Shown: one piece after another, positions 1 to 64,000 of the stretch
How the letters are laid out: each line of letters starts with the position of its first letter
Position numbering within the stretch: the stretch's first letter is position 1
DNA from: an uncultured Ectothiorhodospiraceae bacterium
GTDB taxonomy: Bacteria > Pseudomonadota > Gammaproteobacteria > UBA9214
Assembly (NCBI GenBank): GCA_964443845.1
Contig: CAYUFA010000009.1
Location: forward strand, 218-64,217
DNA: 64,000 nucleotides
Reading direction: 5' to 3'
The notes under the pieces: generated by a model
Database searches by the model: none
What the model was told of the DNA's origin: nothing
What the model saw: only the letters and a program-made list of their open reading frames with translations
Made by a program: the position numbers and the translations under genes

Positions 1-1
1 T

Positions 2-595
2 GAAATAAGTGAGTTTGATGTATTAGGTGTCGATCCTGATTCCAATATTACAGATGATGATATTAAGAAGGCATTTAATGAAAATCCAGGCAGAAAGTTA
101 TTGAGGAAAGGAGATCCAGTCTTATTGATTCAGTCCGGGGCAATGATCCCAGATCAGGTAATGATAGAGCAGATGGAGAAGTCATTTTCTGTGACAGTTT
201 TTACAGGAGTGCCAGAAAAGGATAAAAAGGAGAATCAAAGCTACTCGAAATCATTACGCCTATCGGCTGCAAAAGCAGGAATTGGAACAATTGTTGTTTA
301 TTGGGGGGTGTTGGAGTCGGGGATAGAAGATCTAGCCACGAAGTCAGTCTCCTGGTTCCCGATAATTGGATCAGCGGTTCCTGATGAGGCGCAGAAGATG
401 AGGATTCGTTTGAAAGTAGCGGTAATTGATGTCCGAAGTGGACAGTGGGAAATCTTTACTCCAGGAACAATTGACGATAAATCATATAGCGGCCGATTTA
501 ACCGTGAGCATTCTGACCAAGAACAAGTAGCTGCATTAAAAGCAGCTGCATATGAGCTCGCTGCTGAAGGTATTGCGGCGAGATTCATCAAATGA
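2..595 (+). CDS. hypothetical protein, 5'-truncated at window edge (low-GC segment)
   Basis: Reading frame is open from nt 2 with no upstream stop. Composition is AT-rich, unlike the rest of the window. No family motif recognised. Confidence 0.4.
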   Translation, partial: EISEFDVLGVDPDSNITDDDIKKAFNENPGRKLLRKGDPVLLIQSGAMIPDQVMIEQMEKSFSVTVFTGVPEKDKKENQSYSKSLRLSAAKAGIGTIVVYWGVLESGIEDLATKSVSWFPIIGSAVPDEAQKMRIRLKVAVIDVRSGQWEIFTPGTIDDKSYSGRFNREHSDQEQVAALKAAAYELAAEGIAARFIK

Positions 596-666
596 GTTCC
601 AACGACACAGTCGAGAAGGACGCGCTGACGCGCGCCTCTCACTGTGAGCGTTATGCCTTGAATTGA

Positions 667-1014
667 ATGAGGAATAAATACACCCCGATTGCGATGGTTG
701 CGTGCTTGATTATGTCTTGCTCCATGAGTAATACGACTACGGTTGCCATTTCAAATGACAGTGGCGCGGAAATAAAATCACTTAAAGTCGATGTTTCAGA
801 TCATGAGCAAACAATAAAAAATATGCTGAATGGGAAGCGTGCAAAATTCATATTTCAGGGCATTCATGATGCTCACTATGTCCTGAATGGCGAATTTTCC
901 GATGGCACAAAAATCCATGGCGAGATTGGTTATGTAACAGATGGAATGGATTTTAATGATTCGTTTGAAATTCACGAGGGTGGAAAGGTTGAATTTAAGT
1001 CGGGACCACATTAG
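667..1014 (+). CDS. hypothetical small lipoprotein (low-GC segment)
   Basis: N-terminus MRNKYTPIAMVACLIMSC resembles a lipoprotein signal with a lipobox-like Cys. 115 aa. AT-rich codon usage. Confidence 0.4.
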   Translation: MRNKYTPIAMVACLIMSCSMSNTTTVAISNDSGAEIKSLKVDVSDHEQTIKNMLNGKRAKFIFQGIHDAHYVLNGEFSDGTKIHGEIGYVTDGMDFNDSFEIHEGGKVEFKSGPH

Positions 1015-1110
1015 TCGGGTTAGGCATAACAATGCGCTCGTGTGGGACTCAACAAGAGGCGCTCGTTCCCCGCGCTGCATTTTGTCGCCCGTGATTTGCG
1101 GCGTCTGGAA

Positions 1111-1761
1111 ATGGAAATGCGTGCTGCGTGGATACCGGCGCTTCTCTTCCTGTCTCTGACAGCTGTCGCAGACGAAGCGCTTTGGAATAAACTGCAGCAA
1201 GACCCGCATATGGTCGTACTTGTGCGAAACGCGGAATCTGCCGGGAATCGCGATGGAGCCAATATGTTCGCGTGGGATTCAACCGGTAAATGTACTGGCG
1301 AAAGCACATTGACCGCAACAGGCAGGACCCGGGCCAGGAAATACGGTTCGGTATTCGCGATGCGTGGTGTCACACCGGTCGTAATCAGCTCGCCGGTGTG
1401 CCGTTGCACGGAAACCGCGCAAATTGCGTGCGGAAGGTGCCTGACTGATCCGGGATTGAGGCAAAGACCTCCTGAAGATCGTCGGGGGCAGGAGGCATTC
1501 CTGAATACCGCGAGCGCACTGCTCGGTAAACAGAGAGGCAATTTGCCAGTCGTCTTCGTGAATCATCGTTTCAACATCGACGTATTGACGATGGAGCTGA
1601 TCGATACTGGTGAGCTTCTGGCAGGAACAGTCACTGAGGATGGTGAAATTGAAGTTCTTGGCAACATCCGGCTGGAAATGTGGGAAAATTTCCTGGCAAA
1701 ATGTTCAACAACGCACGTTCCTCGCCCGGACAGCCTGCGCTGCACTTCGGCAGCCGGTTGA
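1111..1761 (+). CDS. secreted histidine-phosphatase-superfamily-like protein with degenerate catalytic motif (RHG replaced by RNA)
   Basis: Signal peptide MRAAWIPALLFLSLTAVA. LVRNAESAGN, LTATGRTRARKYG and VISSPVCRCTETAQIA resemble SixA/PGM-type motifs, but the catalytic His is Asn. Confidence 0.45.
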   Translation: MEMRAAWIPALLFLSLTAVADEALWNKLQQDPHMVVLVRNAESAGNRDGANMFAWDSTGKCTGESTLTATGRTRARKYGSVFAMRGVTPVVISSPVCRCTETAQIACGRCLTDPGLRQRPPEDRRGQEAFLNTASALLGKQRGNLPVVFVNHRFNIDVLTMELIDTGELLAGTVTEDGEIEVLGNIRLEMWENFLAKCSTTHVPRPDSLRCTSAAG

Positions 1762-1782
1762 CCTGGCGTCAGGCACAGACAG

Positions 1783-2190
1783 ATGAGCACACCAAGAATG
1801 CTGCTGAACGGGGTCGTTGCATTCTGCTGCTTTTCGGGCGGGGTGTCTTTGCTTGCCCGGGGATCATTCTTCTTGCGAGACCGGTGGCATCCGGAGACCG
1901 GAACATACTTTTCCGGTGTGCCGCTATATCTCCTGGCCTTCGGCCTGTTCTTCCTTGGGGCATTCGCGGTGGCGGTCGCACGGGCCTGGATGATGGGTGC
2001 GATACCGCTGCCGGATCTGCGCAGGGGGCGGCCTCGCCCCGATTACAAGGGACGGATGATCGCCCGATACTGGTACATCGTTGCCCCTGCCTTGATACTC
2101 GTACTTGGCGCGTTCATGCTGGCGAAACACGCGCCAAACCCGTCGTTTCACCCGGTGCTGCAAAACAGCGCGGTTCAGCTCAAGCGCTAG
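1783..2190 (+). CDS. hypothetical membrane protein
   Basis: 135-aa ORF with 3-4 hydrophobic segments. No family assignment. Confidence 0.3.
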   Translation: MSTPRMLLNGVVAFCCFSGGVSLLARGSFFLRDRWHPETGTYFSGVPLYLLAFGLFFLGAFAVAVARAWMMGAIPLPDLRRGRPRPDYKGRMIARYWYIVAPALILVLGAFMLAKHAPNPSFHPVLQNSAVQLKR

Positions 2191-2209
2191 GCCACAAACG
2201 GAGATCGGG

Positions 2210-2707
2210 ATGCGATCACTGTCAAAGCAGAAGCAGATCCCGGGGCTTGTCGGCTGGCTAATGGTGAGCTTTGCCGCATCTGCCGTTGGAGCCATGGCAT
2301 CCATACAGGCCGGGTCTTTCTACAGCCAGCTTGCCCGGCCTGCCTGGGCACCGCCGTCAGGTGTCTTTGGTCCGGTTTGGACGGTTCTGTATGGCTTGAT
2401 GGGAATCGCCGCCTGGTTGGTATGGCGTTCTGGCGGATTCCGCCCCAATCGACGGGCTCTCACCTTGTTTCTGTTGCAGCTTGCTTGCAACGCACTATGG
2501 AGCTGGCTGTTTTTCGCCTGGCACCGCGGCGCATGGGCACTCGCCGACGTCCTGGTGCTGTGGACCCTTATCGTTGCCACCCTGGTCGCTTTCTGGAGGG
2601 TGCGCCCGCTTGCGGGCGCACTGCTCATTCCATACCTGCTGTGGGTCAGTTTCGCATCCGCACTGAATTATTCCGTTTGGCAGCTCAACCCGCAGGTTCT
2701 CGGTTAA
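2210..2707 (+). CDS. tspO: TspO/MBR family tryptophan-rich sensory protein
   Basis: Trp-rich five-TM protein with GVFGPVWTVLY, LWSWLFF and LLIPYLLWVSFA motifs. Internal ATG at 2210 chosen over the long ORF start. Confidence 0.85.
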   Translation: MRSLSKQKQIPGLVGWLMVSFAASAVGAMASIQAGSFYSQLARPAWAPPSGVFGPVWTVLYGLMGIAAWLVWRSGGFRPNRRALTLFLLQLACNALWSWLFFAWHRGAWALADVLVLWTLIVATLVAFWRVRPLAGALLIPYLLWVSFASALNYSVWQLNPQVLG

Positions 2708-2890
2708 TGACATTGCCGCCTGGCGATTCATTCAATGCGTATCCGCTTCGCAGCTCGGCCTGATTCGGGTATCAGGTGCAATGATCTGGAGAGTGAGGGG
2801 AATTCAGTCGAGAACCGCCCGGGCCAGCATGTTGGATCTGCCGGAAAGACCATGCACGAGTCAGCGATTCGGAAGTCCGGGGTGATCTCC

Positions 2891-3364
2891 ATGGCTTCCC
2901 GTGCGCGGGTCACGATGGGCATTCGCTGCGTGGCATGGTTTGCGGCGCTGATGTTTGTGACTATTCCCGTGATTGCCTTTGCACAGACGCCCTGTCCGGG
3001 AATTCACGTACAGATCCTGAACATACGAAACAGCACTGGAACCGTCGATTGTGCACTTTTCGAATCATCAGTCGGCTTTCCTAATGAGTTTCTGCGCTCG
3101 GCAATGAATGTTATGGTTTTGAAAATCCGGAAGACGCAGGCGCGTTGCCACTTTGAAGACATTCCTCCTGGAACTTATGCGATTGCCGTTATCCATGATG
3201 AGAATATGAATGGCAGGCTTGATGACAATTTAATTGGTATCCCGACCGAAGGCTATGGTTTTTCAAAGGATGCGAAAGCCCTGTTCGGGGCACCCTCGTT
3301 TTCCGCTGCGAGCTTCCCGTATGACGGGCAGAACCTGGATTTCACGATAAGCTTGCAGTACTGA
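2891..3364 (+). CDS. DUF2141 family secreted protein
   Basis: Signal peptide (MASRARVTMGIRCVAWFAALMF...AFAQTP). Conserved GTYAIAVIHDENMNGRLDDNLIGIPTEGYGFS block typical of DUF2141. Confidence 0.55.
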   Translation: MASRARVTMGIRCVAWFAALMFVTIPVIAFAQTPCPGIHVQILNIRNSTGTVDCALFESSVGFPNEFLRSAMNVMVLKIRKTQARCHFEDIPPGTYAIAVIHDENMNGRLDDNLIGIPTEGYGFSKDAKALFGAPSFSAASFPYDGQNLDFTISLQY

Positions 3365-3474
3365 GCTTCCGTCGTTTCAACTCTGAGGATTTATGCGCAA
3401 ATACTGCCTGAAGCGCCTGACCCCGCATTGCAGCCGATCCCTGCAGGCGGGCGCGCCTGGATGCGAACGCTAGA

Positions 3475-3981
3475 TTGCCGAGTTGCCAGTCGCCGATGGC
3501 GTCCACTATGCCCGAACATCACAAGGCCATCCGTGCCATCGCGTACCTGGAAGCTTCCAAGGGTGCTGTCGTCCTGCTCGCCGCCACGGGGCTGCTGTCC
3601 CTGGTTCATAAGGATGTCATTGCTGTGGCTGCGGCCATGATTGAGCACCTGCATCTCAATCCGGCCTCGAAGTATCCGGAGATCTTTCTTGATCTCGCTG
3701 CCAGGGTCCAGGATACGAAACTTGTCTTATTGGCAGCCGGAGCCACCCTCTACTCTTGCGTTCGATTTGCTGAAGCATATGGTCTTTTCTTCGAGCGAGC
3801 CTGGGCAGAAGTACTGGCAGCCGCCAGTGGCGCCATCTACGTCCCGTTTGAAGTTCTCGAGCTCCTCCGCAAGCCAACCTGGCACGGTGCGGCGCTTTTT
3901 GGAGTCAACATTGTAATCGTGGCTGTCATGGTGCATGCGCTTGTCCGGCGTCGGCAGAAAGTACCATCCAGTTCGTCCTGA
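3475..3981 (+). CDS. DUF2127 family membrane protein
   Basis: About 160-aa protein with IRAIAYLEASKGAVVLLAATGLL and C-terminal TM segments. Start could be internal (about 3508). Confidence 0.5.
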   Translation: MPSCQSPMASTMPEHHKAIRAIAYLEASKGAVVLLAATGLLSLVHKDVIAVAAAMIEHLHLNPASKYPEIFLDLAARVQDTKLVLLAAGATLYSCVRFAEAYGLFFERAWAEVLAAASGAIYVPFEVLELLRKPTWHGAALFGVNIVIVAVMVHALVRRRQKVPSSSS

Positions 3982-4278
3982 ACCATCGCTCGAACCACCC
4001 GCTGTGCCAGGCGTCGATTGGCCGCTCCAGACGAAGTGAGCTATTGCCCTTCCGCGGACAATTGAACATTCACCCGATCACTCTGCAGCGGTGGCGGCTC
4101 AGAATGCGGCTGGGGAATTTGAAATTAATGCTCTATTGGCGCGCTTGTGCGACAGATTGCTGCCGGCCGGGCAAAAGATCCGGAAGTCGGAGCGGGAATT
4201 GAGGCAGGTCGGGGAAGAGAGCGCGGTGCTCAGGAAGGCCGGGAGGTCCTTGCGCGCAGCAGTGCCGGCCCTGCTGGC

Positions 4279-4731
4279 TCAGCCTTCGCTCGCGACGGGC
4301 GGCGCCTGCACGGGCGCGGCGGACACCAGACCGTACCTGGCCATGACAGCCACGAGTGCTGCCCGGTCAGGTGGGCCGCCCGCACCGGACAAGGCGCCAA
4401 CATCGCGGAAGAACTGCTCGCCGATATCCGGAGTCAGCATCACGAGCGCACGCGCGGTCCCGGTCCCGGGATTGCAGAAATGGTGTATCGAACCCCGTGG
4501 CGTCGACATCCATTCACCGGGCTTCAGGTCACGGGTTTCATCGTCGACTGTATATCTGAGTACACCCTCCAGGACGTAAATACACTCTTCGTTGCCGGAA
4601 TGGCTGTGCGGAGGGGGCACATGGGCGCCGGCCGGAACCTTCATTTCGAACAGACCCAGTCCGCCCTTTTGCGCACCATCCACAAGATAGCGAATTTCCA
4701 TTGGCCCGACCTTTATAACCTGTTGATTCAT
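4279..4731 (-). CDS. cupin domain protein
   Basis: HSHSGNEECIYVLEG and HHF motifs of cupin_2. Divergent from the LysR gene. Start taken at MNQQVIKV. Confidence 0.6.
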   Translation of the reverse strand: MNQQVIKVGPMEIRYLVDGAQKGGLGLFEMKVPAGAHVPPPHSHSGNEECIYVLEGVLRYTVDDETRDLKPGEWMSTPRGSIHHFCNPGTGTARALVMLTPDIGEQFFRDVGALSGAGGPPDRAALVAVMARYGLVSAAPVQAPPVASEG

Positions 4732-4869
4732 GGCGATCTCCTCAGCCTTCACCCTGTTGTGTCCAGCGCCGTGAGCGAACGATTTCGTGTAGTGCACGGA
4801 CAATGTAGTAGGTTGCAGAAATCGGATAAATATCGTTAACTGCAATTCATTGTTGCAGAAAACGTATCA

Positions 4870-5784
4870 ATGAAGAATCGCCTGAATGAGATGCGTGTGT
4901 TCGCGCAGGTCGTGGAAGCGCAAAGCTTCACCGCCGCCGCGGACAAACTCGGCATATCGAAATCGCTGGCGAGCCGGCAGGTGAGCGCGCTGGAACGCTC
5001 GCTGTCGGTGAAGTTGCTGCACCGCTCGACACGCAAGCTCAGCCTGACCGGGGCCGGCGCCCTGTTGTACGAGCATTGCGCCAGAATCGTGCAGGAAGCG
5101 GAACTGGCCGAGCAGCGCCTGGCCCGGGCACAGTCCGAACCGGCCGGTCTGGTGAGAGTGACGGCAGTGCCGGCGTTCGCGGTGCGGCATGTATTGCCCG
5201 CGCTCACCGAGTTCCATCAGAAGTATCCGAAAATCCTGGTCAGGCTCTTCTGCAGCAATCGCCCGGTCGACCTGGGCGATGCGGGATTCGACCTGGGCAT
5301 CCGCGTGTCGTTTGGTCCGGACCCGAATCTGGTGGCGCGCAAGCTCGCCGACAACCGCTCGGTGTTGTGTGCCACGCCCGCCTACCTCAGGCGCCGCGGG
5401 GCACCGCGCCGGCTCGAGGACCTGCGCGATCATGAGTGCGTGCTGTTTCCGCCGCTTGCGCCCAGGGGAGTCTGGACGTTGCGGCGCGAAAGGCGGAAAT
5501 ATTCCGTGCCGGTCACCGGGGTGTTTGAAACCGACGAAATGGACGCGGTGCGTGCGGCCGTCGCTGCCGGACTGGGGATCGGTATCCTGCCAATATATAT
5601 GGCGGGGGATGCGTTGCGGCGGGGTGAACTGGTACCCTTGTTGCGCGAGTACCAGGTCGTACCAGAGAGCGCCATTTACCTGGTCTTTTTACCCAACCGC
5701 ACACCCGCATCGCGCGTGCGCGTGCTGATCGATTTTCTCGTGGAGCGGTTCGGCTCTACGCCTGCGTGGGAAGGGGGCTGGTGA
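4870..5784 (+). CDS. LysR family transcriptional regulator
   Basis: N-terminal HTH (MRVFAQVVEAQSFTAAADKLGISKSLASRQVSALE) plus LysR substrate-binding domain. Divergent to the cupin gene. Confidence 0.85.
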   Translation: MKNRLNEMRVFAQVVEAQSFTAAADKLGISKSLASRQVSALERSLSVKLLHRSTRKLSLTGAGALLYEHCARIVQEAELAEQRLARAQSEPAGLVRVTAVPAFAVRHVLPALTEFHQKYPKILVRLFCSNRPVDLGDAGFDLGIRVSFGPDPNLVARKLADNRSVLCATPAYLRRRGAPRRLEDLRDHECVLFPPLAPRGVWTLRRERRKYSVPVTGVFETDEMDAVRAAVAAGLGIGILPIYMAGDALRRGELVPLLREYQVVPESAIYLVFLPNRTPASRVRVLIDFLVERFGSTPAWEGGW

Positions 5785-6023
5785 TCGACGCGTCTTCGTT
5801 TCTCACCGCAAGGCGCGCCGTCCGGACGCGGATTCTCTGCGCTGGATACGCGGTTGCGAAGGTGACGCCCGGCTCTCCGGTGCGGCGGACCATCTTGTTG
5901 CGGGCTCGCGGGCGCGGCTTCACGGCCGTTGACCGGGATTAATCAAAACAGGAGGCGGGCCCGGCCCATGCTGCCGCGCGGCCGTCCATACGGGTCGTTC
6001 GGCATCAGACTGGTGACAGTGCC

Positions 6024-6644
6024 ATGCGCTATCAGGGAAAGATTACGGGATGGAAAGACGGTCAGGGTTTCGGGTTTGTCACGCCACACGGGGGCGGGGA
6101 TAAAGCCTTCGTTCACATAAAGGCGTTTGAGAGGCGATCAAGAAGACCTGCCGAGGGAGACATTATCACCTATGAGGTTGCCGTTGACGGAAAGCGCCGG
6201 CTGCGTGCGACCAGGATCCGGTTTTCCCGTGACATCCGGGATACTGCACCAGGCCACAAAGAAAGTTCCCCGGGCATGTACTTTTGCGCAATATTTTGCG
6301 CCCTGTTATTACTGGCCTCGATTCTCGGAAAACTTCCTGTGATCGTACCGGCTGTCTATGGCGCGGCAAGCGTTGTTGCATTTGTCGCATATGCAATGGA
6401 TAAATCAGCCGCCAGAAACAATCGCTGGAGAACCAGTGAGGCCACGTTGCACCTGCTCGCAATCGTTGGGGGCTGGCCGGGCGCATTGCTCGCCCAGAAG
6501 AAACTTCGCCACAAATCCCGAAAAAGGGAATTTCAGACTGTTTTCCGGGTTACGGTGGTCCTGAATTGTTGCCTGCTGGGCTGGCTTTTCACGGAGCGTG
6601 GTGCGTCATTTCTCAACTCCGCCCTTCAGCAGCTTGTTGAATAA
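6024..6644 (+). CDS. cold-shock domain / DUF1294 fusion membrane protein
   Basis: N-terminal CSD (GKITGWKDGQGFGFVTP...AFVHIKAF) followed by TM segments and the KKLRHKSRKREF DUF1294-type region. Confidence 0.75.
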   Translation: MRYQGKITGWKDGQGFGFVTPHGGGDKAFVHIKAFERRSRRPAEGDIITYEVAVDGKRRLRATRIRFSRDIRDTAPGHKESSPGMYFCAIFCALLLLASILGKLPVIVPAVYGAASVVAFVAYAMDKSAARNNRWRTSEATLHLLAIVGGWPGALLAQKKLRHKSRKREFQTVFRVTVVLNCCLLGWLFTERGASFLNSALQQLVE

Positions 6645-7054
6645 CCTTTATACGAGGTCATTATTGCCGTTTGTCAGGGGCAGTTGACCCTTGTCCTGTA
6701 TGTGATCGTCGATCCTGCGGCCTTTGAGGAGGTCGCCATTTCCTGTCATATGTCCTGTAGAGCGTTTTTCAACAAGCTGTTAGTGATGCGGCATCTATTT
6801 CTTCGAGGATCAGAAGGCACTCTCGGCGTTTCTCGAAACCGAGCTGGCGACAACGGTTCCAGTAGCCTACGAGGCAACCGGAATTCGACGGGAGGTCTAC
6901 GAGGTGCTATATCCCCTGTATCCGGAGCGTGGTCCGGTTGCCGGGTAGTAGCGGACTTCGGTGTGCCCCCCACGCCAGCGTGGCCGGCAGGGCCTGCCCC
7001 TGGCCCTGCCGGCCGCGAGCGGAGCGTACGCCAGTAACCGGCAGGTGATCTGAT

Positions 7055-7669
7055 ATGAGTGGATGCTGCGATAACGACTGCTCCCTGGACGCCCTGCGTG
7101 AAAGGCAGCGGGCAACCCTGCAGGTCGTGCTCGTCATCAATGCACTGATGTTCGTGGTCATCGTGGCGGCCGCCGTGTATGGCAATTCAACCGCGCTGCT
7201 GGCCGACAGCCTCGACAACCTGGGAGACGCATTGACGTACGGCCTCAGCCTGTACGTTGTTTCCAGGGGCGCTGTGGCCAAGGCCAGGGTGGCGCTGTTC
7301 AAGGGTGGCCTGATCTTCCTGGCCGCCCTCGCTGTCGTCGCCCAGATTGTCTACCGGGTGATTGTCCCGGGCGTGCCGCTATTTGAGGTCATGGGGGCGT
7401 TCAGTCTGTTCGGTCTCGCCGCCAACTCGACCTGTCTGTTTCTGCTCTGGCGGCATCGCCATGAGGATGTGAACATGAGTTCGGTGTGGGAGTGTTCCCG
7501 CAATGACATCGCAGCGAATCTCTCCGTGTTTGTGGCGGCCGGCCTGGTCTGGATAACGGGAGCGGGATGGCCTGACATCCTGGTCGCGCTGGGTCTTGTT
7601 GCGCTCCTGATGCGTTCGGCCGTGCGCATCATCAGAATGGCCCTGGCGGAGATGCGTGCGGCGGCCTGA
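7055..7669 (+). CDS. cation diffusion facilitator family transporter, transmembrane domain only
   Basis: CDF TM-domain pattern (ALLADSLDNLGDAL...). Only about 204 aa, so the cytoplasmic C-terminal domain is absent. Confidence 0.6.
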   Translation: MSGCCDNDCSLDALRERQRATLQVVLVINALMFVVIVAAAVYGNSTALLADSLDNLGDALTYGLSLYVVSRGAVAKARVALFKGGLIFLAALAVVAQIVYRVIVPGVPLFEVMGAFSLFGLAANSTCLFLLWRHRHEDVNMSSVWECSRNDIAANLSVFVAAGLVWITGAGWPDILVALGLVALLMRSAVRIIRMALAEMRAAA

Positions 7670-7903
7670 CAGGGCCACACGCGCGAACAGCCGAGGCGGG
7701 CGCCCGTCGCCACGCGGCATTCCTGCTGCCGATGTACGCGCGCCGGGCAACGAGGGGGATGTGATGCAAACACCCGAACCAGACGGTGCAGCAAACCTCA
7801 TGCCCGCGCCGGTTCAGCCCGGGGCGGGCAGAATGCTGATCCCGATGTGCGATGCTGCGCTATGCTTGCTGTGTCGTTTTCCCGCATCAGGCAGGTAGAC
7901 GCG

Positions 7904-8620
7904 ATGTCCACATCCATCGGTATCCTCATCATCGGTTCCCTGTACTGGGATGAGCGTGAGCACCGCACATCCTGGCGTGAGCGGCGGCTGCGCACCGAAG
8001 ATGCGGTGCGGGTCCGGGTGCCGATACGATACGGGCGCCGTTCCGAAACCCGGGGTAACAGTTATACAATGGTGTACTCGGGCGAACTCGGCACCTCGGA
8101 TGACACGCTGGGCGTTGCCTGGGTGGTCCCATGCCGGCGGCCGGTCCGGTCTGCAGGTGATCTGTTCGCAGAGGCCGAAGCCTTGTGGGCGGCCGAACAA
8201 CCTCCCGATTCCCGTTGCGGCGGCATCGCTTCGGACTGGGGAGGTGCAGCCATCGTCCGGAATCCCGGTTGTCTCCTGGAGCCGACGATCCAGGAAGCCT
8301 GGGAAGCGCGGGTGGCCGCCGAACAGACCTGCGGCCTGCTGCCTCATGCCGGCAAAGGGGAGCCCCCCGTCGATGCCGCCGGAATACTGAACATTGCCTG
8401 GCCGGCCGGCGCCCCGCCTGAATTTTCCGTACTGCTGGCTGCCGTGACCGCCCCGACACTCCGCGCGGGAAGATACCCGTCCGTGGAGCAGATCGTCGAG
8501 GGGTGGACAACGGCACAGGGCAGCAAGCACCGGAATTACTTCGTCAACAACCGCAAGCACGGAATCCGGACCTTCCAGGACGAAGCGATCGCCCAGCGGC
8601 TCGGTGGTGGTTCCGCCTGA
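7904..8620 (+). CDS. hypothetical protein (possible gamma-glutamyl cyclotransferase-like N-terminus)
   Basis: High GC3 coding frame. N-terminal IGILIIGSLYWDE resembles the YGSL motif of the GGCT/AIG2 fold. The opposite-strand ORF looks like Arg/Gly-rich antisense. Confidence 0.35.
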   Translation: MSTSIGILIIGSLYWDEREHRTSWRERRLRTEDAVRVRVPIRYGRRSETRGNSYTMVYSGELGTSDDTLGVAWVVPCRRPVRSAGDLFAEAEALWAAEQPPDSRCGGIASDWGGAAIVRNPGCLLEPTIQEAWEARVAAEQTCGLLPHAGKGEPPVDAAGILNIAWPAGAPPEFSVLLAAVTAPTLRAGRYPSVEQIVEGWTTAQGSKHRNYFVNNRKHGIRTFQDEAIAQRLGGGSA

Positions 8621-8934
8621 CCTCATTCCGCGTTCGCGTTTGTCTCGTCGGGCGTGAGAATGGCTTCGGGAACGCCTGACATCGACGGTGGTCACACGAT
8701 GCACAGCCGCTGTGGAAGGGTTCGCCGGAATTCAGTCCGGGAGACCGTAACATCGTTAAGGCAACCCGGAACAGGGCATCAGGTAATATCCGGTGTGCGG
8801 ACCTGTCCAGGCAGATGACCGAACCCATGGACAGTCTGCAATCGATTCAGCGCAGGGTGGCTGCGTCAGGGGGGGTGGCGCAGGGTGCCGGCACGATACC
8901 GGTCAATGACAGATCAACAAGACAGAGGAAAGCC

Positions 8935-9960
8935 ATGCACGAGCCACTCGATCCTTCCTATATCATGCAGACCGCGACCGCCTTCTGGGCGTCGAAAGTC
9001 CTGTTGACCGCGGTGGAACTGGAAGTATTCTCCACCCTGGGAGACGGTAACCTGACCGCAACGCAACTCGGCGCCACCCTGGGGCTGCATCCCCGCGGGA
9101 TCTACGATTTTTTTGATGCACTCGTGGCCCTGAAGTTTCTGGAGCGGGATGGAGACGGCCCGGAAGGGAAATACAGAAACACGCCCCAGACAGCGGCGTT
9201 TCTGAACAGGAACAGCCCTGCGTATATCGGTGGCCTGCCGGAGATGCTGAATTCCCGCCTGTTCGGGTTCTGGAACGAACTCGGCACGGCCCTGAAAACC
9301 GGCAGACCGCAGAATGAAACCCGGCATGGCGGCAAGTCGGTCTTCGAGGAGCTGTACGGGAACCAGGCCTCCCTGGGCGAGTTTCTCGATGCCATGACCG
9401 GATTCCAGGCGGCCAACTTCACTGCGCTGGCGGAGAAGTTCGACTTCACGAAATACCGCACGGTCGGCGACGTGGGTGGCGCCCTGGCGCTGCTGTCCCG
9501 GATCATCGCTGCACGCCACCCGCACCTCACGTTCACCAGTTTCGACCTCCCGCCGGTGAAGCCGCTTGCGCAGGAGAAGATCAGGGCAGCGGGCATGGAA
9601 GGACGCATCACGGCGGCGGCGGGAGATTTCTTCGCGGATGACCTGCCGAAGGCGGACGTGGTCACCATGGGCAACATCCTGCACGACTGGGATCTCGAAA
9701 AGAAAAAGATTCTGATCGGGAAGGCCTATGCGGCATTGCCGCCCGGCGGAGCATTCATCGCGATCGAAAACGTGATCGATGATGCCCGCCGGGAAAATGC
9801 CTTCGGGTTGCTGATGTCACTCAACATGCTGATCGAGTTTGGCGATGCCTTCGACTACACCGGTGCGGATTTCCGCAACTGGTGCGGGGCTGCCGGCTTT
9901 CAACGTTTTGATCTCATCCGGCTGGCCGGTCCGACCAGTGCCGTAATTGCCTACAAGTAA
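8935..9960 (+). CDS. class I SAM-dependent O-methyltransferase (Methyltransf_2 type with dimerisation domain)
   Basis: VGDVGGALALLS glycine-rich SAM motif, FDLP, DFF and NILHDW motifs typical of plant/bacterial O-MTs. Start at MHEPLD. Confidence 0.8.
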   Translation: MHEPLDPSYIMQTATAFWASKVLLTAVELEVFSTLGDGNLTATQLGATLGLHPRGIYDFFDALVALKFLERDGDGPEGKYRNTPQTAAFLNRNSPAYIGGLPEMLNSRLFGFWNELGTALKTGRPQNETRHGGKSVFEELYGNQASLGEFLDAMTGFQAANFTALAEKFDFTKYRTVGDVGGALALLSRIIAARHPHLTFTSFDLPPVKPLAQEKIRAAGMEGRITAAAGDFFADDLPKADVVTMGNILHDWDLEKKKILIGKAYAALPPGGAFIAIENVIDDARRENAFGLLMSLNMLIEFGDAFDYTGADFRNWCGAAGFQRFDLIRLAGPTSAVIAYK

Positions 9961-10063
9961 GGTAACCGCCGCTCCGGCCGCAGCGGCGACGCCACGGGGA
10001 GTGACCGGCAGGAGCGTTACAATACCGGGCAACCTTGCAGATAACCGTCGACAGGGGTGATCA

Positions 10064-10612
10064 GTGCGACTGCGGGGCCTTCATCATGTGGAGCTTTCGG
10101 TGCTCGACTATCCGGCATCGCTGGCCTTTTTCGACAGGATGTTCGGCTGGCTCGGCTACAAGAGCTTCTGGACGCTGGATATCGGCTACCGGTCGACCTA
10201 TTACATGGCGCGCTTTCCCTTCCCGCACAGCTATATCGGCATTCAGCCGGCACGCAGCGGCAAGCGGCTGAATCCTGCGGACCAGGCCACGGGCATACAC
10301 CACGTGGCGCTCTGGGCGCGCAGTCGCAGGGAAGTTGACGAGTTTCATGCCGGGTTCCTGCTGCCCAACCAGGTGCCGGTGACGGACCCCCCGTCGGAAT
10401 ACCCGGTGTACACCCCGGGCTACTACGCGGTCTTCTTCGATGACCCGATCACGGGCATTCACTTCGAGCTCAGCCACACGCCGTTCCTGCCGTCGCCGTC
10501 CAGCGTGCTGCGCTGGCTGCGCGCACTGCAGCACGCGCGCACGGAACATCCGGAATGGAAGTCTGCACCCTGGAAGGAGGCCATGCGCCAACTGCCACCG
10601 AGAGAACGGTGA
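10064..10612 (+). CDS. VOC (glyoxalase/bleomycin-resistance/dioxygenase) family protein
   Basis: HHVELSV ... GIHHVAL ... FELSH metal-binding pattern of the VOC fold. GTG start. Confidence 0.65.
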   Translation: MRLRGLHHVELSVLDYPASLAFFDRMFGWLGYKSFWTLDIGYRSTYYMARFPFPHSYIGIQPARSGKRLNPADQATGIHHVALWARSRREVDEFHAGFLLPNQVPVTDPPSEYPVYTPGYYAVFFDDPITGIHFELSHTPFLPSPSSVLRWLRALQHARTEHPEWKSAPWKEAMRQLPPRER

Positions 10613-10893
10613 ATGCCCGGGCGGGTTGCGCCCGCGGAGTCCGGCTGGCCGGGCAACCGAACGGGCACCGGGAAGCTATAGTTACTGCACTGGCGGTATT
10701 CCGTCGCCGGTATGCTGGCCCTGCGATGACTGGCCCGGATCACGCGAATCGAGGCGGGAGTATCCAGGTCCGGCGGCACGGCGGCTTGGCGGTCGCCAGT
10801 CCGGGCCCGGCCTGCGCCTTGATCTGATCGGCGCGCACGGCCGGTTCGACGGCTGTGCCCGTTGCACAGGAACGACAACGAGGAGAAACCGGT

Positions 10894-11475
10894 ATGTCAG
10901 GATTTGGTATTTTCAATGAGAAGGATATCGATGGCCGCTGGTGGATATTTGCACGGCAACAGAAGGACATGTCCTGTGGGCCAGCGTGCGTGAAGATTGC
11001 GAAAGAACTGTATCACAACCGGGCCATCGGTGAGGAAGCGATACGCGGACTCGTGGGCATGCAGTATTCGGGCACGTCGAATACCGGGGAAACGCTGTTG
11101 CAGGCGGCAGCGGTGAGCGATGCCAGGTGGCGGTTGTACGGCGCGATCGAGGACATGGTGCTGCCCGCGGTCAGGCATCAGCCGCTGGCCATTCCGCAGG
11201 CATATTTCGCGCAGGGTATACAGCCGCTGCGCTATGCGTCCCGGAACAGCCCGGCGATCCTCGGTTTCAACTGGGAGACCGGCGGCGGACATTTCGTGGT
11301 ATGTGTCGGTCCGACGCGAACCGATCCGTCATTGTTCGTCATCCTGGATCCGGAAGCAGGCCTGCAGTACCTGTCGGCCGATGAGGCGGTCGGCTACACG
11401 TTCTACTATAGTCCTGCTGCTGCGTACGGTCGCCGGGGACAGATTGATCCGCGCGGTTACATCGTGACCAGCTGA
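10894..11475 (+). CDS. standalone papain-like cysteine peptidase, C39-like domain
   Basis: Q22..C28 (QQKDMSCGPAC), H133 (GGHFVVCVG) and D152 (ILDPEAG) reproduce the C39 Gln/Cys/His/Asp-Pro arrangement. RBS GGAGAAAC before the ATG. Confidence 0.6.
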   Translation: MSGFGIFNEKDIDGRWWIFARQQKDMSCGPACVKIAKELYHNRAIGEEAIRGLVGMQYSGTSNTGETLLQAAAVSDARWRLYGAIEDMVLPAVRHQPLAIPQAYFAQGIQPLRYASRNSPAILGFNWETGGGHFVVCVGPTRTDPSLFVILDPEAGLQYLSADEAVGYTFYYSPAAAYGRRGQIDPRGYIVTS

Positions 11476-11652
11476 CCGGCCGTGATGCGCGGACAGTCCG
11501 GCGCACGATCCGCGGCGGCAGGCGGGCGCAGGCACGGGATGCGGATGTCCGGCGCTGCACTGGTTGCGGAGCGGTGACCGCGCTGCAGTGCCGTGTTTTT
11601 GTGATACGGTTATGCAGGGCTGCCGGTCAGGCATGGACACAGGGAATTGGTT

Positions 11653-11961
11653 ATGGAAGAACTGGAAGTGACCTGGCTGCGTGCCGCCACGGTCTGGTGG
11701 AGCATATTCTGGCGCAGCTTCGTGATTGCCCTGGTAGCCGGGGCCGCAGCCGGGTTTGTCATCGGTATTGCGCTGGCGTCAATCGGCAGGGGGGACCTGG
11801 TCGAGTACTGGGGACGGCTGATCGGCGTGGTGGTCGCCGTGCCGGCCGGTGTCTGGGCGGTCAAGACCGTGCTGGGGAAGGAGTATCGCCAGTTCCGCAT
11901 TGCCCTGGTTCCCTCCGCGGAGGCGCGGCTGGAAAAGGTGGTGCGTGACAACGGGGCCTGA
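11653..11961 (+). CDS. small two-TM membrane protein
   Basis: 102-aa ORF with two hydrophobic helices, immediately downstream of the C39-like gene. GGGA RBS. Confidence 0.45.
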   Translation: MEELEVTWLRAATVWWSIFWRSFVIALVAGAAAGFVIGIALASIGRGDLVEYWGRLIGVVVAVPAGVWAVKTVLGKEYRQFRIALVPSAEARLEKVVRDNGA

Positions 11962-11997
11962 CGGGCACTGCACCCGCGCCTGAGTACACGACCAGCA

Positions 11998-12771
11998 ATG
12001 TCTTCGTCAAACAACCAGCACTGGGACCCGGAGCAATATGCGAAGCACGCAGGTTTCGTCCCGGAACTGGGCCTGCCCGTCGTCGAGTGGCTCGCCCCGC
12101 AAGCGGGCGAACGGATCCTGGATCTGGGATGCGGGGACGGGACGCTTTCTCTCCGGCTGCTCGAGTCGGGCTGCACGCTCGTGGCTGTCGATTCCAGTGC
12201 AGAGATGATTGCAGCGGCCAGATCCCGCGGGCTGGATGCCCGTGTTGCCGATGGACATTCACTCCCGTTCGGGGACGAGTTCGACGCCGTGTTCACCAAT
12301 GCCGCATTGCACTGGATGACCGAGCCGGAGCGGGTCATTACCGGTGTCTGGCGTGCGCTGAAACCCGGCGGGCGCTTTGTCGGTGAATTCGGGGGCTACG
12401 GTAATGTGGCCACCATGGTCGCTGCGCTCGACACGGCGCTGCGCGCGCGCGGGAAAGCGGTCGCCGCTCCCTGGTATTTCCCGCGCGCCGCAGAATACAC
12501 CCTGCTGCTGCAGGCGGGTGGCTTCCTGGTAGCACGCATGGAACTCATCCCTCGTCCCACGCAGTTGCCGGGCGGGATGGGCGGGTGGCTGGAGACGTTT
12601 GCCGGGCCCTATCTATCGGTGCTTGCCCCGGACGAGAGACCGGGTTTTCTGGCCGGGGTGGTGGAGGCACTGCGCGCGGCGCGCTGCACTGCGGACGGCA
12701 CCTGGACGGCGGACTATGTACGCCTGCGGTTTTGCGCGGCGAAACCGGGCCTGGCGGACACGCGAGGATGA
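11998..12771 (+). CDS. class I SAM-dependent methyltransferase (Tam/trans-aconitate MT-like)
   Basis: ILDLGCGDG motif I, acidic loop VAVDSSAEM, and ALHWM motif. Confidence 0.75.
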   Translation: MSSSNNQHWDPEQYAKHAGFVPELGLPVVEWLAPQAGERILDLGCGDGTLSLRLLESGCTLVAVDSSAEMIAAARSRGLDARVADGHSLPFGDEFDAVFTNAALHWMTEPERVITGVWRALKPGGRFVGEFGGYGNVATMVAALDTALRARGKAVAAPWYFPRAAEYTLLLQAGGFLVARMELIPRPTQLPGGMGGWLETFAGPYLSVLAPDERPGFLAGVVEALRAARCTADGTWTADYVRLRFCAAKPGLADTRG

Positions 12772-12779
12772 CTGCGGGG

Positions 12780-13325
12780 ATGAGGCAGGGCTGCCTGGCA
12801 ATGCTGTTCGTAGGGTGGCTCTTTCCCGGACTGGCGACTGCCGGCGGGAACGATTCCATACCCCGGGATGTGGACAGGGTGCTTTGGGAGCATCAGAACT
12901 GGGAGTCGAACGGAGGGTACCGGCGGCTGACCCTGTGGAACGACGGACGCTCGGAAGTCGAGGTGGTGCCACTTGCGAGGGTTCCGGCGGGCGCGCCCGA
13001 ACTGCTGCCGAAGGCGGGCTGGACAGTGGTACAGGAGACCCACCGCATCCGCTTCGTGCGCCGGAACGTCTATCCGCCCGAGGTGGTGCAGGCAAAACTG
13101 CGGGCTGCGGTCAATGCCGGCATTCTGCAACTCGAATCGTTCCGGGCCGGTTATCTGGACGGCAGTGGCACACGCGTCGTCGTGCGGGTCGCCGGCCGGG
13201 ACCGGGAAACCGTCCTCCCGATGTTCGGGGATGCCGACAGGAAGACCGTCAATTATCAACGCTTCGTGGCCGTGTCGAAGGTCCTGGACGGGTTCGATGC
13301 AGATGCCTTCGAGGTTGCAAAATGA
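12780..13325 (+). CDS. hypothetical secreted protein
   Basis: Signal peptide MRQGCLAMLFVGWLFPGLATA. Start is adjacent to or overlapping the preceding stop. No family recognised. Confidence 0.45.
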   Translation: MRQGCLAMLFVGWLFPGLATAGGNDSIPRDVDRVLWEHQNWESNGGYRRLTLWNDGRSEVEVVPLARVPAGAPELLPKAGWTVVQETHRIRFVRRNVYPPEVVQAKLRAAVNAGILQLESFRAGYLDGSGTRVVVRVAGRDRETVLPMFGDADRKTVNYQRFVAVSKVLDGFDADAFEVAK

Positions 13326-13593
13326 GCGCAACCCGCCACGGCGCAGCGGCCGGTGTGGCAGGGTGTTGCCCCTGACCGGTGCACCGTGCCTGCGCGGCGT
13401 GCAGGTGTGTTGCCAGCGTTGATCCGTATCCATCCGGTCCGCCAGTGCAGGAGTTTTTTTTAGGGGAGATCGGCGCATAATAGCCGTCTCCGTGGGGGGT
13501 ACGGCCGCTGGCCGGGCCTGCCCCGGGGCACCGGCGCAACAGGTGACCGATGCCCTGTCATCAACGACCATATAACGAATCCGGAGGAGCAAC

Positions 13594-14190
13594 ATGTCAA
13601 CGACCCTGACACTCTACAGAGGTGAAAAAAACAACTGGTGGCCGGCGCCGGAAATCAGGTTGATGAGCGGGATGACGCTGTACGAGCCCTGGCCCGGCAA
13701 AACCGTGCCGATCCTCTGGGAACAACTCCGGCAGGAAGTCAGTACGCAGCTCGGCCTTTCGCTGCAGGCCAAGACCGCCGCCTATGCCCAGTACCTGCGG
13801 GCAACGGGGCACCCGTTTGCCCTGGCCACGGCATGGACGAACGTCGGTTCTTTTACATCGGATTACAATTACATCATCAAGATCCCCAATGCATACCTGT
13901 TTTACTGGGGGGGCACGAAGACATCGCCGGATATCGGTGAGGCGGTCCCCTCCAGCGAGTACGACAGCGTCACCGGGGATTTCATCGTGCTCAATTCACC
14001 GACGGTGAACGGTTCCACCGTGCTCGGTTTCGGCCACAAGACCGCCACCAGGGAAATCACGTTTTTTCACGATATGCCGCTCAAATACATCGACTCCGTC
14101 AACGGCAAGCCGACCTCGACCCTGAAGCTCAAGAGCTCTGGTGACCTGTCGTTCGATGAAAAGGTCAAATACCGGAAGTTTCTCCGCTGA
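13594..14190 (+). CDS. hypothetical protein in lower-GC patch, with an R/STS/E-like motif spacing reminiscent of ADP-ribosyltransferases (speculative)
   Basis: Good RBS GGAGGAG. LYRGE at residues 7-11, FTS at 88-90, SEY at 121-123. Local GC is lower than the flanks. Confidence 0.45.
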   Translation: MSTTLTLYRGEKNNWWPAPEIRLMSGMTLYEPWPGKTVPILWEQLRQEVSTQLGLSLQAKTAAYAQYLRATGHPFALATAWTNVGSFTSDYNYIIKIPNAYLFYWGGTKTSPDIGEAVPSSEYDSVTGDFIVLNSPTVNGSTVLGFGHKTATREITFFHDMPLKYIDSVNGKPTSTLKLKSSGDLSFDEKVKYRKFLR

Positions 14191-14322
14191 AGCAGCCGCG
14201 CGGTGAGGCCCCTGGCTGTGTTGCGGCTCGCGCCTGGAGCGACGGCTACAGTACGCTCGCCGCGCCGTGCCAGGAATCAAACATCGCCGCGGTCGCGGCC
14301 GCGGGGAATTATGAGGTAGGTT

Positions 14323-15327
14323 CTAGCAGATCCGCGGCAGCGGATCGTCCTCCAGCTCTTCCAGGATGCGTTCGCCGCCGAGTGCGGTATGCAGCAGTAC
14401 GTGCCGGTGCCGGTCCGCCAGCTGACCGATGATCCCGGCAGCGTGTCCCTGCGGCAGGCTGCGCCAGCGTTCCAGCAGGGGTGCCGCGTCCGCCTCGCTC
14501 ACCACGGCAACGACGCGGCCCTCGCAGGCAAGGTAGAGCGGGTCGTAGCCGAGCATGTCGCACACCCCCAGCACGGTATCACGGATCGGCACGGCCTCCT
14601 GCTGCAGTGTTACGCCCAGGCCGGTGGCACGGCGGATCTCGTGGCACACGGTGGCGAGCCCGCCGCGCGTCGGATCGCGCATGAAGCGCAGCCCGGGAAA
14701 GTCCAGTGCGCTGCGCGTGAACGGCAGCACGCTGGCCGCGTCCGAGAGGAGGTCGCCGTGCAGCTCGAAGGCCTCGCGCGCCAGCATGACGGCGATGCCG
14801 TGGTCGCCAACGGGCCCGCTTACCAGCAGCACGTCGCCGGAGCGGATGCGGTCAAGCCCGACGTGGTGCGGGTGCCGGATGCCGATGCCGGTTGTGGCGA
14901 GGTAAAGCCCGCCGCCTTCGCCACGGCGTACGACCTTGGTGTCACCCGCGACCACCTGCACGTCACACTCACGTGCCGCGGCGGCAAGGCTGCGGATGAT
15001 GCGATCGAGGGTCGCGACCTCCAGGCCTTCCTCGATGAAGGCGTTGAGGCTGAGGTAGCGCGGCGTGGCGCCAGCCACGGCGAGGTCGTTGCAGGTGCCG
15101 TGGATGGCGAGCGAGCCGATGTTGCCGCCGGGAAATTCCAGCGGCTGCACCGTGAAGCCGTCCGTGGTGAACATCAGTCCGCCGCCATCGAGGGCCAGTG
15201 GCACGGCATCGGCCTGCACGTCGAGTCCGGGATTGGCGAGGTGGCGCGCGAAGATGTCCTCGACCAGCTCGCGCATGAAGCGTCCCCCGTTGCCGTGCGC
15301 GAGCGAGATGTGGGTGTCCTGCATCAT
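14323..15327 (-). CDS. hypE: hydrogenase maturation protein HypE
   Basis: PurM-like fold with C-terminal PRIC. Start MMQDTHISLAHGNGG overlaps the hypF stop (ATGA). Confidence 0.9.
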   Translation of the reverse strand: MMQDTHISLAHGNGGRFMRELVEDIFARHLANPGLDVQADAVPLALDGGGLMFTTDGFTVQPLEFPGGNIGSLAIHGTCNDLAVAGATPRYLSLNAFIEEGLEVATLDRIIRSLAAAARECDVQVVAGDTKVVRRGEGGGLYLATTGIGIRHPHHVGLDRIRSGDVLLVSGPVGDHGIAVMLAREAFELHGDLLSDAASVLPFTRSALDFPGLRFMRDPTRGGLATVCHEIRRATGLGVTLQQEAVPIRDTVLGVCDMLGYDPLYLACEGRVVAVVSEADAAPLLERWRSLPQGHAAGIIGQLADRHRHVLLHTALGGERILEELEDDPLPRIC

Positions 15328-17570
15328 CCTGCGTTCTGGTGCCTGACTGCGTATTCGACCGCCTGCCCGAAACACAGCCCGGCGTCGTTGACCGGGACCC
15401 GCTCCGGCAATGTGACCAGGAATTCCTCCTCGTGCAGGCGCCCGATGACGGCCGCGCTCAGCCTGCGGTTCTGGAAGACGCCTCCGCACAGGCCGACATG
15501 GTCGATCCCGTGTTCCCGGCGTGCCTGCTGCGCCTGGCGCAGGATGGCCTCGGCCAGGCTGGTGTGAAACATGGCCGCACGCATGCCGACGGCCAGATGT
15601 TCGTCCAGCAGCACCGGCAGCAGGGGCGCCCAGTCACAGGTCCACAGCCCCCGTGCATCGCGCGCCAGCGGCAGTTCCAGCGCCGTGGCATCCTGATCGC
15701 TGGCGGCCTCCAGGCGCATGGGTCCCTGGCCGTCGTGGCTGGCGACGCTGCACAGGCCGGTGAGTGCCGCGGCCGCATCGAACAGGCGTCCGGCCGCACT
15801 GGTCTGCGGGGAATTGATGCGGTTCTGCCAGGCGTGGTGCAACAGCGCGGCGTCGTGCGGGAGACCCGGCCAGTGGGTCCCGGTCTCCCAGCACAGTGCG
15901 GCGGCGCAGCGCCAGGGTTCCTGGATGGCACGTTCGCCACCGGGCAGGTGGAACGGACGCAGCGTCGCGAAGCGCTGCCAGTGTCCGGGCCAGCCCAGCA
16001 GTGCCTCGCCACCCCACAGGGTGCCATCCTCCCCGTAACCGGTACCGTCCCAGGTGAACACCAGTGACGGGTTGGTCGCGCCGGCGGCCTGCGCGGCGAC
16101 TGCCGCGTGCGCATGGTGGTGGAACACGTGCGTGACCGGCAGGCCGCTGCGCGCGGCCCAGCGCGTGGCGGCGTAGCCCGGATGGGCGTCGCAGATGACG
16201 GCCACGGCCTGCTCGCGGTACAGGGACTGGAGGTCCTGCACGCATTGCGTGAACACGCCCATGCTGCGCGGACTGTCCAGGTCGCCGATGTGCGGCGAGA
16301 TCACGATGCGGTCCTGCCAGGCCAGGGCGATGGTATTTTTCTGCTGGCCGCCCAGCGCCAGCACGGGGTGCGGCAGCGTAAAGGGCAGGGTCAGTTCGAG
16401 GGGCGCGCAACCGCGGCCGGGGCGCAGCAGGCGCGGTCGATCGGCGACCTCGCGGTACACGGGGTCATCGGCGGGGCGCGCAATCGGGCGGTTGTGATGC
16501 AGGAAGGCATCCGCGACGTGACCGAGGCGTTCCTCGACATCGAGGCATTCGGTCAGTACGGGTTCCCCGCTGAGGTTGGCCGAGGTCGCGACCAGGGCTG
16601 CGCCAAAGGCGTTCAGCAGCAGGTGGTGCAGGGGGCTGTAGGGCAGCATGACCCCGATCTCCTGCAGACCGGGCGCGATCCCGGCAGCCAGCCCGTTGCC
16701 CTCCCTTTTCCTGGCCAGCAGGATCGGCCGCTGCGGGGAAAGCAGCAGTTCGGCCTCGTCGCGTGACAGCCACACCAGGCTGCTGATGCAGTGCAGCGGG
16801 CGTGCAGCCGGTGCCGGGCAGAGGACTGCCAGCGGTTTGTCGGGGCGGCGTTTGCGCGCGCGCAGCAGGTGCACGGCCCGGTCACTGCGGGCATCGCACA
16901 TCAGGTGATAGCCGCCGATGCCCTTGACGGCCAGGATGCCCCCGGCGCGCAGCACGTCCAGGGCGGCCTGCAGTGCCACGGTATTACCACGCAGGTGCGG
17001 CTGTCCGGCACAGTGAAACGCCAGTTCGGGTCCGCAATCGGGGCAGGCGACCGGCTCGGCGTGAAAGCGGCGGTTGTCCGGGTCGCGATACTGCGCACTG
17101 CATTCCGGACACAACGGGAAGCTGTTCATGGTGGTGTTGGCGCGGTCGTACGGGAGCTGGCGGATCAGCGTGTAGCGCGGCCCGCACTGCGTGCAGTTGA
17201 TGAACGGGTAGTGGTAGCGGCAGTCGTGCGGATCTTCGAGCTCGGCGAGGCAGTCATTGCAGGTGGCGAGATCGGTCGGCAGGTGGATACTGCGCGGCCC
17301 GTGGTCGACGCTGTCGCGGATTGCGAAGCCTTGCGTCTCGATCGGCAGCGCCGCGATGCAACTGTCCAGCTGCGCGTGCGCCTGTGGCGGGGCCTGCTCG
17401 AACAGCCGGCGCATGAAGATCTGCAGGGCGTCGTGCCGGCCCTGCACGTGGATTTCGACCCGCCCGATATTGTTGCGGACCCAGCCGTTGAGGTGCAGTG
17501 ACTGTGCCAGCTGGTAGACGAATGGCCGGAATCCCACGCCCTGTACCTGGCCGCCGACCTGCAGGCGCAT
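15324..17570 (-). CDS. hypF: carbamoyltransferase HypF
   Basis: Acylphosphatase domain (MRLQVGGQVQGVGFRP), two Zn-finger CxxC pairs, YrdC and Kae1-like domains. About 749 aa from the MRLQVGG start. Confidence 0.9.
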   Translation of the reverse strand: MRLQVGGQVQGVGFRPFVYQLAQSLHLNGWVRNNIGRVEIHVQGRHDALQIFMRRLFEQAPPQAHAQLDSCIAALPIETQGFAIRDSVDHGPRSIHLPTDLATCNDCLAELEDPHDCRYHYPFINCTQCGPRYTLIRQLPYDRANTTMNSFPLCPECSAQYRDPDNRRFHAEPVACPDCGPELAFHCAGQPHLRGNTVALQAALDVLRAGGILAVKGIGGYHLMCDARSDRAVHLLRARKRRPDKPLAVLCPAPAARPLHCISSLVWLSRDEAELLLSPQRPILLARKREGNGLAAGIAPGLQEIGVMLPYSPLHHLLLNAFGAALVATSANLSGEPVLTECLDVEERLGHVADAFLHHNRPIARPADDPVYREVADRPRLLRPGRGCAPLELTLPFTLPHPVLALGGQQKNTIALAWQDRIVISPHIGDLDSPRSMGVFTQCVQDLQSLYREQAVAVICDAHPGYAATRWAARSGLPVTHVFHHHAHAAVAAQAAGATNPSLVFTWDGTGYGEDGTLWGGEALLGWPGHWQRFATLRPFHLPGGERAIQEPWRCAAALCWETGTHWPGLPHDAALLHHAWQNRINSPQTSAAGRLFDAAAALTGLCSVASHDGQGPMRLEAASDQDATALELPLARDARGLWTCDWAPLLPVLLDEHLAVGMRAAMFHTSLAEAILRQAQQARREHGIDHVGLCGGVFQNRRLSAAVIGRLHEEEFLVTLPERVPVNDAGLCFGQAVEYAVRHQNAG

Positions 17571-17622
17571 GGCCGCGGGCGTGGCTGTGGTGCGCAGCGG
17601 GTGTTCGGAGGCGTCGGCCAAA

Positions 17623-18747
17623 TCAGCCTCCGCGAGTGGCTGTGCGGGGCGGCGGAACCGGTTCGCGCATGCCGGCGGACCACCAGATGCGGCAGGCGCC
17701 TTCATCGGACACCATGCATGGCCCGATCGGGTGGCGTGGCTGGCAGGCCACCCCGAACAGGCGGCATTCGTTGGGGCGGATGCGGCCCATGACCACGCGC
17801 GCGCAGTCACAGCCGGGCGGCATGGCGCCGGCACGCTTGCGGGCATCGTCGGCATAGGACGGGAATTGCCGGCGCGCGTCGTGCGCGCGGTAGCGTTCGT
17901 TCAGCGTGTAGCCGGAGGCCGGGATCGTCCCGACCCCGCGCCAGGTGGCATCCTGCACATCCATGGTCTGCTGCAGGTATTGCTGCGCCAGGCGGTTGCC
18001 GCCGGGCCGCACCACGTCCGGGTAGCAGTTGTCGAGGAAGCGTTGATCGTCAAGTAACTGGCGAAGCGTGGAATAGAAGGCGGCCAGCAGGCTTTCCGGT
18101 GTGAAGCCGGCCACCGCGGCGGGGATGCCGTGCCTGCGCACGACGAATTCCCACTCCTCCGGCCCCATGATGGTTGCGACATGGCCAGGCGCAACCAGCG
18201 CGTCAAAGCCCGGGCTGTCCGAGTCGAGCAGCAGTGCGACGGCCGGCCATGTCAAACGGCCGGACAACAGAATGAACAGGTTGTCCGGTATGCCTTCCAC
18301 CAGCAGCGCGGCGGTCGGCGCGGTAGTGGTTTCAAAGCCGGCGGCGAAGAACACCACCGCGCGTTCGGGCTGGCTGCGGGCGATGCGGGTGGCCTCCTGG
18401 GGCGAGGCGATGGGCCGTACGTCCGCGCCCTGCGCGCGTGCCGCTTCCAAAGAGCGTGCCTGCGCGCGCGGTACGTTGACCGGCACGCGCAGCATGTCTC
18501 CGTAGGCAACCAGGATCACATTCTCGTGCAGCGCGAGCTGGATCGCCTCGTAGATGTCCTCCTCCGGACAGATGCAGACCGGACAGCCGGGGCCCGGGAT
18601 CAGTTCGATGTTGCCGGGCAGTGCCCCGCGCAGGCCGGCCATGGTGATGGAGCGTTCGTGCCCGCCGCAGACGTTCATGATGCGGACGCGCGGCGGCAGC
18701 CGCAGGGCGTGGATGCGCGCGAGCCAGTCAGCCGCCTGCATGGTCAT
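17623..18747 (-). CDS. hypD: hydrogenase maturation protein HypD
   Basis: CGGHE, GPGCPVC and C-terminal Cys motifs. ATG overlaps the hypB stop. Confidence 0.9.
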   Translation of the reverse strand: MTMQAADWLARIHALRLPPRVRIMNVCGGHERSITMAGLRGALPGNIELIPGPGCPVCICPEEDIYEAIQLALHENVILVAYGDMLRVPVNVPRAQARSLEAARAQGADVRPIASPQEATRIARSQPERAVVFFAAGFETTTAPTAALLVEGIPDNLFILLSGRLTWPAVALLLDSDSPGFDALVAPGHVATIMGPEEWEFVVRRHGIPAAVAGFTPESLLAAFYSTLRQLLDDQRFLDNCYPDVVRPGGNRLAQQYLQQTMDVQDATWRGVGTIPASGYTLNERYRAHDARRQFPSYADDARKRAGAMPPGCDCARVVMGRIRPNECRLFGVACQPRHPIGPCMVSDEGACRIWWSAGMREPVPPPRTATRGG

Positions 18748-19544
18748 GGTATGTGCAGTTGCCGTTCCGTGCCGGTTGCATCCGGGTGGTCCCGGCGCTC
18801 GAGCAGGGTGTTACCGGCCGCCGCGAGCCAGTCGAGCCACGCGTCAACGCCGGAACCGCTGCGGGCCGACAGCTCGAGTACCGGTGCGGGACTGGCCAGT
18901 TCCTGCAGGTGCCGGCGTGCCGTGTCCGGATTGAAATCGTCCAGCACCGGCAGCAGGTCGCACTTGCTGAGCAGCACCAGATCCGCGGCGCGGAACATGA
19001 CCGGGTACTTGGCCGGCTTGTCGTCCCCCTCCGTGGTCGACAGCAGCACGACATTGTGATGCTGCCCGAGATCGAACCCGGCCGGGCACACCAGGTTGCC
19101 GACGTTTTCGATGAACACGATGTCGAACTGGTCCAGGTCAAGCTGGTGCAGGGCATCGTGCACCATGTGCGCGTCGAGGTGACAGGCACTGCCGGTGGTG
19201 ATCTGGACGGCGTGGACGCCACGCCGGCGGATGCGTTCGGCGTCATTTTCCGTTTCCAGGTCACCCTCGATCACGGCGATGGACCGGTCCTTGCCGAGGA
19301 CGTCGATGGTCGCCTCCAGCAGCGCCGTCTTGCCGGCGCCGGGCGAGGACATCAGGTTGACGGCGAGGACCCCGTGCCGGTCGAAGTGGGCGCGATTATG
19401 CGCGGCGGTCCGGTCATTCTCGTGCAGCAGGTGCCGCAGCACGCTGACGGATTCGTGACCGCTGACGGTACGCGACAGTTTTGCGCCCGGCGCGAGCAGG
19501 TGCGCGTTGCCATGGGTTACATTACAGCCACAGGTGTTACACAT
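18744..19544 (-). CDS. hypB: hydrogenase nickel-incorporation GTPase HypB
   Basis: N-terminal MCNTCGC metal-binding motif, GSPGAGKT P-loop, ENVGNLVCP. Confidence 0.9.
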   Translation of the reverse strand: MCNTCGCNVTHGNAHLLAPGAKLSRTVSGHESVSVLRHLLHENDRTAAHNRAHFDRHGVLAVNLMSSPGAGKTALLEATIDVLGKDRSIAVIEGDLETENDAERIRRRGVHAVQITTGSACHLDAHMVHDALHQLDLDQFDIVFIENVGNLVCPAGFDLGQHHNVVLLSTTEGDDKPAKYPVMFRAADLVLLSKCDLLPVLDDFNPDTARRHLQELASPAPVLELSARSGSGVDAWLDWLAAAGNTLLERRDHPDATGTERQLHIP

Positions 19545-19563
19545 GTTCGGGCCTCCTGTTGCC

Positions 19564-19944
19564 TCAGTGTGCGGCAGCCTTCCGGTCCGCTGGCGCGGGT
19601 GCCACGGAAAGCTCGACGGTGGTCAGCAGCAGGTCATCGCCGCTGACCAGCCTGGTACGCCAGTCCCCGCACTCACCGCATACCAGTCGGGCCGGGACGG
19701 CCTCGGTCTCGGCCCCGCAGGTACGGCAATGCACGCGGATCGGCATGCTGCTCAGGTTCAGGCGGGCACCCTCGGCCAGGGTGCCCGCGCAGGCGATGCG
19801 AAAGGCCTGTTGCAGCAGTTCCGGTTCGACGCCGGACAGCGGTCCGACCCGTACGTTGATCTCGGTGACTTCACAGGCGTTGCGGTCATGCGCGATGCCC
19901 TCGACCTGGTCGAGCAGGGCCTGGCAGACGGACAGTTCATGCAT
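19564..19944 (-). CDS. hypA: hydrogenase nickel-insertion protein HypA
   Basis: MHELSVCQALLDQ N-terminus and C-terminal CxxC...CxxC zinc site (CRTCG...CGECG). Confidence 0.85.
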   Translation of the reverse strand: MHELSVCQALLDQVEGIAHDRNACEVTEINVRVGPLSGVEPELLQQAFRIACAGTLAEGARLNLSSMPIRVHCRTCGAETEAVPARLVCGECGDWRTRLVSGDDLLLTTVELSVAPAPADRKAAAH

Positions 19945-20167
19945 CGGGGGCTTCCAGCATCTGATCGTAGAGTTCCCAGGCGCTCTGTGCTTCCTGGGGT
20001 GTGATCTTCTGGATGGCATAACCGACATGAACCACGACGTAATCGTCAACGGCAACGTCGGTATCCTGCAGCATGAACAGGCTCACGTCACGTGTCACGC
20101 CCCGGGCGTTACAGTGCGCGGTAAACCCTTCTATCGACTGGATTTGCATCGGGATTCCCAAGCACAC
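19937..20167 (-). CDS. hypC: hydrogenase assembly chaperone HypC
   Basis: MCLGIP N-terminus. 76 aa. Overlaps the hypA start by 8 nt. Confidence 0.85.
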   Translation of the reverse strand: MCLGIPMQIQSIEGFTAHCNARGVTRDVSLFMLQDTDVAVDDYVVVHVGYAIQKITPQEAQSAWELYDQMLEAPDA

Positions 20168-20241
20168 AGGCTACCCCCGCGGCGGGTCGGCCGCAATTAG
20201 TGTCGAAGTTGTCAATAAACCATGAAAAAACCGCAGGCGAA

Positions 20242-20255
20242 TTGACGGTCGTCAA
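20242..20255. promoter_or_regulatory. FNR-type palindromic box TTGACGGTCGTCAA in hypC / hydrogenase-protease divergent promoter
   Basis: Perfect TTGAC-N4-GTCAA, 54-67 bp upstream of the protease ATG and about 75 bp upstream of hypC. Flanked by direct repeats GTCAATAAA(C/G)CATGG. Confidence 0.5.
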
Positions 20256-20308
20256 TAAAGCATGGAACAGCATGCGCTAGATATGGGTCCGGTCCAGAGG
20301 GGTAATTG

Positions 20309-20839
20309 ATGCATCAGAATACACTGATACTTGGCGTCGGCAATACCTTGCTTGCAGATGAAGGTGTTGGTGTACATATGCTCGATTACCTGCGCTGCAA
20401 CACCTCCTGGGCGGAACAGTACAACCTGGTGGATGGTGGTACACTGAGTTTCACGCTCGCACCGCTGCTGGAACAGGCCGGCCGGCTGGTGGTGATCGAT
20501 GCGTCACAGCTGAATGCCCCGCCCGGCACCGTGCGGGTGTTCGAGGGGGCAGATATGGACGAATTTGCCGGGCGTCCCGGGCGCAGCGTGCATGAAGTCA
20601 GTCTGGGCGACCTGCTGGCGATCACGCTGCTGACCGAAACCATCCCCGCGCATCGTGCGCTGGTCGCGATTCAGCCCGAAACCGTGGCGTGGGGGCATAC
20701 GCTCAGCGAATCCGTACAACAGGCACTGCCGCGGGCCGGGCAGGCCATCGAGGAATTGCTCGAGGGCTGGGATGCCGCGCTGGCGACGGAATCGCTGTTC
20801 ACCCGCTTCCGCAACCGCGGCCTGTTGTTCACCGGGTAG
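20309..20839 (+). CDS. [NiFe] hydrogenase maturation endopeptidase (HyaD/HybD/HupD family)
   Basis: LILGVGNTLLADEGVGVH N-terminus with the conserved D/H metal site. RBS AGAGGGG. Confidence 0.85.
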   Translation: MHQNTLILGVGNTLLADEGVGVHMLDYLRCNTSWAEQYNLVDGGTLSFTLAPLLEQAGRLVVIDASQLNAPPGTVRVFEGADMDEFAGRPGRSVHEVSLGDLLAITLLTETIPAHRALVAIQPETVAWGHTLSESVQQALPRAGQAIEELLEGWDAALATESLFTRFRNRGLLFTG

Positions 20840-20846
20840 CGCAGCC

Positions 20847-21251
20847 GTGCTGCCGCACATCGATGACGCGTGCCACTCCGTTCCGGGCAGTGCCGCGACC
20901 GGCAACGTTATCCCGTTGCTGCACGAGGTACGCCACGCGCTGCAGGCATTGCTTGAGCAGGGTGCCGAAACCGTCATCGACCTGCGTGCCATTCCGCTCG
21001 GTCCCGGTGAGGAGGAGCGGATTGCCGAAACCCTGGGCCGGGGCGAGGTGCAGGTGAGCATGTCCGCGCTGGGGCCCAGTGAACTGATCGAAACACGCTA
21101 TCCCGGGGTGTGGATGAGCCTGCACCGGAACCAGGAAGGCGAGGTAATCGGACGCTATATCGAGATTTGCCTGGTACCGTCACTGGTGCGGTCCCAGGAA
21201 GCAGACATCCGGTACGGGTTGCAGGAACTGGACTCGCGGCTACAGGAATAA
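20847..21251 (+). CDS. hydrogenase expression/formation protein, HupH/HyaF C-terminal-like (tentative)
   Basis: GTG start just after the protease stop. RYPGVWMSL...IEIC block recalls HupH_C. Sits between the protease and the small subunit. Confidence 0.4.
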   Translation: MLPHIDDACHSVPGSAATGNVIPLLHEVRHALQALLEQGAETVIDLRAIPLGPGEEERIAETLGRGEVQVSMSALGPSELIETRYPGVWMSLHRNQEGEVIGRYIEICLVPSLVRSQEADIRYGLQELDSRLQE

Positions 21252-21273
21252 CACGGACAGGAGGATACGTGCT

Positions 21274-22443
21274 GTGACGAAAGACCAGACCATAGGTGAG
21301 GCGTTGCGCGCACGTGGCGTATCCAGGCGCGGCTTTCTGAAATTCTGTGCGGCGACGGCTTCGCTCATGGCGTTGCCGCCGGCCATGGTGCCGAAGATTG
21401 CCGCGGCACTGGAAAAGGCGCGCCGCCCGTCGGTGATCTGGCTGTCGTTCCAGGAATGCACCGGCTGTACCGAGTCGCTGACGCGCTCGCACTCCCCGAC
21501 CATCGAAGACCTCATCTTCAACTCCATCTCGCTGGACTACCACCACACCCTGCAGGCCGCTTCCGGCACCGCCGCCGAGGAGGACCGCAAGACGGCCATG
21601 AAGGAGAACTACGGCAAGTACCTGCTGGTCGTGGATGGTTCCATCCCGGTGGGGAATCCGGGCTTTTCCACCATCGCCGGCGTCAGCAACATGGACATGC
21701 TGCTGGAAACGGCGGCCGGCGCCGCGGCCATCATTGCGGTCGGCACCTGTGCGGCATTCGGCGGCATACCATACGCTGATCCGAACCCCACCAAAGCGCG
21801 TTCGGTGACCGCCTTTCTCAAGGAATACGGCAACCGCCTGCCGAACACCTTTACCGTCGACGAGACCGGGCAGACGGATCCCGTCGATGTCACCAACAAG
21901 CCGGTCATCAACGTCTCGGGTTGTCCACCGATCCCGGTGGTGATATCCGGCGTGCTGGCGCACTTCCTGACCTTCGGCAAGCTGCCCGAGCTGGATAGCC
22001 TGGGGCGCCCGATGGCGTTCTACGGCAAGAGCATTCACGACCGTTGCTACCGGCGCCCGTTCTACGACAAGGGGCTGTTTGCAAACAGCTTCGACGACGA
22101 AGGCGCGAAGAAGGGCTGGTGCCTGTACAAGCTGGGTTGCAAGGGGCCGACCACCTATAACGCCTGTGCCACCACCAAGTGGAACGAAGGCACCAGTTTC
22201 CCCATCCAGTCCGGTCATCCCTGCCTGGGTTGTTCGGAGCCGGATTTCTGGGACGGTGGCGGTTTCTACAAGGCGCTCTCCACGCCGACCGGCGATATCA
22301 CGCGTACCGCGGTTTACGCCATCGGTGCCGGCGCCGCGGCCGGGGTCGCACTCGGCGCACTGAACCGGAGCAAGCGTGCCCACATGCGGAAGACACACAG
22401 CAAGGTCGGCATCGATGACCTGGAGAAGGGGGACAAATCATGA
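21274..22443 (+). CDS. hynS: [NiFe] hydrogenase small subunit (Hyn/Isp type)
   Basis: Tat signal RRGFLKFCAATASLMALP. FeS-cluster Cys ligands (CTGCTES, GTCA, GCPP, CxxC). C-terminal hydrophobic anchor. Confidence 0.9.
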   Translation: MTKDQTIGEALRARGVSRRGFLKFCAATASLMALPPAMVPKIAAALEKARRPSVIWLSFQECTGCTESLTRSHSPTIEDLIFNSISLDYHHTLQAASGTAAEEDRKTAMKENYGKYLLVVDGSIPVGNPGFSTIAGVSNMDMLLETAAGAAAIIAVGTCAAFGGIPYADPNPTKARSVTAFLKEYGNRLPNTFTVDETGQTDPVDVTNKPVINVSGCPPIPVVISGVLAHFLTFGKLPELDSLGRPMAFYGKSIHDRCYRRPFYDKGLFANSFDDEGAKKGWCLYKLGCKGPTTYNACATTKWNEGTSFPIQSGHPCLGCSEPDFWDGGGFYKALSTPTGDITRTAVYAIGAGAAAGVALGALNRSKRAHMRKTHSKVGIDDLEKGDKS

Positions 22444-23099
22444 CACCGGCTGAATTGCTGATGTGGGTTCGTGGTCCGGCGCTGCAGTTCGCGACGGTCG
22501 TTTTCGTGGTCGGTGTGGCAGTACGTATCCTGGAAATCCTGCTGCTGGGACGCAAGCCGGACCTGGCCGAGGCGCGCGGTTCCGAAGTGATCGGCGGCCT
22601 GCGTACCATCATATCCCGCAGCATACCGGACCGTGGCACCCTGCAGCGCTCCAGTTTCAACGTCGTCGCGGGTTATATCTTTCACGCCGGATTCTTCCTT
22701 GCGCTGTTTTTCTTCGCGCCGCACATCCTGCTGCTGCACGACGTGTTCGGGGTCTACTGGCCGTCGTTACCGACCCAGTTCATCGATGCGCTGACCGTGG
22801 TCAGCATCATCACCCTGCTGGCGGTGCTGTTCCACCGTATCACCCACAAGGTCATGCGCTTTCTGTCGCGTCCCTCCGACTACGTGGCATGGTTGCTGAC
22901 CATCCTGCCGCTCATCACGGGATACCTGGCGTTTCACCGTGTCGGGCTGGCGCCGCCATTGCTGATGGCGCTGCATATCGGCAGCGTGGAACTGCTCATG
23001 ATCGTGTTTCCGTTCACCAAGCTGATGCACGCATTCACGCTGTTTCTCGGGCGCTACTACAACGGCGCAATCGCCGGCCGCAGGGGGGTGAACGCATGA
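22440..23099 (+). CDS. isp1: Isp1, membrane b-type cytochrome (NarI/DsrM/HdrE-like)
   Basis: 5-TM protein with conserved His pairs. ATGA overlap with hynS, and ATGA overlap with isp2. Confidence 0.8.
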   Translation: MTPAELLMWVRGPALQFATVVFVVGVAVRILEILLLGRKPDLAEARGSEVIGGLRTIISRSIPDRGTLQRSSFNVVAGYIFHAGFFLALFFFAPHILLLHDVFGVYWPSLPTQFIDALTVVSIITLLAVLFHRITHKVMRFLSRPSDYVAWLLTILPLITGYLAFHRVGLAPPLLMALHIGSVELLMIVFPFTKLMHAFTLFLGRYYNGAIAGRRGVNA

Positions 23100-24355
23100 G
23101 CGCCAGCCTGGAACAGGGAATACACGCATTCAAGGAGCAGATCGATGCCCCGGTGGCTACTTTTTTCAGCAGCTGTGTACGCTGCGGGTTGTGTGCCCAG
23201 GCCTGCCTGTTCTATACCGAGACCGGTAACCCGGAGTACACGCCGATTCACAAGCTGGAACCGCTGCGCCGGGTCTGGAAACAGGAGTACACCTTCTGGG
23301 GCCGCTACGCCAAGGCGTTCGGGCTGAGCAAGCCGGTGACCGACGCCGAACTGGGGGACTGGGAAAAGTACGTGTACGACAGCTGCACGATGTGTGGCCG
23401 CTGTTCCATGGTGTGCCCGGTCGGTAATGACATTGCCTACATGATCCGCCGCATGCGCGAGGGGATGGCGGCGGCAGGACATGCGCCGGAGGGCCTGGTC
23501 GGCGCCACCCGGCGGGCAATCACCATCGGCAGTCCCATGGGCGTGAAGCTGCCGGCCCTGCAGGCACAGATCCGCAATGCCGAGCAGGAGTCTGGACTGA
23601 AAATCCCGGTGGATGTCCAGGGGGCCGACTACATGGTGCTGCTGTCATCCATGGAGATCATGAACTTCCCGGAATTCATCAGCGCCATCGCCAGGATCTT
23701 CGAGCGCGCCAACGTGAGCTGGACCATTTCCAGCGAGGCCTTCGAGGCGACCAACAGCGGCATCCAGATCGGGGTGTCCGAACTGGCCGCCGAGCTGGTG
23801 CAGCGCGTCGTCGATGCCGCGGAAAAACTGCAGGTGAAGAATGTCATCAGCCCGGAATGCGGGCATGCCTACTTCGCGATTCGCTGGGAAGGCCCGAACC
23901 TGGTCGGCAAGGCGTTCAACTTCAAGGTGGTGCACATCCTGGAACTCCTCGACGACCTGCGCAAGCAGGGCCGCCTCAAGGTCAGCAGCAAGGAAACGCA
24001 GAAACTGACCTATCACGATCCCTGCCAGATCACGCGCCGTGGCGGTGTGGCGGAGCAGCCGCGCAACCTGCTCAACATGGTCGCGGAGAATTTTGTCGAG
24101 ATGCCGGAGCACGGCACCATGAACTGGTGCTGCGGCGCGGGCGGCGGCGTCAGCACCAACGAGCGTGCCGACGAACTGCGGCTCAAGGCTTTCAAGCGCA
24201 AGCAGGCCCAGCTCAATGCCGTGCAGCCTGATGCACTGGTATCGGCCTGTTCCAACTGTCGCATACAGCTGGAAGAGGGTCTGGAAGAAAACAGCATGGA
24301 TATCCCGGTCCTGAGCCTGACCGAGACGATTGCCGCACACCTGTCCGATGACTGA
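23096..24355 (+). CDS. isp2: Isp2, HdrD/DsrK-like Fe-S protein with CCG domains
   Basis: Two 4Fe-4S motifs (CVRCGLCAQAC, CTMCGRCSMVCP) and Cys-rich CCG repeats (DPCQ...CCGAGGG). Confidence 0.8.
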   Translation: MSASLEQGIHAFKEQIDAPVATFFSSCVRCGLCAQACLFYTETGNPEYTPIHKLEPLRRVWKQEYTFWGRYAKAFGLSKPVTDAELGDWEKYVYDSCTMCGRCSMVCPVGNDIAYMIRRMREGMAAAGHAPEGLVGATRRAITIGSPMGVKLPALQAQIRNAEQESGLKIPVDVQGADYMVLLSSMEIMNFPEFISAIARIFERANVSWTISSEAFEATNSGIQIGVSELAAELVQRVVDAAEKLQVKNVISPECGHAYFAIRWEGPNLVGKAFNFKVVHILELLDDLRKQGRLKVSSKETQKLTYHDPCQITRRGGVAEQPRNLLNMVAENFVEMPEHGTMNWCCGAGGGVSTNERADELRLKAFKRKQAQLNAVQPDALVSACSNCRIQLEEGLEENSMDIPVLSLTETIAAHLSDD

Positions 24356-24374
24356 ACCGGCGGAGCGAACACAG

Positions 24375-24830
24375 ATGACCACGATTACCAACGACGTGAA
24401 GTTCAGGCAACTGGTCTCCGGGCTGGATGCTGCCAGGCAGCGCGCGCTGGCCGCCCGCTTTGTCGGGCACGTGCTGGATCTTTGCAGCGACGAGCGGGTT
24501 ACCCGAGTGGCACAGGTGGCGGCAAAGTCCGACGCCTCCGCCAGTGAACTTGCCACGGCGCTGCATACCGCGCGCACCGCAGCGATCGAAAGCCACAACC
24601 GCTGTGGTGCGGAGTGTGACTGGAAGGACCAGGCCGGCTACTTCGTGGCCCGTGCCGCGGTAGCCGCCATTACGCCGGCTGACCAGATGCCCGGCGGACC
24701 GGCCTGGCAGGCGGCCGTCAGCAGCCGCATGGCGCGTACCTGCGAGTCGATCGACACGGCGGCGGAGAACGCCGGCACGGAGCAGGACTACCAGTACCGC
24801 ACCCTGGCGGAATTTCTCGAACCCCGATGA
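24375..24830 (+). CDS. hypothetical protein inserted between isp2 and hynL
   Basis: High-GC3 coding frame. GGAG RBS 11 nt upstream of the ATG. No family recognised. Confidence 0.45.
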   Translation: MTTITNDVKFRQLVSGLDAARQRALAARFVGHVLDLCSDERVTRVAQVAAKSDASASELATALHTARTAAIESHNRCGAECDWKDQAGYFVARAAVAAITPADQMPGGPAWQAAVSSRMARTCESIDTAAENAGTEQDYQYRTLAEFLEPR

Positions 24831-24841
24831 GAGAGTGAGCT

Positions 24842-26563
24842 ATGACCGAGCGCGTCGTTGTTGATCCTATTACCCGCATCGAAGGCCACCTGCGCATCGA
24901 GGCGCAAATGGACGGTGACCGAATTGCCAAGGCATACTCGGCCGGCACCATGGTGCGTGGCATCGAGATCATCCTGCGCGGACGCGATCCGCGCGACGCC
25001 TGGGCGTTTGCACAGCGCATCTGCGGTGTCTGCACGCTGGTGCACGGCCTGGCATCGATCCGCGCAGTGGAGAATGCGCTGGATTACGAAATTCCGCCGA
25101 ATGCCCAGCTGATCCGCAACCTCATGAGCGGTGCGCAGTACATCCATGACCACGTCATGCATTTCTATCACCTGCATGCACTCGACTGGGTGGACGTGGT
25201 TTCCGCACTGCAAGCCGACCCCAAGGCGACCTCGGACCTGGCCCAGTCCATCAGCAACTATTCGCGTTCCTCGCCCGGGTACTTCTCCGACGTCAGGAAG
25301 AAGCTCAAGGACTTCGTGGAATCCGGTCAGCTGGGAATCTTTGCCAACGCCTACTGGGGCCACCCGGCCTACAAACTGCCGCCGGAGGCCAATCTGATGG
25401 CCGTCGCGCACTACCTCGATGCGCTGGCCTGGCAGCGGGACGCCGCCAAGCTGCACGCCATCTTCGGCGGCAAGAATCCGCATCCGAATTTCCTGGTCGG
25501 GGGGGTTGCCTGCCCGATTGATCTCAATTCGGACTCCGCCATCAATGCCGAGCGGCTCGCGCAGGTGCAGCGGATCATCACGCAGATGCGTGATTTCGTC
25601 GACCAGGTCTACATTCCCGATCTGCTCGCGATCGCCGGCTTCTACAAGGACTGGGGCGGGCGCGGGGAAGGACTCGGCAACTTCCTTACCTACGGGGATT
25701 TCCCCGAACACGGCATGAACGATCCGGCCTCTTTCCTGATCCCGGGTGGAGCCATCCTCAATCGCGACCTGTCTACCATTCACCCGGTCGACATGAACGC
25801 CAGCGACGAAATCCAGGAGTTCGTGGCACATTCCTGGTACGACTACTCGACCGGCAAGGAGAACGGTCTGCATCCCTACGACGGAGAGACCAGCCTGAAC
25901 TACACCGGGCCGCAGCCGCCGTATCGTGCACTGGACGTGGACCAGTCCTATTCCTGGCTGAAGTCGCCGCGCTGGAAGGGACACGCGATGGAAGTCGGGC
26001 CACTGGCACGCGTGCTGATGCTGTATGCCACTGGCCATGAGCAGACCAAGGAACTGGTCAACATGACGCTGGGCAAGCTGGACGTCCCGGTGCAGGCGCT
26101 GTTTTCCACGCTGGGCCGTACCGCGGCACGCGGGCTGGAGACCAAGATCATCGCAGACCACATGCAGACCTGGTATGACCACCTGGTGGCAAACATCAAG
26201 GCCGGCGACACCAAGACCTTCAACGAGAAGTTGTGGGAACCATCGAGCTGGCCGAAGACGGCCCGCGGGGTCGGCTTCATGGAGGCGCCGCGCGGCGGGC
26301 TGGCGCACTGGATCGTGATCGAGGACGAGATCATCAAGAACTACCAGGCGGTGGTTCCGAGCACCTGGAACGCGGGCCCGCGCGACCCGAACGGCCAGCC
26401 GGGTGCCTACGAGGCAGCACTGGCCGACAACCACACGCTGTATGACCCGAAACAGCCCGTCGAGATCCTGCGCACCATCCACAGTTTCGACCCGTGCATT
26501 GCCTGCGCCGTGCACGTCACCGATCCGGATGGCGAGGAACTGATCAAGGTCAAGGTGCGCTGA
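24842..26563 (+). CDS. hynL: [NiFe] hydrogenase large subunit
   Basis: RIEGH N-terminal motif, RICGVCT and C-terminal DPCIACAVH Ni-Fe ligands, followed by a cleavable extension. Confidence 0.92.
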   Translation: MTERVVVDPITRIEGHLRIEAQMDGDRIAKAYSAGTMVRGIEIILRGRDPRDAWAFAQRICGVCTLVHGLASIRAVENALDYEIPPNAQLIRNLMSGAQYIHDHVMHFYHLHALDWVDVVSALQADPKATSDLAQSISNYSRSSPGYFSDVRKKLKDFVESGQLGIFANAYWGHPAYKLPPEANLMAVAHYLDALAWQRDAAKLHAIFGGKNPHPNFLVGGVACPIDLNSDSAINAERLAQVQRIITQMRDFVDQVYIPDLLAIAGFYKDWGGRGEGLGNFLTYGDFPEHGMNDPASFLIPGGAILNRDLSTIHPVDMNASDEIQEFVAHSWYDYSTGKENGLHPYDGETSLNYTGPQPPYRALDVDQSYSWLKSPRWKGHAMEVGPLARVLMLYATGHEQTKELVNMTLGKLDVPVQALFSTLGRTAARGLETKIIADHMQTWYDHLVANIKAGDTKTFNEKLWEPSSWPKTARGVGFMEAPRGGLAHWIVIEDEIIKNYQAVVPSTWNAGPRDPNGQPGAYEAALADNHTLYDPKQPVEILRTIHSFDPCIACAVHVTDPDGEELIKVKVR

Positions 26564-26609
26564 GCCCGACGGCTATTCCACCAATCATCAACCCTGAGCT
26601 GGAGAAGAT

Positions 26610-27137
26610 ATGTCACTGAACTCAATTTGCAAGATTTTGATCACTGCCATCCTGCTGCTGGTTGCACCACTGGCCTCGGCGCATCCCGGGCACGCCGGGG
26701 CCGGGCTGGTCGACGGATTCATGCACCCGGCTACCGGCATCGATCACCTGCTGGTGGCTATCGCCGCCGGCTACTGGGCGGCGCGGCGTGATGATCACGG
26801 GCTGCATGGACACGGACTGTTCATGGGGCTGTTCGTGGCGGGGATCCTGCTGGGCGCGGCGGGTATCCGCTGGTTCCAGGTCGATATCACGCCGGCACTG
26901 ATGCTGGTGCTGATCGTAGTGGTCATCACGGTGGCCATCGGCGCCACATCCTGGTTCCTGCATGCGCTGTTCGGCAGCCTGGCCCTGTACCAGGGCGTGC
27001 AACACATGGCCGGGATGCCGGCGGATACGCCCCTGACCGGGTTCGCGCTCGGCCTGGTGCTGGCAACGGGCGTGCTGCTGCTCGTCGGCCAGATGGTGCG
27101 CCATGTCGTCAGTTCGCGCACGCCGCATTCACCGTGA
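26610..27137 (+). CDS. hupE: HupE/UreJ family nickel transporter
   Basis: Signal peptide then HPGHAG...GFMHP...GIDHLL His-rich motifs and 6 TM. Confidence 0.8.
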   Translation: MSLNSICKILITAILLLVAPLASAHPGHAGAGLVDGFMHPATGIDHLLVAIAAGYWAARRDDHGLHGHGLFMGLFVAGILLGAAGIRWFQVDITPALMLVLIVVVITVAIGATSWFLHALFGSLALYQGVQHMAGMPADTPLTGFALGLVLATGVLLLVGQMVRHVVSSRTPHSP

Positions 27138-27174
27138 CAGGACACTGACAGAACAACAACGACCGGAGGGGTAC

Positions 27175-27684
27175 ATGAGCGCTGCAGATTGCACGGAATT
27201 GCCGGTCAATGCCGCCGTGGTCCAGGGTTCCCCGCTGGGCGAGGAACTGGACGACGCGCAGTGCGAGGCACTGGCCGGGGTCATGTCGGCGTGCGCAATC
27301 AAGGACTGTTCCTACCTGCTCCGGGAGGGCCAGAAGGACGACTGCCTGTACGTGCTGGTCAAGGGGAACATGGAGGCGGTCGCCCAGGCCGCTTCGGGCG
27401 ACCCGGTCGGCCTGCACATCCTGCGTGCGGGTGATATCCTCGGTGCCCTCGGATTCCTGGATGGCGTGGAACACTCCGCCAGCCTGCGGGCCATTGGTAA
27501 CTGCGAACTCTTGCGGCTCGACCGGAGCGCGCTGGAGGGCCTGCTGGACCATGATCGCGACATCGTTTACAAGGTGATGCGCGCGATCATGCGCAACGTG
27601 CATCGCATCCTGCGCAACATGAACTTCCAGCAGGTGGAACTGACCCGCCACATCGAGCGGCAGAACGAGCACTACCGGAAATAA
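27175..27684 (+). CDS. cyclic-nucleotide-binding domain protein (no DNA-binding domain)
   Basis: cNMP-binding beta-roll pattern (YLLREGQKDDCLYVLVKG...GDILGALGFLDG...SLRA). Only 169 aa. Confidence 0.6.
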   Translation: MSAADCTELPVNAAVVQGSPLGEELDDAQCEALAGVMSACAIKDCSYLLREGQKDDCLYVLVKGNMEAVAQAASGDPVGLHILRAGDILGALGFLDGVEHSASLRAIGNCELLRLDRSALEGLLDHDRDIVYKVMRAIMRNVHRILRNMNFQQVELTRHIERQNEHYRK

Positions 27685-27685
27685 A

Positions 27686-27737
27686 CCGGGCCGGTTCCCG
27701 GCTTCCCCGGGGAGGGATGGCCGGGAACCGGCCCCGG
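27686..27737. terminator. bidirectional intrinsic-terminator-like hairpin between convergent cNMP-binding gene and porin gene
   Basis: CCGGGCCGGTTCCCGGC / GCCGGGAACCGGCCC(C)GG form a 17-bp stem with about a 16-nt loop, 2 nt after the TAA stop. Confidence 0.6.
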
Positions 27738-27793
27738 TATCCACTGCAGGATTCCCGGTCCGGTGCCGTCAGGGCGCTGCCAGTCGCTACCGG

Positions 27794-28849
27794 CTAGAAC
27801 TTGACCTGCGCAAAGACACCGATTTCGCTGTAGGTCCCGTCGTTGGAGCCACCAATGGTGCCGTTGCTGGTACTGATGGAGCCGTTCTCGACCTTGTCGT
27901 GCTTGTAGACCAGCGCCAGGTCCACGTTCTTGTAGGCCTGGTAGGCAACACCGAGGTTGTAATAGGTGTCCTTCAGTGACGGCGCAGTGTCCTTGTTCGG
28001 CTTGGCATGGTCGTAGCGGGCAAACAGGGCCACCTTTTCCATCGGCTTCACGCTGCCCCACAGGGAATAGCCGTCCGCCTTGTCGGAAGGGTTGGCAGTC
28101 AGCACGGCATTACCCCAGTCCTTGGCGCTGAAATACTCGGCTCCGACGTTGAACAGGTCGTTCTGGTAGGCACCTGTCAGGTCCCAGCGACTGGCGTCAC
28201 GGGTGGAGGGGCCGCCGTATGTTTCATTTCCCAGCTTGCCGTCATAGTAGCCGGCAGCCAGTGTCACGCCATCGACGGGGTGAATGCCGATGCGGCCCTC
28301 GAAGTCGACGGATTTGGAGCGGGTTGGCTTCTTGTACCCGTTGCCGTTGACGACGGACGCGGCATAGTCGAACATCCCGTCGCCCAGCTTGCCGCCGGCA
28401 TGCAGGCCCCAGTCGGCGGATGTCCCGAACTTCAGGCGATCGATCAGGGTATTCTCCACCCAGCGGTAGCCATACAGGTGCTCCACGTAGGGCACCCAGG
28501 GCAGGTCGGCGGAGCCGGCACGCAGCTTGAAGGCATCCGAGAATGCGGCCTGCACGTAGGCCTTCTTCACGAACAGCTGGGTCTCGGAATCGTTACTGAC
28601 GTAGTTGAAATCGGTTGTCAGGTTCGCCGACCACATGTCATTGAACCTGTGGTCGATGGCCAGGTAGAAGCGCTTGACGTCCGCGCCGATACCGCTGTTA
28701 CTGGTTTTTACGCCGTCACTTTTCTGGTCAATGCTGGTGAAATCGATATATGTCTTGCCACCCACGGTGGTGTTCTGGCTGGCCACGGCATTCAGGCTGA
28801 GCAGGCCCATGGCTGTCGCAATCGCTAGCGCAAGTTTGCTGTTTTGCAT
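27794..28849 (-). CDS. outer-membrane porin, likely phosphate-selective OprO/OprP type
   Basis: Signal peptide MQNSKLALAIATAMGLLSLNAVA. Beta-barrel alternation and C-terminal aromatic (VFAQVKF). Pho box upstream. pst and phoH neighbours. Confidence 0.7.
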   Translation of the reverse strand: MQNSKLALAIATAMGLLSLNAVASQNTTVGGKTYIDFTSIDQKSDGVKTSNSGIGADVKRFYLAIDHRFNDMWSANLTTDFNYVSNDSETQLFVKKAYVQAAFSDAFKLRAGSADLPWVPYVEHLYGYRWVENTLIDRLKFGTSADWGLHAGGKLGDGMFDYAASVVNGNGYKKPTRSKSVDFEGRIGIHPVDGVTLAAGYYDGKLGNETYGGPSTRDASRWDLTGAYQNDLFNVGAEYFSAKDWGNAVLTANPSDKADGYSLWGSVKPMEKVALFARYDHAKPNKDTAPSLKDTYYNLGVAYQAYKNVDLALVYKHDKVENGSISTSNGTIGGSNDGTYSEIGVFAQVKF

Positions 28850-29024
28850 GGTTGGGTTCCTCGGGTCATGGATAAGAAAAACCAGGCCGGGGCCTGGATG
28901 GTCATTCAACCCGCGCGCCGGCGGGCAATGGGTACAAAGCAGTGCAGTCAGTCCTGGTTCTATCCATGCACCAGTTAACCCGCTTTGAATTGCGCGTAAA
29001 TTACATTGGTAATATTTCAGAATT

Positions 29025-29042
29025 GTGATAGAAATATGACAG
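29025..29042 (-). promoter_or_regulatory. Pho box (CTGTCATATTTCTATCAC) upstream of porin gene
   Basis: Minus-strand reading gives CTGTCAT-ATTT-CTATCAC (7-4-7, one mismatch) in an AT-rich promoter region about 175 nt upstream of the porin ATG. Confidence 0.55.
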
Positions 29043-29166
29043 GACTGTGACATCCGCAGGTGTGTGGGGGATGTGACCCGGTGACTCGACGCCCTGTCCG
29101 GGCAGCATGCAGGTGTGCAGGCCGTAACGAACGGCAGGGCGGGGCCTGCTCGGGAAGGCCACGGGT

Positions 29167-30225
29167 ATGACGACCCCGACGGGTACGCCCGCTTGTCACA
29201 CTACGGTCATGCGGCGGTTCTACACTGCGTCCATGTCCGAGCTCTTCTCCACGCAGGTATCCAGCTCGACATTCCGTTCGTCCGGAGCAGCCGTTGCGCG
29301 CCAGCGCGAGATGCTGACCGATCTGCTGACCGTTCCGATGTTCAGGGCGGCGCAGCGCCTGGGGCCGCTCATCGAGTTACGCAACGTCCTCGAATTCCTG
29401 TTGGTCGATGAAATCGAACAGCTTCCGTTCTGCAGGTGTCTCTACGTGCTGGATGACGCGGGTCAGCAGGTCACCGCCAGTGTCGGCCGTCACGGTGTCG
29501 ATCACAGCCGGTACGCATGCGACCATTCCGGCAGTCACTACCTGCAGGATCTCATCGGGGTTTCCGACTTCCGCCTGTCCGACGCCTGTATCGGCAGGCA
29601 CAGCCAGCGTCCGTCGATCACTGCCATCCAGGTGATCCGCGACCGTAACCTGCAGCGGGTCGGGTTTCTCGGCGCGGATTTCGACCTGCAGCAACTGCCG
29701 CATAGCGGCGCGAACTGCCGGGATGCAGGCCGGTGGCGGCAGTCCAGGGGTAACCCGGACATCCGCAACGGCCGGTTGCGCCAGCCCCGCCCGGAGAGTC
29801 TTGCGGACCTGCACGTCGATACGGTGCTCAGGCGGCTGGGCGAGCTGATCACCGGACACGGCGTATTTCACGGCAAGCTGCACTTTTCCGGCAACTGCGC
29901 CACCGTGTGGCTGACCGATGATCCGTATCACTACCGCCTGCTGGGGCTGGATGAGCTGACCGGTCCCGACCTGTGCAGCGCCTGGCTGCCACATGTCTAC
30001 CCGGAGCTGGCTGCCGTGCCGGAGCATGCAGTGCTGCCGGTGCTCGAACGGTTCCGGCAGTTGCGTTTCCTCGACGACACGGTGTACCTGCGGTCGGGTT
30101 CGCTCAATATCTTCAATGGTAGCGTCGGCCTGACATTCTCCTGCGACGGTTCGCACTACATGAAGTACCACGAGTTTCTGGAAACGGATGTACAGTTCTG
30201 GGCCGGCCCGCGCAACGCGGTGTGA
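29167..30225 (+). CDS. hypothetical protein (between Pho-box porin and phoH)
   Basis: Plus frame has consistently high GC3. The opposing 264-aa ORF looks like Gln/Val/Ala-rich antisense. Start uncertain (alternative ATG 29233). Confidence 0.4.
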   Translation: MTTPTGTPACHTTVMRRFYTASMSELFSTQVSSSTFRSSGAAVARQREMLTDLLTVPMFRAAQRLGPLIELRNVLEFLLVDEIEQLPFCRCLYVLDDAGQQVTASVGRHGVDHSRYACDHSGSHYLQDLIGVSDFRLSDACIGRHSQRPSITAIQVIRDRNLQRVGFLGADFDLQQLPHSGANCRDAGRWRQSRGNPDIRNGRLRQPRPESLADLHVDTVLRRLGELITGHGVFHGKLHFSGNCATVWLTDDPYHYRLLGLDELTGPDLCSAWLPHVYPELAAVPEHAVLPVLERFRQLRFLDDTVYLRSGSLNIFNGSVGLTFSCDGSHYMKYHEFLETDVQFWAGPRNAV

Positions 30226-30319
30226 AGCGGGGCCGGCCCGGTTTCGAGCGGCCCGTCCCCGGCGGATTGCCGGGGACGGGCCGGGGGTATGCAGTCACTG
30301 AGCCCGGGAGGTGCGGCGT

Positions 30320-31093
30320 ATGGCGAAAAATACCAGGGGCAGGAGCAGGGCGGACCGGAAGGCGCGGCGGAATTTCGAGGACCATGCGCAGGTCATGGAC
30401 GATGTCATCATCGATATCAGCGCATTTTCCCAGCGCACGCGCGGCAGGAGTCAGGACGAAGAACGGCATTCCCTGGTACGGGCCAGGAACCAGGCGCAGG
30501 GACAGTACATCTCCGCAATCAGGTCCCACCAGCTCACCTTCGGACTCGGACCGGCCGGCACCGGCAAGACCTGGTGCGCGACCGCACTGGCCGCAGAACA
30601 CCTGGAACGGCGCAGCGTCAGGCAGATCGTCTTCACCCGCCCCGCGCTGGAATCCGGCGAACACCTGGGCTTCCTGCCGGGTAAGGTGATGGAAAAGCTC
30701 GATCCCTATTTCAGCACGTTCCGCAGCTATCTCTGCGACCTGCTGGGTCGCGGGGTGGTCGACTGCGCACTGAAGAACGAACGCATCGTGTTCGAGCCAC
30801 TCGCGTTCATGCGCGGCAAGACCTTCGATGACGCCTTCGTGATCCTCGACGAGGCGCAGAACTGCACCCGCACGCAATTGCTGATGTTCATGACCCGGAT
30901 CGGCGAGAACGCGCGGGTGGTGATCAATGGCGATCCCGTGCAGACCGATATTTCCGGACGTTCAGGCCTCGCGGAGGCGGCGCGGCGGTTGCAGGGCCTG
31001 CGCGGTGTCTATGTGCACGAATTCGAGGCTGCGGACGTGGTGCGCAGTGATCTCGTGCGGCGCATTCTCGCACGCTATCACGCCTCCACCTGA
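30320..31093 (+). CDS. phoH: PhoH family ATPase
   Basis: GPAGTGKT Walker A, DEAQN Walker B, and the phoH-type C-terminal region. Confidence 0.8.
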   Translation: MAKNTRGRSRADRKARRNFEDHAQVMDDVIIDISAFSQRTRGRSQDEERHSLVRARNQAQGQYISAIRSHQLTFGLGPAGTGKTWCATALAAEHLERRSVRQIVFTRPALESGEHLGFLPGKVMEKLDPYFSTFRSYLCDLLGRGVVDCALKNERIVFEPLAFMRGKTFDDAFVILDEAQNCTRTQLLMFMTRIGENARVVINGDPVQTDISGRSGLAEAARRLQGLRGVYVHEFEAADVVRSDLVRRILARYHAST

Positions 31094-31141
31094 CCGGCCG
31101 GTCCCGTCAGTCCCCGGTCGCCGTGCTGGCGGCGGGCGGGA

Positions 31142-32005
31142 TCAGCCGTAGCGGCCGGTGATGTAATCCTCGGTGGCCTTCTCGCGCGGCTTGGTGAAGA
31201 TGATGTCGCTCGTGTTGATCTCGACCAGCTTGCCCAGGTACATGAACGCGGTGAAATCGGACACGCGTGCGGCCTGCTGCATGTTGTGGGTCACGATCGC
31301 GATCGTGTAATCGGACGCGAGTTCATCGATCAATTCCTCGATCATCAGTGTGGAGAGCGGGTCCAGGGCCGAGGCGGGCTCGTCGAGCAGCAGCACCTCG
31401 GGCTTGACCGCGACGGCGCGGGCGATACACAGGCGCTGCTGCTGACCGCCGGACAGGCGCGTACCGTCCTGGCGCAGCTTGTCCTTCACCTCGTCCCAGA
31501 GCCCCGCCTTGCGGAGCGCCCACTCCACCCGCTCATCCATTGCGTGTCGCGGCAGGCGTTCGTACAGGCTCACGCCGAACGCGATGTTCTCGTAGATCGA
31601 CATGGGGAATGGCGTGGGCTTCTGGAATACCATGCCCACCTTGGAGCGCAGGCGGTTGAGGTTGTAGTGCCGGTCGAGGATGTTTTCCCCGTCCAGCAGC
31701 ACTTCGCCGGTGGCCGACTGTTCCGGGTAGAGTTCGTAGATGCGGTTGAAGCTGCGCAGCAGCGTGGACTTGCCGCAGCCGGACGGGCCGATGAAGGCCG
31801 TCACCCGGTTCGGCGGTATCTCCAGGTTGATGGAGTCGAGCGCCTTGAAACGCCCGTAAAAGAAATTGAGATCGCGGACCGCGATCTTGCTTTCCATGTC
31901 CGCCGGCAGGGTATTAGCCTGCCGGATGCTCGGCGCGGGGGCGGCGATATCCACCTGGCGATCCGTTTTCCCGTTCATGTCGCGGTACATTGTACTCATA
32001 TGCAT
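31142..32005 (-). CDS. pstB: phosphate ABC transporter ATP-binding protein PstB
   Basis: [29 protein letters not shown]. Classic PstB length. Confidence 0.92.
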
Positions 32006-32008
32006 GGC

Positions 32009-32845
32009 TCACTGGCGACGCCCGCGCAGGAAAGTGCGGGCGAGAATGTTCAGGGTGAGGATGCTGAACGTGATGATGAGCGCGCCGGCCCATGCCAGGT
32101 GTTGCCAGTCCTCGTAGGGACTCATGGCAAACTGGAAGATGACCACCGGCAGGTTGGCAATGGGCTGGTCCAGCCGGGTACTCCAGAACTGGTTGTTCAG
32201 CGCGGTGAACAACAGCGGTGCCGTTTCACCGCTGATGCGGGCCACGGCCAGCAGGATGCCCGTCAGGATACCCGGCCGGGCCGCGCGGTAAACGATGTTG
32301 GTAATGACCTTCCATTGCGGTGCGCCGAGCGCCGAAGCGGCCTCGCGCATGGTATCGGATACCAGCCGCAGCATGTCTTCGCTGGTGCGCACCACGATCG
32401 GGATCACGATGAGACCGAGCGCCACGGTACCGGCCCAGGCGGAGAAGTGCCCCATGGTGCGTACCAGGATTTCGTAGACGAACACGCCGATGACGATGGA
32501 CGGCGCACTCAGCAGCACGTCATTGACAAAGCGCACGACCATCGCCAGCCGGGATCCGCGTCCGAACTCCGACAGGTAGGTGCCGGCCAGGATGCCCAGC
32601 GGCGTGCCGATCAGGACGCCACCCACGGTCAGGATGATGCTGCCGACGATGGCATTTCCCAGTCCGCCCTGGCTGCCGGGTGGCGGGGTGTTCTCCACGA
32701 ACGTGGACAGTCTCAGGTAGGGCAGGCCATGGCGCAGCAGGGTCCACAGGATCCAGCACAGGAACAGCAGGCCGACGCCGGTCGCGAGTACCGACAGGGT
32801 CATGCTGATCGCGTTGGTGAGCCGCCGCCGCTGGTACAGGTTCAT
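32009..32845 (-). CDS. pstA: phosphate ABC transporter permease PstA
   Basis: 6-TM permease with EAA-like loop ([12 protein letters not shown]). Alternative upstream start 32896. Confidence 0.88.
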
Positions 32846-32855
32846 GCGGCCGGCC

Positions 32856-33851
32856 TCAGACGCGCCCGCCGACCCGACCCAGCAACAGGCGGGCAATCGC
32901 GAGCACGATAAACGTGATCATGAACAGGATCAGGCCCAGCGCCAGCAGCGAGGAGGTGTAGGTGTCACCGACCGCCTCGGTGAACTCGTTGGCCAGCGCC
33001 GAAGAGATGGTGTTGCCCGGCATGAACAGGGAGGTACTGATGCGCTGGGCATTGCCGATGACGAAGGTAACCGCCATGGTTTCGCCGAGTGCGCGTCCCA
33101 GCCCGAGCATGACGCCGCCGATGACGCCGACCTTGGTGTACGGCAGCACCACGTTCCAGACCACTTCCCAGGTGGTGGCGCCCAGCCCGTAGGCCGACTC
33201 GCGCAACTCGGTGGGAACCAGGGCAAAGACATCGCGCATGACCGCCGTGATGAAGGGGACCACCATGATCGCCAGGATCAGCCCGGCGGTGAATATCCCG
33301 ATGCCCATCGGCGGGCCCTCGAACAGGGAACCGATGACCGGTATGGAGCCGAGCTTTTCCTGGATCACGGGTTGCAGTTCCGCGAACCAGGGCGCAAAGA
33401 TGAACAGGCCCCACATGCCGTAGATGATGCTGGGAATCGCGGCCAGCAGTTCGACGGCGGTGCCGATGGGCCGCTTCAGCCAGGCCGGGGCCAGCTCGGT
33501 GATGAACAGGGCGATGCCGAAGCTGAGCGGGATGCCGATCAGCATGGCGATGATCGAGGTGACCAGGGTGCCGTAGATGGGGGCCGCGGCGCCGAACTGC
33601 TCCGTGACCGGGTTCCAGTCGGTCGAGACGAAAAAGCCGAAGCCGAACTTCCGGAATGCGAGGCTTGCGCCAAAGGCCAGTGACAGCACGATGGCCAGGA
33701 CCAGCAGGAAGACGGTCGCGGCTGAGACCTGGGTTGACCCGCGGAACAGTTTGTCACGAAGTCCGGCGCGCCTGAGGTGCGACGTGGACGTGCCGGTTTC
33801 CTCGGCCACCACGGGGCGGGCGCTGGCGGAGCGCTCCGGTCGTGTCAGCAT
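32856..33851 (-). CDS. pstC: phosphate ABC transporter permease PstC
   Basis: PstC-type permease with [15 protein letters not shown] loop. Confidence 0.9.
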
Positions 33852-33902
33852 CTCGTTTGCGCCCGTCCCGTGGTCATACTGCCCATTATTGCATACCGGA
33901 CA

Positions 33903-34979
33903 TTACATGCCAGAGTTGTAAACGGTTTTCCCGTCCGGACCCAGGACCTGGCGGGTCCAGGCCTGTTCGACCAGCTTCACGACGCTGTCCGGCATCGGTA
34001 CGTAGTCCAGATCGGATGCCATCTTGTCACCATTGGCATAGGCCCAGTCGAAGAAGCGCAGGACCGCACTGCCGGTTGCCGGTTTTTCCTGGGTGGTGTG
34101 CACCAGGATGAAGGTGGCTCCCGTGATCGGCCAGCTCTGGTCACCCGGCTGATCGGTCAGCACCATGTAGAAACCGTCCGCATGGGCCCAGTCGGCACTG
34201 GCGGCGGCGGCCTGGAAGCTGTTGTTGTCCGGGTCCACGAACCTGCCGGCCGCATTCTGCAGTTTGGCATGGGCCATCTTGTTCTGCAGGGCATAGGCGT
34301 ATTCCACGTAGCCGATCGAGCCCTTGATCCGGCTCACGTAGGAAGCGACACCCTCGTTGCCCTTGCCGCCCACGCCTGCCGGCCAGGCGACGGACTTCTC
34401 GTTGCCGACCTCGTTCTTCCACTCCGCGCTGACCTTGGACAGGTAGTTGGTGAATATCCAGGTGGTGCCCGAACCGTCCGAACGGTGCACCACGGTGATG
34501 GCCGTGGCCGGCAGTTTCATGCCCGGGTTCAGGTCGGCAATGGCCGGGTCGTTCCACTTGCTGATCTTGCCCAGGTAGATGTTCGCCAGTACCGTGGGGC
34601 TGAGTTTCAGCTCACCGGCCTTGACCGACGGGATATTCACGACCGGAACTACACCGCCCATGACCGTCGGGAACTGCATGAGGCCGTCCTTCTTCAGGGC
34701 CGCGGGCTTCAGTGGCGCGTCGGAGGCACCGAAATCCACGGTTTTGGCCACGATCTGCTTGATGCCGCCACCGGAGCCGATCGACTGGTAGTTGAGCTTG
34801 ACGCCGGTTTTGGCTGCATAGGCCTCTGCCCACTTGGCATAGACCGGATACGGGAAAGTGGCGCCGGCGCCGGCGATTGCCGTGACGTCGGCCATTGCCG
34901 GGCCCTGCACGAAGGCGGCCATGGACAGGCCCAGCACGAACATACGTACACTGCGGTTACTGCTTGTGAACATCTTCAT
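33903..34979 (-). CDS. pstS: phosphate-binding protein PstS
   Basis: Signal peptide. AGATFPYPVYAKWA, SDGSGTTWIFTNYL and GSIGYVEY PBP motifs. Confidence 0.92.
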   Translation of the reverse strand: MKMFTSSNRSVRMFVLGLSMAAFVQGPAMADVTAIAGAGATFPYPVYAKWAEAYAAKTGVKLNYQSIGSGGGIKQIVAKTVDFGASDAPLKPAALKKDGLMQFPTVMGGVVPVVNIPSVKAGELKLSPTVLANIYLGKISKWNDPAIADLNPGMKLPATAITVVHRSDGSGTTWIFTNYLSKVSAEWKNEVGNEKSVAWPAGVGGKGNEGVASYVSRIKGSIGYVEYAYALQNKMAHAKLQNAAGRFVDPDNNSFQAAAASADWAHADGFYMVLTDQPGDQSWPITGATFILVHTTQEKPATGSAVLRFFDWAYANGDKMASDLDYVPMPDSVVKLVEQAWTRQVLGPDGKTVYNSGM

Positions 34980-35895
34980 GTTGCTTCCTCTCGGTTACGT
35001 GAAAAATGCCTGTTGTGCCCGGTACCCGGATTCCTGCGCATTCCTTTCAGTGCTTCAATCAATGCATCCGGTTCAGGCACGGTTGACGTTGAATTGTGAA
35101 ATGCCGTGGCAGCAGGCTGGTGCAGGTCCGCGATTCCCCGTTGCGGCCAGGCCTGCGATGATTGTTTCGTCGTGATTCCGTACAGTGATCAGTCCAGGAA
35201 ATCCGTGGTTCCGGTACCGGGGAGATGGACACCCGCAATACAGTATCTTCTGCAGCAGCGGACCGCCTTCGGCCCGGACCTCCGGGCCATCCTGCACCGC
35301 ACCCGATTTCCCGACCCTCCAGGTTTCAGGCTGGTTACCTGCCTTGCCAGGGCGCCTGTTGTGCTACGGGGAGAGTACGCGTGAAATATGACAGTTTTGT
35401 GAACCCGGCAATCGGCAACGGGTCGCCGCGTTCTCCGGCAGGGGCGGGCGTTCCACTGTTGCCGGTGGTGCTGCAACCATCCTGCCCTGCCTGCCTCCAG
35501 GCCGGGCCGCACACGCCGGCGAACCTGCTGCGGGCGCGCCTCCCACTGTCGGGGACAGGTATTATAACTAGCTTATAATACAATATGTTGCATTGTACCG
35601 AGACGGCCATGGCCGGCGTGCCGGATACCCGTGCCGGCCGCGCATGCAGGCAGGCGGGCACGCCGTTGCCGTTCCGGGTGGCGCCGCGCTGCCCGGCAGT
35701 GCCATGCCGCGTGGCGGCGGCGGGAAGACCAGGGGGGCTGCGGGGCCGCTGCTGTCGTCAGCAGACGCCAGCAACAACGGCGCGTGCCGGGAGGTGCGCG
35801 GTGCGGCCCGGCAGGTGCAGCATGACGGCCGACGCTGTGCCTGTATCCGGCGCCCGGGTACGACCGTCCGTGCATTGCCGGCAGCTCCGGAATTT

Positions 35896-35927
35896 CTGTC
35901 ACATATGTGTAATAATTTATTATTACA
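35896..35927. promoter_or_regulatory. Pho-box-like element overlapping a 21-bp perfect palindrome upstream of phoU
   Basis: CTGTCACATATGTGTAAT (Pho-box-like, 35896-35913). GTGTAATAAT-T-ATTATTACAC perfect palindrome (35907-35927), about 30-60 bp upstream of the phoU ATG. Confidence 0.45.
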
Positions 35928-35956
35928 CTTCCACCACGTTATTTGCAGGTAATCAA

Positions 35957-36676
35957 ATGGCACCCACGAATCTGGGCGAGCACATCCACCATCGTTTTGA
36001 TCGTGAACTGGAGAGCCTGCGTAACCGGGTTGTCTCCATGGGTGCCATGGTCGAGCGCCAGGTCACGGATGCACTGACTGCACTCAAGGAACTGAACCCC
36101 GAGCTGGCCGAATACGTGATTCGTACCGACCACCGGGTGAACGCCCAGGAAGTCAGTATCGACGAGGACTGTACCTATATCCTGGCGCGGCGCCAGCCTG
36201 CAGCCAGTGACCTGCGCATGGTCATGGCCATGATCAAGACCATCACCGACCTGGAGCGCATCGGTGACGAATCGGAGAAGATCGCCTGGGTGGCCAGCGA
36301 GATCACCGAGTCCTCTTTCCCGAACATGGATGTACTGATGCAGCAGATCGATGCCATGGGCAAGATGGTGCTGGACATGCTGCATGATACCCTGGATGCC
36401 TTTGTGCGCATGGACATGGCGGCCGCCGTTACCACCACCCGGCGCGATGCCGATGTCGATGAGCGCTACGTGGGGCTGATCACCGACCTGATCCAGCACA
36501 TGAAGAAGGATCCCGAGGATGTCGAGGAATTCCAGTCTCTGATCTGGGTGGTCCGCGCACTGGAGCGCATCGGCGACCATGCCAAGAACATCTGTGAATA
36601 CATCGTGTACCTGGTCGAGGGCAGGGATGTACGGCATACCACTATCAATGAGCACGGGCAGGAAACCGGCAACTGA
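35957..36676 (+). CDS. phoU: phosphate signalling complex protein PhoU
   Basis: Two PhoU repeats with ERIGD motifs (DLERIGDESEKIA, ERIGDHAKNI). Internal ATG chosen over the long leader ORF. Confidence 0.9.
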   Translation: MAPTNLGEHIHHRFDRELESLRNRVVSMGAMVERQVTDALTALKELNPELAEYVIRTDHRVNAQEVSIDEDCTYILARRQPAASDLRMVMAMIKTITDLERIGDESEKIAWVASEITESSFPNMDVLMQQIDAMGKMVLDMLHDTLDAFVRMDMAAAVTTTRRDADVDERYVGLITDLIQHMKKDPEDVEEFQSLIWVVRALERIGDHAKNICEYIVYLVEGRDVRHTTINEHGQETGN

Positions 36677-37388
36677 CGCATCCTCCTCGGCGGCGAGCAG
36701 GCCGCTGATCCTGGTGGTTGAAGATGAAACCGACCTGCGCGAGATGCTTGCCGATTCGCTGGAGCAGGCCGGCTACGAAATTCTCCAGGCCGGTTCCGTG
36801 GCCGAGGCGCGTCAGCAGCTCGAAGGTTCCGCTCCCGATCTCGTCCTGCTGGACTGGATGTTGCCGGATACCACCGGCCTGAACTGGCTGCGTCAGCTGC
36901 GGCGCCAGGAAACCTGGCGCGAGCTGCCGGTGATCATGCTGACAGCCCGCGGCGAGGTCAACGACCGGGTGGCCGGCCTGGACGGTGGCGCCGACGATTA
37001 CCTGGTGAAACCGTTTTCCCTGAAGGAGCTGCAGGCGCGGATCCGTACCCAGTTGCGCAAGAAGGGAGGCGGCGGCGAGCACGAACAGTATGCCGCCGGT
37101 GACCTGATGCTCGACGTGGCGATGCACCGTGTGACCAGCGCGGGACAGGAAATCGAGCTCGGGCCGACCGAGTTCCGGCTGCTGCAGTATTTTCTCTCGC
37201 ACCCGGACCGGGTCTACTCGCGCAGCCGGTTGCTCGATGCCGTGTGGGGACAGCAGGTGTTCATCGAGGAACGCACGGTAGACGTCCACATCCGCCGCCT
37301 GCGCAAGGCGCTGGAACCATATGGCAAGGATGGCCTGGTCCAGACCGTGCGTGGTGCCGGCTACCGGCTCAGCACGCGGAGTTCCTGA
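36648..37388 (+). CDS. phoB: phosphate regulon response regulator PhoB
   Basis: REC domain (ILVVEDE, D in LLDWMLPD), winged-helix C-terminus (TVDVHIRRLRKAL, GAGYRL). ATG lies 29 nt inside the phoU 3' end. Confidence 0.88.
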   Translation: MSTGRKPATDASSSAASRPLILVVEDETDLREMLADSLEQAGYEILQAGSVAEARQQLEGSAPDLVLLDWMLPDTTGLNWLRQLRRQETWRELPVIMLTARGEVNDRVAGLDGGADDYLVKPFSLKELQARIRTQLRKKGGGGEHEQYAAGDLMLDVAMHRVTSAGQEIELGPTEFRLLQYFLSHPDRVYSRSRLLDAVWGQQVFIEERTVDVHIRRLRKALEPYGKDGLVQTVRGAGYRLSTRSS

Positions 37389-37390
37389 AC

Positions 37391-38710
37391 GTGTACAGCC
37401 TGTATCCGTGGCGCACGGAGTTCTGGACGGTTCTCGGGTTGCTGGCGTTACTGTGGTTCATCGGACTGCTGTTCGGCCTGTCCGCCTGGCCGGCGCTGGC
37501 CGGCCTGGCCGGTTACGTCGGCTGGCACCTCTATTACTCCTGGCGGCTGGTCTCGTGGCTGGGAAAGCAGACAAAAAAACTGCCGCATCACGTGCCCGGC
37601 ATCTGGGGCTATATCTTCTACCGGCTGGAAGTCCGCAAGCGCAAGGCGACGGAGCGCAAGAAGCAGATCGCGCGGTTGCTGAAACAGTTCCGGGCATCGA
37701 CCAGCGCGTTGCCGGACGCCACGGTCGTGCTGGACCGGAATTTCCAGATCCAGTGGGTGAATGATGCGGCCAGTGCACTGCTTGGCATCCGCAAGACCGA
37801 TTCCGGCCAGCCCGTCGTCAACCTGATACGCGACCCGTCCTTCGCCACCTACCTGGAAACGCGCGAATACAGCGAGCCGTTGCAGTTGTCCGCCGCGACC
37901 GGGCTGGACAGCCGGCTGCTGCTGCGGGTGATCCCCTACGAGGGCGACAAGTACCTGATACAGGCGCGCGACATCACCGAAGGCTACCGGCTGGAGCAGA
38001 TGCGGCGGGATTTCATCGCCAATGCATCGCACGAACTGCGTACGCCCCTGTCCGTGCTGCAGGGTTCGATCGAGCAGCTGGAACCGCAGGTAGCCGGCAA
38101 CGCGACGGCGGAGAAGCCGCTGGAACGCATGCGTCGACAGAGCGAGCGCATGATGCGAATCCTGCAGGACCTGCTGATCCTGGCGCGCCTCGAAGCGGGC
38201 AGGAACGAGCCCGCACAGCTGGTTTCGCTGAGCACGGTGGTCAGTGAAGTGATCGAAGAGGCCCGGATTGCCAGCGCAGGCATGGGCGGCCACCAGTTCG
38301 AGGTGTCGGTGATGCCCGATGTCTGTGTGCAGGGCCAGCGCCAGGATCTGCACGCCGCCATCTCCAACCTGGTGATGAACGCCGTGCGCTATACGCCCGC
38401 GGGTGGCGGGATCCACGTCTCGCTGGCCGCCGTGCGTGGCGGGGTTCGCTTCCAGGTAGTGGATACCGGACCGGGTATCCTGCCACAACACCTGCCGCGG
38501 CTGACCGAGCGCTTCTACCGCGTCGATGTCGGGCGTTCGCGTGAATCCGGTGGCACGGGACTGGGCCTGTCGATCGTCAAGCACGTGCTGGACCGCTATC
38601 ACGCGCAGATCGAAATCAGCAGTATCCCGGGCAAGGGATCCACCTTTTCCTTCCTGCTGACGCAGGACGTCCTGTGCGCAGCGGGGCCGCGCGCCGTCGC
38701 CAGCAAGTAG
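37391..38710 (+). CDS. phoR: phosphate regulon sensor histidine kinase PhoR
   Basis: N-terminal TM, charged linker, PAS-like region, H-box ASHELRTPL, and N/G1/G2 boxes (NAVRYT, DTGPGI, GGTGLGLSIV). GTG start just after the phoB stop. Confidence 0.85.
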   Translation: MYSLYPWRTEFWTVLGLLALLWFIGLLFGLSAWPALAGLAGYVGWHLYYSWRLVSWLGKQTKKLPHHVPGIWGYIFYRLEVRKRKATERKKQIARLLKQFRASTSALPDATVVLDRNFQIQWVNDAASALLGIRKTDSGQPVVNLIRDPSFATYLETREYSEPLQLSAATGLDSRLLLRVIPYEGDKYLIQARDITEGYRLEQMRRDFIANASHELRTPLSVLQGSIEQLEPQVAGNATAEKPLERMRRQSERMMRILQDLLILARLEAGRNEPAQLVSLSTVVSEVIEEARIASAGMGGHQFEVSVMPDVCVQGQRQDLHAAISNLVMNAVRYTPAGGGIHVSLAAVRGGVRFQVVDTGPGILPQHLPRLTERFYRVDVGRSRESGGTGLGLSIVKHVLDRYHAQIEISSIPGKGSTFSFLLTQDVLCAAGPRAVASK

Positions 38711-38756
38711 TCGTTGTCCCGGGACGCCTCCGCCTTGCGGCGGCACGGACCGTGAA

Positions 38757-39365
38757 TCAGTCGCCGTTCCCGTCCTCTTCTTCCCCTTCCCAGTCATAGT
38801 GTTTTTCGGGCGGCGCCGGATCACGGTGCCGGAACAGGAACGCACCGAGCACGCCGCAGACCGCGCCGAAGAAATGGGTTTCAAAGGAAATTTGCGGCTG
38901 CTGCGGGAAAATGCCCCAGATCATGCTGCCATAGAGCAGGAACACGATAAGTGCCAGGGCGACGGAGAGCCGGTCACGGCGCAGGACGCCGATCGTAAAG
39001 AGAAAAAACATCAATCCGTGCGTAAGACCGCTGGATCCGATGTGATAGCTGTCACGGGCAAACAGCCACACGCCCAGGCCGGAGCCGAGCCAGATCAGCC
39101 CGAGGATCGGCCATCTGGATCTCGGGTAGCCGTACCCCAGCACGGTAAGCAGGATCAGCAGGGCGAAACTGTTGGACAACAGGTGCACCCAGCTGCCATG
39201 TATCAGCGGGGCGAACAGGATGCCGGCCAGCCCGTCCAGCCGGCGCGGATGGACGCCCAGCCGGTACAGGCCGGCACCGGTGAGCCGGTCGAACAGCTCG
39301 ATGGCCGCCAGCAGCAGGACAAATCCGCATGCCTGCAGGGCGCTTGTCTGGAACGGGCTGCGCAT
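38757..39365 (-). CDS. rhomboid family intramembrane serine protease
   Basis: GHIGSSGL (GxSG) motif and downstream His in TM6. Six-TM topology. Confidence 0.7.
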   Translation of the reverse strand: MRSPFQTSALQACGFVLLLAAIELFDRLTGAGLYRLGVHPRRLDGLAGILFAPLIHGSWVHLLSNSFALLILLTVLGYGYPRSRWPILGLIWLGSGLGVWLFARDSYHIGSSGLTHGLMFFLFTIGVLRRDRLSVALALIVFLLYGSMIWGIFPQQPQISFETHFFGAVCGVLGAFLFRHRDPAPPEKHYDWEGEEEDGNGD

Positions 39366-39504
39366 GGTGTGGTCCGGATACACCCGCTTTCCGGGCTGGA
39401 CTAGACTATAACAATCACGGAACCCCTGGTTCACAGGCCGGTCCCTTATTTATGCAGCGAGGGGTGGATCAGGACTTTCCCGGAGCGCTGCGGAGTGCAT
39501 AAGG

Positions 39505-40080
39505 ATGAATCTTTCCAAACTTGCCCGTGCTGGCCCGGTGCTTCTGGCCACGCTGTTGCTGGGCGCCTGCGCGACCACCGCAAACATCGATTTCCGGCAG
39601 GGCTACGACTTTTCCCCGCTCCGGAGTTTCCGGATCGGGGCAGCGCAGACACCGGCGAGTGCGGACCCGCGTGTCAACAGCCCGCTGGTGGATCGGCGCA
39701 TTCGCACGGCCATTGCGGCGTGGTTGAAGGCGCACGGCTACCAGGTCGTCAGCCAGGGCGGGGATGCCAGGCTGGCCTACCGGATCGGCACCCGCAGCGG
39801 CCTGGAAAACTACGACAGCGGGGTGTCGTTCGGTTACGGGGCCTTTGGCCGGCACACGGCGCTCGGTTTCGGCTACGGATTTCCGCTCTACGATGTCGAT
39901 ACCTACGACGATGCCATACTGACGATCGACATCCACGATGCCCGCGATGACAGCCTGCTGTGGCGCGGTTCCAGCAGCCGGCGTCTCGGTGACGGCAACA
40001 CCCCGGAAAAGCTGGACGAACTGGTCAACGGGCTGGTGAGCGACGTCCTCGATCATTACCCGCCCGGGAAGAAACACTGA
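39505..40080 (+). CDS. DUF4136 family lipoprotein
   Basis: Lipobox LLLGAC. Gly/aromatic-rich small periplasmic domain typical of DUF4136. Confidence 0.6.
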   Translation: MNLSKLARAGPVLLATLLLGACATTANIDFRQGYDFSPLRSFRIGAAQTPASADPRVNSPLVDRRIRTAIAAWLKAHGYQVVSQGGDARLAYRIGTRSGLENYDSGVSFGYGAFGRHTALGFGYGFPLYDVDTYDDAILTIDIHDARDDSLLWRGSSSRRLGDGNTPEKLDELVNGLVSDVLDHYPPGKKH

Positions 40081-40363
40081 AGCACGCGTGGCCGCGGTTG
40101 TACGGGCGTATGCAGGGACGGATTGTGGAAGTACCGGCGCATGCTCCACGCAAGCGTGGTCACCGCCCCGGCGTTTGCCCTGAATGGTACTCTGGAGGTC
40201 TGCCATACCACCTGCAATGACACAGATCAACGCGTGACATCGTCGTACCCGGCTGGGCTATAGTTGGCAGGGCTGGCGGCTGCACCGCGCGGCCGAATGA
40301 ATTCGAACACGCCGTGGACCAGGGCAGCAACCGGGCCGTCCCGGATCAGCACGAGGATACAGG

Positions 40364-41329
40364 ATGACGACATCGCTCAAGCCGTCGCAGGTTCCGCAAC
40401 CCCCACACCCGGAACACCGCCGCGAACCCCTGCCGGAGGCCCGGCCCAAGCCCGGCGAGGAAGATCCGCACGCCCCCGAGGCCATCCGGGCCCTGCTGGA
40501 ATCTCCCGCCTACCGGCGCGCCGACCAGGATACCGGTTTCCTGGAGCGTGACGAGGCGCGCGGCCTGCGTCTGAACCTTGAGTACATGAAGCCGGACCTG
40601 CTGCTGAAGGAGAATGGCGTCAAACACACCATCGTGGTGTTCGGCAGCACCCGGATCACCGAGCCGGCGGCCGCGCGGCGCCAGGTGGACCGGCTGACGG
40701 CCGCGCTTGCGCAGGCGCCGGGTGATGCCGCCCTGCAGCGCAGGCTGCAGATCGCCCGGCGTGTCCTCGACAACAGCCGTTTCTATACCGAGGCACGTGA
40801 GTTCGGACGCATGGTGGCCGCACACGATCACGGTCCGGACAAGGGTCGCCTCGTGATCATGACCGGTGGCGGGCCGGGCATCATGGAGGCCGCCAACCGC
40901 GGTGCCTTCGAACACGGCGACATCACCGTCGGGCTGAATATCGACCTGCCGCACGAGCAGTTTCCGAATCCCTACCTGACCCGGGGCCTGTGTTTCCGCT
41001 TTCGCTATTTCGCGCTGCGCAAGCTGCATTTCATGCAGCGTGCCCGTGCGCTGGTCGCCTTCCCGGGCGGCTACGGCACGCTCGACGAACTGTTCGAGGC
41101 GCTGACGCTGATCCAGACCCGCACCATCAAGCCCCTGCCGGTGGTGCTGGTCGGGCGCGCATACTGGGAACGGCTCATCGACTTCGAGTTCCTGATGGAG
41201 CAGGGCACGATCGATGGCGAGGACCGCGAAATCTTCTGGTACGCGGATACGGCGCAGGAGGCCTGGCAGGGGATCCTCGACTGGTATGAGCAGAGTGCCG
41301 TACCGCTGTTCGACGGAGGAGGAGTGTGA
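40364..41329 (+). CDS. LOG family nucleotide 5'-monophosphate nucleosidase-like protein (PpnN/YgdH-like with N-terminal extension)
   Basis: GGGPGIMEAANRGA and PGGYGTLDE LOG motifs, with a 90-aa N-terminal extension. Confidence 0.8.
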   Translation: MTTSLKPSQVPQPPHPEHRREPLPEARPKPGEEDPHAPEAIRALLESPAYRRADQDTGFLERDEARGLRLNLEYMKPDLLLKENGVKHTIVVFGSTRITEPAAARRQVDRLTAALAQAPGDAALQRRLQIARRVLDNSRFYTEAREFGRMVAAHDHGPDKGRLVIMTGGGPGIMEAANRGAFEHGDITVGLNIDLPHEQFPNPYLTRGLCFRFRYFALRKLHFMQRARALVAFPGGYGTLDELFEALTLIQTRTIKPLPVVLVGRAYWERLIDFEFLMEQGTIDGEDREIFWYADTAQEAWQGILDWYEQSAVPLFDGGGV

Positions 41330-42720
41330 TGCGGATTTCCTTTCACGGCGCCGCGCAGGGCGTGACCGGTTCCTGTTACCTGGTGGAGTGTGCCGGCCGG
41401 CGCATCCTGGTGGATTGCGGCTTCTACCAGGGCGGCCGGGCCATGGAGGAGGAGAATGCCGACGACTTCGGCTTCGACCCGGCCGCCGTCGATACCCTGC
41501 TGCTGACCCATGCCCATCTCGATCATTGCGGACGCATCCCGCTGCTGGTCAAACGCGGCTTCACCGGCGAGATCATTACCACCGCGGCCAGCCGCGAGCT
41601 GGCCCGCCTGGTGATGATGGACGCGGCGGGGCTGCAGGAGGAAGAGGCGCGTTATCGCAACCGGCGCGCCCGGCGCCGCGGCAGGAACAGCCAGGAGTCG
41701 GTGCCGCTGTACACGACTCTGGATGCGCTCAACGCCATGGACAATTTCGGCCGGCCGGCGCAATTTCACCAGCCACTGGAACTGGCGCCCGGCATCCGCG
41801 TCACCTTTCTCGGCGCCGGGCACATCCTCGGTTCGGCCAGCCTGCTGCTGGAGCTGTCGGAGCGCGGACACGAGCGGCGCCTGCTGTTCTCCGGCGACCT
41901 GGGTCCGAGCAGCCGGGTGATCCTGCGTGACCCGGACCCGCCACCCGAGGTCGACGTGGTCGTCATGGAGACCACCTACGGCGACCGCGAACACAAGGCG
42001 CTGCAGCCTTCCGTGAAGGAAATGTTCGAGGCGATCCGGACCACGACACAGCGCGGCGGCAACGTGGTGATCCCGACCTTCGCCCTCGAGCGCGCGCAGG
42101 AACTGCTGTACTACCTGCGCGAGGGCAAGGAGAACGGGGAACTGCCGGAGTTTCTGCAGGTGTTCCTGGACTCGCCGATGGCGATCTCGGCCACGGAAAT
42201 CTTCCGCCGCCATCCGGAATGCTACGACGCGGAGGCCGCGGCGCTGTTCCACAGCGGTGCTGGCCCCTTTGACTTTCCTGGTCTGCACTTCACGCGCGAC
42301 ACGGCGGATTCCATGGCCATCAACCAGATCAGCGGCGGCGCGGTCATCATGGCCGGTTCCGGCATGTGCACCGGCGGCCGCGTGGTGCATCACCTGAAGC
42401 ACAACATCGCCCGCGCGCAGAACAGCGTGGTATTCGTCGGCTACGCCGCCAACGGCACCCTGGCACGGCGCATCGTCGACGGTGCGGAGACGGTCCGCAT
42501 CTACGGCGAGGATTACGCGGTGAAGGCGCAGGTGCATACCATCGGTGGCTTTTCCGCACACGCCGGCCAGAGCGAACTGCTGGCCTGGCAGCGCCATACG
42601 GACAAGCCGGATATCACCTTCCTGACCCACGGCGAGCCGGACTCCATGCAGGCCTTCGCCAGGCTGCTGAAAAACACGCACGTGGAGATGCCGGCACTGC
42701 ACCAGCACTTCGATCTGTAA
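41329..42720 (+). CDS. MBL-fold metallo-hydrolase with beta-CASP and RNA-specificity domain (RNase J / CPSF-like)
   Basis: THAHLDHCG motif II. beta-CASP motifs A/B/C (D, H, H). Start overlaps the LOG stop (TGATG). Confidence 0.8.
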   Translation: MRISFHGAAQGVTGSCYLVECAGRRILVDCGFYQGGRAMEEENADDFGFDPAAVDTLLLTHAHLDHCGRIPLLVKRGFTGEIITTAASRELARLVMMDAAGLQEEEARYRNRRARRRGRNSQESVPLYTTLDALNAMDNFGRPAQFHQPLELAPGIRVTFLGAGHILGSASLLLELSERGHERRLLFSGDLGPSSRVILRDPDPPPEVDVVVMETTYGDREHKALQPSVKEMFEAIRTTTQRGGNVVIPTFALERAQELLYYLREGKENGELPEFLQVFLDSPMAISATEIFRRHPECYDAEAAALFHSGAGPFDFPGLHFTRDTADSMAINQISGGAVIMAGSGMCTGGRVVHHLKHNIARAQNSVVFVGYAANGTLARRIVDGAETVRIYGEDYAVKAQVHTIGGFSAHAGQSELLAWQRHTDKPDITFLTHGEPDSMQAFARLLKNTHVEMPALHQHFDL

Positions 42721-43255
42721 GCTACACAGCGCGCCCGGCAACGACCGCAGGCCACGGCGGGACGAAGCAATCTCGTGACGCAGCTGCAATGCTCAGGAGA
42801 TCCCTGCGCTGCGCCCGGGACGCCTGCAGCGGATTGCTGCGTCGGTACGTACTCGCTATGGCGCTGGCAGTTCTGCAAAGGATATTGGCCACGGATTGGC
42901 ACGGCAGCCAAATCATCGACCGCAGGGTGCGCCCTGCGGGTATCCGATAACCGCTGATGCGCTGCCTGTGGGCCACGCGTTTCGAGCAGGCAATTGCTGC
43001 ATGCGTCGTTTGCCCGATCCGGCCAGCACTTGCCGTGATCACGGCACGACCCGGAATGCGGGAAATCCCGCTAGTACAAATGTATTAATACAGTCGTGCT
43101 GCCTGCCAGACAGGTTTTCAATTTCCTGCCGATGTTACTGTGCGAGCACAGGCAAGCGGATTCACGCGGCTGCATCCTGTGCACCGCGACCGGTTAATCC
43201 ATCTTTCTGTGGTTCTTCTGAAGTTGATGAAAGCGCACCAGAGCGAGGCTGGACA

Positions 43256-43858
43256 TTGAAGACCAATTATTTGCTGATCGATTACGAAAATGTGCAGCCA
43301 AAGAGCTTGTCGGCATTGAACGGCCATCCGTTCAGGGTTGTCGTGTTCCTGGGCGCAAACCAGACGAAGGTGCCGCTCGATTTTGCGCGGGCGCTCCAGG
43401 CGCTGGGTGCGAACGCGGAATATGTCCAGATATCCGGCAGGGGACCAAACGCCGTCGATTTTCATATCGCCTTTACCATTGGCGAACTTTCCAAAGCGGA
43501 CCCGAATGCGTACTTTCACATCATTTCCGGGGATACCGGCTTCGATCCTCTGGTCGCGTATCTGAGGACGAAAGGAATCCCGGCGCAGCGGTCTGAAGCA
43601 GTCGCAGACGTACCAGGCCTCAGGGCGTCAAATGCCACGCCTCAGGAGGCGAAAGCTCAAGCCATCGTGCGCAACCTGGTCTCAAGAGGGAGTGGCAGGC
43701 CACGCAAGGTCAGGACGCTGTCCAACACGATCAATGCTATTTTCCAGAAATCGCTGGCGCCGAGCGAGTTGGCGAGCCTGGTCAGGGAGCTGGAGCGGCT
43801 TGGGCACATTTCGATAGAAGGCGAACATGTCAGTTATCGCTTTCAGGACATGCCCTGA
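43256..43858 (+). CDS. NYN-domain (PIN-like) putative ribonuclease
   Basis: LLIDYENV and IISGDTGFDPLV acidic motifs of the NYN/LabA fold. TTG start with GAGG RBS. Lies in a lower-GC islet. Confidence 0.5.
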   Translation: MKTNYLLIDYENVQPKSLSALNGHPFRVVVFLGANQTKVPLDFARALQALGANAEYVQISGRGPNAVDFHIAFTIGELSKADPNAYFHIISGDTGFDPLVAYLRTKGIPAQRSEAVADVPGLRASNATPQEAKAQAIVRNLVSRGSGRPRKVRTLSNTINAIFQKSLAPSELASLVRELERLGHISIEGEHVSYRFQDMP

Positions 43859-43939
43859 CCACTGCTGTCCCGTATAAATCCGTTGAACGATCAGCAAATC
43901 CTTCACTATGCACAGCCTTGCAGGTGATTAGCCAGGCCA

Positions 43940-44012
43940 TGAAATTCAGCACCGGCTGTACAAACCTTGCGTCCCTTCTCCCGGAGGGAGAGGGATTTGT
44001 GGGACAGCAGTG
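43940..44012 (+). repeat. 74-bp hairpin-containing intergenic repeat, copy A
   Basis: About 95% identical to 51072..51145. Contains TGTACA and a CCCTTCTCCC-GGA-GGGAGAGGG stem-loop. Confidence 0.8.
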
Positions 44013-44301
44013 TGCCCTGGCCAAAAAATGGATTGCCGGCAGACATCGATTGATCTGTTGCGTACAACCTGCCGGTGGGGCATCTTCCGTTTGCCCGGAT
44101 CGTCCTGCGAGCACGGCGAATCGAACGGTCCCGGCACCGTCACGCCGGGTGACATGGCGGGTTCTGCGGGTTTCCACCCGCACGACATGCCTGTAGTCTG
44201 TGCAATCGACTCGCCACTGGAGAAGGTGGGAATGTTATGCGAATTGTCGCTCACGAGTACGCATTCTATCGGTTCACCTGCAGATAGTCCGGTGTAAGAA
44301 T

Positions 44302-44913
44302 ATGGGAGAATACGCCAAATCAGTGGCACTGTTGCTGGTGCTCCTCAATCCCTTTCTGCTTGTCATCTATCTGACCGATATCGTTCAGAAGCTGGACCAG
44401 AGAACGTTCAATCGAGTCCTGGCGCGGGCCAGTGGTATTTCCATTGTTGCATTCTGTTGCTTTGCAATTCTCGGCGATGCCGTGTTCGTCCGTTTCATGC
44501 AGGTGGAGTTTGCATCGTTCCAGATATTCGGCGGAATTGTATTCCTGTTGATCGGGATCCAGTTTGTGTTCCGCGGGCCGGCCACGATTGAAATTCTGCG
44601 GGGAGAATCCAGACATATCGCAGGTGCCATAGCGATGCCCGTATTCATCGGTCCCGGCACGATCAGTGCCTGCATCGTCATCGGTAAAAGGCACGATCCA
44701 CTGACTGCATGTGCTCTGGTAACGATCGCGGTGCTGGTCTGCGCCGTCACGCTGGTTTTCCTGAAGGCACTTCACGACAGGGTAATCCCGCACCGGGAAG
44801 CCATCGTACAGAGATATATCGAGATTGCGGGAAGGGTTACGGCACTGGTCGTGGGTACGATCGCAATCGATATGGTGATGCGGGGTATTGGAACCTGGCT
44901 GACCAAGTACTAG
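44302..44913 (+). CDS. MarC family (UPF0056) integral membrane protein
   Basis: Six-TM protein with NPF/GPG patterns of the MarC family. Start at MGEYAKS. Confidence 0.7.
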   Translation: MGEYAKSVALLLVLLNPFLLVIYLTDIVQKLDQRTFNRVLARASGISIVAFCCFAILGDAVFVRFMQVEFASFQIFGGIVFLLIGIQFVFRGPATIEILRGESRHIAGAIAMPVFIGPGTISACIVIGKRHDPLTACALVTIAVLVCAVTLVFLKALHDRVIPHREAIVQRYIEIAGRVTALVVGTIAIDMVMRGIGTWLTKY

Positions 44914-45062
44914 CACCTGCCTCCCTGACATGCCGGATTGCGAGGAATTCATTTCCCGGCGCTGCAGTTGATGCATTCTGCGACAGGCTCCCGGCATTCC
45001 GCAGTTCTTCACTCTTGCAACGCTGACCTTGTCCTTGCGCCGGGAGTGTTCCTGGCTCGCCG

Positions 45063-45815
45063 CTATCCGCCGATCTTGCGGATGATCGACATGGCCGTGT
45101 CGTGCATCAGTTTGGAGATGTTCGAGAGCATCTGCAGCATCTGCTGCTGTTTCTGGACCTGGCTCTGCAGGTCCAGTTCGGCCAGGTTCGCGTCATACCC
45201 GGTTGTCCTGAGCTGTGACTCGAGGTGATGGATGTTCGCGTCGCCGGCCGCTATCGATGGCGGCGGATGTGGCGGGGTGAGGTGCGTGGCCGGCGACGGT
45301 GATACTTCCTGCGACTGCTCCGGGGCAGGGGTGCCGGCGCGTTGTCGCCGCGCCTGCTTCAGCTGCGCGCGCAGTTTTTTCTTCATCTCGTTGAAATGTT
45401 TCACCCTGCCGGCGTAGGACTTGAGGGCCTTGCTGGTTTCGAGATAGGAATCCCGGATCACCTGCTGCACCAGGGCGTCGATGTCGACCTGCCCTCCGCT
45501 ATCCGACCCGAGCTGGCGGATGAGCCGTGTCCAGCGGTGCTGGATTGTGGCATAGGACGGACTGCGTGCCAGCAAGTGGCTCATGGAGGCCAGTTCCGCC
45601 CGTTGTTGCGGCTTCAAGGCGCGCTTCAGGTAACCTTCCTGGGCGGGGGTGACGACCGGGGCCTGCAGGGACCCCTTACGGGCCGGCAGCGATTCTGCCG
45701 CGAACACGGGTGAACCCCCGGGAAGGAACCAGGCACCGGCCGGATCGCTGTTGCCGGGGTAACCGCCGGCGCTGGCGATAACAGCGGCCAGCGGCAATAT
45801 CTTGTATCTATGCAC
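45063..45815 (-). CDS. hypothetical periplasmic protein with Q-rich coiled-coil C-terminus
   Basis: Signal peptide MHRYKILPLAAVIASAGG. Pro-rich linker then KKKLRAQLKQARRQR. Confidence 0.4.
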   Translation of the reverse strand: MHRYKILPLAAVIASAGGYPGNSDPAGAWFLPGGSPVFAAESLPARKGSLQAPVVTPAQEGYLKRALKPQQRAELASMSHLLARSPSYATIQHRWTRLIRQLGSDSGGQVDIDALVQQVIRDSYLETSKALKSYAGRVKHFNEMKKKLRAQLKQARRQRAGTPAPEQSQEVSPSPATHLTPPHPPPSIAAGDANIHHLESQLRTTGYDANLAELDLQSQVQKQQQMLQMLSNISKLMHDTAMSIIRKIGG

Positions 45816-46389
45816 CTGATCCTCCAGCGTATTTGTTCAGTGGCAACCGGTGCGGGGGCCGCGGCCAGGTTGCCTGCACCCGGACCGGTCCTGCCTTGCT
45901 CCCAGGGCGGAGATGGTTTGTTGTGTACTGCGGAACCGTCCGCGCGTGGCACGGTGCGCCCGGTGTAACCCCGCACTGCGTACCGCCTGAAGCGGCGGTA
46001 CCGGCAGGCATGCCCCGTAGTTGCCCTTTGACGTGCCTGAGCCGCGTTCCTGCTGGTTTACATCCGCCGGGTTGTAGTCCCGCACTGTCCGACCGGCTGG
46101 CTACGAGCCCATCCGCCCGATGGCGCAACTCACGAAGGATTCTGCCTTCGCCTGTGCGGCCTGGATGCCTGCCGGCGAGCCCTGCTCCGGGTAGCCGGTG
46201 GCCAGCAGGGTTTCCACCAGCCGTGCGCGTCCATCGTCCGGCGCCGTCAGGGTGATGCGGCCGTTTTCGGTGTCGACCTGCACGTCGGAAACGGCCTCGA
46301 TGGCGGCCAGTGTACCCAACGGGACTGACCGGCGGCAAACCCCCCACCCTGGGAAATGGCTTGTTTCATCAAACGGTCATGGTCCTGTC

Positions 46390-46737
46390 ATGCGGATGCA
46401 ATGCGCCCCGGGCAAGGTGGCGGCACTGCTACCGAAGGGAGGTACCGCCATGTTGAGCTACATCCTGCAAAAGGCGCAGCAGTTCGAACGGGACTTCGGC
46501 GTTGCGCCCACCGTCGTCTACATCAACCCGCGGCACTACGCCGCCCTGTACCGGGAAAACCCGCACCTCTTCGCACCCGATCTGGACATCCGCCTGGGCT
46601 TCCGGCTGGCCATCGTGCCTGCTTCCGCGCTGAGCCATCCGGAGGCGGCGCTGGTCACGCATCCGGACGGCACGGGCGGGCGTGACCGGCAGGCGGATGC
46701 CCGGGCGCCGGTTGCGGACACGCGCAACGTGGCCTGA
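46390..46737 (+). CDS. hypothetical small protein
   Basis: High GC3 frame. Alternative start at 46450. No family recognised. Confidence 0.3.
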   Translation: MRMQCAPGKVAALLPKGGTAMLSYILQKAQQFERDFGVAPTVVYINPRHYAALYRENPHLFAPDLDIRLGFRLAIVPASALSHPEAALVTHPDGTGGRDRQADARAPVADTRNVA

Positions 46738-46756
46738 TGTCGTGTGGATGGCCCGG

Positions 46757-47950
46757 TTACCCGGGCTGGCCGTCCACGCGGGGCCGGGCCAGTATGGGCA
46801 GGAAGCGGACCAGGAACAGGGCGAAGGCCAGCAGCCACAACAGCTGGGCCAGGCCCACCCAGTCCCGGTACCAGGCCGGTGCCAGCAGTGGCAGCAGCAC
46901 ACGCACCGCAGTAGCGGCCAGCAGCAGGGTGAAGGCCACGAACAACACCGCCGGTGGTTCAGCCACGTCGCGGCCGGTATGTCCCAGCGAGACGCGGGCC
47001 ATCATGCCGAGCGTGATCATGCCGATGCCACCCACGGCGAAGGCATGCAGCGACAGCAGCGGTGACACGCCCAGGGCCACCGCCGCCTTCAGGGCAAAGC
47101 CGGCGACGATCCAGCCATAGCCCAGGTACAGCACCCATAGCAGCGGCCGGGTCCAGATTCCCGGGGTGTACCAGCCGGCCAGCTTCACGCTGTGCACCAG
47201 GGTCAATGCCAGCGCCAGCACGAACACGGGCGCGGTATCCGGCCGCGCCAGGTCGGCCAGCCAGAAGGCCAGGAACAGGGCCAGTCCCGTGCCATCGAGC
47301 CAGGGGCGGCTGGCCAGGCGGACGGCGAAGCCGACGCCGCGCTCGATGAAAAAGGGAAATACCCGGCTGGCCATGACGAGGATGAGCGCGATCACCAGAT
47401 ATACGCCCGAGTACAGCCCGAGCCGCACGCCATCCGCCACCAGCCCCTGCAGGCCGGCGTAGAACACGAGGTTGCTGGCCAGCAGCAGGACCAGTTTCGA
47501 CAGGATACCGAGCTGTTTCCACTGCCGGGCCCGGAGGACCGGCACCAGCAGGCTGACGATCAGTCCGAGTTCGAACGCGCCGTCGAACAGCACCTGCAGG
47601 GGCAGGGTGCCCGGCGCATCGAAAAAGAACAGTACACGCGCCGCCAGCCAGGCCAGCGCCAGCAGGAGCAGCGGATAGCCCCGCAGCGTCTGGATACCGG
47701 TCCAGTTGCGTACGGCCGTCAGCAGGAAGCCGGCGATGACGGCCATGCCGTAGCCGAAGATCATTTCATGCGCATGCCAGATGACGGGGGTGAGTGACGG
47801 CGATGCGGGATGCCAGCCCGCCTGGTACATCGCGGTCCACGCCAGCATCGCGAGCAGCGAGTACCCGGCCGCGGCGCTGAAAAACAGGCGGAAGCCCAGG
47901 TTCAGGATCGCCGGGTACCCGGCTGGCACCGCGGTGTCGGAAGCCGGCAC
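46757..47950 (-). CDS. nnrS: NnrS family heme-copper membrane protein (NO-stress response)
   Basis: 12-TM protein with NnrS conserved His pattern. Start is 3 nt after the tauD-like stop. Confidence 0.85.
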   Translation of the reverse strand: MPASDTAVPAGYPAILNLGFRLFFSAAAGYSLLAMLAWTAMYQAGWHPASPSLTPVIWHAHEMIFGYGMAVIAGFLLTAVRNWTGIQTLRGYPLLLLALAWLAARVLFFFDAPGTLPLQVLFDGAFELGLIVSLLVPVLRARQWKQLGILSKLVLLLASNLVFYAGLQGLVADGVRLGLYSGVYLVIALILVMASRVFPFFIERGVGFAVRLASRPWLDGTGLALFLAFWLADLARPDTAPVFVLALALTLVHSVKLAGWYTPGIWTRPLLWVLYLGYGWIVAGFALKAAVALGVSPLLSLHAFAVGGIGMITLGMMARVSLGHTGRDVAEPPAVLFVAFTLLLAATAVRVLLPLLAPAWYRDWVGLAQLLWLLAFALFLVRFLPILARPRVDGQPG

Positions 47951-47953
47951 GGT

Positions 47954-48886
47954 TCAGCTGCGGGCCACGCGCTGGTAGTAGCGCAAGCGGAAGAGCTGGC
48001 GCTTGCAGTGGTCGCTGTCGGTGAACCCGCTGCGGTCATGCAGGACGTTGTTGCAGATGAGTCCCTGGCCGGCCTGCAGGGTGGCGCGGAAGATGTAGGG
48101 GGAGTCCGACTGCAGCAGGGCATCCAGCGCGTCCAGCGCGGCGCGCACCAGCGGATCGGGCGCCCACTCGATGCTGCGGGTGCGCGCGGTATAGCGCATG
48201 TGCAGCTGTCCGTCGTCGCGGATCGAAAACACCGGCCCGGTCCGTGCCGGGCGCAGCTCCGTGTCTCCCGACTGGTTGGGGGGGATGGTCATGACGTCAG
48301 GCCGCATCAGCACGCGGATGAAATCCGGGTTGCTATCGCGCAGGTGCAGGTAGGCGATCTCGTGGTCGAGCAGGGCGTTGGCGCCACCGGTGGCTGCCGG
48401 GGAGGCACAGTGCAGCTGCAGTCCGTGAATCTGGCGCTCCGGCTCGTTGTAGTAGCCGTCGGTATGCCAGTGAATCGGACGATTGGTATACGGGATGTAG
48501 TCCGCCCGCCACTCCCCGTCCGCGACCTGCAGGGTCGAGATGCCATCGTCGTCTGCGCCCCGGTTGCGGTCCAGTGTGGTGAGGCCGCATTGCCGGCCCA
48601 GCACGGCCGGCAGCTGCCGGTCGCTGCCCGTATCGGCCTTGCAGTTATAGAGCGCCATGTTGGTGCGCCGGCAACGGTAGAGAATGGCGTCGTGCTCGAC
48701 CCGGGACAGCCGTGCCGGGTTCTTCACCTCGACCATCAGCTCGCCGATTCCGGCCGGGTAGCCGTTCAGCTTGTGCTCACGCCAGGTTGCATAGGCCTCC
48801 CGGTTGTCCGGGTCGAAGGGACTGCCCGCGTGCCGGCGGGGCGGGCTGGATCGGGTGGCAGGCTGGCAGGCGGGTTGAACGTGCAT
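47954..48886 (-). CDS. TauD/TfdA-family Fe(II)/2-oxoglutarate dioxygenase-like protein
   Basis: IHWHTDGYY HxD motif. Probable real start at MVEVKN (48736) by comparison with TauD N-terminal length. Confidence 0.55.
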   Translation of the reverse strand: MHVQPACQPATRSSPPRRHAGSPFDPDNREAYATWREHKLNGYPAGIGELMVEVKNPARLSRVEHDAILYRCRRTNMALYNCKADTGSDRQLPAVLGRQCGLTTLDRNRGADDDGISTLQVADGEWRADYIPYTNRPIHWHTDGYYNEPERQIHGLQLHCASPAATGGANALLDHEIAYLHLRDSNPDFIRVLMRPDVMTIPPNQSGDTELRPARTGPVFSIRDDGQLHMRYTARTRSIEWAPDPLVRAALDALDALLQSDSPYIFRATLQAGQGLICNNVLHDRSGFTDSDHCKRQLFRLRYYQRVARS

Positions 48887-48910
48887 GGTCCCGTTATAGG
48901 GTGCGGTTCC

Positions 48911-48924
48911 GGGGGGTGTCCTTG
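48911..48924. promoter_or_regulatory. FNR/DNR-type box TTGATCCAGGTCAA upstream of tauD-like/nnrS unit
   Basis: TTGAT-N4-GTCAA in the ubiH-like/tauD-like intergenic region. Confidence 0.5.
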
Positions 48925-49069
48925 ATCCAGGTCAACGCCGCCGGATCCCCGGCGACTTGCCGTGCCCGGGAAAGACGCCGGAACCGGCAAGGAATTCAGG
49001 TGGTTAGTGCGTCTTTCCTGCCATGCCCGGCACTCTGCCGGGACTCCGCCGCTGACGGCCGGTCGGCGG

Positions 49070-50302
49070 CTAGCGCAGGAACGGCAGGCGCAGGAAGAGG
49101 TTATTCGCGGCGTGCCGCTCGATGAGCTGGTTGGCGATCATGCGCTTGATTGGTGGGCAGTGGTTACCGAAGCGCAGCGCCAGTTTTCGCAACACCTTTG
49201 CCGGCGCCCGGTCATCCGTGAACAGGCCGACGATGTGGTTCGTTCCGGCATAGAGCGGCCGGGTCACGCGGCGCTGGGTCGACTGGTAGCGCTCCAGCAC
49301 GGCGGGTGCCCCGATATCGCCCCGCACGGCCCGGGCCCGGCGGATTTCCGCGGCCAGCGTGGCCTGGCCGCGCAAGCCCAGGTTGAAGCCATGCGCGGTG
49401 ACCGGGTGCATGCCGACGGCGGCATCGCCGACCAGGGCGCAGCGCCGGGCCACGAAGCGATTGGCATGCACGGCCACCAGCGGGTAGGCATGGCGCTGGC
49501 CCACCAGCTGCATCTCGCCCAGCCGGTCGTCGAAGCGCTGGCGGATATCGGCCGAAAACGTGTGCTCGTCCTGCGCCAGGATGGCATCCGCCTGGTCCGA
49601 TGACACGGTCACCACGATGGACGCCAGTTGCGGGCGCAGCGGCAGCACGGCCAGCGTCCGTCCGTAGTGGAAACACTCGAAGGCGATACCCCGGTTATCT
49701 CGCTCGTGCTGCATGCGGCAGACGATGGCCGCGCGGCCGAAGTCGTGCATGTCGGCGGAAATGCCCATCCAGCGCCGGGTCTGCGAGAACCGGCTGTCGG
49801 CGGCCACCAGCAGCGCGGCGCGCACGCTGCGTTCCCCGGACAGTTGTACGTGTGCGGCAGCCGCGTCCGTGTGCACGCCGCTCACGGTGGTGTCCGTGCG
49901 GATCTCGGTGCCGGGCAGGGTGAGTGCCTGTTCGATGAGTGCCCGGCGAATGTCATGGTTGGCGACCAGGAAACCCAGTGCGTCCACGCCGAATTTCGCG
50001 TTGTCGAAGTCCAGCACGTACGGGGAGGTGCCGTCCAGCACCTGCGCCTTGCGGATCGGGTGGATCGCCCCGGCCGGGATGCGTTGCCAGACGCCGAGCT
50101 GCTCCAGCAGTTGCCGGGACAGGTGCGTCAATGCGATATCGCGCCCGTCCGCTGCCGGGCAGCGCAGGTCCTCCAGGGAGTGCTGTTCGACGACCAGGGT
50201 GCGCAGGCCGCTGCCGGCCAGGGAGCAGGCGAGGCTGAGACCCGCCGGGCCTGCACCGTTGATGATGATGTCGAACTCGGTGTCTGTCGTTGCGTGGCTC
50301 AT
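49070..50302 (-). CDS. UbiH/UbiF/VisC/COQ6-family FAD-dependent monooxygenase
   Basis: IIINGAGPAGLSLA Rossmann motif, DG and GD(A/S)AH motifs (LVGDAAVGMHPVTAHGFNLG). ATG overlaps the stop of the Crp/Fnr gene. Confidence 0.8.
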   Translation of the reverse strand: MSHATTDTEFDIIINGAGPAGLSLACSLAGSGLRTLVVEQHSLEDLRCPAADGRDIALTHLSRQLLEQLGVWQRIPAGAIHPIRKAQVLDGTSPYVLDFDNAKFGVDALGFLVANHDIRRALIEQALTLPGTEIRTDTTVSGVHTDAAAAHVQLSGERSVRAALLVAADSRFSQTRRWMGISADMHDFGRAAIVCRMQHERDNRGIAFECFHYGRTLAVLPLRPQLASIVVTVSSDQADAILAQDEHTFSADIRQRFDDRLGEMQLVGQRHAYPLVAVHANRFVARRCALVGDAAVGMHPVTAHGFNLGLRGQATLAAEIRRARAVRGDIGAPAVLERYQSTQRRVTRPLYAGTNHIVGLFTDDRAPAKVLRKLALRFGNHCPPIKRMIANQLIERHAANNLFLRLPFLR

Positions 50303-50991
50303 TTCGATGTGTACCCTGCGTCGAGTTGGTGGATGTCCGGGATATGGATGATATTGCCTTCCACGCGTACCAGTCCGGCATTCTGCAGGTTGCGCAGGAT
50401 GCGTGACAGTGATTCCGGCTGGATCGAGAGACGCGAGGCAATGACATGCTTGGGTGCAGCCAGTTCGATGCTGATGTCGAACTGCTGGCCGGGCGGTGCC
50501 TGCTGCAACAGGAAATTGGTAAAGCGCAGGGAAGCATTCTGCAACGTCAGCGCGTGGATATCGTTGAGCTGCCGCTTCAGCCACGTGCTCATGTCGGCCA
50601 TGAGCCGGAAGCAGGTGTCGGTGGACTCGCGCAGGATTCCCCGGAAGGCGGAGTTGGAGAAGGCCAGGACCTCGGTCTTGCCCAGTGCGCTGGCATTGAC
50701 CGGGTAGCGCTCTCCGTCCATGAAGGTGATGGCCTCGGCGAAGGTTTCGCCCGGCGCCACGAGGTGCAGCACCTTCTCGGCGCCATCGGGGGTGGACAGG
50801 AACAGCCGGACCGATCCTTCGCGCACCAGGAAAAAGTGTCGTGCCGGTTGCTGGCTGGCAAACAGCAGCTGGCCATCGTCGAGGTGTTGCTGGTACGCGC
50901 TCTGCAGCAGCCGTGACATCTGTCTGTCATCGAGACCGGCGAACAGGGGGTGGCGGCGCAGCTCCTGCTGCAATTCCTGGTTCTGGTGCAT
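50299..50991 (-). CDS. Crp/Fnr family regulator, DNR/NNR type (no N-terminal Cys cluster)
   Basis: cNMP-like sensor domain, HTH with E--SR recognition motif (QPESLSR), no FNR Cys cluster. Start at MHQNQELQ. Confidence 0.75.
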   Translation of the reverse strand: MHQNQELQQELRRHPLFAGLDDRQMSRLLQSAYQQHLDDGQLLFASQQPARHFFLVREGSVRLFLSTPDGAEKVLHLVAPGETFAEAITFMDGERYPVNASALGKTEVLAFSNSAFRGILRESTDTCFRLMADMSTWLKRQLNDIHALTLQNASLRFTNFLLQQAPPGQQFDISIELAAPKHVIASRLSIQPESLSRILRNLQNAGLVRVEGNIIHIPDIHQLDAGYTSK

Positions 50992-51071
50992 GGGCCGAGC
51001 ATACCCAATGTGCCGGGAAACTGCATGGGGGCCGGTCAGGTCCGGGTACATCGGTACCCGCTGGCAGGACC

Positions 51072-51145
51072 TGAAATTCAACACCGGCTGTACAAACCTT
51101 GTGTCCCTTCTCCCGGAGGGAGAGGGAGTTTGCGGGACAGCAGTG
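51072..51145 (+). repeat. 74-bp hairpin-containing intergenic repeat, copy B
   Basis: Matches 43940..44012. Lies about 80 bp upstream of the dnr-like gene start. Confidence 0.8.
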
Positions 51146-51206
51146 GCACAGGACGGAATCATCGTACTCGCAAGTCTGTCGCGCCGGGAATGGAGTCAGA
51201 AACCCC

Positions 51207-51220
51207 TTAACCGGGGTCAA
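51207..51220 (+). promoter_or_regulatory. NNR/DNR-type box TTAACCGGGGTCAA upstream of DUF2249 gene
   Basis: TTAAC-N4-GTCAA, about 100 bp upstream of the DUF2249 ATG. Confidence 0.55.
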
Positions 51221-51317
51221 GGCGGCCGTGGTGGCACCCTGACACAGTCCACGGCCGTGAAAATCACACCGGGACAGGCCGGGATACCCGCAGCCCGTCC
51301 CGTGACGGCGAGAGTCA

Positions 51318-51581
51318 ATGGCGCAGGAACAGGTACTCGATACCCGCCACATGAGCATGCCGGAACCCCTGCTCGCAGCGCTGGCCGCACTCGATGCGTT
51401 GCCGGCAGGCATGGTGCTGCGCCTGATCACGGAGCGTGATCCGTTGCTGCTGTACCCCCTGCTCGAGGCGCGCGGGTTGCACTGGACCCGACTGGGAGGC
51501 GGTGCGGACGGCTGGCAGATCCTGATCCGGCATACCGGTGACCACGCCGCGGGCGATGCCGGCGCGTCCGGGCAGCCTTAA
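51318..51581 (+). CDS. DUF2249-domain protein (denitrification-cluster associated)
   Basis: PEPLLAALAALDALPAGMVLRLITERDPLLLYPLLEARG matches the DUF2249 pattern seen next to nor/nnrS genes. Confidence 0.6.
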   Translation: MAQEQVLDTRHMSMPEPLLAALAALDALPAGMVLRLITERDPLLLYPLLEARGLHWTRLGGGADGWQILIRHTGDHAAGDAGASGQP

Positions 51582-51591
51582 CTCAGGTCAA
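51578..51591 (+). promoter_or_regulatory. NNR/DNR-type box TTAACTCAGGTCAA upstream of norC
   Basis: TTAAC-N4-GTCAA, about 65 bp upstream of the norC ATG. The TAA stop of the DUF2249 gene lies inside the box. Confidence 0.6.
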
Positions 51592-51648
51592 GGCCGGTGC
51601 CGGCCCCGGATACTAGTCTGCCGGGCAGACGGACGGTCAGGAGGACAT

Positions 51649-52083
51649 ATGAGCGGGACATTCACCAAGTCGATGGCGCGCAATATCTTTTACGGCGGCG
51701 CGGTATTTTTCTTTCTGCTGTTCGTTGCGCTGACCTTCGACACCACACGGGCACTGCCAGAACGCGACAACCGTGCAGCGATCACGCCGGTGGTGGCGCT
51801 GGGCAAGCGGATCTGGGAGGAGAACGACTGTATCGGCTGCCACACACTGCTCGGCGAAGGCGCCTATTTCGCACCGGAACTCGGTAACGTCTACACCCGC
51901 TTCGGCAACAGCAAGGAGGCGATCATGGCGTTCATCAAGAGCCGTCCGGAGCAAGGCATACCGGGCCGCCGCAGCATGCCGCAATTCCATTTCACCGACG
52001 AGGAACTGAATGCGCTGGCCGAGTTCCTCAAGTATTCATCCGAAATCAACACATCCGGATGGCCGCCGAACATCCAGGGCTGA
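51649..52083 (+). CDS. norC: nitric oxide reductase subunit C (cytochrome c)
   Basis: N-terminal TM anchor and CIGCH heme c motif. Confidence 0.9.
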   Translation: MSGTFTKSMARNIFYGGAVFFFLLFVALTFDTTRALPERDNRAAITPVVALGKRIWEENDCIGCHTLLGEGAYFAPELGNVYTRFGNSKEAIMAFIKSRPEQGIPGRRSMPQFHFTDEELNALAEFLKYSSEINTSGWPPNIQG

Positions 52084-53496
<1,413 letters not shown>

Positions 53497-53828
53497 GGAA
53501 CCTCGGCACAGGCCACTGAACCGGCCCTCACTTCGTTGCAAAGGCGCTCGGAATGCTCATTTACGCGCGCTGTAAACTGTGCTTCCTCACGCCTTTGCGC
53601 CTTGTGACCTTCCGGTTGATTGACCTGCGCAGAGGTTCCCTGGACGCAGACAACATAGCACGGCATCCGGCCCGCCTGCCGCGGGCAGCACCGACCCGGT
53701 CGGGCTGCCCGCGGCGCTTCCCGCCCCCGGGCGCTTGATGCAGGTTATGGCGGACTGTCCGCTGCGGGGCTAGCCTGCCGGGTGTGACAGCAACCCCTGC
53801 CGGACATGCAGGTGCAGTGAGACAACCC

Positions 53829-54641
53829 ATGGACACCAGTAGCGCACGCAGTACCGCACCCGATGCCCTGCCCTATTACGAAGCGCAGGGCAACGAGGTG
53901 GCGTTGTTCGAGTATGCCTGGCGCCACCGGCTGCCCATGCTGATCAAGGGTCCGACCGGCTGCGGCAAGACGCGCTTCGTGCAGTACATGGCCGCGCGGC
54001 TGGGCCGGCCGTTGTACACGGTGGCCTGTCACGACGACCTGTCCGCGGCAGACCTCGTCGGGCGGCACCTGATCGGCGACCAGGGCACGTTCTGGAATGA
54101 CGGGCCGTTGACCCGCGCCGTACGCGAGGGTGCGATCTGCTATCTCGACGAAGTCGTCGAGGCGCGCAAGGACACCACCGTGGTGCTGCACCCGCTGACC
54201 GACGACCGGCGCATGCTGCCGATCGAACGTACCGGCGAGCAGTTGCAGGCACCGGCGGAGTTCATGCTGGTGGTGTCCTACAATCCCGGTTACCAGAACC
54301 TGCTCAAGGGTATGAAGCCGAGTACGCGCCAGCGCTTCGTGGCGCGGCGTTTCGATTTTCCGGCCCCGGACCTGGAAGAACGCATCCTGCAGGGCGAAAC
54401 CGGGATCGGTGCCGCACTCGCACGGCGCCTGGTGGTGCTGGCCGGAGCCCTGCGCAACCTCAAGGACCATGACCTGGAAGAAGCGGCCTCGACGCGGTTG
54501 CTGGTGTATGCCGCTACCCTGATCCATGGCGGATACGATGCGCTGGAGGCCTGCCGCTGTGCGCTGGTCGAGCCGCTGACCGATGACGAGGAGACGGCCG
54601 CCGCGCTGCTGGAGGTAGTCCATGCCAGCTTCGGTACCTGA
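53829..54641 (+). CDS. norQ: NorQ/NirQ/CbbQ AAA+ ATPase
   Basis: GPTGCGKT Walker A, DE Walker B (CYLDEV), CbbQ/NorQ C-terminal region. Confidence 0.9.
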   Translation: MDTSSARSTAPDALPYYEAQGNEVALFEYAWRHRLPMLIKGPTGCGKTRFVQYMAARLGRPLYTVACHDDLSAADLVGRHLIGDQGTFWNDGPLTRAVREGAICYLDEVVEARKDTTVVLHPLTDDRRMLPIERTGEQLQAPAEFMLVVSYNPGYQNLLKGMKPSTRQRFVARRFDFPAPDLEERILQGETGIGAALARRLVVLAGALRNLKDHDLEEAASTRLLVYAATLIHGGYDALEACRCALVEPLTDDEETAAALLEVVHASFGT

Positions 54642-55014
54642 GCAGCCGGCAGCCGGACAGTCACTCGCCGTGCTTGCCGAAGTCCTCTACCTGGCCAACC
54701 TGCTGCTGTTGCCGGGGATCGCCTTCCTGGTGCTGCTGGTGCTCTATTACCGGAACATCGGCCGTGCGGCGGCATTGCCTGCCGGTCACCTGCGGCAGAC
54801 CGTCGCCGCCAGCCTGTGGGCCGGTGCGCTGCTGGTGGTGGCCAATCTCAGCATCGTGTTACTGGGCGGCTATCGCAGCCCGCATACCTGGGTGGTGGTG
54901 ATCATCTACTTCACCACCTGCCATTCCACGCTGGTATTGCTGGGTGTGCTGGGCCTGGCGCGTGCCCTGGCCGGACAACCGTTCCGGTATCCACTGATCG
55001 GCAGGCCGCTCTGA
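54622..55014 (+). CDS. small integral membrane protein in norE/F position
   Basis: 130 aa with about 4 TM. Overlaps the norQ 3' end by 20 nt. No family recognised. Confidence 0.4.
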   Translation: MPASVPEQPAAGQSLAVLAEVLYLANLLLLPGIAFLVLLVLYYRNIGRAAALPAGHLRQTVAASLWAGALLVVANLSIVLLGGYRSPHTWVVVIIYFTTCHSTLVLLGVLGLARALAGQPFRYPLIGRPL

Positions 55015-55015
55015 T

Positions 55016-56017
55016 ATGCCGCTCTCCGCGCACCGGCAGCAGATTCTGCGGCGCTTCCTGCAGGGCGGCTTCTTCCTGCTGTTCCTGCTGGCCCCGGCGC
55101 TGGACATCCTGCGCTTCGACCTGACGCAGGGACATGCCATCCTGTTCGGCCTGCCGTGGACGCTGGGCCTGGATGATTTCGTGGCCGGCCGCATTGGTCC
55201 GGTCCAGGCAGCCGTCAATATCATCCTGCGCGGTTTCCTCCCGCTGTTGCTCGTCGGCGGGGCCCTGCTCGGCATGGCCTGGCGTTACGGGCGCCTGTAC
55301 TGCGGCTGGCTGTGCCCGCATTTTTCCGTGGTGGAACGCATCAACCGCTGGATGCAGCGCGCCACCGGCAAACCGAGCGTCTGGGAGCGCGCGCCGTTGC
55401 CGGAGCGGCAGCCGGACGGCAGCGCGCTGCCGCGTAACCGGGTGTACTGGGTCGTCACGGTATGCGCCGCGGCCGGGTTCGCGCTGTTGTGGGCGGTCAC
55501 CCTGCTGACCTACCTGCTGCCGCCGCACCTGATCTGGCACAACCTGCTGACCCTGAGCCTGACGCCGAACCAGGCCCGCTTCATCGGCGTGGCCACGCTC
55601 CTGCTCACGGTCGATTTCCTGTTCGCGCGCCATCTGTTCTGCCGCTTCGGCTGCGCGGTCGGCCTGTTCCAGAGCCTTGCCTGGATGGCCAACCCGCGCG
55701 CGCTGGTGGTCGGTTTCGAGAAACACCGTGCGGCTGCCTGTGCGGAGTGCAACAACGCCTGTGACAATGCCTGCCCGATGCGGCTGCGTCCACGCAGCAT
55801 CAAGCGCCGCATGTTCACCTGTACCGAATGCGCGCAATGCATCCACGCCTGTGACCAGGTACGGGTTGCCGACCCGCAGGGCGGCCTGTTGCACTGGGTC
55901 GCGGGCGCAGCGGCCCTGCCGGTGGAGACGGGCCGGCAACCGCGTACCACGCCAACGCAGCCAGGCGAGAGATCCGCCCCGTGGAAGAGTTCGTCGGTCA
56001 GCTCTGGCACCGCCTGA
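55016..56017 (+). CDS. NapH/MauN-like membrane polyferredoxin (4Fe-4S binding)
   Basis: TM helices, CGWLCP and CRFGCAVG motifs, and C-terminal CAECNNACDNACP / CTECAQCIHAC ferredoxin motifs. Confidence 0.6.
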   Translation: MPLSAHRQQILRRFLQGGFFLLFLLAPALDILRFDLTQGHAILFGLPWTLGLDDFVAGRIGPVQAAVNIILRGFLPLLLVGGALLGMAWRYGRLYCGWLCPHFSVVERINRWMQRATGKPSVWERAPLPERQPDGSALPRNRVYWVVTVCAAAGFALLWAVTLLTYLLPPHLIWHNLLTLSLTPNQARFIGVATLLLTVDFLFARHLFCRFGCAVGLFQSLAWMANPRALVVGFEKHRAAACAECNNACDNACPMRLRPRSIKRRMFTCTECAQCIHACDQVRVADPQGGLLHWVAGAAALPVETGRQPRTTPTQPGERSAPWKSSSVSSGTA

Positions 56018-57807
56018 TCACGCGTGCGGCACGGCGTTCGTACCCGGAGGCCGTGGTGACGCTGGAGACGGTCGGCCACGGCGCGGGCATCCTGTTCCGT
56101 GCGCTGGGCGGGGACGGCGGGCTGCGGATCGAGGCGGGCGACGCCACCGCCAGCGGGGCACGGCGCAGCTGGCTGGCGCGCATCGCCGGGACCCGGCGCA
56201 CGGTTGAACTGGCCTGGCGTGACGACCAGGCGCTGCGCCTGCCGGCGCGGATCGACTGCTTTCCGGACCGGGCCCTGAACCGTGACCTGTACCTGTGGCT
56301 TGCCGCGCTGGCGGCGCGACCGGAACCGGCCGGTGACTGGTTTGCCGGCAGCCAGCAGCGTACCCGGGCCGTGCTGGAGGCGTACCCGGGTTTGCGGGCC
56401 CGGTACCGGCGTCTGGTCGATGCCCACCTCGCGGGGCGCAGCGCGCCGGCACGGTTGCCGCCCGACGAGGCGGCGCAGGAGCACGCGATCCGCAGCGCCC
56501 TGCGGGAGCCCGGCAGCGTGCCGGTGCTGCCGGCCTGCCGCCGCCCGCCGCAACCGGTCCTGCTGTGGCTGCACCCGGCGGCGCCGGTCGTGTCCGCCAC
56601 CGCGGCCGACGCGGATTCCGCCGCCGCCGCGCGCGACACTCCCGTACGGGCACTGCAGGAGCAGCGCCGGCGCCGGGCGGAGCGGGTCGCGCAACCGGAC
56701 ACCGACCGGGGCCTGGTCACGGTGCGCATGGAGAACATTTTTACCTGGGGCGAGTACGCGCGCGTGGATCGTGCCGGGGAGGACAACGAGGATCTGCAGG
56801 AAGCCGCCGACGCGGCGGCATCGATCGACACCTTCAGCGTGACCCGGGATGGCAGGACCCGGGCCGCGCGCCTGCGCTTCGATCTCGACCTGCCCGCGGC
56901 CGAATGCGATGACCGGCCGCTGGGAGCAGGCATCCTGTTGCCGGAGTGGGATTACCGCACCCGCCGCCTGCAGCCGGATCGTTGCCGCGTCCAGCCGTTG
57001 CTGGCGGCGCGGGCAGCACCCTGCGCGCTGCCGGCACGCCTGCGCCGCACCGCGGCGCGCCTGCGTGCGCAGTTCCGGCAACTGGCACCGGCACGTTGCT
57101 GGCTGTCCGGACAGCCGGACGGCGCCGAGCCGGATCTCGAGGCCTGGCTGCGCTTCCGTGCCGAACGTGGCGGGCGGCAGGCCGTGGCCGGCGATCGCCT
57201 GTATCGGGACATGCGCAACGGATCGCGTGACCTGGCGTGCCTGTTGCTCGCCGATCTGTCGCTCTCCACCGACAGCTGGGTCAACGACACGGCGCGGGTG
57301 ATCGATGTAATCCGCGACAGCCTGTGGCTGTTTGCGGAAAGCCTGTCGGCCACCGGAGACCGGTTCGCCATGTACGGGTTTTCCTCGCGCCGGCGGGACC
57401 CGGTACGCGTGCACCAGCTCAAGACCTTCGACGAACCCTACAATGCAAGGGTGTGCGGCCGGATCGGTGCCATCCGGCCCGGGTATTACACGCGCATGGG
57501 TGCGGCCGTGCGCCATGCCAGCCGGCTGCTCGCGGACCAGGTCGCCAGCCGGCGGCTGTTGCTGCTGCTGACGGACGGCAAGCCCAATGATCTCGACCAC
57601 TACGAAGGGCGCTACGGTGTCGAGGATACCCGGCACGCCCTGCAACAGGCGCGCGAGTCGGGATTGCAGCCGTTCTGCGTGACGATCGACCGCAAGGCCG
57701 GCGATTACCTGCCTTACCTGTTCGGCAGCAACAGCTACGTGGTCATCCACCGGCCCTCGCAGCTGCCGCGTGCATTGCCGTCGCTGTATGCACGGCTGAC
57801 TGCGTGA
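55981..57807 (+). CDS. norD: NorD (von Willebrand factor A domain protein for cNOR activation)
   Basis: C-terminal VWA domain (LLLLTDGKPND MIDAS motif). Size and position after norQ. Confidence 0.85.
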   Translation: MEEFVGQLWHRLITRAARRSYPEAVVTLETVGHGAGILFRALGGDGGLRIEAGDATASGARRSWLARIAGTRRTVELAWRDDQALRLPARIDCFPDRALNRDLYLWLAALAARPEPAGDWFAGSQQRTRAVLEAYPGLRARYRRLVDAHLAGRSAPARLPPDEAAQEHAIRSALREPGSVPVLPACRRPPQPVLLWLHPAAPVVSATAADADSAAAARDTPVRALQEQRRRRAERVAQPDTDRGLVTVRMENIFTWGEYARVDRAGEDNEDLQEAADAAASIDTFSVTRDGRTRAARLRFDLDLPAAECDDRPLGAGILLPEWDYRTRRLQPDRCRVQPLLAARAAPCALPARLRRTAARLRAQFRQLAPARCWLSGQPDGAEPDLEAWLRFRAERGGRQAVAGDRLYRDMRNGSRDLACLLLADLSLSTDSWVNDTARVIDVIRDSLWLFAESLSATGDRFAMYGFSSRRRDPVRVHQLKTFDEPYNARVCGRIGAIRPGYYTRMGAAVRHASRLLADQVASRRLLLLLTDGKPNDLDHYEGRYGVEDTRHALQQARESGLQPFCVTIDRKAGDYLPYLFGSNSYVVIHRPSQLPRALPSLYARLTA

Positions 57808-57815
57808 GTTGACCC

Positions 57816-59447
57816 GTGTCAAGGTCCGGCCGGAAACTGAGCAGCGGGTTGCGTGGAGCCGATCCACACGGGGGCAGCCTGCAGCACGGAAATTCACTCC
57901 ATGCGCCGCGGTGCCGGCGCCATGCGCTGCCGGCCTGCCTGCTGGTGGCGCTGCTGTCGTGGTGGCAGCCGTGCGCTGCCGCCACGGTCGAGGCCCTGGC
58001 CCGGCAGTATTTTCCGCAGGCCGATCGTGTCGGACCGTTCGAGGGTGACCCGCTGGCGGCCGCGGTCTACCGGCAGGACCGGCTGCTCGGTTACGTGCTC
58101 CGCACCACGGACGTTGCACCGATCCCGGCCTATTCGGGCAAGCCAATCACGCTGCTCGTGGGCGTGGACGTTGCCGGCCACATCACCGGCCTGGAGGTGA
58201 CCCGGCACTCCGAGCCGATCCTGGTGATCGGCGTATCCGACCAGGACCTGCGACATTACGTCGACCAGTACCGCGGCGTATCGGTGCGCAAGCAGGTGAA
58301 GATCGGCGGCGCACCGCGCGAGGGCTATGTCACCATCGACGGCATATCCGGCGCCAGCATCACCTCCATGGTCATGAATGCCACGGTGATGAAGGCGGTG
58401 CAGAAGGTGGCCGCAGCGCGCGGCATTCCGGCACCTGCGGGTGACGCCGTGCCGGTGCCGGCGGGCGGGGACGCTACGCTGGAAGGCGCGCCGGTGGACG
58501 CCCCGGACTGGTGGCTCGGGAACCAGGAGGAGCCCTTCTGGGTGAACGTGTGGCGCGAACGTACCTGGCAGATCGTGGTCCTGTGCTGCGCGCTCGTCAC
58601 GCTGACCGTCATCCTGCTGTTCCAGGACTGGCTGGCGCGGCGTCCGCAGCTGCTGCGCAGGATACGCACCGGGTTCCTGCTGTTCACCTGCGGTTTCATC
58701 GGCTGGTATGCACTGGCGCAACTCTCGATTATCCACGTGCTGACGTTCATCAACGCGTTGCTGCACCAGTTCAGCTGGGAATCCTTCCTGGTCGATCCGC
58801 TGATTTTCATCCTCTGGGGGTTCGTGGCCCTGACGCTGCTGCTGTGGGGGCGCGGGGTGTATTGCGGCTGGCTCTGCCCGTTCGGTGCGCTGCAGGAACT
58901 GCTGTTCCAGATCGCGCAGCGTGCGGGCATGCGGGAGTACCGCCTGCCCGAAGTGGTGCATGAACGCCTGACCGCACTGAAATACGTGATCTTCGTTGCG
59001 CTGTTCGGCCTGTCACTGCAATCGATCGGTTATGCCGCGCAGGCAGCCGAGGTGGAGCCCTTCAAGACCGCCATCGTCATGCATTTCCTGCGTGACGGTG
59101 CGTATTTCTGGTACGCGGTTGCCTTGCTGATGCTGGCCGTGCTCAACCGCAAGTTTTTCTGCAAGTATCTGTGCCCGCTCGGTGCGGCCCTGGCGATTCC
59201 GGCACCGCTGCGGATTTTCGACTGGTTGCGCCGGCGCAAGGAATGCGGGCGCCCCTGCCAGATCTGCGCGGTCCAGTGCGAGGTGCATGCGATCCGTCCC
59301 ACCGGAGAGATCAACCCGAACGAGTGTCATTACTGCCTGGATTGCCAGGTGACCTACTGGGACAACCGCCAGTGTCCGCCGCTCGCGGAAAAACGCGTGC
59401 GGCGTGAAAAGAGCCGGGCGGCGCTCGAGCGCCTTGCCGGACAGTGA
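57816..59447 (+). CDS. NosR/NirI-family membrane protein (FMN-binding domain + polyferredoxin)
   Basis: FMN_bind motif TIDGISGASITS, 6 TM, CGWLCPFGALQE, and C-terminal Cys clusters. Shorter than canonical NosR. Confidence 0.7.
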   Translation: MSRSGRKLSSGLRGADPHGGSLQHGNSLHAPRCRRHALPACLLVALLSWWQPCAAATVEALARQYFPQADRVGPFEGDPLAAAVYRQDRLLGYVLRTTDVAPIPAYSGKPITLLVGVDVAGHITGLEVTRHSEPILVIGVSDQDLRHYVDQYRGVSVRKQVKIGGAPREGYVTIDGISGASITSMVMNATVMKAVQKVAAARGIPAPAGDAVPVPAGGDATLEGAPVDAPDWWLGNQEEPFWVNVWRERTWQIVVLCCALVTLTVILLFQDWLARRPQLLRRIRTGFLLFTCGFIGWYALAQLSIIHVLTFINALLHQFSWESFLVDPLIFILWGFVALTLLLWGRGVYCGWLCPFGALQELLFQIAQRAGMREYRLPEVVHERLTALKYVIFVALFGLSLQSIGYAAQAAEVEPFKTAIVMHFLRDGAYFWYAVALLMLAVLNRKFFCKYLCPLGAALAIPAPLRIFDWLRRRKECGRPCQICAVQCEVHAIRPTGEINPNECHYCLDCQVTYWDNRQCPPLAEKRVRREKSRAALERLAGQ

Positions 59448-59579
59448 GCGCTAATGCCCGCCGGGTGTGCGCCTGCGCGCGCAACGGATCTGTGCGGGGC
59501 GCAACCGTGCCGCTGCGCCACGCGCGAAAATCCCGCAAGCGGCTGTAAATCCTGCTGAATCCGGGCTGCCAGGAACACC

Positions 59580-59593
59580 TTAACCTACGTCAA
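59580..59593 (+). promoter_or_regulatory. NNR/DNR-type box TTAACCTACGTCAA upstream of nirS
   Basis: TTAAC-N4-GTCAA, about 70 bp upstream of the nirS ATG. Confidence 0.6.
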
Positions 59594-59617
59594 GGTATCC
59601 CGGGAGCACACCGGTAG

Positions 59618-61390
<1,773 letters not shown>

Positions 61391-61405
61391 CCGGGGCAGC
61401 CGGAT

Positions 61406-61441
61406 GCGGGCCGGTGTGCGGAATCCCGTGCGCCGGCCCGC
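61406..61441 (+). terminator. GC-rich hairpin after nirS (possible terminator/attenuator, no U-tract)
   Basis: GCGGGCCGG ... CCGGCCCGC form a 9-bp stem with an 18-nt loop, 16 nt after the nirS stop. Confidence 0.35.
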
Positions 61442-61503
61442 CCGGGTAGAGGGCTGGAACCGGCCGGGAGGAGTACGGGATTGCGGGTGATACGGGGACG
61501 CGC

Positions 61504-61830
61504 ATGCGAATGACATTCGACACTCTGTTGCTCATCATGACGGCCGCCGGCATGGCGGCAACGGCCGGTGCCGCTCCCGACTCCGCACGCCAGTCCGAGC
61601 TGTTGTACCTGCTGAACCAGGATTGCAGTGCCTGTCATGGCATGACGCGCAAGGGTGGCCTGGGGCCGCCCCTGCTGCCATCGAGCCTGCGCGACCGTCC
61701 GACCCGCCTGCTGGTGACCACCATACTCGACGGCCGGCCGGGTACACCCATGCCACCGTGGCGCGGCGAACTTTCCGAACAGGACGCGCAATGGCTGGTG
61801 GAAGCCTTGCGCAGGGGAGAGGGCCTGTGA
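61504..61830 (+). CDS. nirC: monoheme cytochrome c (NirC / c55X)
   Basis: Signal peptide and CSACH heme motif. Position between nirS and nirF. Confidence 0.8.
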   Translation: MRMTFDTLLLIMTAAGMAATAGAAPDSARQSELLYLLNQDCSACHGMTRKGGLGPPLLPSSLRDRPTRLLVTTILDGRPGTPMPPWRGELSEQDAQWLVEALRRGEGL

Positions 61831-63014
61831 ATCATTCCGTGAGTGCACGTCTGTGGCTGGCCATACTGTTGCTGGCCGTCGCACAATCCCCGTCCGCCGC
61901 CTGCCTGCTGCGGGGCACCGGCGATCTCGGTGTCGTGATCGAACGCGCCAGCGGCAGCGTGCAGGTGGTCGATACCACGGCGCGCAGCAGCCTGTTCCGC
62001 GTTACCGGGCTGGGCGACCTGTCGCACGCCTCGGTGGTGTTCTCGCGCGATGCCCGCTATGCCTACGTGTTCGGACGGGACGGGGGACTGTCCAAAATCG
62101 ACCTGCTGTGCGGGCGGCTGGACAAGCGGGTGATGCAGGCCGGCAACAGCATCGGTGGCGCCATCTCGCAGGACGGCAGACTGGTCGCGGTATCCAATTA
62201 CACGCCGGGCGGTGTGAAGGTGTTCGATGCCGCCACGCTGGACCAGGTGGCCGACCTGCCGGCGCTCGATGACAAGGGGCATTCCTCGAAGGTGGTCGGG
62301 CTGGTCGATGCCCCCGGCCAGCGCTTCGTCTACACGCTGTACGATGCCGGTGAAATCCGGATTGCCGACATGTCCGACCCGCATGCCCCGAAGGTGGAGC
62401 GCTTCAGGGACATCGGCCGCCAGCCCTACGATGCCCTGATCACTCCGGATGGCCGTAATTACATCGCCGGCCTGTTCGGCGAGGACGGGCTGGTACGTCT
62501 GGATCTGTGGCAGGACAAGCCGGTCCCGCAGCGGATCCTGGATCACTACGGGCGCGGCGAGAAGAAACTGCCGGTCTACAAGATGCCGCACCTGGAAGGA
62601 TGGGCCGTGGCCGGTCGACGGATATTCCTGCCGGCCGTCGGTCACCATGAGGTGCTGGTGATGGACAGCGACAGCTGGCAGGAGGCCGGACGCATCCCGG
62701 TGCACGGCCAGCCGGTGTTCGTCGAGGCCGAGCCGGGCGGCCGCCACGTGTGGGTGAATTTTGCACACCCGCTGAATGACACCGTACAGGTCATCGATAC
62801 GCAGACCCTGAAGGTGATCGCCACGCTGAAGCCGGGCAAGGCCGTATTGCACATGGAGTTCGCGCCGCGCGGCGCGGCGGTCTGGGTATCGGTGCGCGAC
62901 GACGACGTGGTTCGCATCTACGATACGACCACCTTCAGGGAACTGGCGCATCTGCCGGCGGAAAAGCCCAGCGGTATATTCTTTACCGATCGTGCGCACC
63001 GGGTCGGGCTCTGA
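61827..63014 (+). CDS. nirF: NirF (cd1-like beta-propeller protein for heme d1 biosynthesis)
   Basis: GTG start overlapping the nirC stop. Signal peptide. Homologous to the NirS propeller but lacking the heme c motif. Confidence 0.85.
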   Translation: MNHSVSARLWLAILLLAVAQSPSAACLLRGTGDLGVVIERASGSVQVVDTTARSSLFRVTGLGDLSHASVVFSRDARYAYVFGRDGGLSKIDLLCGRLDKRVMQAGNSIGGAISQDGRLVAVSNYTPGGVKVFDAATLDQVADLPALDDKGHSSKVVGLVDAPGQRFVYTLYDAGEIRIADMSDPHAPKVERFRDIGRQPYDALITPDGRNYIAGLFGEDGLVRLDLWQDKPVPQRILDHYGRGEKKLPVYKMPHLEGWAVAGRRIFLPAVGHHEVLVMDSDSWQEAGRIPVHGQPVFVEAEPGGRHVWVNFAHPLNDTVQVIDTQTLKVIATLKPGKAVLHMEFAPRGAAVWVSVRDDDVVRIYDTTTFRELAHLPAEKPSGIFFTDRAHRVGL

Positions 63015-63016
63015 AC

Positions 63017-63511
63017 ATGTCAGCGGCTGCCGAACAGGTCTCCGTGCTGAAGGTGCCGCCGGATCTGACGGCCCTGGAGCGGACCTTGCTGAATGATTTC
63101 CAGCGGGACCTGCCGCTGTGTGCGAACCCCTTTGATGAAATCGCCCGTGTCTGCGGGGTCAGTACCCGCGCGGTCCTGCAGACCCTGCGGTCGCTGCAGC
63201 GGCGTGGCCTGGTCAGCCGGGTGGGCCCGGTGTTCGCCCCGCGCCGCGCCGGGGCCAGCACCCTGGCCGCCCTGGCGGTGCCGCATGCGGACCTGGAGGA
63301 GGTCGCCGCCTGCGTCAATTCCTTCACGGAGGTCAACCACAACTACCAGCGCGAGCATGCTTTCAACCTCTGGTTCGTGGTCACGGCCCCCGACCAGGAA
63401 CACGTGCAGTCCGTGCTCGCCACGATCGAGGCCAGGACCGGGCTGCCGGTACTCGACCTGCCGCTGCAGCGCTCGTTCTTCATCGACCTGGGATTCCCGC
63501 TATGGTGCTGA
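63017..63511 (+). CDS. NirD/NirL-type heme d1 biosynthesis protein (siroheme decarboxylase subunit, AsnC-like)
   Basis: AsnC-type HTH plus the NirD/L/G/H-family C-terminal domain. Confidence 0.8.
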   Translation: MSAAAEQVSVLKVPPDLTALERTLLNDFQRDLPLCANPFDEIARVCGVSTRAVLQTLRSLQRRGLVSRVGPVFAPRRAGASTLAALAVPHADLEEVAACVNSFTEVNHNYQREHAFNLWFVVTAPDQEHVQSVLATIEARTGLPVLDLPLQRSFFIDLGFPLWC

Positions 63512-64000
63512 GTGACGCGGATCGCGCCCTGATCGCTGCCGTGCAGGACGGCCTGCCGCTGGTTGCGCATCCCTATGCCGCAGTGGCCGCGCTGCTCGGC
63601 ACCACGGAGCAGGACGTGCTCGGGCGCATGGCTCGACTGCAGCAGCAGGGGATGATCAAGCGACTCGGCGTCGTCGTGCGCCATCGCGCGCTGGGTTACA
63701 CCGCCAACGCGATGGTGGTCTGGGACGTGCCCGATGACCGGGTGGAGGAGATCGGCGCCCTGCTGTCTGGCGAGCCCTGCGTCACCCTGTGTTACCAGCG
63801 GCCGCGTCGCCCGCCACGCTGGCCGTACAATCTGTTTTGCATGATTCACGGGCGTACCCGTGCGGGTGTGCGGCGTTGCCTGGAAGGCATGATCGTCACG
63901 CATTGCCTGCAGCAGATACCCCACGAGGTGCTGTTCAGTACCCGGGCCTTCAAGCAGTGCGGGGCGCGGTATGCGGCAACCGGTGCACAACCGGCGCCCC
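63503..64000 (+). CDS. NirG/NirH-type heme d1 biosynthesis protein, 3'-truncated at window edge
   Basis: MVLSDADRALIAAVQDGLPLVAHPYAAVAALLG resembles the NirL/NirH N-terminus. No stop before the window end. Confidence 0.7.

Follow-up and report, generated by a model that had tools for sequence, protein, structure and literature searches.

EvpQ from Edwardsiella piscicida is a stand-alone protease of the C70/AvrRpt2 type, 173 amino acids long, whose secretion depends on the T6SS; its gene lies 513 genes away from the T6SS and is missing from the sister species, and its description includes no paired immunity gene (PMC7991086). Papain-like toxins of the Cpe1 class resemble C39 peptidases and have PAAR, VgrG, Rhs, or CdiA proteins as carriers (PMC12136450), and a Tox-PLC39 class has also been defined (PMC3482391). 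Cpe1 domains are about 140 amino acids long and are usually fused to the carrier or encoded directly downstream of it, followed by a cognate immunity gene. Here we compare these systems, and the C39 domains of PCAT/AMS transporters, with the peptidase gene g4 and its neighbors in a 64-kb window (the whole stretch of DNA that was analyzed).

The sequence-only reading of this DNA described eight co-directional genes between a CDF transporter gene and the hyp operon, and ORF calling places all eight there (Table 1). Their GC3 is 0.70–0.81, clearly above their own GC1 and GC2, which is the pattern expected of real genes in sequence with 63.6% GC. The same eight genes were called independently on contigs that encode an identical g4 protein.

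Table 1. Genes of the region and its flanks.
Feature	Position	Strand	Description
Left flank	7055-7669		Cation_efflux (CDF) gene
g1	7904..8620	+	238-aa protein of an unannotated family; ChaC/GGCT-like fold, unrelated to the peptidase
g2	8815..9960 (probable start 8935)	+	small-molecule O-methyltransferase
g3	10064..10612	+	VOC/glyoxalase-fold protein (marginal assignment)
g4	10894..11475	+	predicted stand-alone 193-aa papain-fold (clan CA) cysteine peptidase
g5	11647/11653..11961	+	102-104-aa two-TM membrane protein
g6	11998..12771	+	class I SAM-dependent methyltransferase (Tam/BioC/UbiE-like)
g7	12768..13325	+	185-aa protein with a signal-peptide-like N-terminus
g8	13594..14190	+	198-aa ORFan, no signal peptide
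Right flank		-	hypE-hypF-hypD-hypB-hypA-hypC

Fold and catalytic residues of g4

Nucleotide homology between g4 and its relatives begins exactly at the ATG at 10894, which fixes the start codon, and DNA similarity is limited to the ORF. The 21-kDa product has no ABC domain, TM segment, or signal peptide. All 26 homologues compared keep Gln22, Ser27-Cys28, Gly130-132-His133, and Asp152-Pro153 unchanged, so the full Gln/Cys/His/Asp-Pro arrangement that had been noticed, outside any ABC transporter, holds up. We propose that Cys28, at the start of a helix, would be the nucleophile, with His133 and Asp152 as the rest of the putative triad and Gln22 in the oxyanion hole. Between the Cys and the His, g4 has about 27 more residues than Cpe1-type toxins, which form three helices in the AF2 model (pLDDT 87.4). 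The Foldseek matches in the PDB are AvrPphB, the C39 domain of PCAT1, the CdiA-CT toxin 8ssm, Cpe1/Cpi1 (9l5u), and AvrRpt2, all of them weak (TM 0.3–0.44, E 1e-3 to 2e-2). Its sequence and this model mark g4 as a cysteine peptidase of the papain fold whose predicted catalytic set is intact.

Calling the protein "C39-like" proved partly right. g4 scores above the cut-off for Pfam PF03412 (C39; 30.5 bits for the full sequence, cut-off 22), but the alignment covers only 46 N-terminal residues (33–78) and model positions 5–49 of 133, and its relatives score equally on C70 (AvrRpt2), C39_2, and Gln_amidase toxin models. A secure C39 assignment was therefore rejected. The relatives pass the Pfam cut-off for C70, the EvpQ family, and AvrRpt2 aligns on both catalytic motifs, but g4 itself has no C70 match at E<=0.1. 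With the C39 domains of PCAT/AMS transporters (ComA, LahT, PCAT1), g4 shares the order Gln-(5)-Cys ... His-(~16-19)-Asp-Pro, and the fold match to PCAT1 has a probability of 0.99–1.0 (TMq 0.41–0.44). Unlike them, it has no fused or neighboring ABC transporter and no double-glycine substrate. The Cys and His are also 105 residues apart in g4, versus roughly 78 in C39 domains.

Relatives of g4 and their T6SS neighbors

The family has 218 clusters among 1.84 billion cluster representatives (E<=1e-3), none of them fused to an ABC transporter, and its members are either ~190 or ~290–320 amino acids long. By sequence it falls between Pfam C39 and C70, as a rare family of clan CA that has no name. 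Profiles of the short and long forms align with an hhalign probability of 100% (E 6e-52), and g4 is 37% identical to the long-form protein P0345 (E 2e-35). The short form, to which g4 belongs, is without the ~100-aa N-terminal domain of this T6SS-embedded relative. The best PDB sequence matches of the long-form profile are CdiA-CT (8ssm, E 1.3e-3) and Cpe1 (9l5u, E 2.3e-3), ahead of ComA and LahT, and they fall on the block GH[WF]VV...DPw.G; both are also among the top fold matches of g4. With a profile built from short forms only, no PDB relative scored below E 0.37 and Cpe1 was not detected.

The gene for P0345 lies 33 nt downstream of VgrG-PAAR in a Bacteroidota T6SS cluster that includes ClpV, TssC, three Hcp, VgrG, PAAR, TssE, and TssN. 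PAAR-like genes were found within 3 kb at three further loci. At L015, DUF2169, pentapeptide, DUF3540, Tox-PAAR-like, and autotransporter genes precede the g4 homologue on one strand; at L018, which encodes a short form (66% identical), DUF4280 (PAAR-like) and DUF6931 precede the gene by 1.3 kb on its own strand; and at L035 a Tox-PAAR-like gene is 2.6 kb away. The flanks examined at 15 of the 19 independent loci (11 of 12 for the close 190-aa subfamily) contained no T6SS gene, nor did the 64-kb window. Some of the hosts, Planctomycetota for instance, are not known to be typical T6SS carriers. The linkage of these relatives to T6SS genes suggests that, as judged from sequence, family members behave like T6SS cargo effectors of the EvpQ/Cpe1 kind; secretion and an effector role for g4 in this organism, and the nature of its target, are inferred. 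Of the functions first raised, a non-canonical substrate or a toxin/processing role, the toxin fits better, with relatives beside T6SS spike genes and T6SS/CDI toxins as the nearest solved sequences.

Homologues of g4 are scattered patchily across phyla at 50–79% identity, with those at 50–74% in Pirellulaceae, Terracidiphilus and other Acidobacteriota, Saccharophagus, Tropicimonas, and Planctomycetia. Transfer between phyla involves the ORF alone. This sporadic, mobile distribution would also fit a single-gene conflict or defense protease, acting against phage or by abortive infection and triggered inside the producer, and at L003 the surroundings of the homologue are variable and include an integrase, an HNH gene, and DUF2726. 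We consider such a role improbable: PADLOC and PHROGs gave no match, a search of 72,556 plasmids and 50,697 phage records found no homologue, there was no viral structural relative, and most contexts are ordinary chromosomal genes.

Somewhat less improbable, though still unlikely, is a cytoplasmic thiol hydrolase whose small substrate is endogenous, such as an amidase/transpeptidase of glutathione or gamma-glutamyl peptides, which would work like the papain-fold enzymes of the phytochelatin-synthase type and might cooperate with GGCT/ChaC-fold enzymes. The lack of a signal peptide and of an immunity gene is consistent with this, as are the GGCT-fold g1 2.3 kb upstream of g4, a bona fide ChaC-like ORF ~850 nt upstream of a distant homologue at L016, and weak precomputed matches of the long-form protein P0089 to the Phytochelatin and DUF3335 models. 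But at every other locus g1 homologues are unlinked to peptidase homologues, metabolic enzymes do not usually show patchy spread across phyla at 60–79% identity, T6SS spike genes are near the homologue at four loci, and the nearest solved sequences belong to toxins that cleave proteins.

The neighboring genes

Several names given to the neighbors on first reading were confirmed and others survived in part. Both methyltransferases are real by Pfam: g2 has Methyltransf_2 (1.5e-34) and Dimerisation (1.6e-16) domains and is 341 or 381 amino acids long depending on the gene caller, and g6 has a class I SAM methyltransferase domain (Methyltransf_11, 7.4e-22) and resembles trans-aconitate methyltransferase at a score under the NCBIfam equivalog cut-off. 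The two-TM mini-protein, g5, has hydrophobic segments at residues 17–46 and 55–75, starts 171–177 nt past the peptidase stop (it had been placed ~170 bp after it), and has a GC3 of 0.81. It is 36 nt from g6, whose stop overlaps the start of g7 (ATGA), and it probably heads a transcription unit made up of g5, g6, and g7. For g1, "GGCT-like" agrees with the fold but with no Pfam or NCBIfam match: the top PDB matches of its AF2 model (pLDDT 93.7) are ChaC 5hwk (E 9e-3, probability 0.87, TM 0.42) and ChaC2 6k95. It has over 400 homologues, every one named "hypothetical", with G11-S12-L13, E90, and E98 invariant; lone homologue genes occur on Mesorhizobium and Paracoccus plasmids. The VOC label for g3 is supported by Pfam Glyoxalase (PF00903), but by a small margin (21.0 bits, cut-off 20.6), and by a partial match to NCBIfam PRK06724. 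As for "secreted proteins", g7 has a signal-like N-terminus (MRQGCLAMLFVGWLFPGLATA with GG directly after it), but g8 has no signal. g7 matched nothing in Pfam, NCBIfam, PADLOC, PHROGs, or plasmids, and its PDB matches were rejected as spurious repeat matches. g8 had no match in any library searched and is the one member of its 90%-identity cluster; its GC3 of 0.77 supports coding (GC1 0.48).

The idea that these genes form one accessory islet did not hold. The eight-gene order recurs only on contigs whose peptidase is 99–100% identical, and none of the 18 other loci with a peptidase homologue shares a neighbor with the window, so the gene set is not conserved as a unit in relatives. g5 was also rejected as an immunity or substrate partner of the peptidase because no homologue of it lies beside any g4 relative and the sole homologue found sits after metK. 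These results bear on a non-canonical bacteriocin or RiPP module, in which g4 would be the leader peptidase, g5 would partner it for immunity or as a substrate, and the methyltransferase would do the tailoring. The close, co-directional genes, the above-cut-off C39 score, and the correct Q/C/H/D order would fit, and g6 is weakly like a daptide RiPP methyltransferase (37 bits, far below the NCBIfam cut-off of 175). However, as the sequence-only reading had noted for the precursor, no ORF in any intergenic region resembles a double-glycine leader; the called neighbors include no ABC/PCAT gene; and the C39 match spans just the N-terminal third of the model. Homologues of g5, g6, and the other neighbors adjoin the peptidase in 0 of 18 loci, the sole g6-like match (L016) being a generic methyltransferase 2.2 kb off on the other strand with 29% identity, and the only g5 homologue detected is the one after metK. 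We regard this module as very improbable. We give about an even chance to the view that the region at 7904-14190 is not a single system but a run of accessory genes, each acquired on its own or specific to the lineage, and that g4 is an orphan EvpQ/Cpe1-type effector protease.

Proposed role of g4

Compared by description, g4 and EvpQ are both small stand-alone papain-like cysteine proteases without a signal peptide (193 versus 173 amino acids). Both are orphan genes away from a T6SS cluster and absent from related species, and no paired immunity gene was found for g4 either. Unlike evpQ, g4 has no low-GC island, tRNA, or transposase around it. The other hallmarks of an island are missing too: the called genes do not include an integrase, and there are no meaningful flanking repeats. 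Secretion of EvpQ is T6SS-dependent, whereas that of g4 is only predicted. With Cpe1 and CdiA-CT (9l5u, 8ssm), g4 shares a C39-like papain fold, a Cys/His/Asp triad, and horizontal spread across phyla; those toxins are tied to PAAR, DUF4150, or VgrG carriers, a tie that in the g4 family is seen only in relatives. Unlike Cpe1, g4 is stand-alone, carries the extra Cys-His residues, and has no conserved downstream gene. Given these differences and the failure of the short-form profile to find Cpe1, a GyrB/ParE target is not implied.

The absence of a conserved adjacent immunity gene, unlike in Cpe1, counts against an effector reading, as do the window and most flanks without T6SS genes, the hosts not known as typical carriers, the N-terminal domain missing from the short form, the weak fold matches, and the poor PDB scores of the short-form profile. 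If g4 is an effector, the lack of an immunity gene makes it more likely that the producer does not have the target, which would then be a protein of eukaryotes or of some other foreign source, or that the protease would need activation in the target cell. Most likely, g4 would leave the cell without the help of a Sec signal, perhaps as cargo of a T6SS, and would cleave a protein in the target cell.

The gene run and its conservation

The sequence-only reading placed eight co-directional genes between the CDF gene and the hyp operon, and these genes are present (g1 to g8; see table). In all eight ORFs, GC3 (0.70-0.81, in a sequence whose GC content is 63.6%) exceeds the ORF's own GC1 and GC2, so we consider all of them to be credible genes, including the 102-104-aa two-TM ORF and two ORFs without any database match. 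Furthermore, the identical eight-gene set was called independently on 17 metagenomic contigs. Both of the methyltransferases that had been claimed were confirmed by Pfam: g2 is an O-methyltransferase (Methyltransf_2 and Dimerisation domains), and g6 is a class I SAM methyltransferase. The putative VOC protein, g3, has a glyoxalase match in Pfam, but it is borderline, and just one of the two proteins that had been described as secreted has a signal-like N-terminus. The genes g5, g6, and g7 resemble a single transcription unit (36 nt separate the first two, and the next two overlap at ATGA). A scan of the window against Rfam gave no family at the gathering score, and scans for promoters and terminators gave chance-level results.

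Coordinates of features in the window and at three loci with homologues
Feature	Sequence	Position	Strand	Description
CSD + DUF1294 gene	window	6024-6644		just upstream of the CDF gene
Cation_efflux (CDF) gene	window	7055-7669		bounds the run on the left
Eight-gene run (g1-g8)	window	7904-14190	+	between the CDF gene and hypE-F-D-B-A-C
g1	window	7904-8620	+	GGCT/ChaC-like fold
g4	window	10894-11475	+	papain-fold cysteine peptidase, 193 aa
g5-g6-g7	window	11647-13325	+	two-TM protein, SAM methyltransferase, signal-bearing protein
g8	window	13594-14190	+	ORFan, 198 aa
hypE-F-D-B-A-C operon	window		-	bounds the run on the right
Gene for PEP-CTERM-like protein	L001 (Pirellulaceae MAG)	7321-7938		60 nt upstream of the peptidase homologue
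ChaC-like ORF and distant peptidase homologue	L016 (Rhizobiales bacterium YIM 77505)	6081-7052 and 7905-8513	- and +	ORF ~850 nt upstream of the homologue
g5 homologue	L020 (unrelated contig)	1206-1478		follows metK (SAM synthetase)

There is no family match for g1 in Pfam. Its structural model is confident (pLDDT 93.7) and the nearest fold is that of the ChaC/GGCT enzymes, so "GGCT-like" is a reasonable label, with the caveat that the likeness is weak (Foldseek against ChaC 5hwk: E = 9e-3, TM 0.42). When the g1 family was checked for a YGSL-type motif and a catalytic glutamate, G11-S12-L13, E90, and E98 were invariant. This family is sizeable and unannotated, with over 400 homologues, each of ~235-250 aa and each named "hypothetical". 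On two alphaproteobacterial plasmids (from Mesorhizobium and Paracoccus), the homologues are lone genes whose neighbors are toxin-antitoxin, ScpB, or conjugation genes. For g8, searches of Pfam, NCBIfam, PADLOC, PHROGs, the PDB, plasmids, and phages gave no match, and clustering at 90% identity leaves it as a singleton. The GC1 of this ORF (0.48) stands out as low in the region, whereas its GC3 (0.77) is typical of coding sequence. An N-terminal "LYRGE" suggested an ADP-ribosyltransferase-like toxin, an idea we dropped for want of a supporting match in any library, the PDB, plasmids, or phages.

We found the eight-gene order only on contigs with a 99-100% identical peptidase, that is, in one organism that was sampled in many metagenomes. 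We collected another 18 independent loci with homologues of g4 (28-79% identity), from Pirellulaceae, Terracidiphilus, other Acidobacteriota, Saccharophagus, Tropicimonas, Planctomycetia, Arhodomonas, a Rhizobiales isolate, Roseomonas, Thiorhodococcus, Draconibacterium, and unbinned contigs. When g1 to g8 were compared by BLASTP to the six-frame ORFs of 16 loci, and these ORFs were clustered all against all, the peptidase alone recurred. For the loci added later, the gene tables show no neighbor similar to any in the window, and small ORFs on either side of the g4 homologues, which we compared by hand, showed no similarity. No downstream gene is common to these loci; in most of them, the gene after the peptidase points the other way. 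At the nucleotide level, the homologous loci resemble the window from the ATG at 10894 to the stop codon and not beyond. Judged from these sequences, the unit common to the loci is the g4 ORF alone. The gene set is not kept together in any relative, in effect the very observation that the sequence-only reading had set against its own proposal of an accessory islet, and we do not retain that proposal. (The gene that precedes the peptidase homologue in L001 has a secreted product whose C-terminus resembles a PEP-CTERM sorting signal, VPEP...RRRRQ; this gene is not conserved in the other loci.)

The window contains no tRNA, the called genes include no mobility genes (integrase or transposase), and the only flanking direct repeats are short, imperfect matches at chance level. 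The run's composition differs mildly from that of its flanks: GC3 is 0.78 for the CDF and LysR genes and 0.83-0.86 for the hyp genes, and within the run it is lowest for g4 (0.70). The CSD + DUF1294 gene has a GC3 of 0.57, versus 0.70-0.86 for its neighbors. Overall, the eight genes are best annotated one by one, and there is no bacteriocin or RiPP cluster in the window.

The peptidase family and the leader-peptide model

The full Gln/Cys/His/Asp-Pro catalytic arrangement that had been described for g4 is there, in the order found in C39 peptidases, and Q22, C28, H133, and D152-P153 are invariant across 26 homologues and 30 long-form relatives. It is also correct that g4 has no ABC transporter domain; the 193-aa protein has no other domain at all. 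The match of g4 to Peptidase_C39 (PF03412) is above the cut-off (30.5 bits versus 22) and covers only residues 33-78, on model positions 5-49 of 133, and precomputed matches to PF03412 are flagged as "faint". Relatives of g4 score near or above threshold on the Pfam models for C70, C39, C39_2, and "papain fold toxin 1". For C70 (PF12385, cut-off 19), three relatives score 25.7, 22.2, and 20.9 bits (P0067, P0070, and P0065) and another, P0054, has a precomputed match; g4 itself has none at E <= 0.1. Given this partial C39 match and the spread of the relatives' scores across several models, the profile comparisons place the g4 family between the named families of clan CA, and its membership in C39 is not secure. 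The AF2 model of g4 (pLDDT 87.4) has a papain-like fold, and its best fold matches in the PDB, all of them weak, are AvrPphB (C58), the C39 domain of PCAT1, a papain-like CdiA-CT toxin (8ssm), the Cpe1/Cpi1 toxin-immunity pair (9l5u), and AvrRpt2 (C70).

The family is small: a word-seeded search found 54 proteins, and an exhaustive profile search found 218 among 1.84 billion cluster representatives. Family members are either ~190 aa, like g4, or ~290-320 aa with about 100 additional N-terminal residues; none exceeds 384 aa, and fusions to ABC transporters or long polymorphic-toxin scaffolds are absent. Apparent N-terminal fusions at two loci (L012 and L003) were rejected as low-complexity read-through of high-GC sequence; the true start is a conserved MSGF/MSGT methionine. 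Within the ~190-aa subfamily, identities of 60-79% link members from Pseudomonadota, Acidobacteriota, and Planctomycetota. One stand-alone member of ~196 aa (P0056) carries the source name [quoted passage not shown] which is a misleading automated annotation.

A C39 leader peptidase would be expected to be fused to an ABC exporter (PCAT/AMS) or to share an operon with one, and g4 does neither: no ABC gene lies among the eight genes or directly beside them. As the sequence-only reading had noted, no double-glycine precursor can be seen; we found no such leader among the small ORFs of all intergenic regions on both strands. That reading had also proposed the two-TM protein g5 as a membrane partner of the peptidase. 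No homologue of g5 adjoins any relative of g4, none is present in plasmids, and a metagenome scan gave a single weak match, which follows metK (L020), so the proposed partnership is not supported.

Links to T6SS and CDI effectors

The relatives of g4 include a long-form protein, P0345, that is 37% identical to g4 over the whole catalytic domain (E = 2e-35), and the profiles of the short and long forms align with an hhalign probability of 100%. The P0345 gene lies 33 nt downstream of VgrG and PAAR in a Bacteroidota T6SS cluster (L034) with ClpV, TssC, three Hcp genes, TssE, and TssN. In Arhodomonas (L015), DUF2169, pentapeptide, DUF3540, Tox-PAAR-like, and autotransporter genes follow one another on one strand, and a g4 homologue comes last in the series. 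At L018, whose short-form protein is 66% identical to g4, DUF4280 (PAAR-like) and DUF6931 genes lie 1.3 kb upstream, and at L035 a Tox-PAAR-like gene lies 2.6 kb from the homologue. Thus, a PAAR/VgrG-type carrier is nearby in 4 of 19 loci of relatives. By our rough estimate, about 0.15 loci would be expected by chance, taking fewer than 1% of random genes to lie so near a PAAR-type gene (our own inference, not a computed control).

Against PDB sequences, the long-form profile (A3) matched CdiA-CT (8ssm, E = 1.3e-3) and Cpe1 (9l5u, E = 2.3e-3) in the His-Asp block only, and these rank ahead of ComA and LahT; the short-form profile (A1) matched neither Cpe1 nor CdiA-CT. In the 64-kb window, T6SS genes are absent, as are PAAR, VgrG, Rhs, and CdiA carriers; in the close subfamily, T6SS genes are missing from the surroundings of most loci. 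The N-terminal domain of the T6SS-embedded relative is not part of the short form. This domain of ~100 aa (A3 columns ~30-200) matches nothing in Pfam and falls into two sequence types, one of which has the motif W..T....RS..L..ID.AL..Y ... W..S.RN...GKGTVE.LL. In L034, the protein that bears it is encoded right after PAAR, so a role in loading or as an adaptor is possible.

There are precedents for such proteases. EvpQ, a stand-alone C70-type protease of 173 aa, depends on a T6SS for its secretion; its gene lies 513 genes away from that system, and sister species lack it (PMC7991086). Papain-like toxins of the Cpe1 class resemble the C39 domains of ABC transporters and are carried by PAAR, VgrG, Rhs, or CdiA (PMC12136450), and Tox-PLC39 was defined bioinformatically in 2012 (PMC3482391). 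In its predicted model, g4 has the papain-like fold and the Cys/His/Asp triad in common with Cpe1 and Tox-PLC39. Unlike g4, which has no carrier within 64 kb, these are usually fused or adjacent to carriers. Also, Cpe1 has a cognate immunity gene directly downstream, whereas no adjacent immunity gene is conserved for the g4 family.

Possible roles of the peptidase

The T6SS-linked relatives, the profile matches to CdiA-CT and Cpe1, and the precedents of EvpQ and Cpe1 lead us to read g4 as an orphan effector-type papain-like protease, and there seems to be about an even chance that it is one. It would then be a papain-like contact-dependent effector of a known kind, from an unnamed and rarely sampled lineage. 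The sequence-only reading had raised a toxin or a processing function: a toxin-like role is suggested indirectly by the context of the relatives, and leader processing is disfavored because there is no double-glycine ORF or ABC gene.

Two other readings have less support. If g4 were a cytoplasmic thiol hydrolase, its proximity to a GGCT-fold gene might be meaningful, and a ChaC-like ORF ("VFGYGSLMWRPGFPF") does lie beside the distant homologue in L016; this second GGCT-fold gene near the papain-fold family could be due to chance. A single-gene defense protease, or a phage origin, is disfavored by searches with g4 of PADLOC and PHROGs and by tblastn against plasmids and phages, all without a match, and the viral fold library gave nothing meaningful.

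To return to an effector-type protease, the lack of a conserved adjacent immunity gene makes a conserved bacterial target less likely. It would fit a target outside bacteria, or a protease that becomes active only once inside the target cell, as AvrRpt2 does. We consider it possible, but rather unlikely, that the ~190-aa subfamily and the long forms make up an undescribed family of T6SS effectors whose target is absent from bacteria, such as a protein of eukaryotic grazers. With such a target, the absence of an immunity gene would be accounted for, and these proteins would be an environmental counterpart of EvpQ and AvrRpt2.

If the effector reading is correct, then calling these proteins "C39 peptidase" or "double-glycine peptidase domain," as automated annotation does, wrongly points to bacteriocin export; members of the family would instead seem to act as orphan effector proteases of the contact-dependent kind. 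The family has cultured hosts (Arhodomonas sp. SL1, Roseomonas sp. JC162, Thiorhodococcus minor, and Thalassocella blandensis). Its interest lies in a T6SS-linked protease that crosses phyla without an immunity gene and, in the long forms, in an unannotated N-terminal domain; this lineage would join the recently characterized papain-like T6SS/CDI toxins (Cpe1, EvpQ, and TsaP).

Follow-up and report, generated by a model that had tools for sequence, protein, structure and literature searches.

A dnr-like regulator gene coupled to ubiM and a TauD-like oxygenase gene coupled to nnrS: a putative low-oxygen quinone-supply module in a denitrification island

Organization of the locus

The window, i.e. 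the whole stretch of DNA analysed, comprises 64,000 nt (assembly GCA_964443845.1, contig CAYUFA010000009.1, positions 218 to 64,217) from an Ectothiorhodospiraceae-like sulfur-oxidising gammaproteobacterium. The genes and elements considered here are listed below.

46757-47950, minus strand: nnrS, 397 aa, GTG start (Pfam NnrS, 342 bits)
47954-48886, minus strand: TauD-family gene, 310 aa (Pfam TauD)
48893-48898, minus strand: -10-like hexamer TATAAC, with 23 nt separating it from the box and 6 nt from the TauD-like ATG
48922-48935, no strand assigned: FNR/DNR-type box TTGATCCAGGTCAA on the plus strand (TTGACCTGGATCAA on the coding strand)
49070-50302, minus strand: ubiM, FAD monooxygenase (NCBIfam NF006593 and TIGR01988)
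50299-50991, minus strand: dnr-like Crp/Fnr transcription activator, 230 aa from the ATG at 50991 (Pfam cNMP_binding and HTH_Crp_2)
50992-51030, minus strand: promoter-like element CATGCAGTTTC...TTGGGTATGCTCGGCCC, directly upstream of dnr
51207-51220, no strand assigned: imperfect FNR-like element TTAACCGGGGTCAA, about 105 nt upstream of DUF2249-norC
51318-51581, plus strand: DUF2249 gene, divergent from dnr
51649-52083, plus strand: norC, in the divergent nor cluster
52102-53496, plus strand: norB, in the divergent nor cluster (51318-53496)
Beyond norB: norQ, a 130-aa ORF, a Fer4_5 protein, a VWA-domain protein (at the norD position, assigned from position and domain), a NosR/NirI-like gene, nirS and a nirF-like gene

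Pfam and NCBIfam matches and the coordinates agree with the minus-strand order given in the initial annotation, namely regulator, monooxygenase, box-containing gap, TauD-like gene and nnrS. The overlap of the regulator stop with the monooxygenase start, as ATGA, is seen at 50302-50299, and dnr and ubiM are thus translationally coupled. The TauD-like gene and nnrS are also translationally coupled; the 3-nt gap described previously is present after the TGA at 47956-47954, but nnrS starts with GTG at 47950 (TGA-acc-GTG) and not with ATG. A 183-nt spacer separates ubiM from the TauD-like gene, and ubiM, which lies upstream of the box, is predicted to be co-transcribed with dnr.

Identity of the encoded proteins

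The product of 49070-50302 scores 538.7 bits against NF006593 (cutoff 420) and 383.5 bits against TIGR01988 (cutoff 224.65). By these matches it is UbiM, a known generalist O2-dependent ubiquinone hydroxylase; it is indeed an FAD monooxygenase, but the earlier label UbiH-like is replaced. UbiM hydroxylates C1, C5 and C6, is strongly prone to lateral transfer and is possibly expressed under particular conditions only, its regulation being an open point in that work (PMC10597321). The protein encoded in the window exceeds the cutoff of the same equivalog as the UbiM proteins of Neisseria meningitidis, Xanthomonas campestris and Roseomonas gilardii (Pelosi 2016; Kazemzadeh 2023, PMC10597321), with the same FAD motifs and the same scattered, transfer-prone distribution. 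It differs in that its gene is translationally coupled to that of a DNR-like regulator.

The best solved relative of this regulator is Pseudomonas aeruginosa DNR (3dkw; 133 bits, E 1e-37, full length). The regulator of the window has PESLSR (E--SR) as its recognition-helix motif and only one Cys, hence no FNR-type Fe-S motif. H139 and H187 of P. aeruginosa DNR, presumably its heme ligands, are not kept and align with K and R, so that NO sensing by the P. aeruginosa mechanism cannot be assumed.

The TauD-like protein is assigned to the Fe(II)/2-oxoglutarate (2OG) oxygenases of the TauD/TfdA superfamily (Pfam TauD, 73.6 bits; cutoff 27). The HxD and His motifs proposed previously are borne out on alignment: all 82 family members aligned, some with as little as 36% identity, have H141-x-D143, H283 and R296. 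The AF2 model (pLDDT 93.6) has TmpA, BBOX1, GlaH/CsiD and CarC as its nearest solved folds (16-20% identity). With TmpA, BBOX1 and GlaH/CsiD it shares the double-stranded beta-helix Fe(II)/2OG fold, the HxD...H triad, the 2OG-binding Arg and an HTD-x-x-Y-like motif, but only at this low identity and with TM scores of about 0.5-0.64. The N-terminal domain of BBOX and TmpA is missing, and the protein has invariant residues of its own (W35, K39, R231, R235, W241, R285 and R300). The family comprises 313 clusters (50% identity) at E<1e-30 and has no close characterised relative.

Promoter elements

The pattern TTGAY-N4-RTCAA occurs three times in the window, against 0.11 expected (0 of 100 shuffles reached three), and the box at 48922-48935 is the only intergenic one-mismatch match to TTGAT-N4-ATCAA. 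A perfect box had been placed at 48911-48924 by the initial annotation; a box is present in this gap, 11 nt away from that position. Boxes occupy the equivalent place in the related loci L168 (TTGATCTGGATCAA), L170 (TTGATCCAGATCAA) and L008/L088 (TTGATCCAGGTCAA), and the geometry of box, 22-23 nt, TATAAN, 6-8 nt and ATG is kept in four lineages. This conserved geometry suggests a class-II FNR/DNR promoter. The tauD-like-nnrS mRNA is probably leaderless, with transcription predicted to start at or beside the ATG; no alternative in-frame start was found ahead of the conserved PFD motif of the TauD-like protein. Since the box lies downstream of ubiM, it can drive only the TauD-like gene and nnrS. 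The earlier view that both oxygenases are wired into units with dnr and nnrS is upheld, but control by this box applies to the TauD-like gene and not to ubiM.

In the window, the 327 nt that precede dnr hold no FNR-type box at up to two mismatches. The element at 50992-51030 is kept in L168 and L170, and in L088, which lacks dnr, an element of this type adjoins the start of ubiM directly upstream. Its L170 and L088 versions hold the FNR-like palindrome TTGAkTATGCTCAA, of which the window has a degenerate form. On the divergent side, the window, L168 and L170 share CCTTGACyCCGGTTA, spaced equally from the DUF2249 gene in all three, and the element at 51207-51220 is a likely nor promoter site.

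Conservation of the arrangement

The arrangement is kept in relatives at 74-89% UbiM identity. L168 (89%) has all four genes, dnr-ubiM (ATGA)-tauD-nnrS, divergent from DUF2249-norCBQ, with the 3-nt gap between tauD and nnrS and the same nnrS length as the window. L170 (74%) has dnr-ubiM-box-tauD before the contig ends, adjoining nor and nirS, with an 8-nt gap between dnr and ubiM in place of the ATGA overlap. The 230-aa dnr gene is present in both. L008/L088 (75%) have ubiM-box-tauD-nnrS, and dnr is missing upstream of ubiM. The synteny search proposed in the initial annotation succeeds in close relatives (L168, and L170 in part) but not beyond; the remaining 160 loci surveyed yielded no Dnr homologue. 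In line with its suggestion that the module is new, no paper describing it was found in the literature searched.

The juxtaposition could be without functional meaning, an often-transferred ubiM having landed beside dnr in a segment that is a mosaic from recombination at repeats. Lateral transfer of UbiM is documented (PMC10597321), and the segment from MarC to nnrS-tauD-ubiM-dnr lies between two copies of a 66-nt direct repeat (43933-43998 and 51065-51130, 92% identical). The absence of dnr upstream of ubiM in L008/L088, and the differing stretch between nnrS and the NYN/beta-CASP genes in the window and L168, would also fit. We regard this explanation as very unlikely, as the couplings (ATGA and the 3-nt gap) and the promoter are kept across lineages diverged to 74-75% protein identity, adjacency of ubiM and nnrS arose independently in three other lineages, and FNR-box enrichment, both upstream of ubiM and in TauD-like loci, is far beyond chance. 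These three further loci are differently arranged (L089, L093 and L126; in L093 the order is box-ubiM-nnrS).

FNR-type boxes upstream of ubiM

An FNR-type box with up to two mismatches, its centre 55-95 nt ahead of the FAD motif, precedes ubiM in 27 of 65 unrelated loci, against 2.4 expected from shuffles; 13 of the 27 have at most one mismatch. In control windows the counts were 4/61 and 0/61 (Fisher p = 3e-6). The box-positive loci represent 19 of 32 UbiM clusters at 70% identity, and two Sedimenticola loci (L174 and L176) have ubiM without a box. Thus ubiM carries its own FNR-type box in about 40% of the lineages surveyed, a feature for which no report was found in the literature searched.

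Neighbourhoods of the TauD-like family

Ubiquinone genes lie near the TauD-like gene in 26 of 82 loci (UbiT 21, UbiU 19, UbiV 19, UbiM 2), in at least six different gene orders, and the UbiU, UbiV and UbiT neighbours score over the NCBIfam equivalog cutoffs. Typically, the TauD-like gene either ends a ubiU-ubiV operon or neighbours ubiT. Against a link to quinones, about half of the loci are in housekeeping contexts, and distant members adjoin Cas6 or yidC. Strict boxes number 39 in these loci against 4.7 expected (about eightfold enrichment) and lie upstream of tauD-like genes, ubiT and rSAM-ubiUV-tauD operons, and at norC/hemerythrin promoters; the TauD-like gene has its own upstream box in 10 of 68 loci (2.6 expected).

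Alternatively, the enzyme may belong with NnrS and the NO response, modifying or degrading a metabolite that arises or is required during nitrosative stress, with the ubi vicinity reflecting a shared anaerobic regulon. The tight coupling to nnrS in the window and L168, and the adjacency in L008, are consistent with this, as are the NO-related genes near 11 of the 82 TauD-like genes. In L053 and L058, a hemerythrin-DUF2249-membrane protein-tauD operon, in which tauD comes last, is oriented divergently from norCB and an FNR/DNR box lies in the intervening region; in L001 and L004 hemerythrin is the convergent neighbour. We nevertheless consider this unlikely. Adjacency to nnrS is confined to the lineage of the window, nnrS being 2.5-7 kb away or absent elsewhere; neighbouring ubi genes outnumber NO genes by more than two to one; and searches revealed no similarity to known NO-related enzymes. 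Nothing found speaks for the NO-damage repair proposed in the initial annotation.

A third possibility is a role in the sulfur metabolism of Dsr-type sulfur oxidisers, the enzyme acting for example on an organosulfur or sulfur-carrier-linked substrate and its presence in the island being incidental. Nearly all of the best 80 genome matches are sulfur oxidisers (among them Thiodiazotropha, Thiomargarita, Sedimenticola, Thiobacillus, Sulfuricella and Chromatium), but this taxon list is skewed by similarity to the query. In 17 of the 82 loci the gene adjoins dsrAB/EFH, DUF6967, a Cas6/Cmx6-like gene, DsrC/TusE, TusA or rhodanese, and a 41%-identical member adjoins a Cas6-family gene. In most such loci, however, gaps of 450-860 nt to the DsrC-like gene make co-transcription doubtful. 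The protein has no match to the NCBIfam equivalogs for TauD, AtsK or other sulfonate/sulfate-ester dioxygenases, and the conserved FNR/DNR promoter would be left unexplained; this role is quite unlikely.

Relation to known systems

Co-regulation of ubiquinone synthesis with denitrification is an already known kind of link. The O2-independent pathway ubiT-ubiU-ubiV is under FNR/Anr control (Pelosi 2019, PMC6747719; Arias-Cartin 2023, PMC10470549; PMC11707229, ISME J 2024, for FNR control of ubiTUV loci). In Hyphomicrobium denitrificans, where denitrification needs ubiquinol, ubiXDTUV forms a co-regulated cluster with nor and nnrS (bioRxiv 10.1101/2025.02.17.638619). The window likewise combines ubiquinone ring-hydroxylation genes and FNR-type boxes, next to NO reductase and nnrS genes, an arrangement that points to quinone supply for denitrification. 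Its hydroxylase, however, is the O2-dependent flavoprotein UbiM rather than the prephenate-dependent UbiUV, and is attached to dnr itself; ubiU, ubiV and ubiT are all absent from the window, which adds an Fe/2OG oxygenase foreign to the described pathway.

Pseudomonas is not known to couple dnr to a quinone hydroxylase gene or to have a TauD-family gene ahead of nnrS. We take hemF to encode the O2-dependent coproporphyrinogen oxidase. As in P. aeruginosa, where dnr lies by norCBD and nirS, the regulator gene is beside nor and nir, and the box follows the DNR/ANR consensus TTGAT-N4-ATCAA; nnrS is a regulon member in several species (Rodionov 2005, PMC1274295). In Pseudomonas, Anr boxes are kept upstream of qor/hemF (PMC6588701), and hemF/hemN would be an earlier case of a biosynthetic, O2-dependent oxygenase with the box of an anaerobic regulator ahead of it, presumably for very low O2, although in another pathway (heme) and enzyme class. 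With this and the H. denitrificans cluster, oxygenases controlled by an anaerobic regulator are less surprising than the initial annotation had held.

Proposed role

The locus is best read as a low-oxygen/NO-controlled quinone-supply module, the regulatory and accessory arm of the denitrification island, to which we give a probability of roughly 0.55. The earlier suggestion of a micro-oxic quinone-hydroxylation module fits as regards UbiM and the ubiU, ubiV and ubiT genes that are the commonest TauD-like neighbours; for the TauD-like enzyme itself, the link to quinones is drawn from gene neighbourhood. Because ubiM boxes are widespread and the family sits with ubiU-ubiV and ubiT, it is read as a putative low-O2-induced hydroxylase of a small anionic metabolite, tied functionally to quinone biosynthesis. 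Fe/2OG enzymes require O2 and are inhibited by NO, an awkward fit with expression during denitrification.

We infer a mechanism in which the minus strand would carry two operons, dnr-ubiM and tauD-like-nnrS. When O2 is scarce and NO present, DNR, or the FNR/ANR of the cell (the sites look alike), would activate the box, giving the TauD-like oxygenase and the NO-protective membrane protein NnrS. The UbiM and TauD-like families appear often to lie behind low-oxygen promoters, for which no description was found in the literature searched. UbiM, a single flavin monooxygenase able to carry out all three O2-dependent ubiquinone ring hydroxylations, would be made along with DNR, so that ubiquinone synthesis could continue from traces of O2 at the oxic-anoxic interface. 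Ubiquinone may in turn, through bc1, supply electrons for NirS and NorCB.

Organization of the locus

The gene order first proposed for the minus strand, namely a dnr-like regulator, an FAD monooxygenase, a TauD-like protein and nnrS, was confirmed with minor corrections to coordinates and to one start codon. The features concerned are listed below.

Features of the denitrification island and FNR-type elements in the window
50299-50991, minus strand: Crp/Fnr-family regulator (DNR-like), 230 aa, read from the ATG at 50991
49070-50302, minus strand: FAD monooxygenase UbiM
47954-48886, minus strand: TauD/TfdA-family protein
46757-47950, minus strand: NnrS (PF05940, 342 bits, residues 15-391)
Plus strand, remainder of the island: DUF2249, norC, norB, norQ, a 130-aa ORF, a Fer4_5 protein, a VWA-domain protein (norD position), a NosR/NirI-like gene, nirS and a nirF-like gene
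48922-48935: FNR-type box TTGATCCAGGTCAA, upstream of tauD-like/nnrS
20242-20255: second box, TTGACGGTCGTCAA, flanked on one side by hypA/hypB-like genes (minus strand) and on the other by the gene of a hydrogenase maturation protease, followed by hynS-isp1-isp2-type genes (plus strand)
57809-57822: third box, TTGACCCGTGTCAA, at the junction of the VWA-domain gene and the NosR/NirI-like gene before nirS
51207-51220: imperfect element TTGAC-N4-GTTAA, about 105 nt upstream of DUF2249-norC and kept in three lineages
50992-51030: conserved promoter-like element preceding dnr (also at about 9270-9299 in locus L170 and, preceding ubiM, at about 6020-6060 in L088)

The regulator stop codon overlaps the monooxygenase start in an ATGA at 50302-50299, as had been described. 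The 3-nt gap between the TauD-like TGA and nnrS is also present, but nnrS starts with GTG, not ATG. NnrS matches its family model over the full length. Searches of 43000-52000 against Rfam returned no RNA family.

Two further features were noted. A 66-nt direct repeat, found in just two copies in the window that are 92% identical (43933-43998 and 51065-51130), flanks a 7.1-kb segment containing MarC, two unassigned ORFs, nnrS, tauD-like, ubiM and dnr, and may represent either an element of the REP/MITE kind or the scar of a recombination event. The 130-aa hydrophobic ORF (54622-55014) between norQ and the Fer4_5 gene has no family match; its size and position are kept in the comparison loci L168 and L170.

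The monooxygenase and the regulator

The monooxygenase, initially described as UbiH-like, is a ubiquinone flavin hydroxylase by model, but a UbiM and not a UbiH. It scores 538.7 bits against the NCBIfam UbiM equivalog NF006593 (cutoff 420) and falls below every cutoff of the UbiH, UbiF and UbiI models. It carries the class A flavin monooxygenase motifs IINGAGPAGLS (GxGxxG) and LVGDAAVGMHP (GD motif), both of them invariant in the UbiM alignment, and is predicted to hydroxylate C1, C5 and C6 of ubiquinone. UbiM is a generalist performing the hydroxylations at these three positions, as demonstrated for three other UbiM proteins by complementation of E. coli ubiIHF (PMC10597321). In that study the enzyme was found to be patchily distributed across Pseudomonadota through lateral transfer; the role of so scattered and transferable an enzyme was termed a puzzle, its physiological niche was left open, and conditional expression was proposed without a test (PMC10597321).

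The best PDB match of the regulator is Pseudomonas aeruginosa DNR (3dkw), with 133 bits over the full length, compared with 88 bits for the next family. Its length of 230 aa is shared by the homologues in L168 and L170. The two-domain Crp/Fnr architecture is recognized by Pfam, and the N-terminal Cys cluster of FNR is missing; as there is only one cysteine, the protein is not an Fe-S FNR/ANR. Its PESLSR aligns with PETFSR of DNR, keeping the recognition-helix motif E--SR, which reads the TTGAT half-sites of TTGAT-N4-ATCAA. In the 3dkw alignment, the positions of H139 and H187, the proposed heme ligands of P. aeruginosa DNR, are occupied by K and R in the regulator of the window. Because these histidines are replaced, the protein is classed from its sequence as DNR-like, not as a proven NO-sensing DNR, and the same sensing chemistry is not assumed.

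The TauD-like protein

The TauD-like family (about 297 aa) comprises 313 clusters at 50% identity among matches at E<1e-30. The window member scores above the Pfam TauD cutoff, and the HxD/His motifs recorded in the initial annotation proved invariant on alignment of 82 family sequences (H141-x-D143 and H283), as did the 2-oxoglutarate-binding R296 and also W140, R231, R235, W241, R285 and R300. An AF2 model built from 82 diverse sequences has a pLDDT of 93.6 and supersedes an earlier model from 43 close homologues, which was weak at residues 101-167 (pLDDT 64.5). The nearest folds to the model are TmpA, BBOX1, GlaH/CsiD and CarC, at only 16-20% identity. The fold and conserved residues predict a catalytically competent Fe(II)/2-oxoglutarate (2OG) oxygenase, and its several invariant arginines suggest that the substrate is a small anionic molecule.

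The initial assignment to the TauD/TfdA-like Fe/2OG enzymes therefore stands at the level of superfamily, triad and DSBH fold, but does not extend to TauD proper. No NCBIfam equivalog approaches its cutoff (best, TMLD, 41 bits against 268), and a profile search of PDB sequences gave nothing better than E ~3e-5 (DfmD, TmpA). With neither an equivalog nor a close solved relative, the protein could not be placed in any characterized subfamily, and it is not taurine dioxygenase TauD.

FNR-type boxes and promoters

The window contains three matches to TTGAY-N4-RTCAA, against 0.11 expected. The perfect box that had been reported in the gap between ubiM and tauD-like exists, but lies 11 nt from the position first given. 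Both oxygenases had been placed under this box; this applies to tauD-like but not to ubiM, since the box is downstream of ubiM and only tauD-like/nnrS stand behind it. The box is a perfect palindrome in L168 and L170, and in four lineages the tauD-like promoter has the same layout of box, 22-23 nt, TATAAN, 6-8 nt and ATG. There is no alternative in-frame start ahead of the PFD motif of tauD-like, and no Shine-Dalgarno sequence. Should TATAAN be the -10 element and transcription start at the ATG, the box would be centred at about -41.5/-42.5. Class-II FNR/CRP geometry has the box centred near -41.5; the tauD-like/nnrS promoter would thus be of this type, with a leaderless or nearly leaderless mRNA.

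Neither an intrinsic terminator nor a sigma-70 consensus promoter was detected in the ubiM-tauD spacer, and a hairpin there is not convincingly better than shuffled sequences (z = -1.9). Transcription may therefore read through from ubiM into tauD-like. The 327 nt upstream of dnr in the window contain no FNR-type box at up to two mismatches. Within the conserved element preceding dnr, two loci show an FNR-like palindrome, TTGAkTATGCTCAA, which ends 3 nt short of the dnr ATG in L170 and lies some 70 nt ahead of ubiM in L088; the window and L168 have the decayed form TTGGGTATGCTCGG. Autoregulation and an ancestral ubiM promoter are candidate readings of this element. The imperfect element upstream of DUF2249-norC is probably the nor promoter site, and the position of the second box suggests that the hydrogenase cluster is under FNR-type control.

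Conservation of the arrangement

In L168, whose UbiM is 89% identical, DUF2249-norC-norB-norQ is divergent from dnr-ubiM-tauD-nnrS, with the same ATGA overlap and the same 3-nt tauD/nnrS gap. In L170 (74%), nirS-nosR-norD...norB-norC-DUF2249 is divergent from dnr-ubiM-box-tauD, after which the contig ends; here dnr and ubiM are separated by 8 nt. L008 and L088 (75-76%) have ubiM-box-tauD-nnrS without dnr, and the element that elsewhere precedes dnr stands directly before ubiM. Of the 80 best among at least 598 species hits, the nearest genome to carry a name is that of L008, an uncultured Ectothiorhodospiraceae MAG with a 75% identical TauD-like protein. A tblastn search with the window Dnr found no homologue in the first 167 loci; leaving aside the relatives above, none of the 160 loci fetched encodes one. 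The four-gene synteny, which it had been suggested might be sought in other denitrifiers, does recur in relatives, but because no Dnr homologue was found in the first 167 loci and the synteny was recovered only in L168 and L170, it is lineage-restricted.

Neighbours of tauD-like genes

ORFs were called and clustered in 80 genomic loci, drawn from at least 598 species hits, and in metagenomic homologue contexts; 82 loci were counted. The commonest neighbours are UbiT (21 loci), UbiU (19) and UbiV (19), the components of O2-independent ubiquinone hydroxylation, all scoring over their NCBIfam equivalog cutoffs. One or more of ubiT, ubiU, ubiV and ubiM lies near tauD-like in 26 of the 82 loci, in no fewer than six gene orders: ubiU-ubiV-tauD and a convergent ubiT; tauD-ubiU-ubiV; tauD-rSAM-ubiU-ubiV; ubiU-ubiV-ubiT<>tauD; ubiT<>tauD alone (Thiodiazotropha); and ubiM-tauD-nnrS. 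In nine loci the distance from ubiV to the tauD-like gene after it is no more than a few tens of bases. This neighbourhood favours a role for the TauD-like protein tied to quinone hydroxylation.

A role in the NO response is a less favoured possibility. NO-related genes occur near tauD-like in 11 of the 82 loci: tauD-like is last in a hemerythrin-DUF2249-membrane protein-tauD operon divergent from norCB (L053, L058), in L010, L017 and L031 the distance to NnrS is 2.5-7 kb, and L022 contains norCB. The polytopic membrane protein of L053 and L058 (438 aa, about 8670-9990), between DUF2249 and tauD-like, matches no Pfam or NCBIfam family; it was considered as a second NnrS-like partner and rejected, as BLASTP, Pfam and NCBIfam gave no similarity to NnrS.

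A role in sulfur metabolism is likewise conceivable. Sulfur-related neighbours (dsrAB/EFH, DUF6967, a Cas6/Cmx6-like gene and DsrC/TusE) are found in 17 of the 82 loci, mostly of betaproteobacterial sulfur oxidizers, with gaps mostly of several hundred bases. Other contexts, judged from the sequences, resemble housekeeping (leuA, UDG, ppiD, an ABC-F ATPase, an Lrp regulator).

Strict FNR-type boxes number 39 in the TauD-like loci against 4.7 expected, about eight-fold, and lie upstream of tauD-like, ubiT, rSAM-ubiUV-tauD operons and norC/hemerythrin promoters. A box of its own precedes tauD-like in 10 of 68 loci (2.6 expected). The stand-alone tauD-like gene of Thiohalophilus thiocyanatoxydans DSM 16326 (L056) has TTGATCTTCGTCAA upstream.

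Two other groupings were seen in these loci. A radical SAM gene of the YhcC/MnmL-YtqA type (TIGR01212, 383 bits) stands before ubiU-ubiV in 11 sulfur-oxidizer loci (among them L017, L018, L020, L022, L031, L060, L072 and L085), often with a small SAM methyltransferase gene and, in L031 and L060, with an FNR box upstream; it is a candidate for an additional accessory gene of the anaerobic ubiquinone operon. DUF6967, the Cas6/Cmx6-like gene (TIGR02807, 147 bits) and DsrC/TusE form a recurrent trio in sulfur oxidizers beside dsrAB/dsrEFH and tauD-like (L024, L029, L034, L042, L043, L065, L068, L069, L071, L074, L075, L086). In L171 a 41% identical TauD-like gene adjoins a Cas6-family gene. A Cas6-like protein is odd in a sulfur-relay setting.

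Boxes and neighbours of ubiM

Of 79 metagenomic ubiM loci, 65 had enough upstream sequence for a box search. Matches to TTGAT-N4-ATCAA with up to two mismatches were found at 27 of these (13 with at most one), centred 55-95 nt, mostly 68-77 nt, upstream of the FAD motif; shuffled sequences gave an expectation of 2.4, and control windows gave 4/61 and 0/61. Box-positive loci fall into 19 of the 32 UbiM clusters formed at 70% identity. Not every ubiM has a box: a Sedimenticola genome and another long contig lack one. NnrS adjoins ubiM in three further lineages, in different gene orders (L089, L093, L126).

Tyrosine phenol-lyase/tryptophanase-like genes, read from sequence, stand immediately before ubiM in L090, L103, L106 and L121, and similarly read TrhP-like U32 genes adjoin it in L117, L126 and L134. 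Such neighbours could point towards a connection with prephenate chemistry or with the supply of ring precursors.

Literature searches for NnrS with TauD, UbiU/UbiV with TauD, UbiM with FNR/Anr and Thiobacillus denitrificans with TauD returned nothing relevant, and the regulon survey of Rodionov (2005; PMC1274295) mentions no TauD-like or Ubi hydroxylase member.

Interpretation

Ubiquinone is the electron hub of denitrification, and the most economical reading of the locus is as the quinone-supply and NO-protection arm of the denitrification island. The O2-independent UbiUVT route is under FNR/Anr control and indispensable for denitrification by P. aeruginosa, and in H. denitrificans its genes form a cluster together with nor and nnrS (bioRxiv 10.1101/2025.02.17.638619). 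In contrast to that route, the window attaches the O2-dependent UbiM to dnr, and its nnrS operon is headed by an uncharacterized Fe/2OG oxygenase.

The initial annotation regarded oxygenases under an anaerobic regulator as unexpected. The arrangement is not paradoxical: regulators of this kind come into play at the transition from oxic to anoxic conditions, when a trace of O2 is still present. A precedent is hemF behind an Anr box (PMC6588701). The proposed micro-oxic module is partly supported, in that the neighbours fit a link to quinone hydroxylation but only one oxygenase lies behind the box.

The FNR-box enrichment ahead of ubiM suggests that in many lineages UbiM serves as the low-O2 version of the aerobic hydroxylases; in the window lineage the same end would be reached by coupling ubiM to dnr. 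A broader proposal, to which we give a probability of roughly one in four, is that many Pseudomonadota have in UbiM their dedicated ubiquinone hydroxylase for low oxygen, induced by FNR/DNR-type regulators, and that the conserved TauD-like family takes part in ubiquinone biosynthesis at the oxic-anoxic interface as a so far unrecognized Fe(II)/2OG component. The TauD-like protein might then serve, for example, as a hydroxylase of high O2 affinity, or as a head-group or precursor enzyme beside UbiUVT or UbiM.

How cells maintain ubiquinone synthesis at every O2 level is under active study, and the locus and the FNR-box enrichment at ubiM offer a concrete, testable answer: that UbiM is an enzyme of hypoxia or denitrification. 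The TauD-like family, found mostly in sulfur oxidizers, is nominated as a low-O2-regulated partner of the quinone hydroxylation genes and is a candidate for new enzymology. Two testable leads are thus provided: one is the putative control of ubiM by FNR/DNR, the other a new family of oxygenases linked to low-O2 quinone genes.

Follow-up and report, generated by a model that had tools for sequence, protein, structure and literature searches.

The 64-kb stretch of DNA analysed here (the window) comes from an uncultured gammaproteobacterium and carries nor and nir genes. The DUF2249 gene (51318..51581, + strand, 87 aa; Pfam PF10006, E 2e-14) is followed by norC (51649-52083) and norB (52102-53496), which together occupy 51649..53496 on the + strand and match Pfam Cytochrom_C and COX1. 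Further along lies nirS, encoding the cytochrome cd1 nitrite reductase (59660..61390, + strand; Pfam Cytochrom_D1, E 2.8e-149). A dnr-like regulator gene (50299..50991, - strand; Pfam cNMP_binding and HTH_Crp_2) is transcribed divergently from DUF2249. Its start was placed by homologues at M58 of a long ORF, giving a product of 230 aa.

The sequence TTAACNNNNGTCAA occurs as an exact match at 51207-51220, 51578-51591 and 59580-59593, always on the + strand. Box 1 (TTAACCGGGGTCAA, 51207..51220), box 2 (TTAACTCAGGTCAA, 51578..51591) and box 3 (TTAACCTACGTCAA, 59580..59593) are predicted DNR-type activator sites of the DUF2249, norCB and nirS promoters, and their centres lie 104.5, 64.5 and 73.5 nt from the ATG codons of DUF2249 (51318), norC (51649) and nirS (59660), respectively. 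The initial annotation had reported three TTAAC-N4-GTCAA boxes before these genes, and both the exact matches and the Pfam assignments bear it out. The sequence common to the three boxes, CC-TTAAC-N4-GTCAA-GG, is longer than the one described there, and the extended palindrome is CCTTrAC-N4-GTCAAGG. When Y/R is allowed at positions 5 and 10, the core fits the FNR box TTGAT-N4-ATCAA at 9/10 positions.

TTAAC-N4-GTCAA was found 3 times in 64 kb where 0.02 occurrences are expected, and 0/100 shuffles reached that count. A looser FNR pattern gave 7 matches vs 0.25 expected. The number of sites is small, and one could suppose that they are chance matches or parts of a repeated mobile element without regulatory function. 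Besides the low expectation, the copies resemble one another only over the 18-bp core, and the boxes are conserved by position in more than 100 related loci, which makes such an origin extremely improbable.

Although all three boxes exist, the cluster holds a fourth, missed previously, which has a canonical TTGAC half-site. Box 4, TTGACCCGTGTCAAGG, that is TTGACCCGTGTCAA(GG), is found at 57809..57822 (+ strand) before a NosR/NirI-like gene and begins one base past the norD stop. It is kept in related loci L002, L003 (as TTAAC), L007, L009, L010, L016 and L043. The variant sites cited near tauD-like/nnrS and the hydrogenase genes were also located, at 48922 and 20242. The first, TTGATCCAGGTCAA, which reads TTGACCTGGATCAAGG on the gene strand, is a canonical box (48922..48935, - strand) preceding the tauD-like/nnrS operon, with TATAAC 23 nt downstream, and it likely belongs to the same regulon as the nor/nir boxes. 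The second, TTGACGGTCGTCAA (20242..20255, + strand), is an FNR-type site in the hypA/hydrogenase-protease intergenic region with A/T flanks, the spacer GGTC and TAGATA 22 nt downstream. It probably lies outside the nor/nir DNR regulon. This site does look different, by its flanks and spacer and not by TTAAC vs TTGAC.

Box conservation and promoter geometry

The boxes were compared with those of 160 related loci from genomes and metagenomes. In both sources a box precedes norC, nirS, DUF2249 and nirI with a fixed spacing. The counterpart of the norC box precedes norC by 64-75 nt in about 70 loci, and that of the nirS box precedes nirS by 66-92 nt in most loci. A position weight matrix (PWM) for the DNR site was trained solely on the relatives' boxes and then run over the window. 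The window boxes were top-ranked, above the 95th percentile of the null maximum. Box 2 scored highest in the window (24.4), with 21.7 and 23.3 for box 3, 19.8 for box 4, 18.3 and 18.8 for the tauD-like/nnrS box, and less than 10 for the hydrogenase site.

In 56/61 orthologous promoters the box is followed after 21-23 nt by the best -10-like hexamer, whereas positions on the opposite side of the box show a flat distribution. In the window such hexamers follow boxes 1, 2 and 3 at 22, 22 and 21 nt. No sigma-70 promoter with a -35 element was found in the region. The DUF2249 promoter has a predicted extended -10, TGa CACAGT (51240..51248, + strand), 22 nt past box 1; nAnAGT occurs exactly 22 nt past the box in 13/14 orthologous DUF2249 promoters, mostly with TGn before it. 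This box keeps a fixed spacing to the -10, whereas its spacing to dnr ranges from 43.5 to 222.5 nt. The predicted -10 of norC is TAGTCT (51614..51619, + strand). Because it sits 22 nt past box 2, the centre of that box is predicted at about -41.5. Close relatives (L002-L022) have TAGTCT, TAGGAT or TACCAT 22-23 nt past the norC box, the exception being L021 with CAGCAT. For nirS the predicted -10 is TAGCAT (59615..59620, + strand), 21 nt past box 3, and TAGCAT or TAGGAT is present at 21-22 nt in L002, L003, L007, L009, L010 and L016. Counterparts of box 4 are followed at 22 nt by TAGCGT, TAGCTT or TAGTTT in L002, L009, L010 and L016. In the window no convincing -10 was recognized after box 4, where the hexamer is degenerate.

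The dnr-like regulator and known systems

The closest solved structure to the dnr-like product is P. aeruginosa DNR (3dkw, E 1.2e-37 over the full length; the next match is at 1e-23), and no NCBIfam model matched it at cut-off. Its gene adjoins nor/nir genes in the window and in more than 40 loci. The recognition helix SIQPESLSR is of the E--SR type, and SIQPESxSR is invariant in homologues. The product lacks the N-terminal Cys cluster for [4Fe-4S] and has a single Cys, C127, which like H76 is invariant in the homologues. Unlike P. aeruginosa DNR, it has Ser for Thr in the helix (PES vs PET) and aligns K139 and R187, both invariant in 26 homologues, with H139 and H187, the histidines implicated in heme binding in DNR. 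Owing to the two histidine replacements the sensing chemistry may differ from that of P. aeruginosa DNR; it is from the target genes norCB, nirS and nnrS only that NO is read as the putative signal.

We consider it quite probable (roughly 0.85) that the boxes are the sites of a homodimeric class II activator of the DNR type (Crp/Fnr, NO-responsive class) encoded at 50299-50991. The motif and its enrichment, the conservation, the geometry and the family of the regulator are all observed. Binding, activation, the NO signal and the transcription starts are predicted from sequence. Each box would be centred about 41.5 bp upstream of the predicted start, the class II position, where the bound dimer would replace the -35 element and recruit RNA polymerase to a weak -10. 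The four box promoters (DUF2249, norCB onwards, nirI-like and nirS onwards) would drive the nor-nir cluster, and a fifth probably drives tauD-like/nnrS. The earlier proposal of a local DNR/NNR-type regulon marked by the boxes agrees with the divergent dnr-like gene, the conserved box position and -10 spacing, and the PWM from relatives.

Similar sites are documented elsewhere. A DNR consensus, CTTGATnnnnATCAAG, was described upstream of nirS, norB and nosZ by Rodionov et al. 2005 (PMC1274295). With the beta/gamma-proteobacterial DNR regulon (P. aeruginosa/P. stutzeri DNR) the window shares a DNR-like regulator with no Cys cluster and the helix SIQPE-x-x-SR, the targets nirS, norCB and nnrS, and the C...G box flanks. 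It departs from that regulon in having one TTAAC half-site and DUF2249 as the first regulon gene. As with class II sites of E. coli FNR (TTGAT-N4-ATCAA, -41.5), a 14-bp inverted repeat stands in for the -35, 21-23 nt from the -10; unlike that system, the regulator has no [4Fe-4S] cysteines and the box is flanked by G/C (C...GG) in place of A/T.

The motif has a precedent in the alphaproteobacterium Dinoroseobacter shibae, which has one FnrL and three Dnr proteins. There TTAAC-N4-GTCAA is found at -39.5/-41.5 of mapped starts and is required for induction, and mutation of the box abolishes anaerobic induction (PMC5398030). The nirS/nosR2, hemA3/dnrE and norC promoters carry the same motif, 5'-TTAAC-N4-GTCAA-3', as boxes 1 to 3, and the genes it precedes, as in the window, are nirS, norC and one of the NosR family (PMC5398030). 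However, D. shibae sites are bidirectional between divergent genes, whereas the window promoters are co-directional. The D. shibae norC site has its A in the opposite half (TTGAC-N4-GTTAA), whereas here two promoters have it fixed in the distal half. NssR of Campylobacter jejuni, a nitrosative-stress regulator of the Crp/Fnr family, also uses the TTAAC half-site (TTAAC-N4-GTTAA). In NssR sites both halves are TTAAC, whereas only one is in the window boxes, and NssR has A180/Q181 for P/E, whereas the window regulator keeps the Glu.

The A variant of the distal half-site

The promoter-proximal half-site and its flank (GTCAAGG) are held at consensus. At the DUF2249 and norC promoters of this lineage the promoter-distal half has A for G at position 3 (TTAAC). 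Of 22 distinct DUF2249 promoters, 20 have the A (TTAAC 17, CTAAC 3), as do 12/13 norC promoters of the same gammaproteobacterial lineage (TTAAC, CTAAC or TAAAC). By its presence in these sequences, the TTAAC upstream half-site is not peculiar to this window. In the same genomes both A and G occur at this position in nirS, nirI and other promoters, and G prevails at nirS, nirI and the promoters downstream of dnr. A usage differs sharply between promoters of the same genomes, about 95% vs about 20%, among relatives that are not independent samples and whose conserved A goes back to a few ancestral promoters. The initial annotation had given all boxes one orientation. This holds in the window, and across species for DUF2249 and norC, but not for nirS, where in L003, L010 and L029 it is the promoter-proximal half that has the A variant.

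The TAA stop of DUF2249 (51579-51581) sits within the TTAAC of box 2, as had been noted. The overlap could be read as a conflict between coding and regulation in which the stop requirement imposes the A. The TAA of TTAAC is the stop in the window, L003, L011, L016, L021, L089, L092 and L097, and the stop lies elsewhere within the box in L002, L009 and L019. Nevertheless the overlap neither accounts for the A nor constrains it, since an in-frame TGA would come from TTGAC as well. DUF2249 stops at least 30-41 nt upstream of the box in L005, L010, L022, L081, L082, L105 and the closest relatives L083/L084 (41 nt in the last two), and these loci still carry TTAAC or CTAAC (L083/L084 TTAAC). Box 1 is also TTAAC with no overlapping ORF, and the DUF2249 C-terminal tail is unconserved and variable in length. 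We regard a stop-imposed A as very improbable, and the relatives just listed largely refute it. The overlap is recurrent among relatives, not fixed; it looks as though the tail just ends at whichever stop triplet the box offers.

A more serious alternative is neutral, lineage-specific drift, in which A and G are functionally equal and TTAAC is kept by shared ancestry. Within the clade nirS promoters vary between A distal, A proximal and no A, the norC box of L002 is TTGAC, and other lineages have variants of their own, e.g. TTGAC-TTAA-GTCAT. Against this, the distal A of DUF2249 and norC varies no more than the T, T, A and C of the core, although spacer (9 variants), flanks and the entire intergenic sequence are too diverged to align, with regulator identities down to about 59%. 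Drift would also have to account for the sharp split in A usage between promoters of the same genomes. We consider it possible but doubtful. Most likely the distal A is under selection and weakens or tunes the upstream half-site in a promoter-specific way.

The initial annotation had proposed at least two Crp/Fnr paralogues that prefer TTAAC or TTGAC, which found no support in the material analysed; nirI and tauD-nnrS, both typical of the NO regulon, have canonical halves. In a refined form of that idea the A might serve to insulate paralogues, if a PES-type DNR tolerates it and an O2-sensing FNR/ANR paralogue from elsewhere in the genome does not. NO-reductase promoters would then answer to NO only. 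TTAAC-type norC boxes accompany PES regulators in 10/11 genome and 8/8 metagenome loci of the main clade, and PET regulators in 0/16 genome loci and 1 of about 22 metagenome loci; PET goes with the canonical box. A second, distant regulator lineage behaves alike, L085 and L168 being PES with TTAACaaatATCAA and their PET relatives L152, L154 and L160 having TTGAYatttATCAA. The hydrogenase site, with its other flanks, fails the DNR-site PWM. However, the window has no second Crp/Fnr transcription factor, and none turned up in 80 genomes searched up to 10 kb from dnr. The A variant is absent from a third PES lineage (L143, L161, L163, L167), and one PET locus, L131, carries TTAAC. PES genomes have canonical boxes at nirI, at nnrS and at many nirS promoters, and D. 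shibae TTAAC sites answer to both FnrL and DnrD. The PES/A association itself reduces to 2-3 evolutionary events. Orthologous promoters exchange TTAAC and TTGAY under regulators with the helix SIQPES[L/F]SR, and on this evidence the A/G box variants do not sort by regulon. Insulation of this kind is thus rather unlikely. Equally tentative is the broader proposal that a DNR subtype with Ser in place of Thr behind the DNA-contacting Glu (SIQPES) gained tolerance of the A and that selection keeps distal TTAAC at the NO-reductase and DUF2249 promoters, for insulation from the O2-sensing FNR paralogue or for a higher activation threshold; if true, it would amount to a readable "code" separating near-identical FNR-family sites.

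Significance of the boxes

This type of control is well known and the motif is documented at D. shibae denitrification promoters; what is added here is a lineage-specific one-base asymmetry. Since the boxes are textbook-type activator sites, they matter mainly for annotation, where they define the promoters and likely NO-responsive regulon (DUF2249, norCBQ..D, nirI-like, nirS onwards and tauD-like/nnrS) of an uncultured sulfur-cycle-type gammaproteobacterial lineage. DUF2249 has already been tied to denitrification in Thermus and haloarchaea, and the boxes place it under predicted DNR-type control. How FNR-family paralogues discriminate near-identical sites is a long-standing question. Wider reach lies only in the promoter-specific, conserved G-to-A asymmetry, which is partly associated with the Thr-to-Ser change in the helix. 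If that association is causal, one base and one residue would provide a handle on site discrimination by FNR paralogues such as ANR/DNR and FnrP/NNR.

Boxes and promoter geometry at the denitrification genes

All three copies of the pattern TTAACNNNNGTCAA in the 64-kb window (51207, 51578 and 59580) are on the + strand. Only 0.02 matches are expected, and no shuffled sequence reached three. Measured from their centres, the boxes precede the start codons of DUF2249, norC and nirS by 104.5, 64.5 and 73.5 nt, respectively, which confirms the three identically oriented boxes of the initial annotation. All share the longer core CC-TTAAC-N4-GTCAA-GG. Since the flanks outside this 18-bp core are dissimilar, the boxes are not copies of a repeated element. 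The looser FNR pattern TTRAY-N4-RTYAA matched seven sites against 0.25 expected. The additional sites are at 5929, at 20242 in the hypA/hydrogenase-protease intergenic region, at 48922 (− strand) upstream of the tauD-like/nnrS operon, and at 57809, upstream of a NosR/NirI-like gene. The variant sites at tauD-like/nnrS and in the hydrogenase region had been noted previously; that at 57809 had not.

Gene layout was obtained from Pfam, NCBIfam and homologue alignment. The − strand carries nnrS (46757–47950), a tauD-like gene (47954–48886), a ubiM-like hydroxylase (49070–50302) and a dnr-like Crp/Fnr regulator (50299–50991). The + strand carries DUF2249 (51318–51581), norC (51649–52083), norB (52102–53496), norQ (53784–54641), an unnamed ORF of 130 aa without a Pfam family (54622–55014), an unnamed ORF with a Fer4_5 domain (55016–56017), norD (55981–57807), the NosR/NirI-like gene (to 59447), nirS (59660–61390), a nirF-like gene (61623–63014) and nirD/L (63017 onward).

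Related loci (L numbers) were compared, 80 from genomes fetched by Dnr alignment and 80 from metagenomes fetched by NorC. All derive from uncultured Gammaproteobacteria carrying labels such as Ectothiorhodospiraceae, Acidiferrobacterales and Thiohalophilus. The norC box lies 64–75 nt upstream in about 70 loci, and box distances are likewise conserved for nirS, DUF2249 and the nirI-like gene. In 56/61 promoters the best −10-like hexamer is 21–23 nt 3' of the box; the same search on the opposite side gave a flat distribution. At the DUF2249 promoter, an nAnAGT hexamer, mostly preceded by TGn, lies exactly 22 nt past the box in 13/14 species. The norC −10 in close relatives L002–L022 is TAGTCT, TAGGAT or TACCAT at 22–23 nt, except in L021 (CAGCAT), and the nirS −10 in the closer relatives L002–L016 is TAGCAT or TAGGAT at 21–22 nt. 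Judged by sequence, this is class II FNR-type geometry: the predicted box centre falls near −41.5, and a −35 element is lacking. A generic scan for sigma-70 promoters and terminators found nothing above chance. The empty sigma-70 result is expected for activator-dependent promoters, and the scan carries no information on operon ends.

The box at 51207 was also considered as the site of dnr. Relatives place it anywhere between 43.5 and 222.5 nt from the dnr start but keep a fixed distance to the DUF2249 −10, so it was assigned to DUF2249. In L014:9700-10003 and L017:9700-10003 (reverse complement) the dnr-divergent box and −10 precede a hemerythrin-like gene (MTTIDEVMTAGHRTCDRYF...) and not DUF2249. 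Boxes at L004:236, L006:9161 and L007:2817 lie upstream of a gene whose product begins M(A/T)..PP..RIWWK; this product resembles a membrane subunit, either of a heme-copper oxidase or of an alternative NO reductase.

The weight-matrix scan envisaged in the initial annotation was run at window scale with a matrix trained on the relatives' sites alone (95th percentile of the null maximum, 17.7), and the window's boxes ranked first. Scores were 24.4 at 51575 (norC), 21.7/23.3 at 59577 (nirS), 19.8 at 57806 (nirI-like), 18.8 at 48919 (tauD-like/nnrS) and 18.1 at 51204 (DUF2249). Conserved boxes, −10 spacing and matrix scores support the local NNR/DNR regulon proposed earlier and widen it to a fourth and probably a fifth promoter.

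Several other sites were observed. The NosR/NirI-like ORF has no in-frame ATG in the 57805–57950 region, and TTG 57849 is the sole canonical in-frame start before a signal-like segment. It is just 33.5 nt past the centre of the 57809 box, too close for a −41.5 promoter. The window has CAGCGG where relatives have a −10 of TAGCGT, TAGCTT or TAGTTT 22 nt past the box, and out-of-frame ATGs at 57901 and 57922 are located at the relatives' start positions. The promoter may be decaying, the gene may be translationally coupled to norD, or the assembly may contain an indel. In the norB-norQ gap of 290 nt, a weak FNR-like site, TTGATGCAGGTTAT (53735–53748; score 15.0), lies 42.5 nt before the norQ ORF start, and L003 has TTAACCCCGGTCAA upstream of norQ; an internal norQ promoter may exist. 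The [NiFe] hydrogenase large-subunit gene (…ELIKVKVR*) holds the site CTGATCAAGGTCAAGG within its final codons (26540–26553; score 18.9). A HupE/UreJ gene (26610–27137) begins 63.5 nt further on, and the best −10 is off-register at 20 nt. L007 and L009 have equivalent sites before hupE-like genes; the window's site may be a genuine internal promoter or a coincidence of coding sequence. The site TTGACCGGGATTAA (5929–5942) follows a LysR gene and precedes a cold-shock-domain/DUF1294 gene (6024–6644) by about 95 nt. It lacks a −10 at the class II distance and probably matches by chance.

The asymmetric half-site and the DUF2249 stop codon

The comparison indicates that TTAAC, in place of canonical TTGAC, is a trait of the lineage and not an accident of the window. 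Where dnr is divergent from DUF2249-norC, the promoter-distal half of the DUF2249 box in 22 distinct sequences is TTAAC (17), CTAAC (3), TTACC (1) or TTGAT (1), and the proximal half is GTCAA or ATCAA in 21/22. For norC, 13 distinct sequences gave TTAAC (10), CTAAC (1), TAAAC (1) and TTGAC (1). MAG contigs with this arrangement include CAWGNW010000011.1, CAVPAE010000005.1, CALOCX010000019.1 and CALBTB010000010.1. The four-base spacer occurs in nine variants and the intergenic DNA around these boxes cannot be aligned between relatives, so the retained A behaves like a constrained position. Other promoters of the same genomes mostly carry G: the A is distal in 4, proximal in 3 and absent in 8 nirS promoters, and it is present in 1/7 nirI promoters and in 2/13 promoters downstream of dnr. 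The A is therefore promoter-specific and not merely a preference of the regulator. In distant lineages, where norC follows dnr on the same strand and Dnr identity is 41–50%, the norC half-site is TTGAY without exception. The distal A appears again at norC of the independent lineages L085, L086 and L131, where in every case a good −10 follows at exactly 22 nt, and its distal placing is not universal. A norC box of the form TTGAC-yTAr-GTCAT (including TTGAC-TTAA-GTCAT), deviating at the outermost base of the proximal half, was seen in 11 metagenome loci (L102, L111, L112, L116, L133, L138, L145, L146, L149, L153 and L158). Lineage-fixed one-base deviations of the norC box are thus not unique to the window's clade.

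The initial annotation held that the norC box constrains the end of DUF2249. The overlap is real, as the stop codon TAA (51579–51581) is the TAA of TTAAC, here and in L003, L011, L016, L021, L089, L092 and L097. Elsewhere the stop falls in the spacer (L002), the proximal half (L019) or a degenerate TAAAC (L009). It is not causal. TTGAC would supply an in-frame TGA, so the stop is not what selects the A. DUF2249 ends 30–41 nt or more upstream, with the box still TTAAC or CTAAC, in L083 and L084, which are most closely related to the window, and also in L005, L010, L022, L081, L082 and L105. The C-terminal tail is unconserved and of variable length, and apparently just runs on into the promoter, where the box offers many stop triplets.

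The regulator and its recognition helix

The dnr-like regulator starts at M58 of a long ORF, giving 230 aa. It has one cysteine in the whole protein and thus no FNR-type iron-sulfur cluster. Among solved structures it matches P. aeruginosa DNR best (3dkw; E 1.2e-37), in a full-length alignment. The recognition helix SIQPESLSR, with the E--SR motif of the FNR/DNR class, is unchanged in 26 homologues. The DNR positions H139 and H187, implicated in heme binding in P. aeruginosa, are Lys and Arg in the window regulator, invariant across homologues, as are H76 and the sole cysteine, C127 (DTCFRLMAD). Sensing in this DNR lineage may thus rest on a different chemistry.

Stop and start codons overlap (ATGA, 50299–50302, − strand) between dnr and the gene that follows it, a UbiM-type, O2-dependent ubiquinone hydroxylase (NCBIfam PRK09126, E 4e-162); relatives instead have nnrS or a SAM methyltransferase with its own canonical box. 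A −10-like hexamer lies 6 nt before the ATG of both dnr (TATGCT; 50984–51006, − strand) and the tauD-like gene (TATAAC; 48884–48898, − strand), placing the predicted transcription start at the A of ATG. This suggests that both mRNAs are leaderless. About 15 related loci keep TAAGCT or TATGCT 6 nt before the dnr ATG together with the upstream element AAACTGCA.

The variant half-sites had been taken earlier to imply at least two Crp/Fnr paralogues with distinct site preferences. That inference is unsupported here, as is a split by TTAAC versus TTGAC: orthologous promoters swap the two forms under regulators with the helix SIQPES[L/F]SR, and canonical halves occur at nirI and tauD-nnrS, typical NO-regulon genes. 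The dnr-like regulator is the sole Crp/Fnr-type transcription factor in the window, and tblastn of Dnr found no second paralogue in the window or in 80 loci (±10 kb per locus). The ORF at 27103–27684 (+ strand), directly 3' of hupE, was ruled out since it encodes a stand-alone cyclic-nucleotide-binding domain of about 170 aa without an HTH. By its A/T flanks and GGTC spacer, the hydrogenase site at 20242 does seem to be of another class, and it scores below 10 with the DNR-site matrix. In this region a 17-nt direct repeat, GTCAATAAA[C/G]CATG[A/G]AA, occurs at 20211–20227 and 20251–20267; the second copy overlaps the proximal half of the site (20242–20255), and a TAGATA hexamer lies 22 nt past it.

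Where a regulator adjoins a TTAAC-type norC box, the residue after the contacting Glu is Ser (PES); beside canonical boxes, and in P. aeruginosa DNR, it is Thr (PET). TTAAC-type norC boxes occur at 18/19 PES loci of the main clade and at 1 of about 38 PET loci. In a second, distant regulator family, PES goes with TTAAC in L085 and L168, and PET with canonical boxes in their relatives. The A variant is absent from a third PES group and present at one PET locus, L131. In the L143 group, the sequence 'TTGYCttagGTTAR' found 68 nt before norC was rejected as an A-variant box because it is the −10 region (TAGGTT); the true box, TTGATaaaaGTCAT, is 22 nt upstream, and one apparent support was lost. 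With two or three evolutionary events behind it, the association is a hypothesis and not a result.

It is textbook knowledge that FNR/DNR boxes precede nirS, norCB and nnrS. Similar NNR boxes occur in Paracoccus, a point kept out of the evidence; a literature search for Paracoccus NNR/FnrP site sequences and ANR/DNR discrimination yielded nothing usable. Rodionov et al. derived the DNR consensus CTTGATnnnnATCAAG (PMC1274295). In D. shibae, exact TTAAC-N4-GTCAA boxes were mapped at −39.5/−41.5 in the nirS/nosR2 and hemA3/dnrE promoters, and the nirS/nosR2 box is needed for anaerobic induction (PMC5398030). D. shibae norC has TTGAC-N4-GTTAA, 67.5 nt upstream of the start codon (PMC5398030). DUF2249 proteins have been linked to nitrate respiration and denitrification in Thermus (DrpA) and Haloferax. 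What is new here is incremental: in an uncultured gammaproteobacterial lineage, an asymmetric half-site is conserved in a promoter-specific way, and this may be tied to a recognition-helix substitution.
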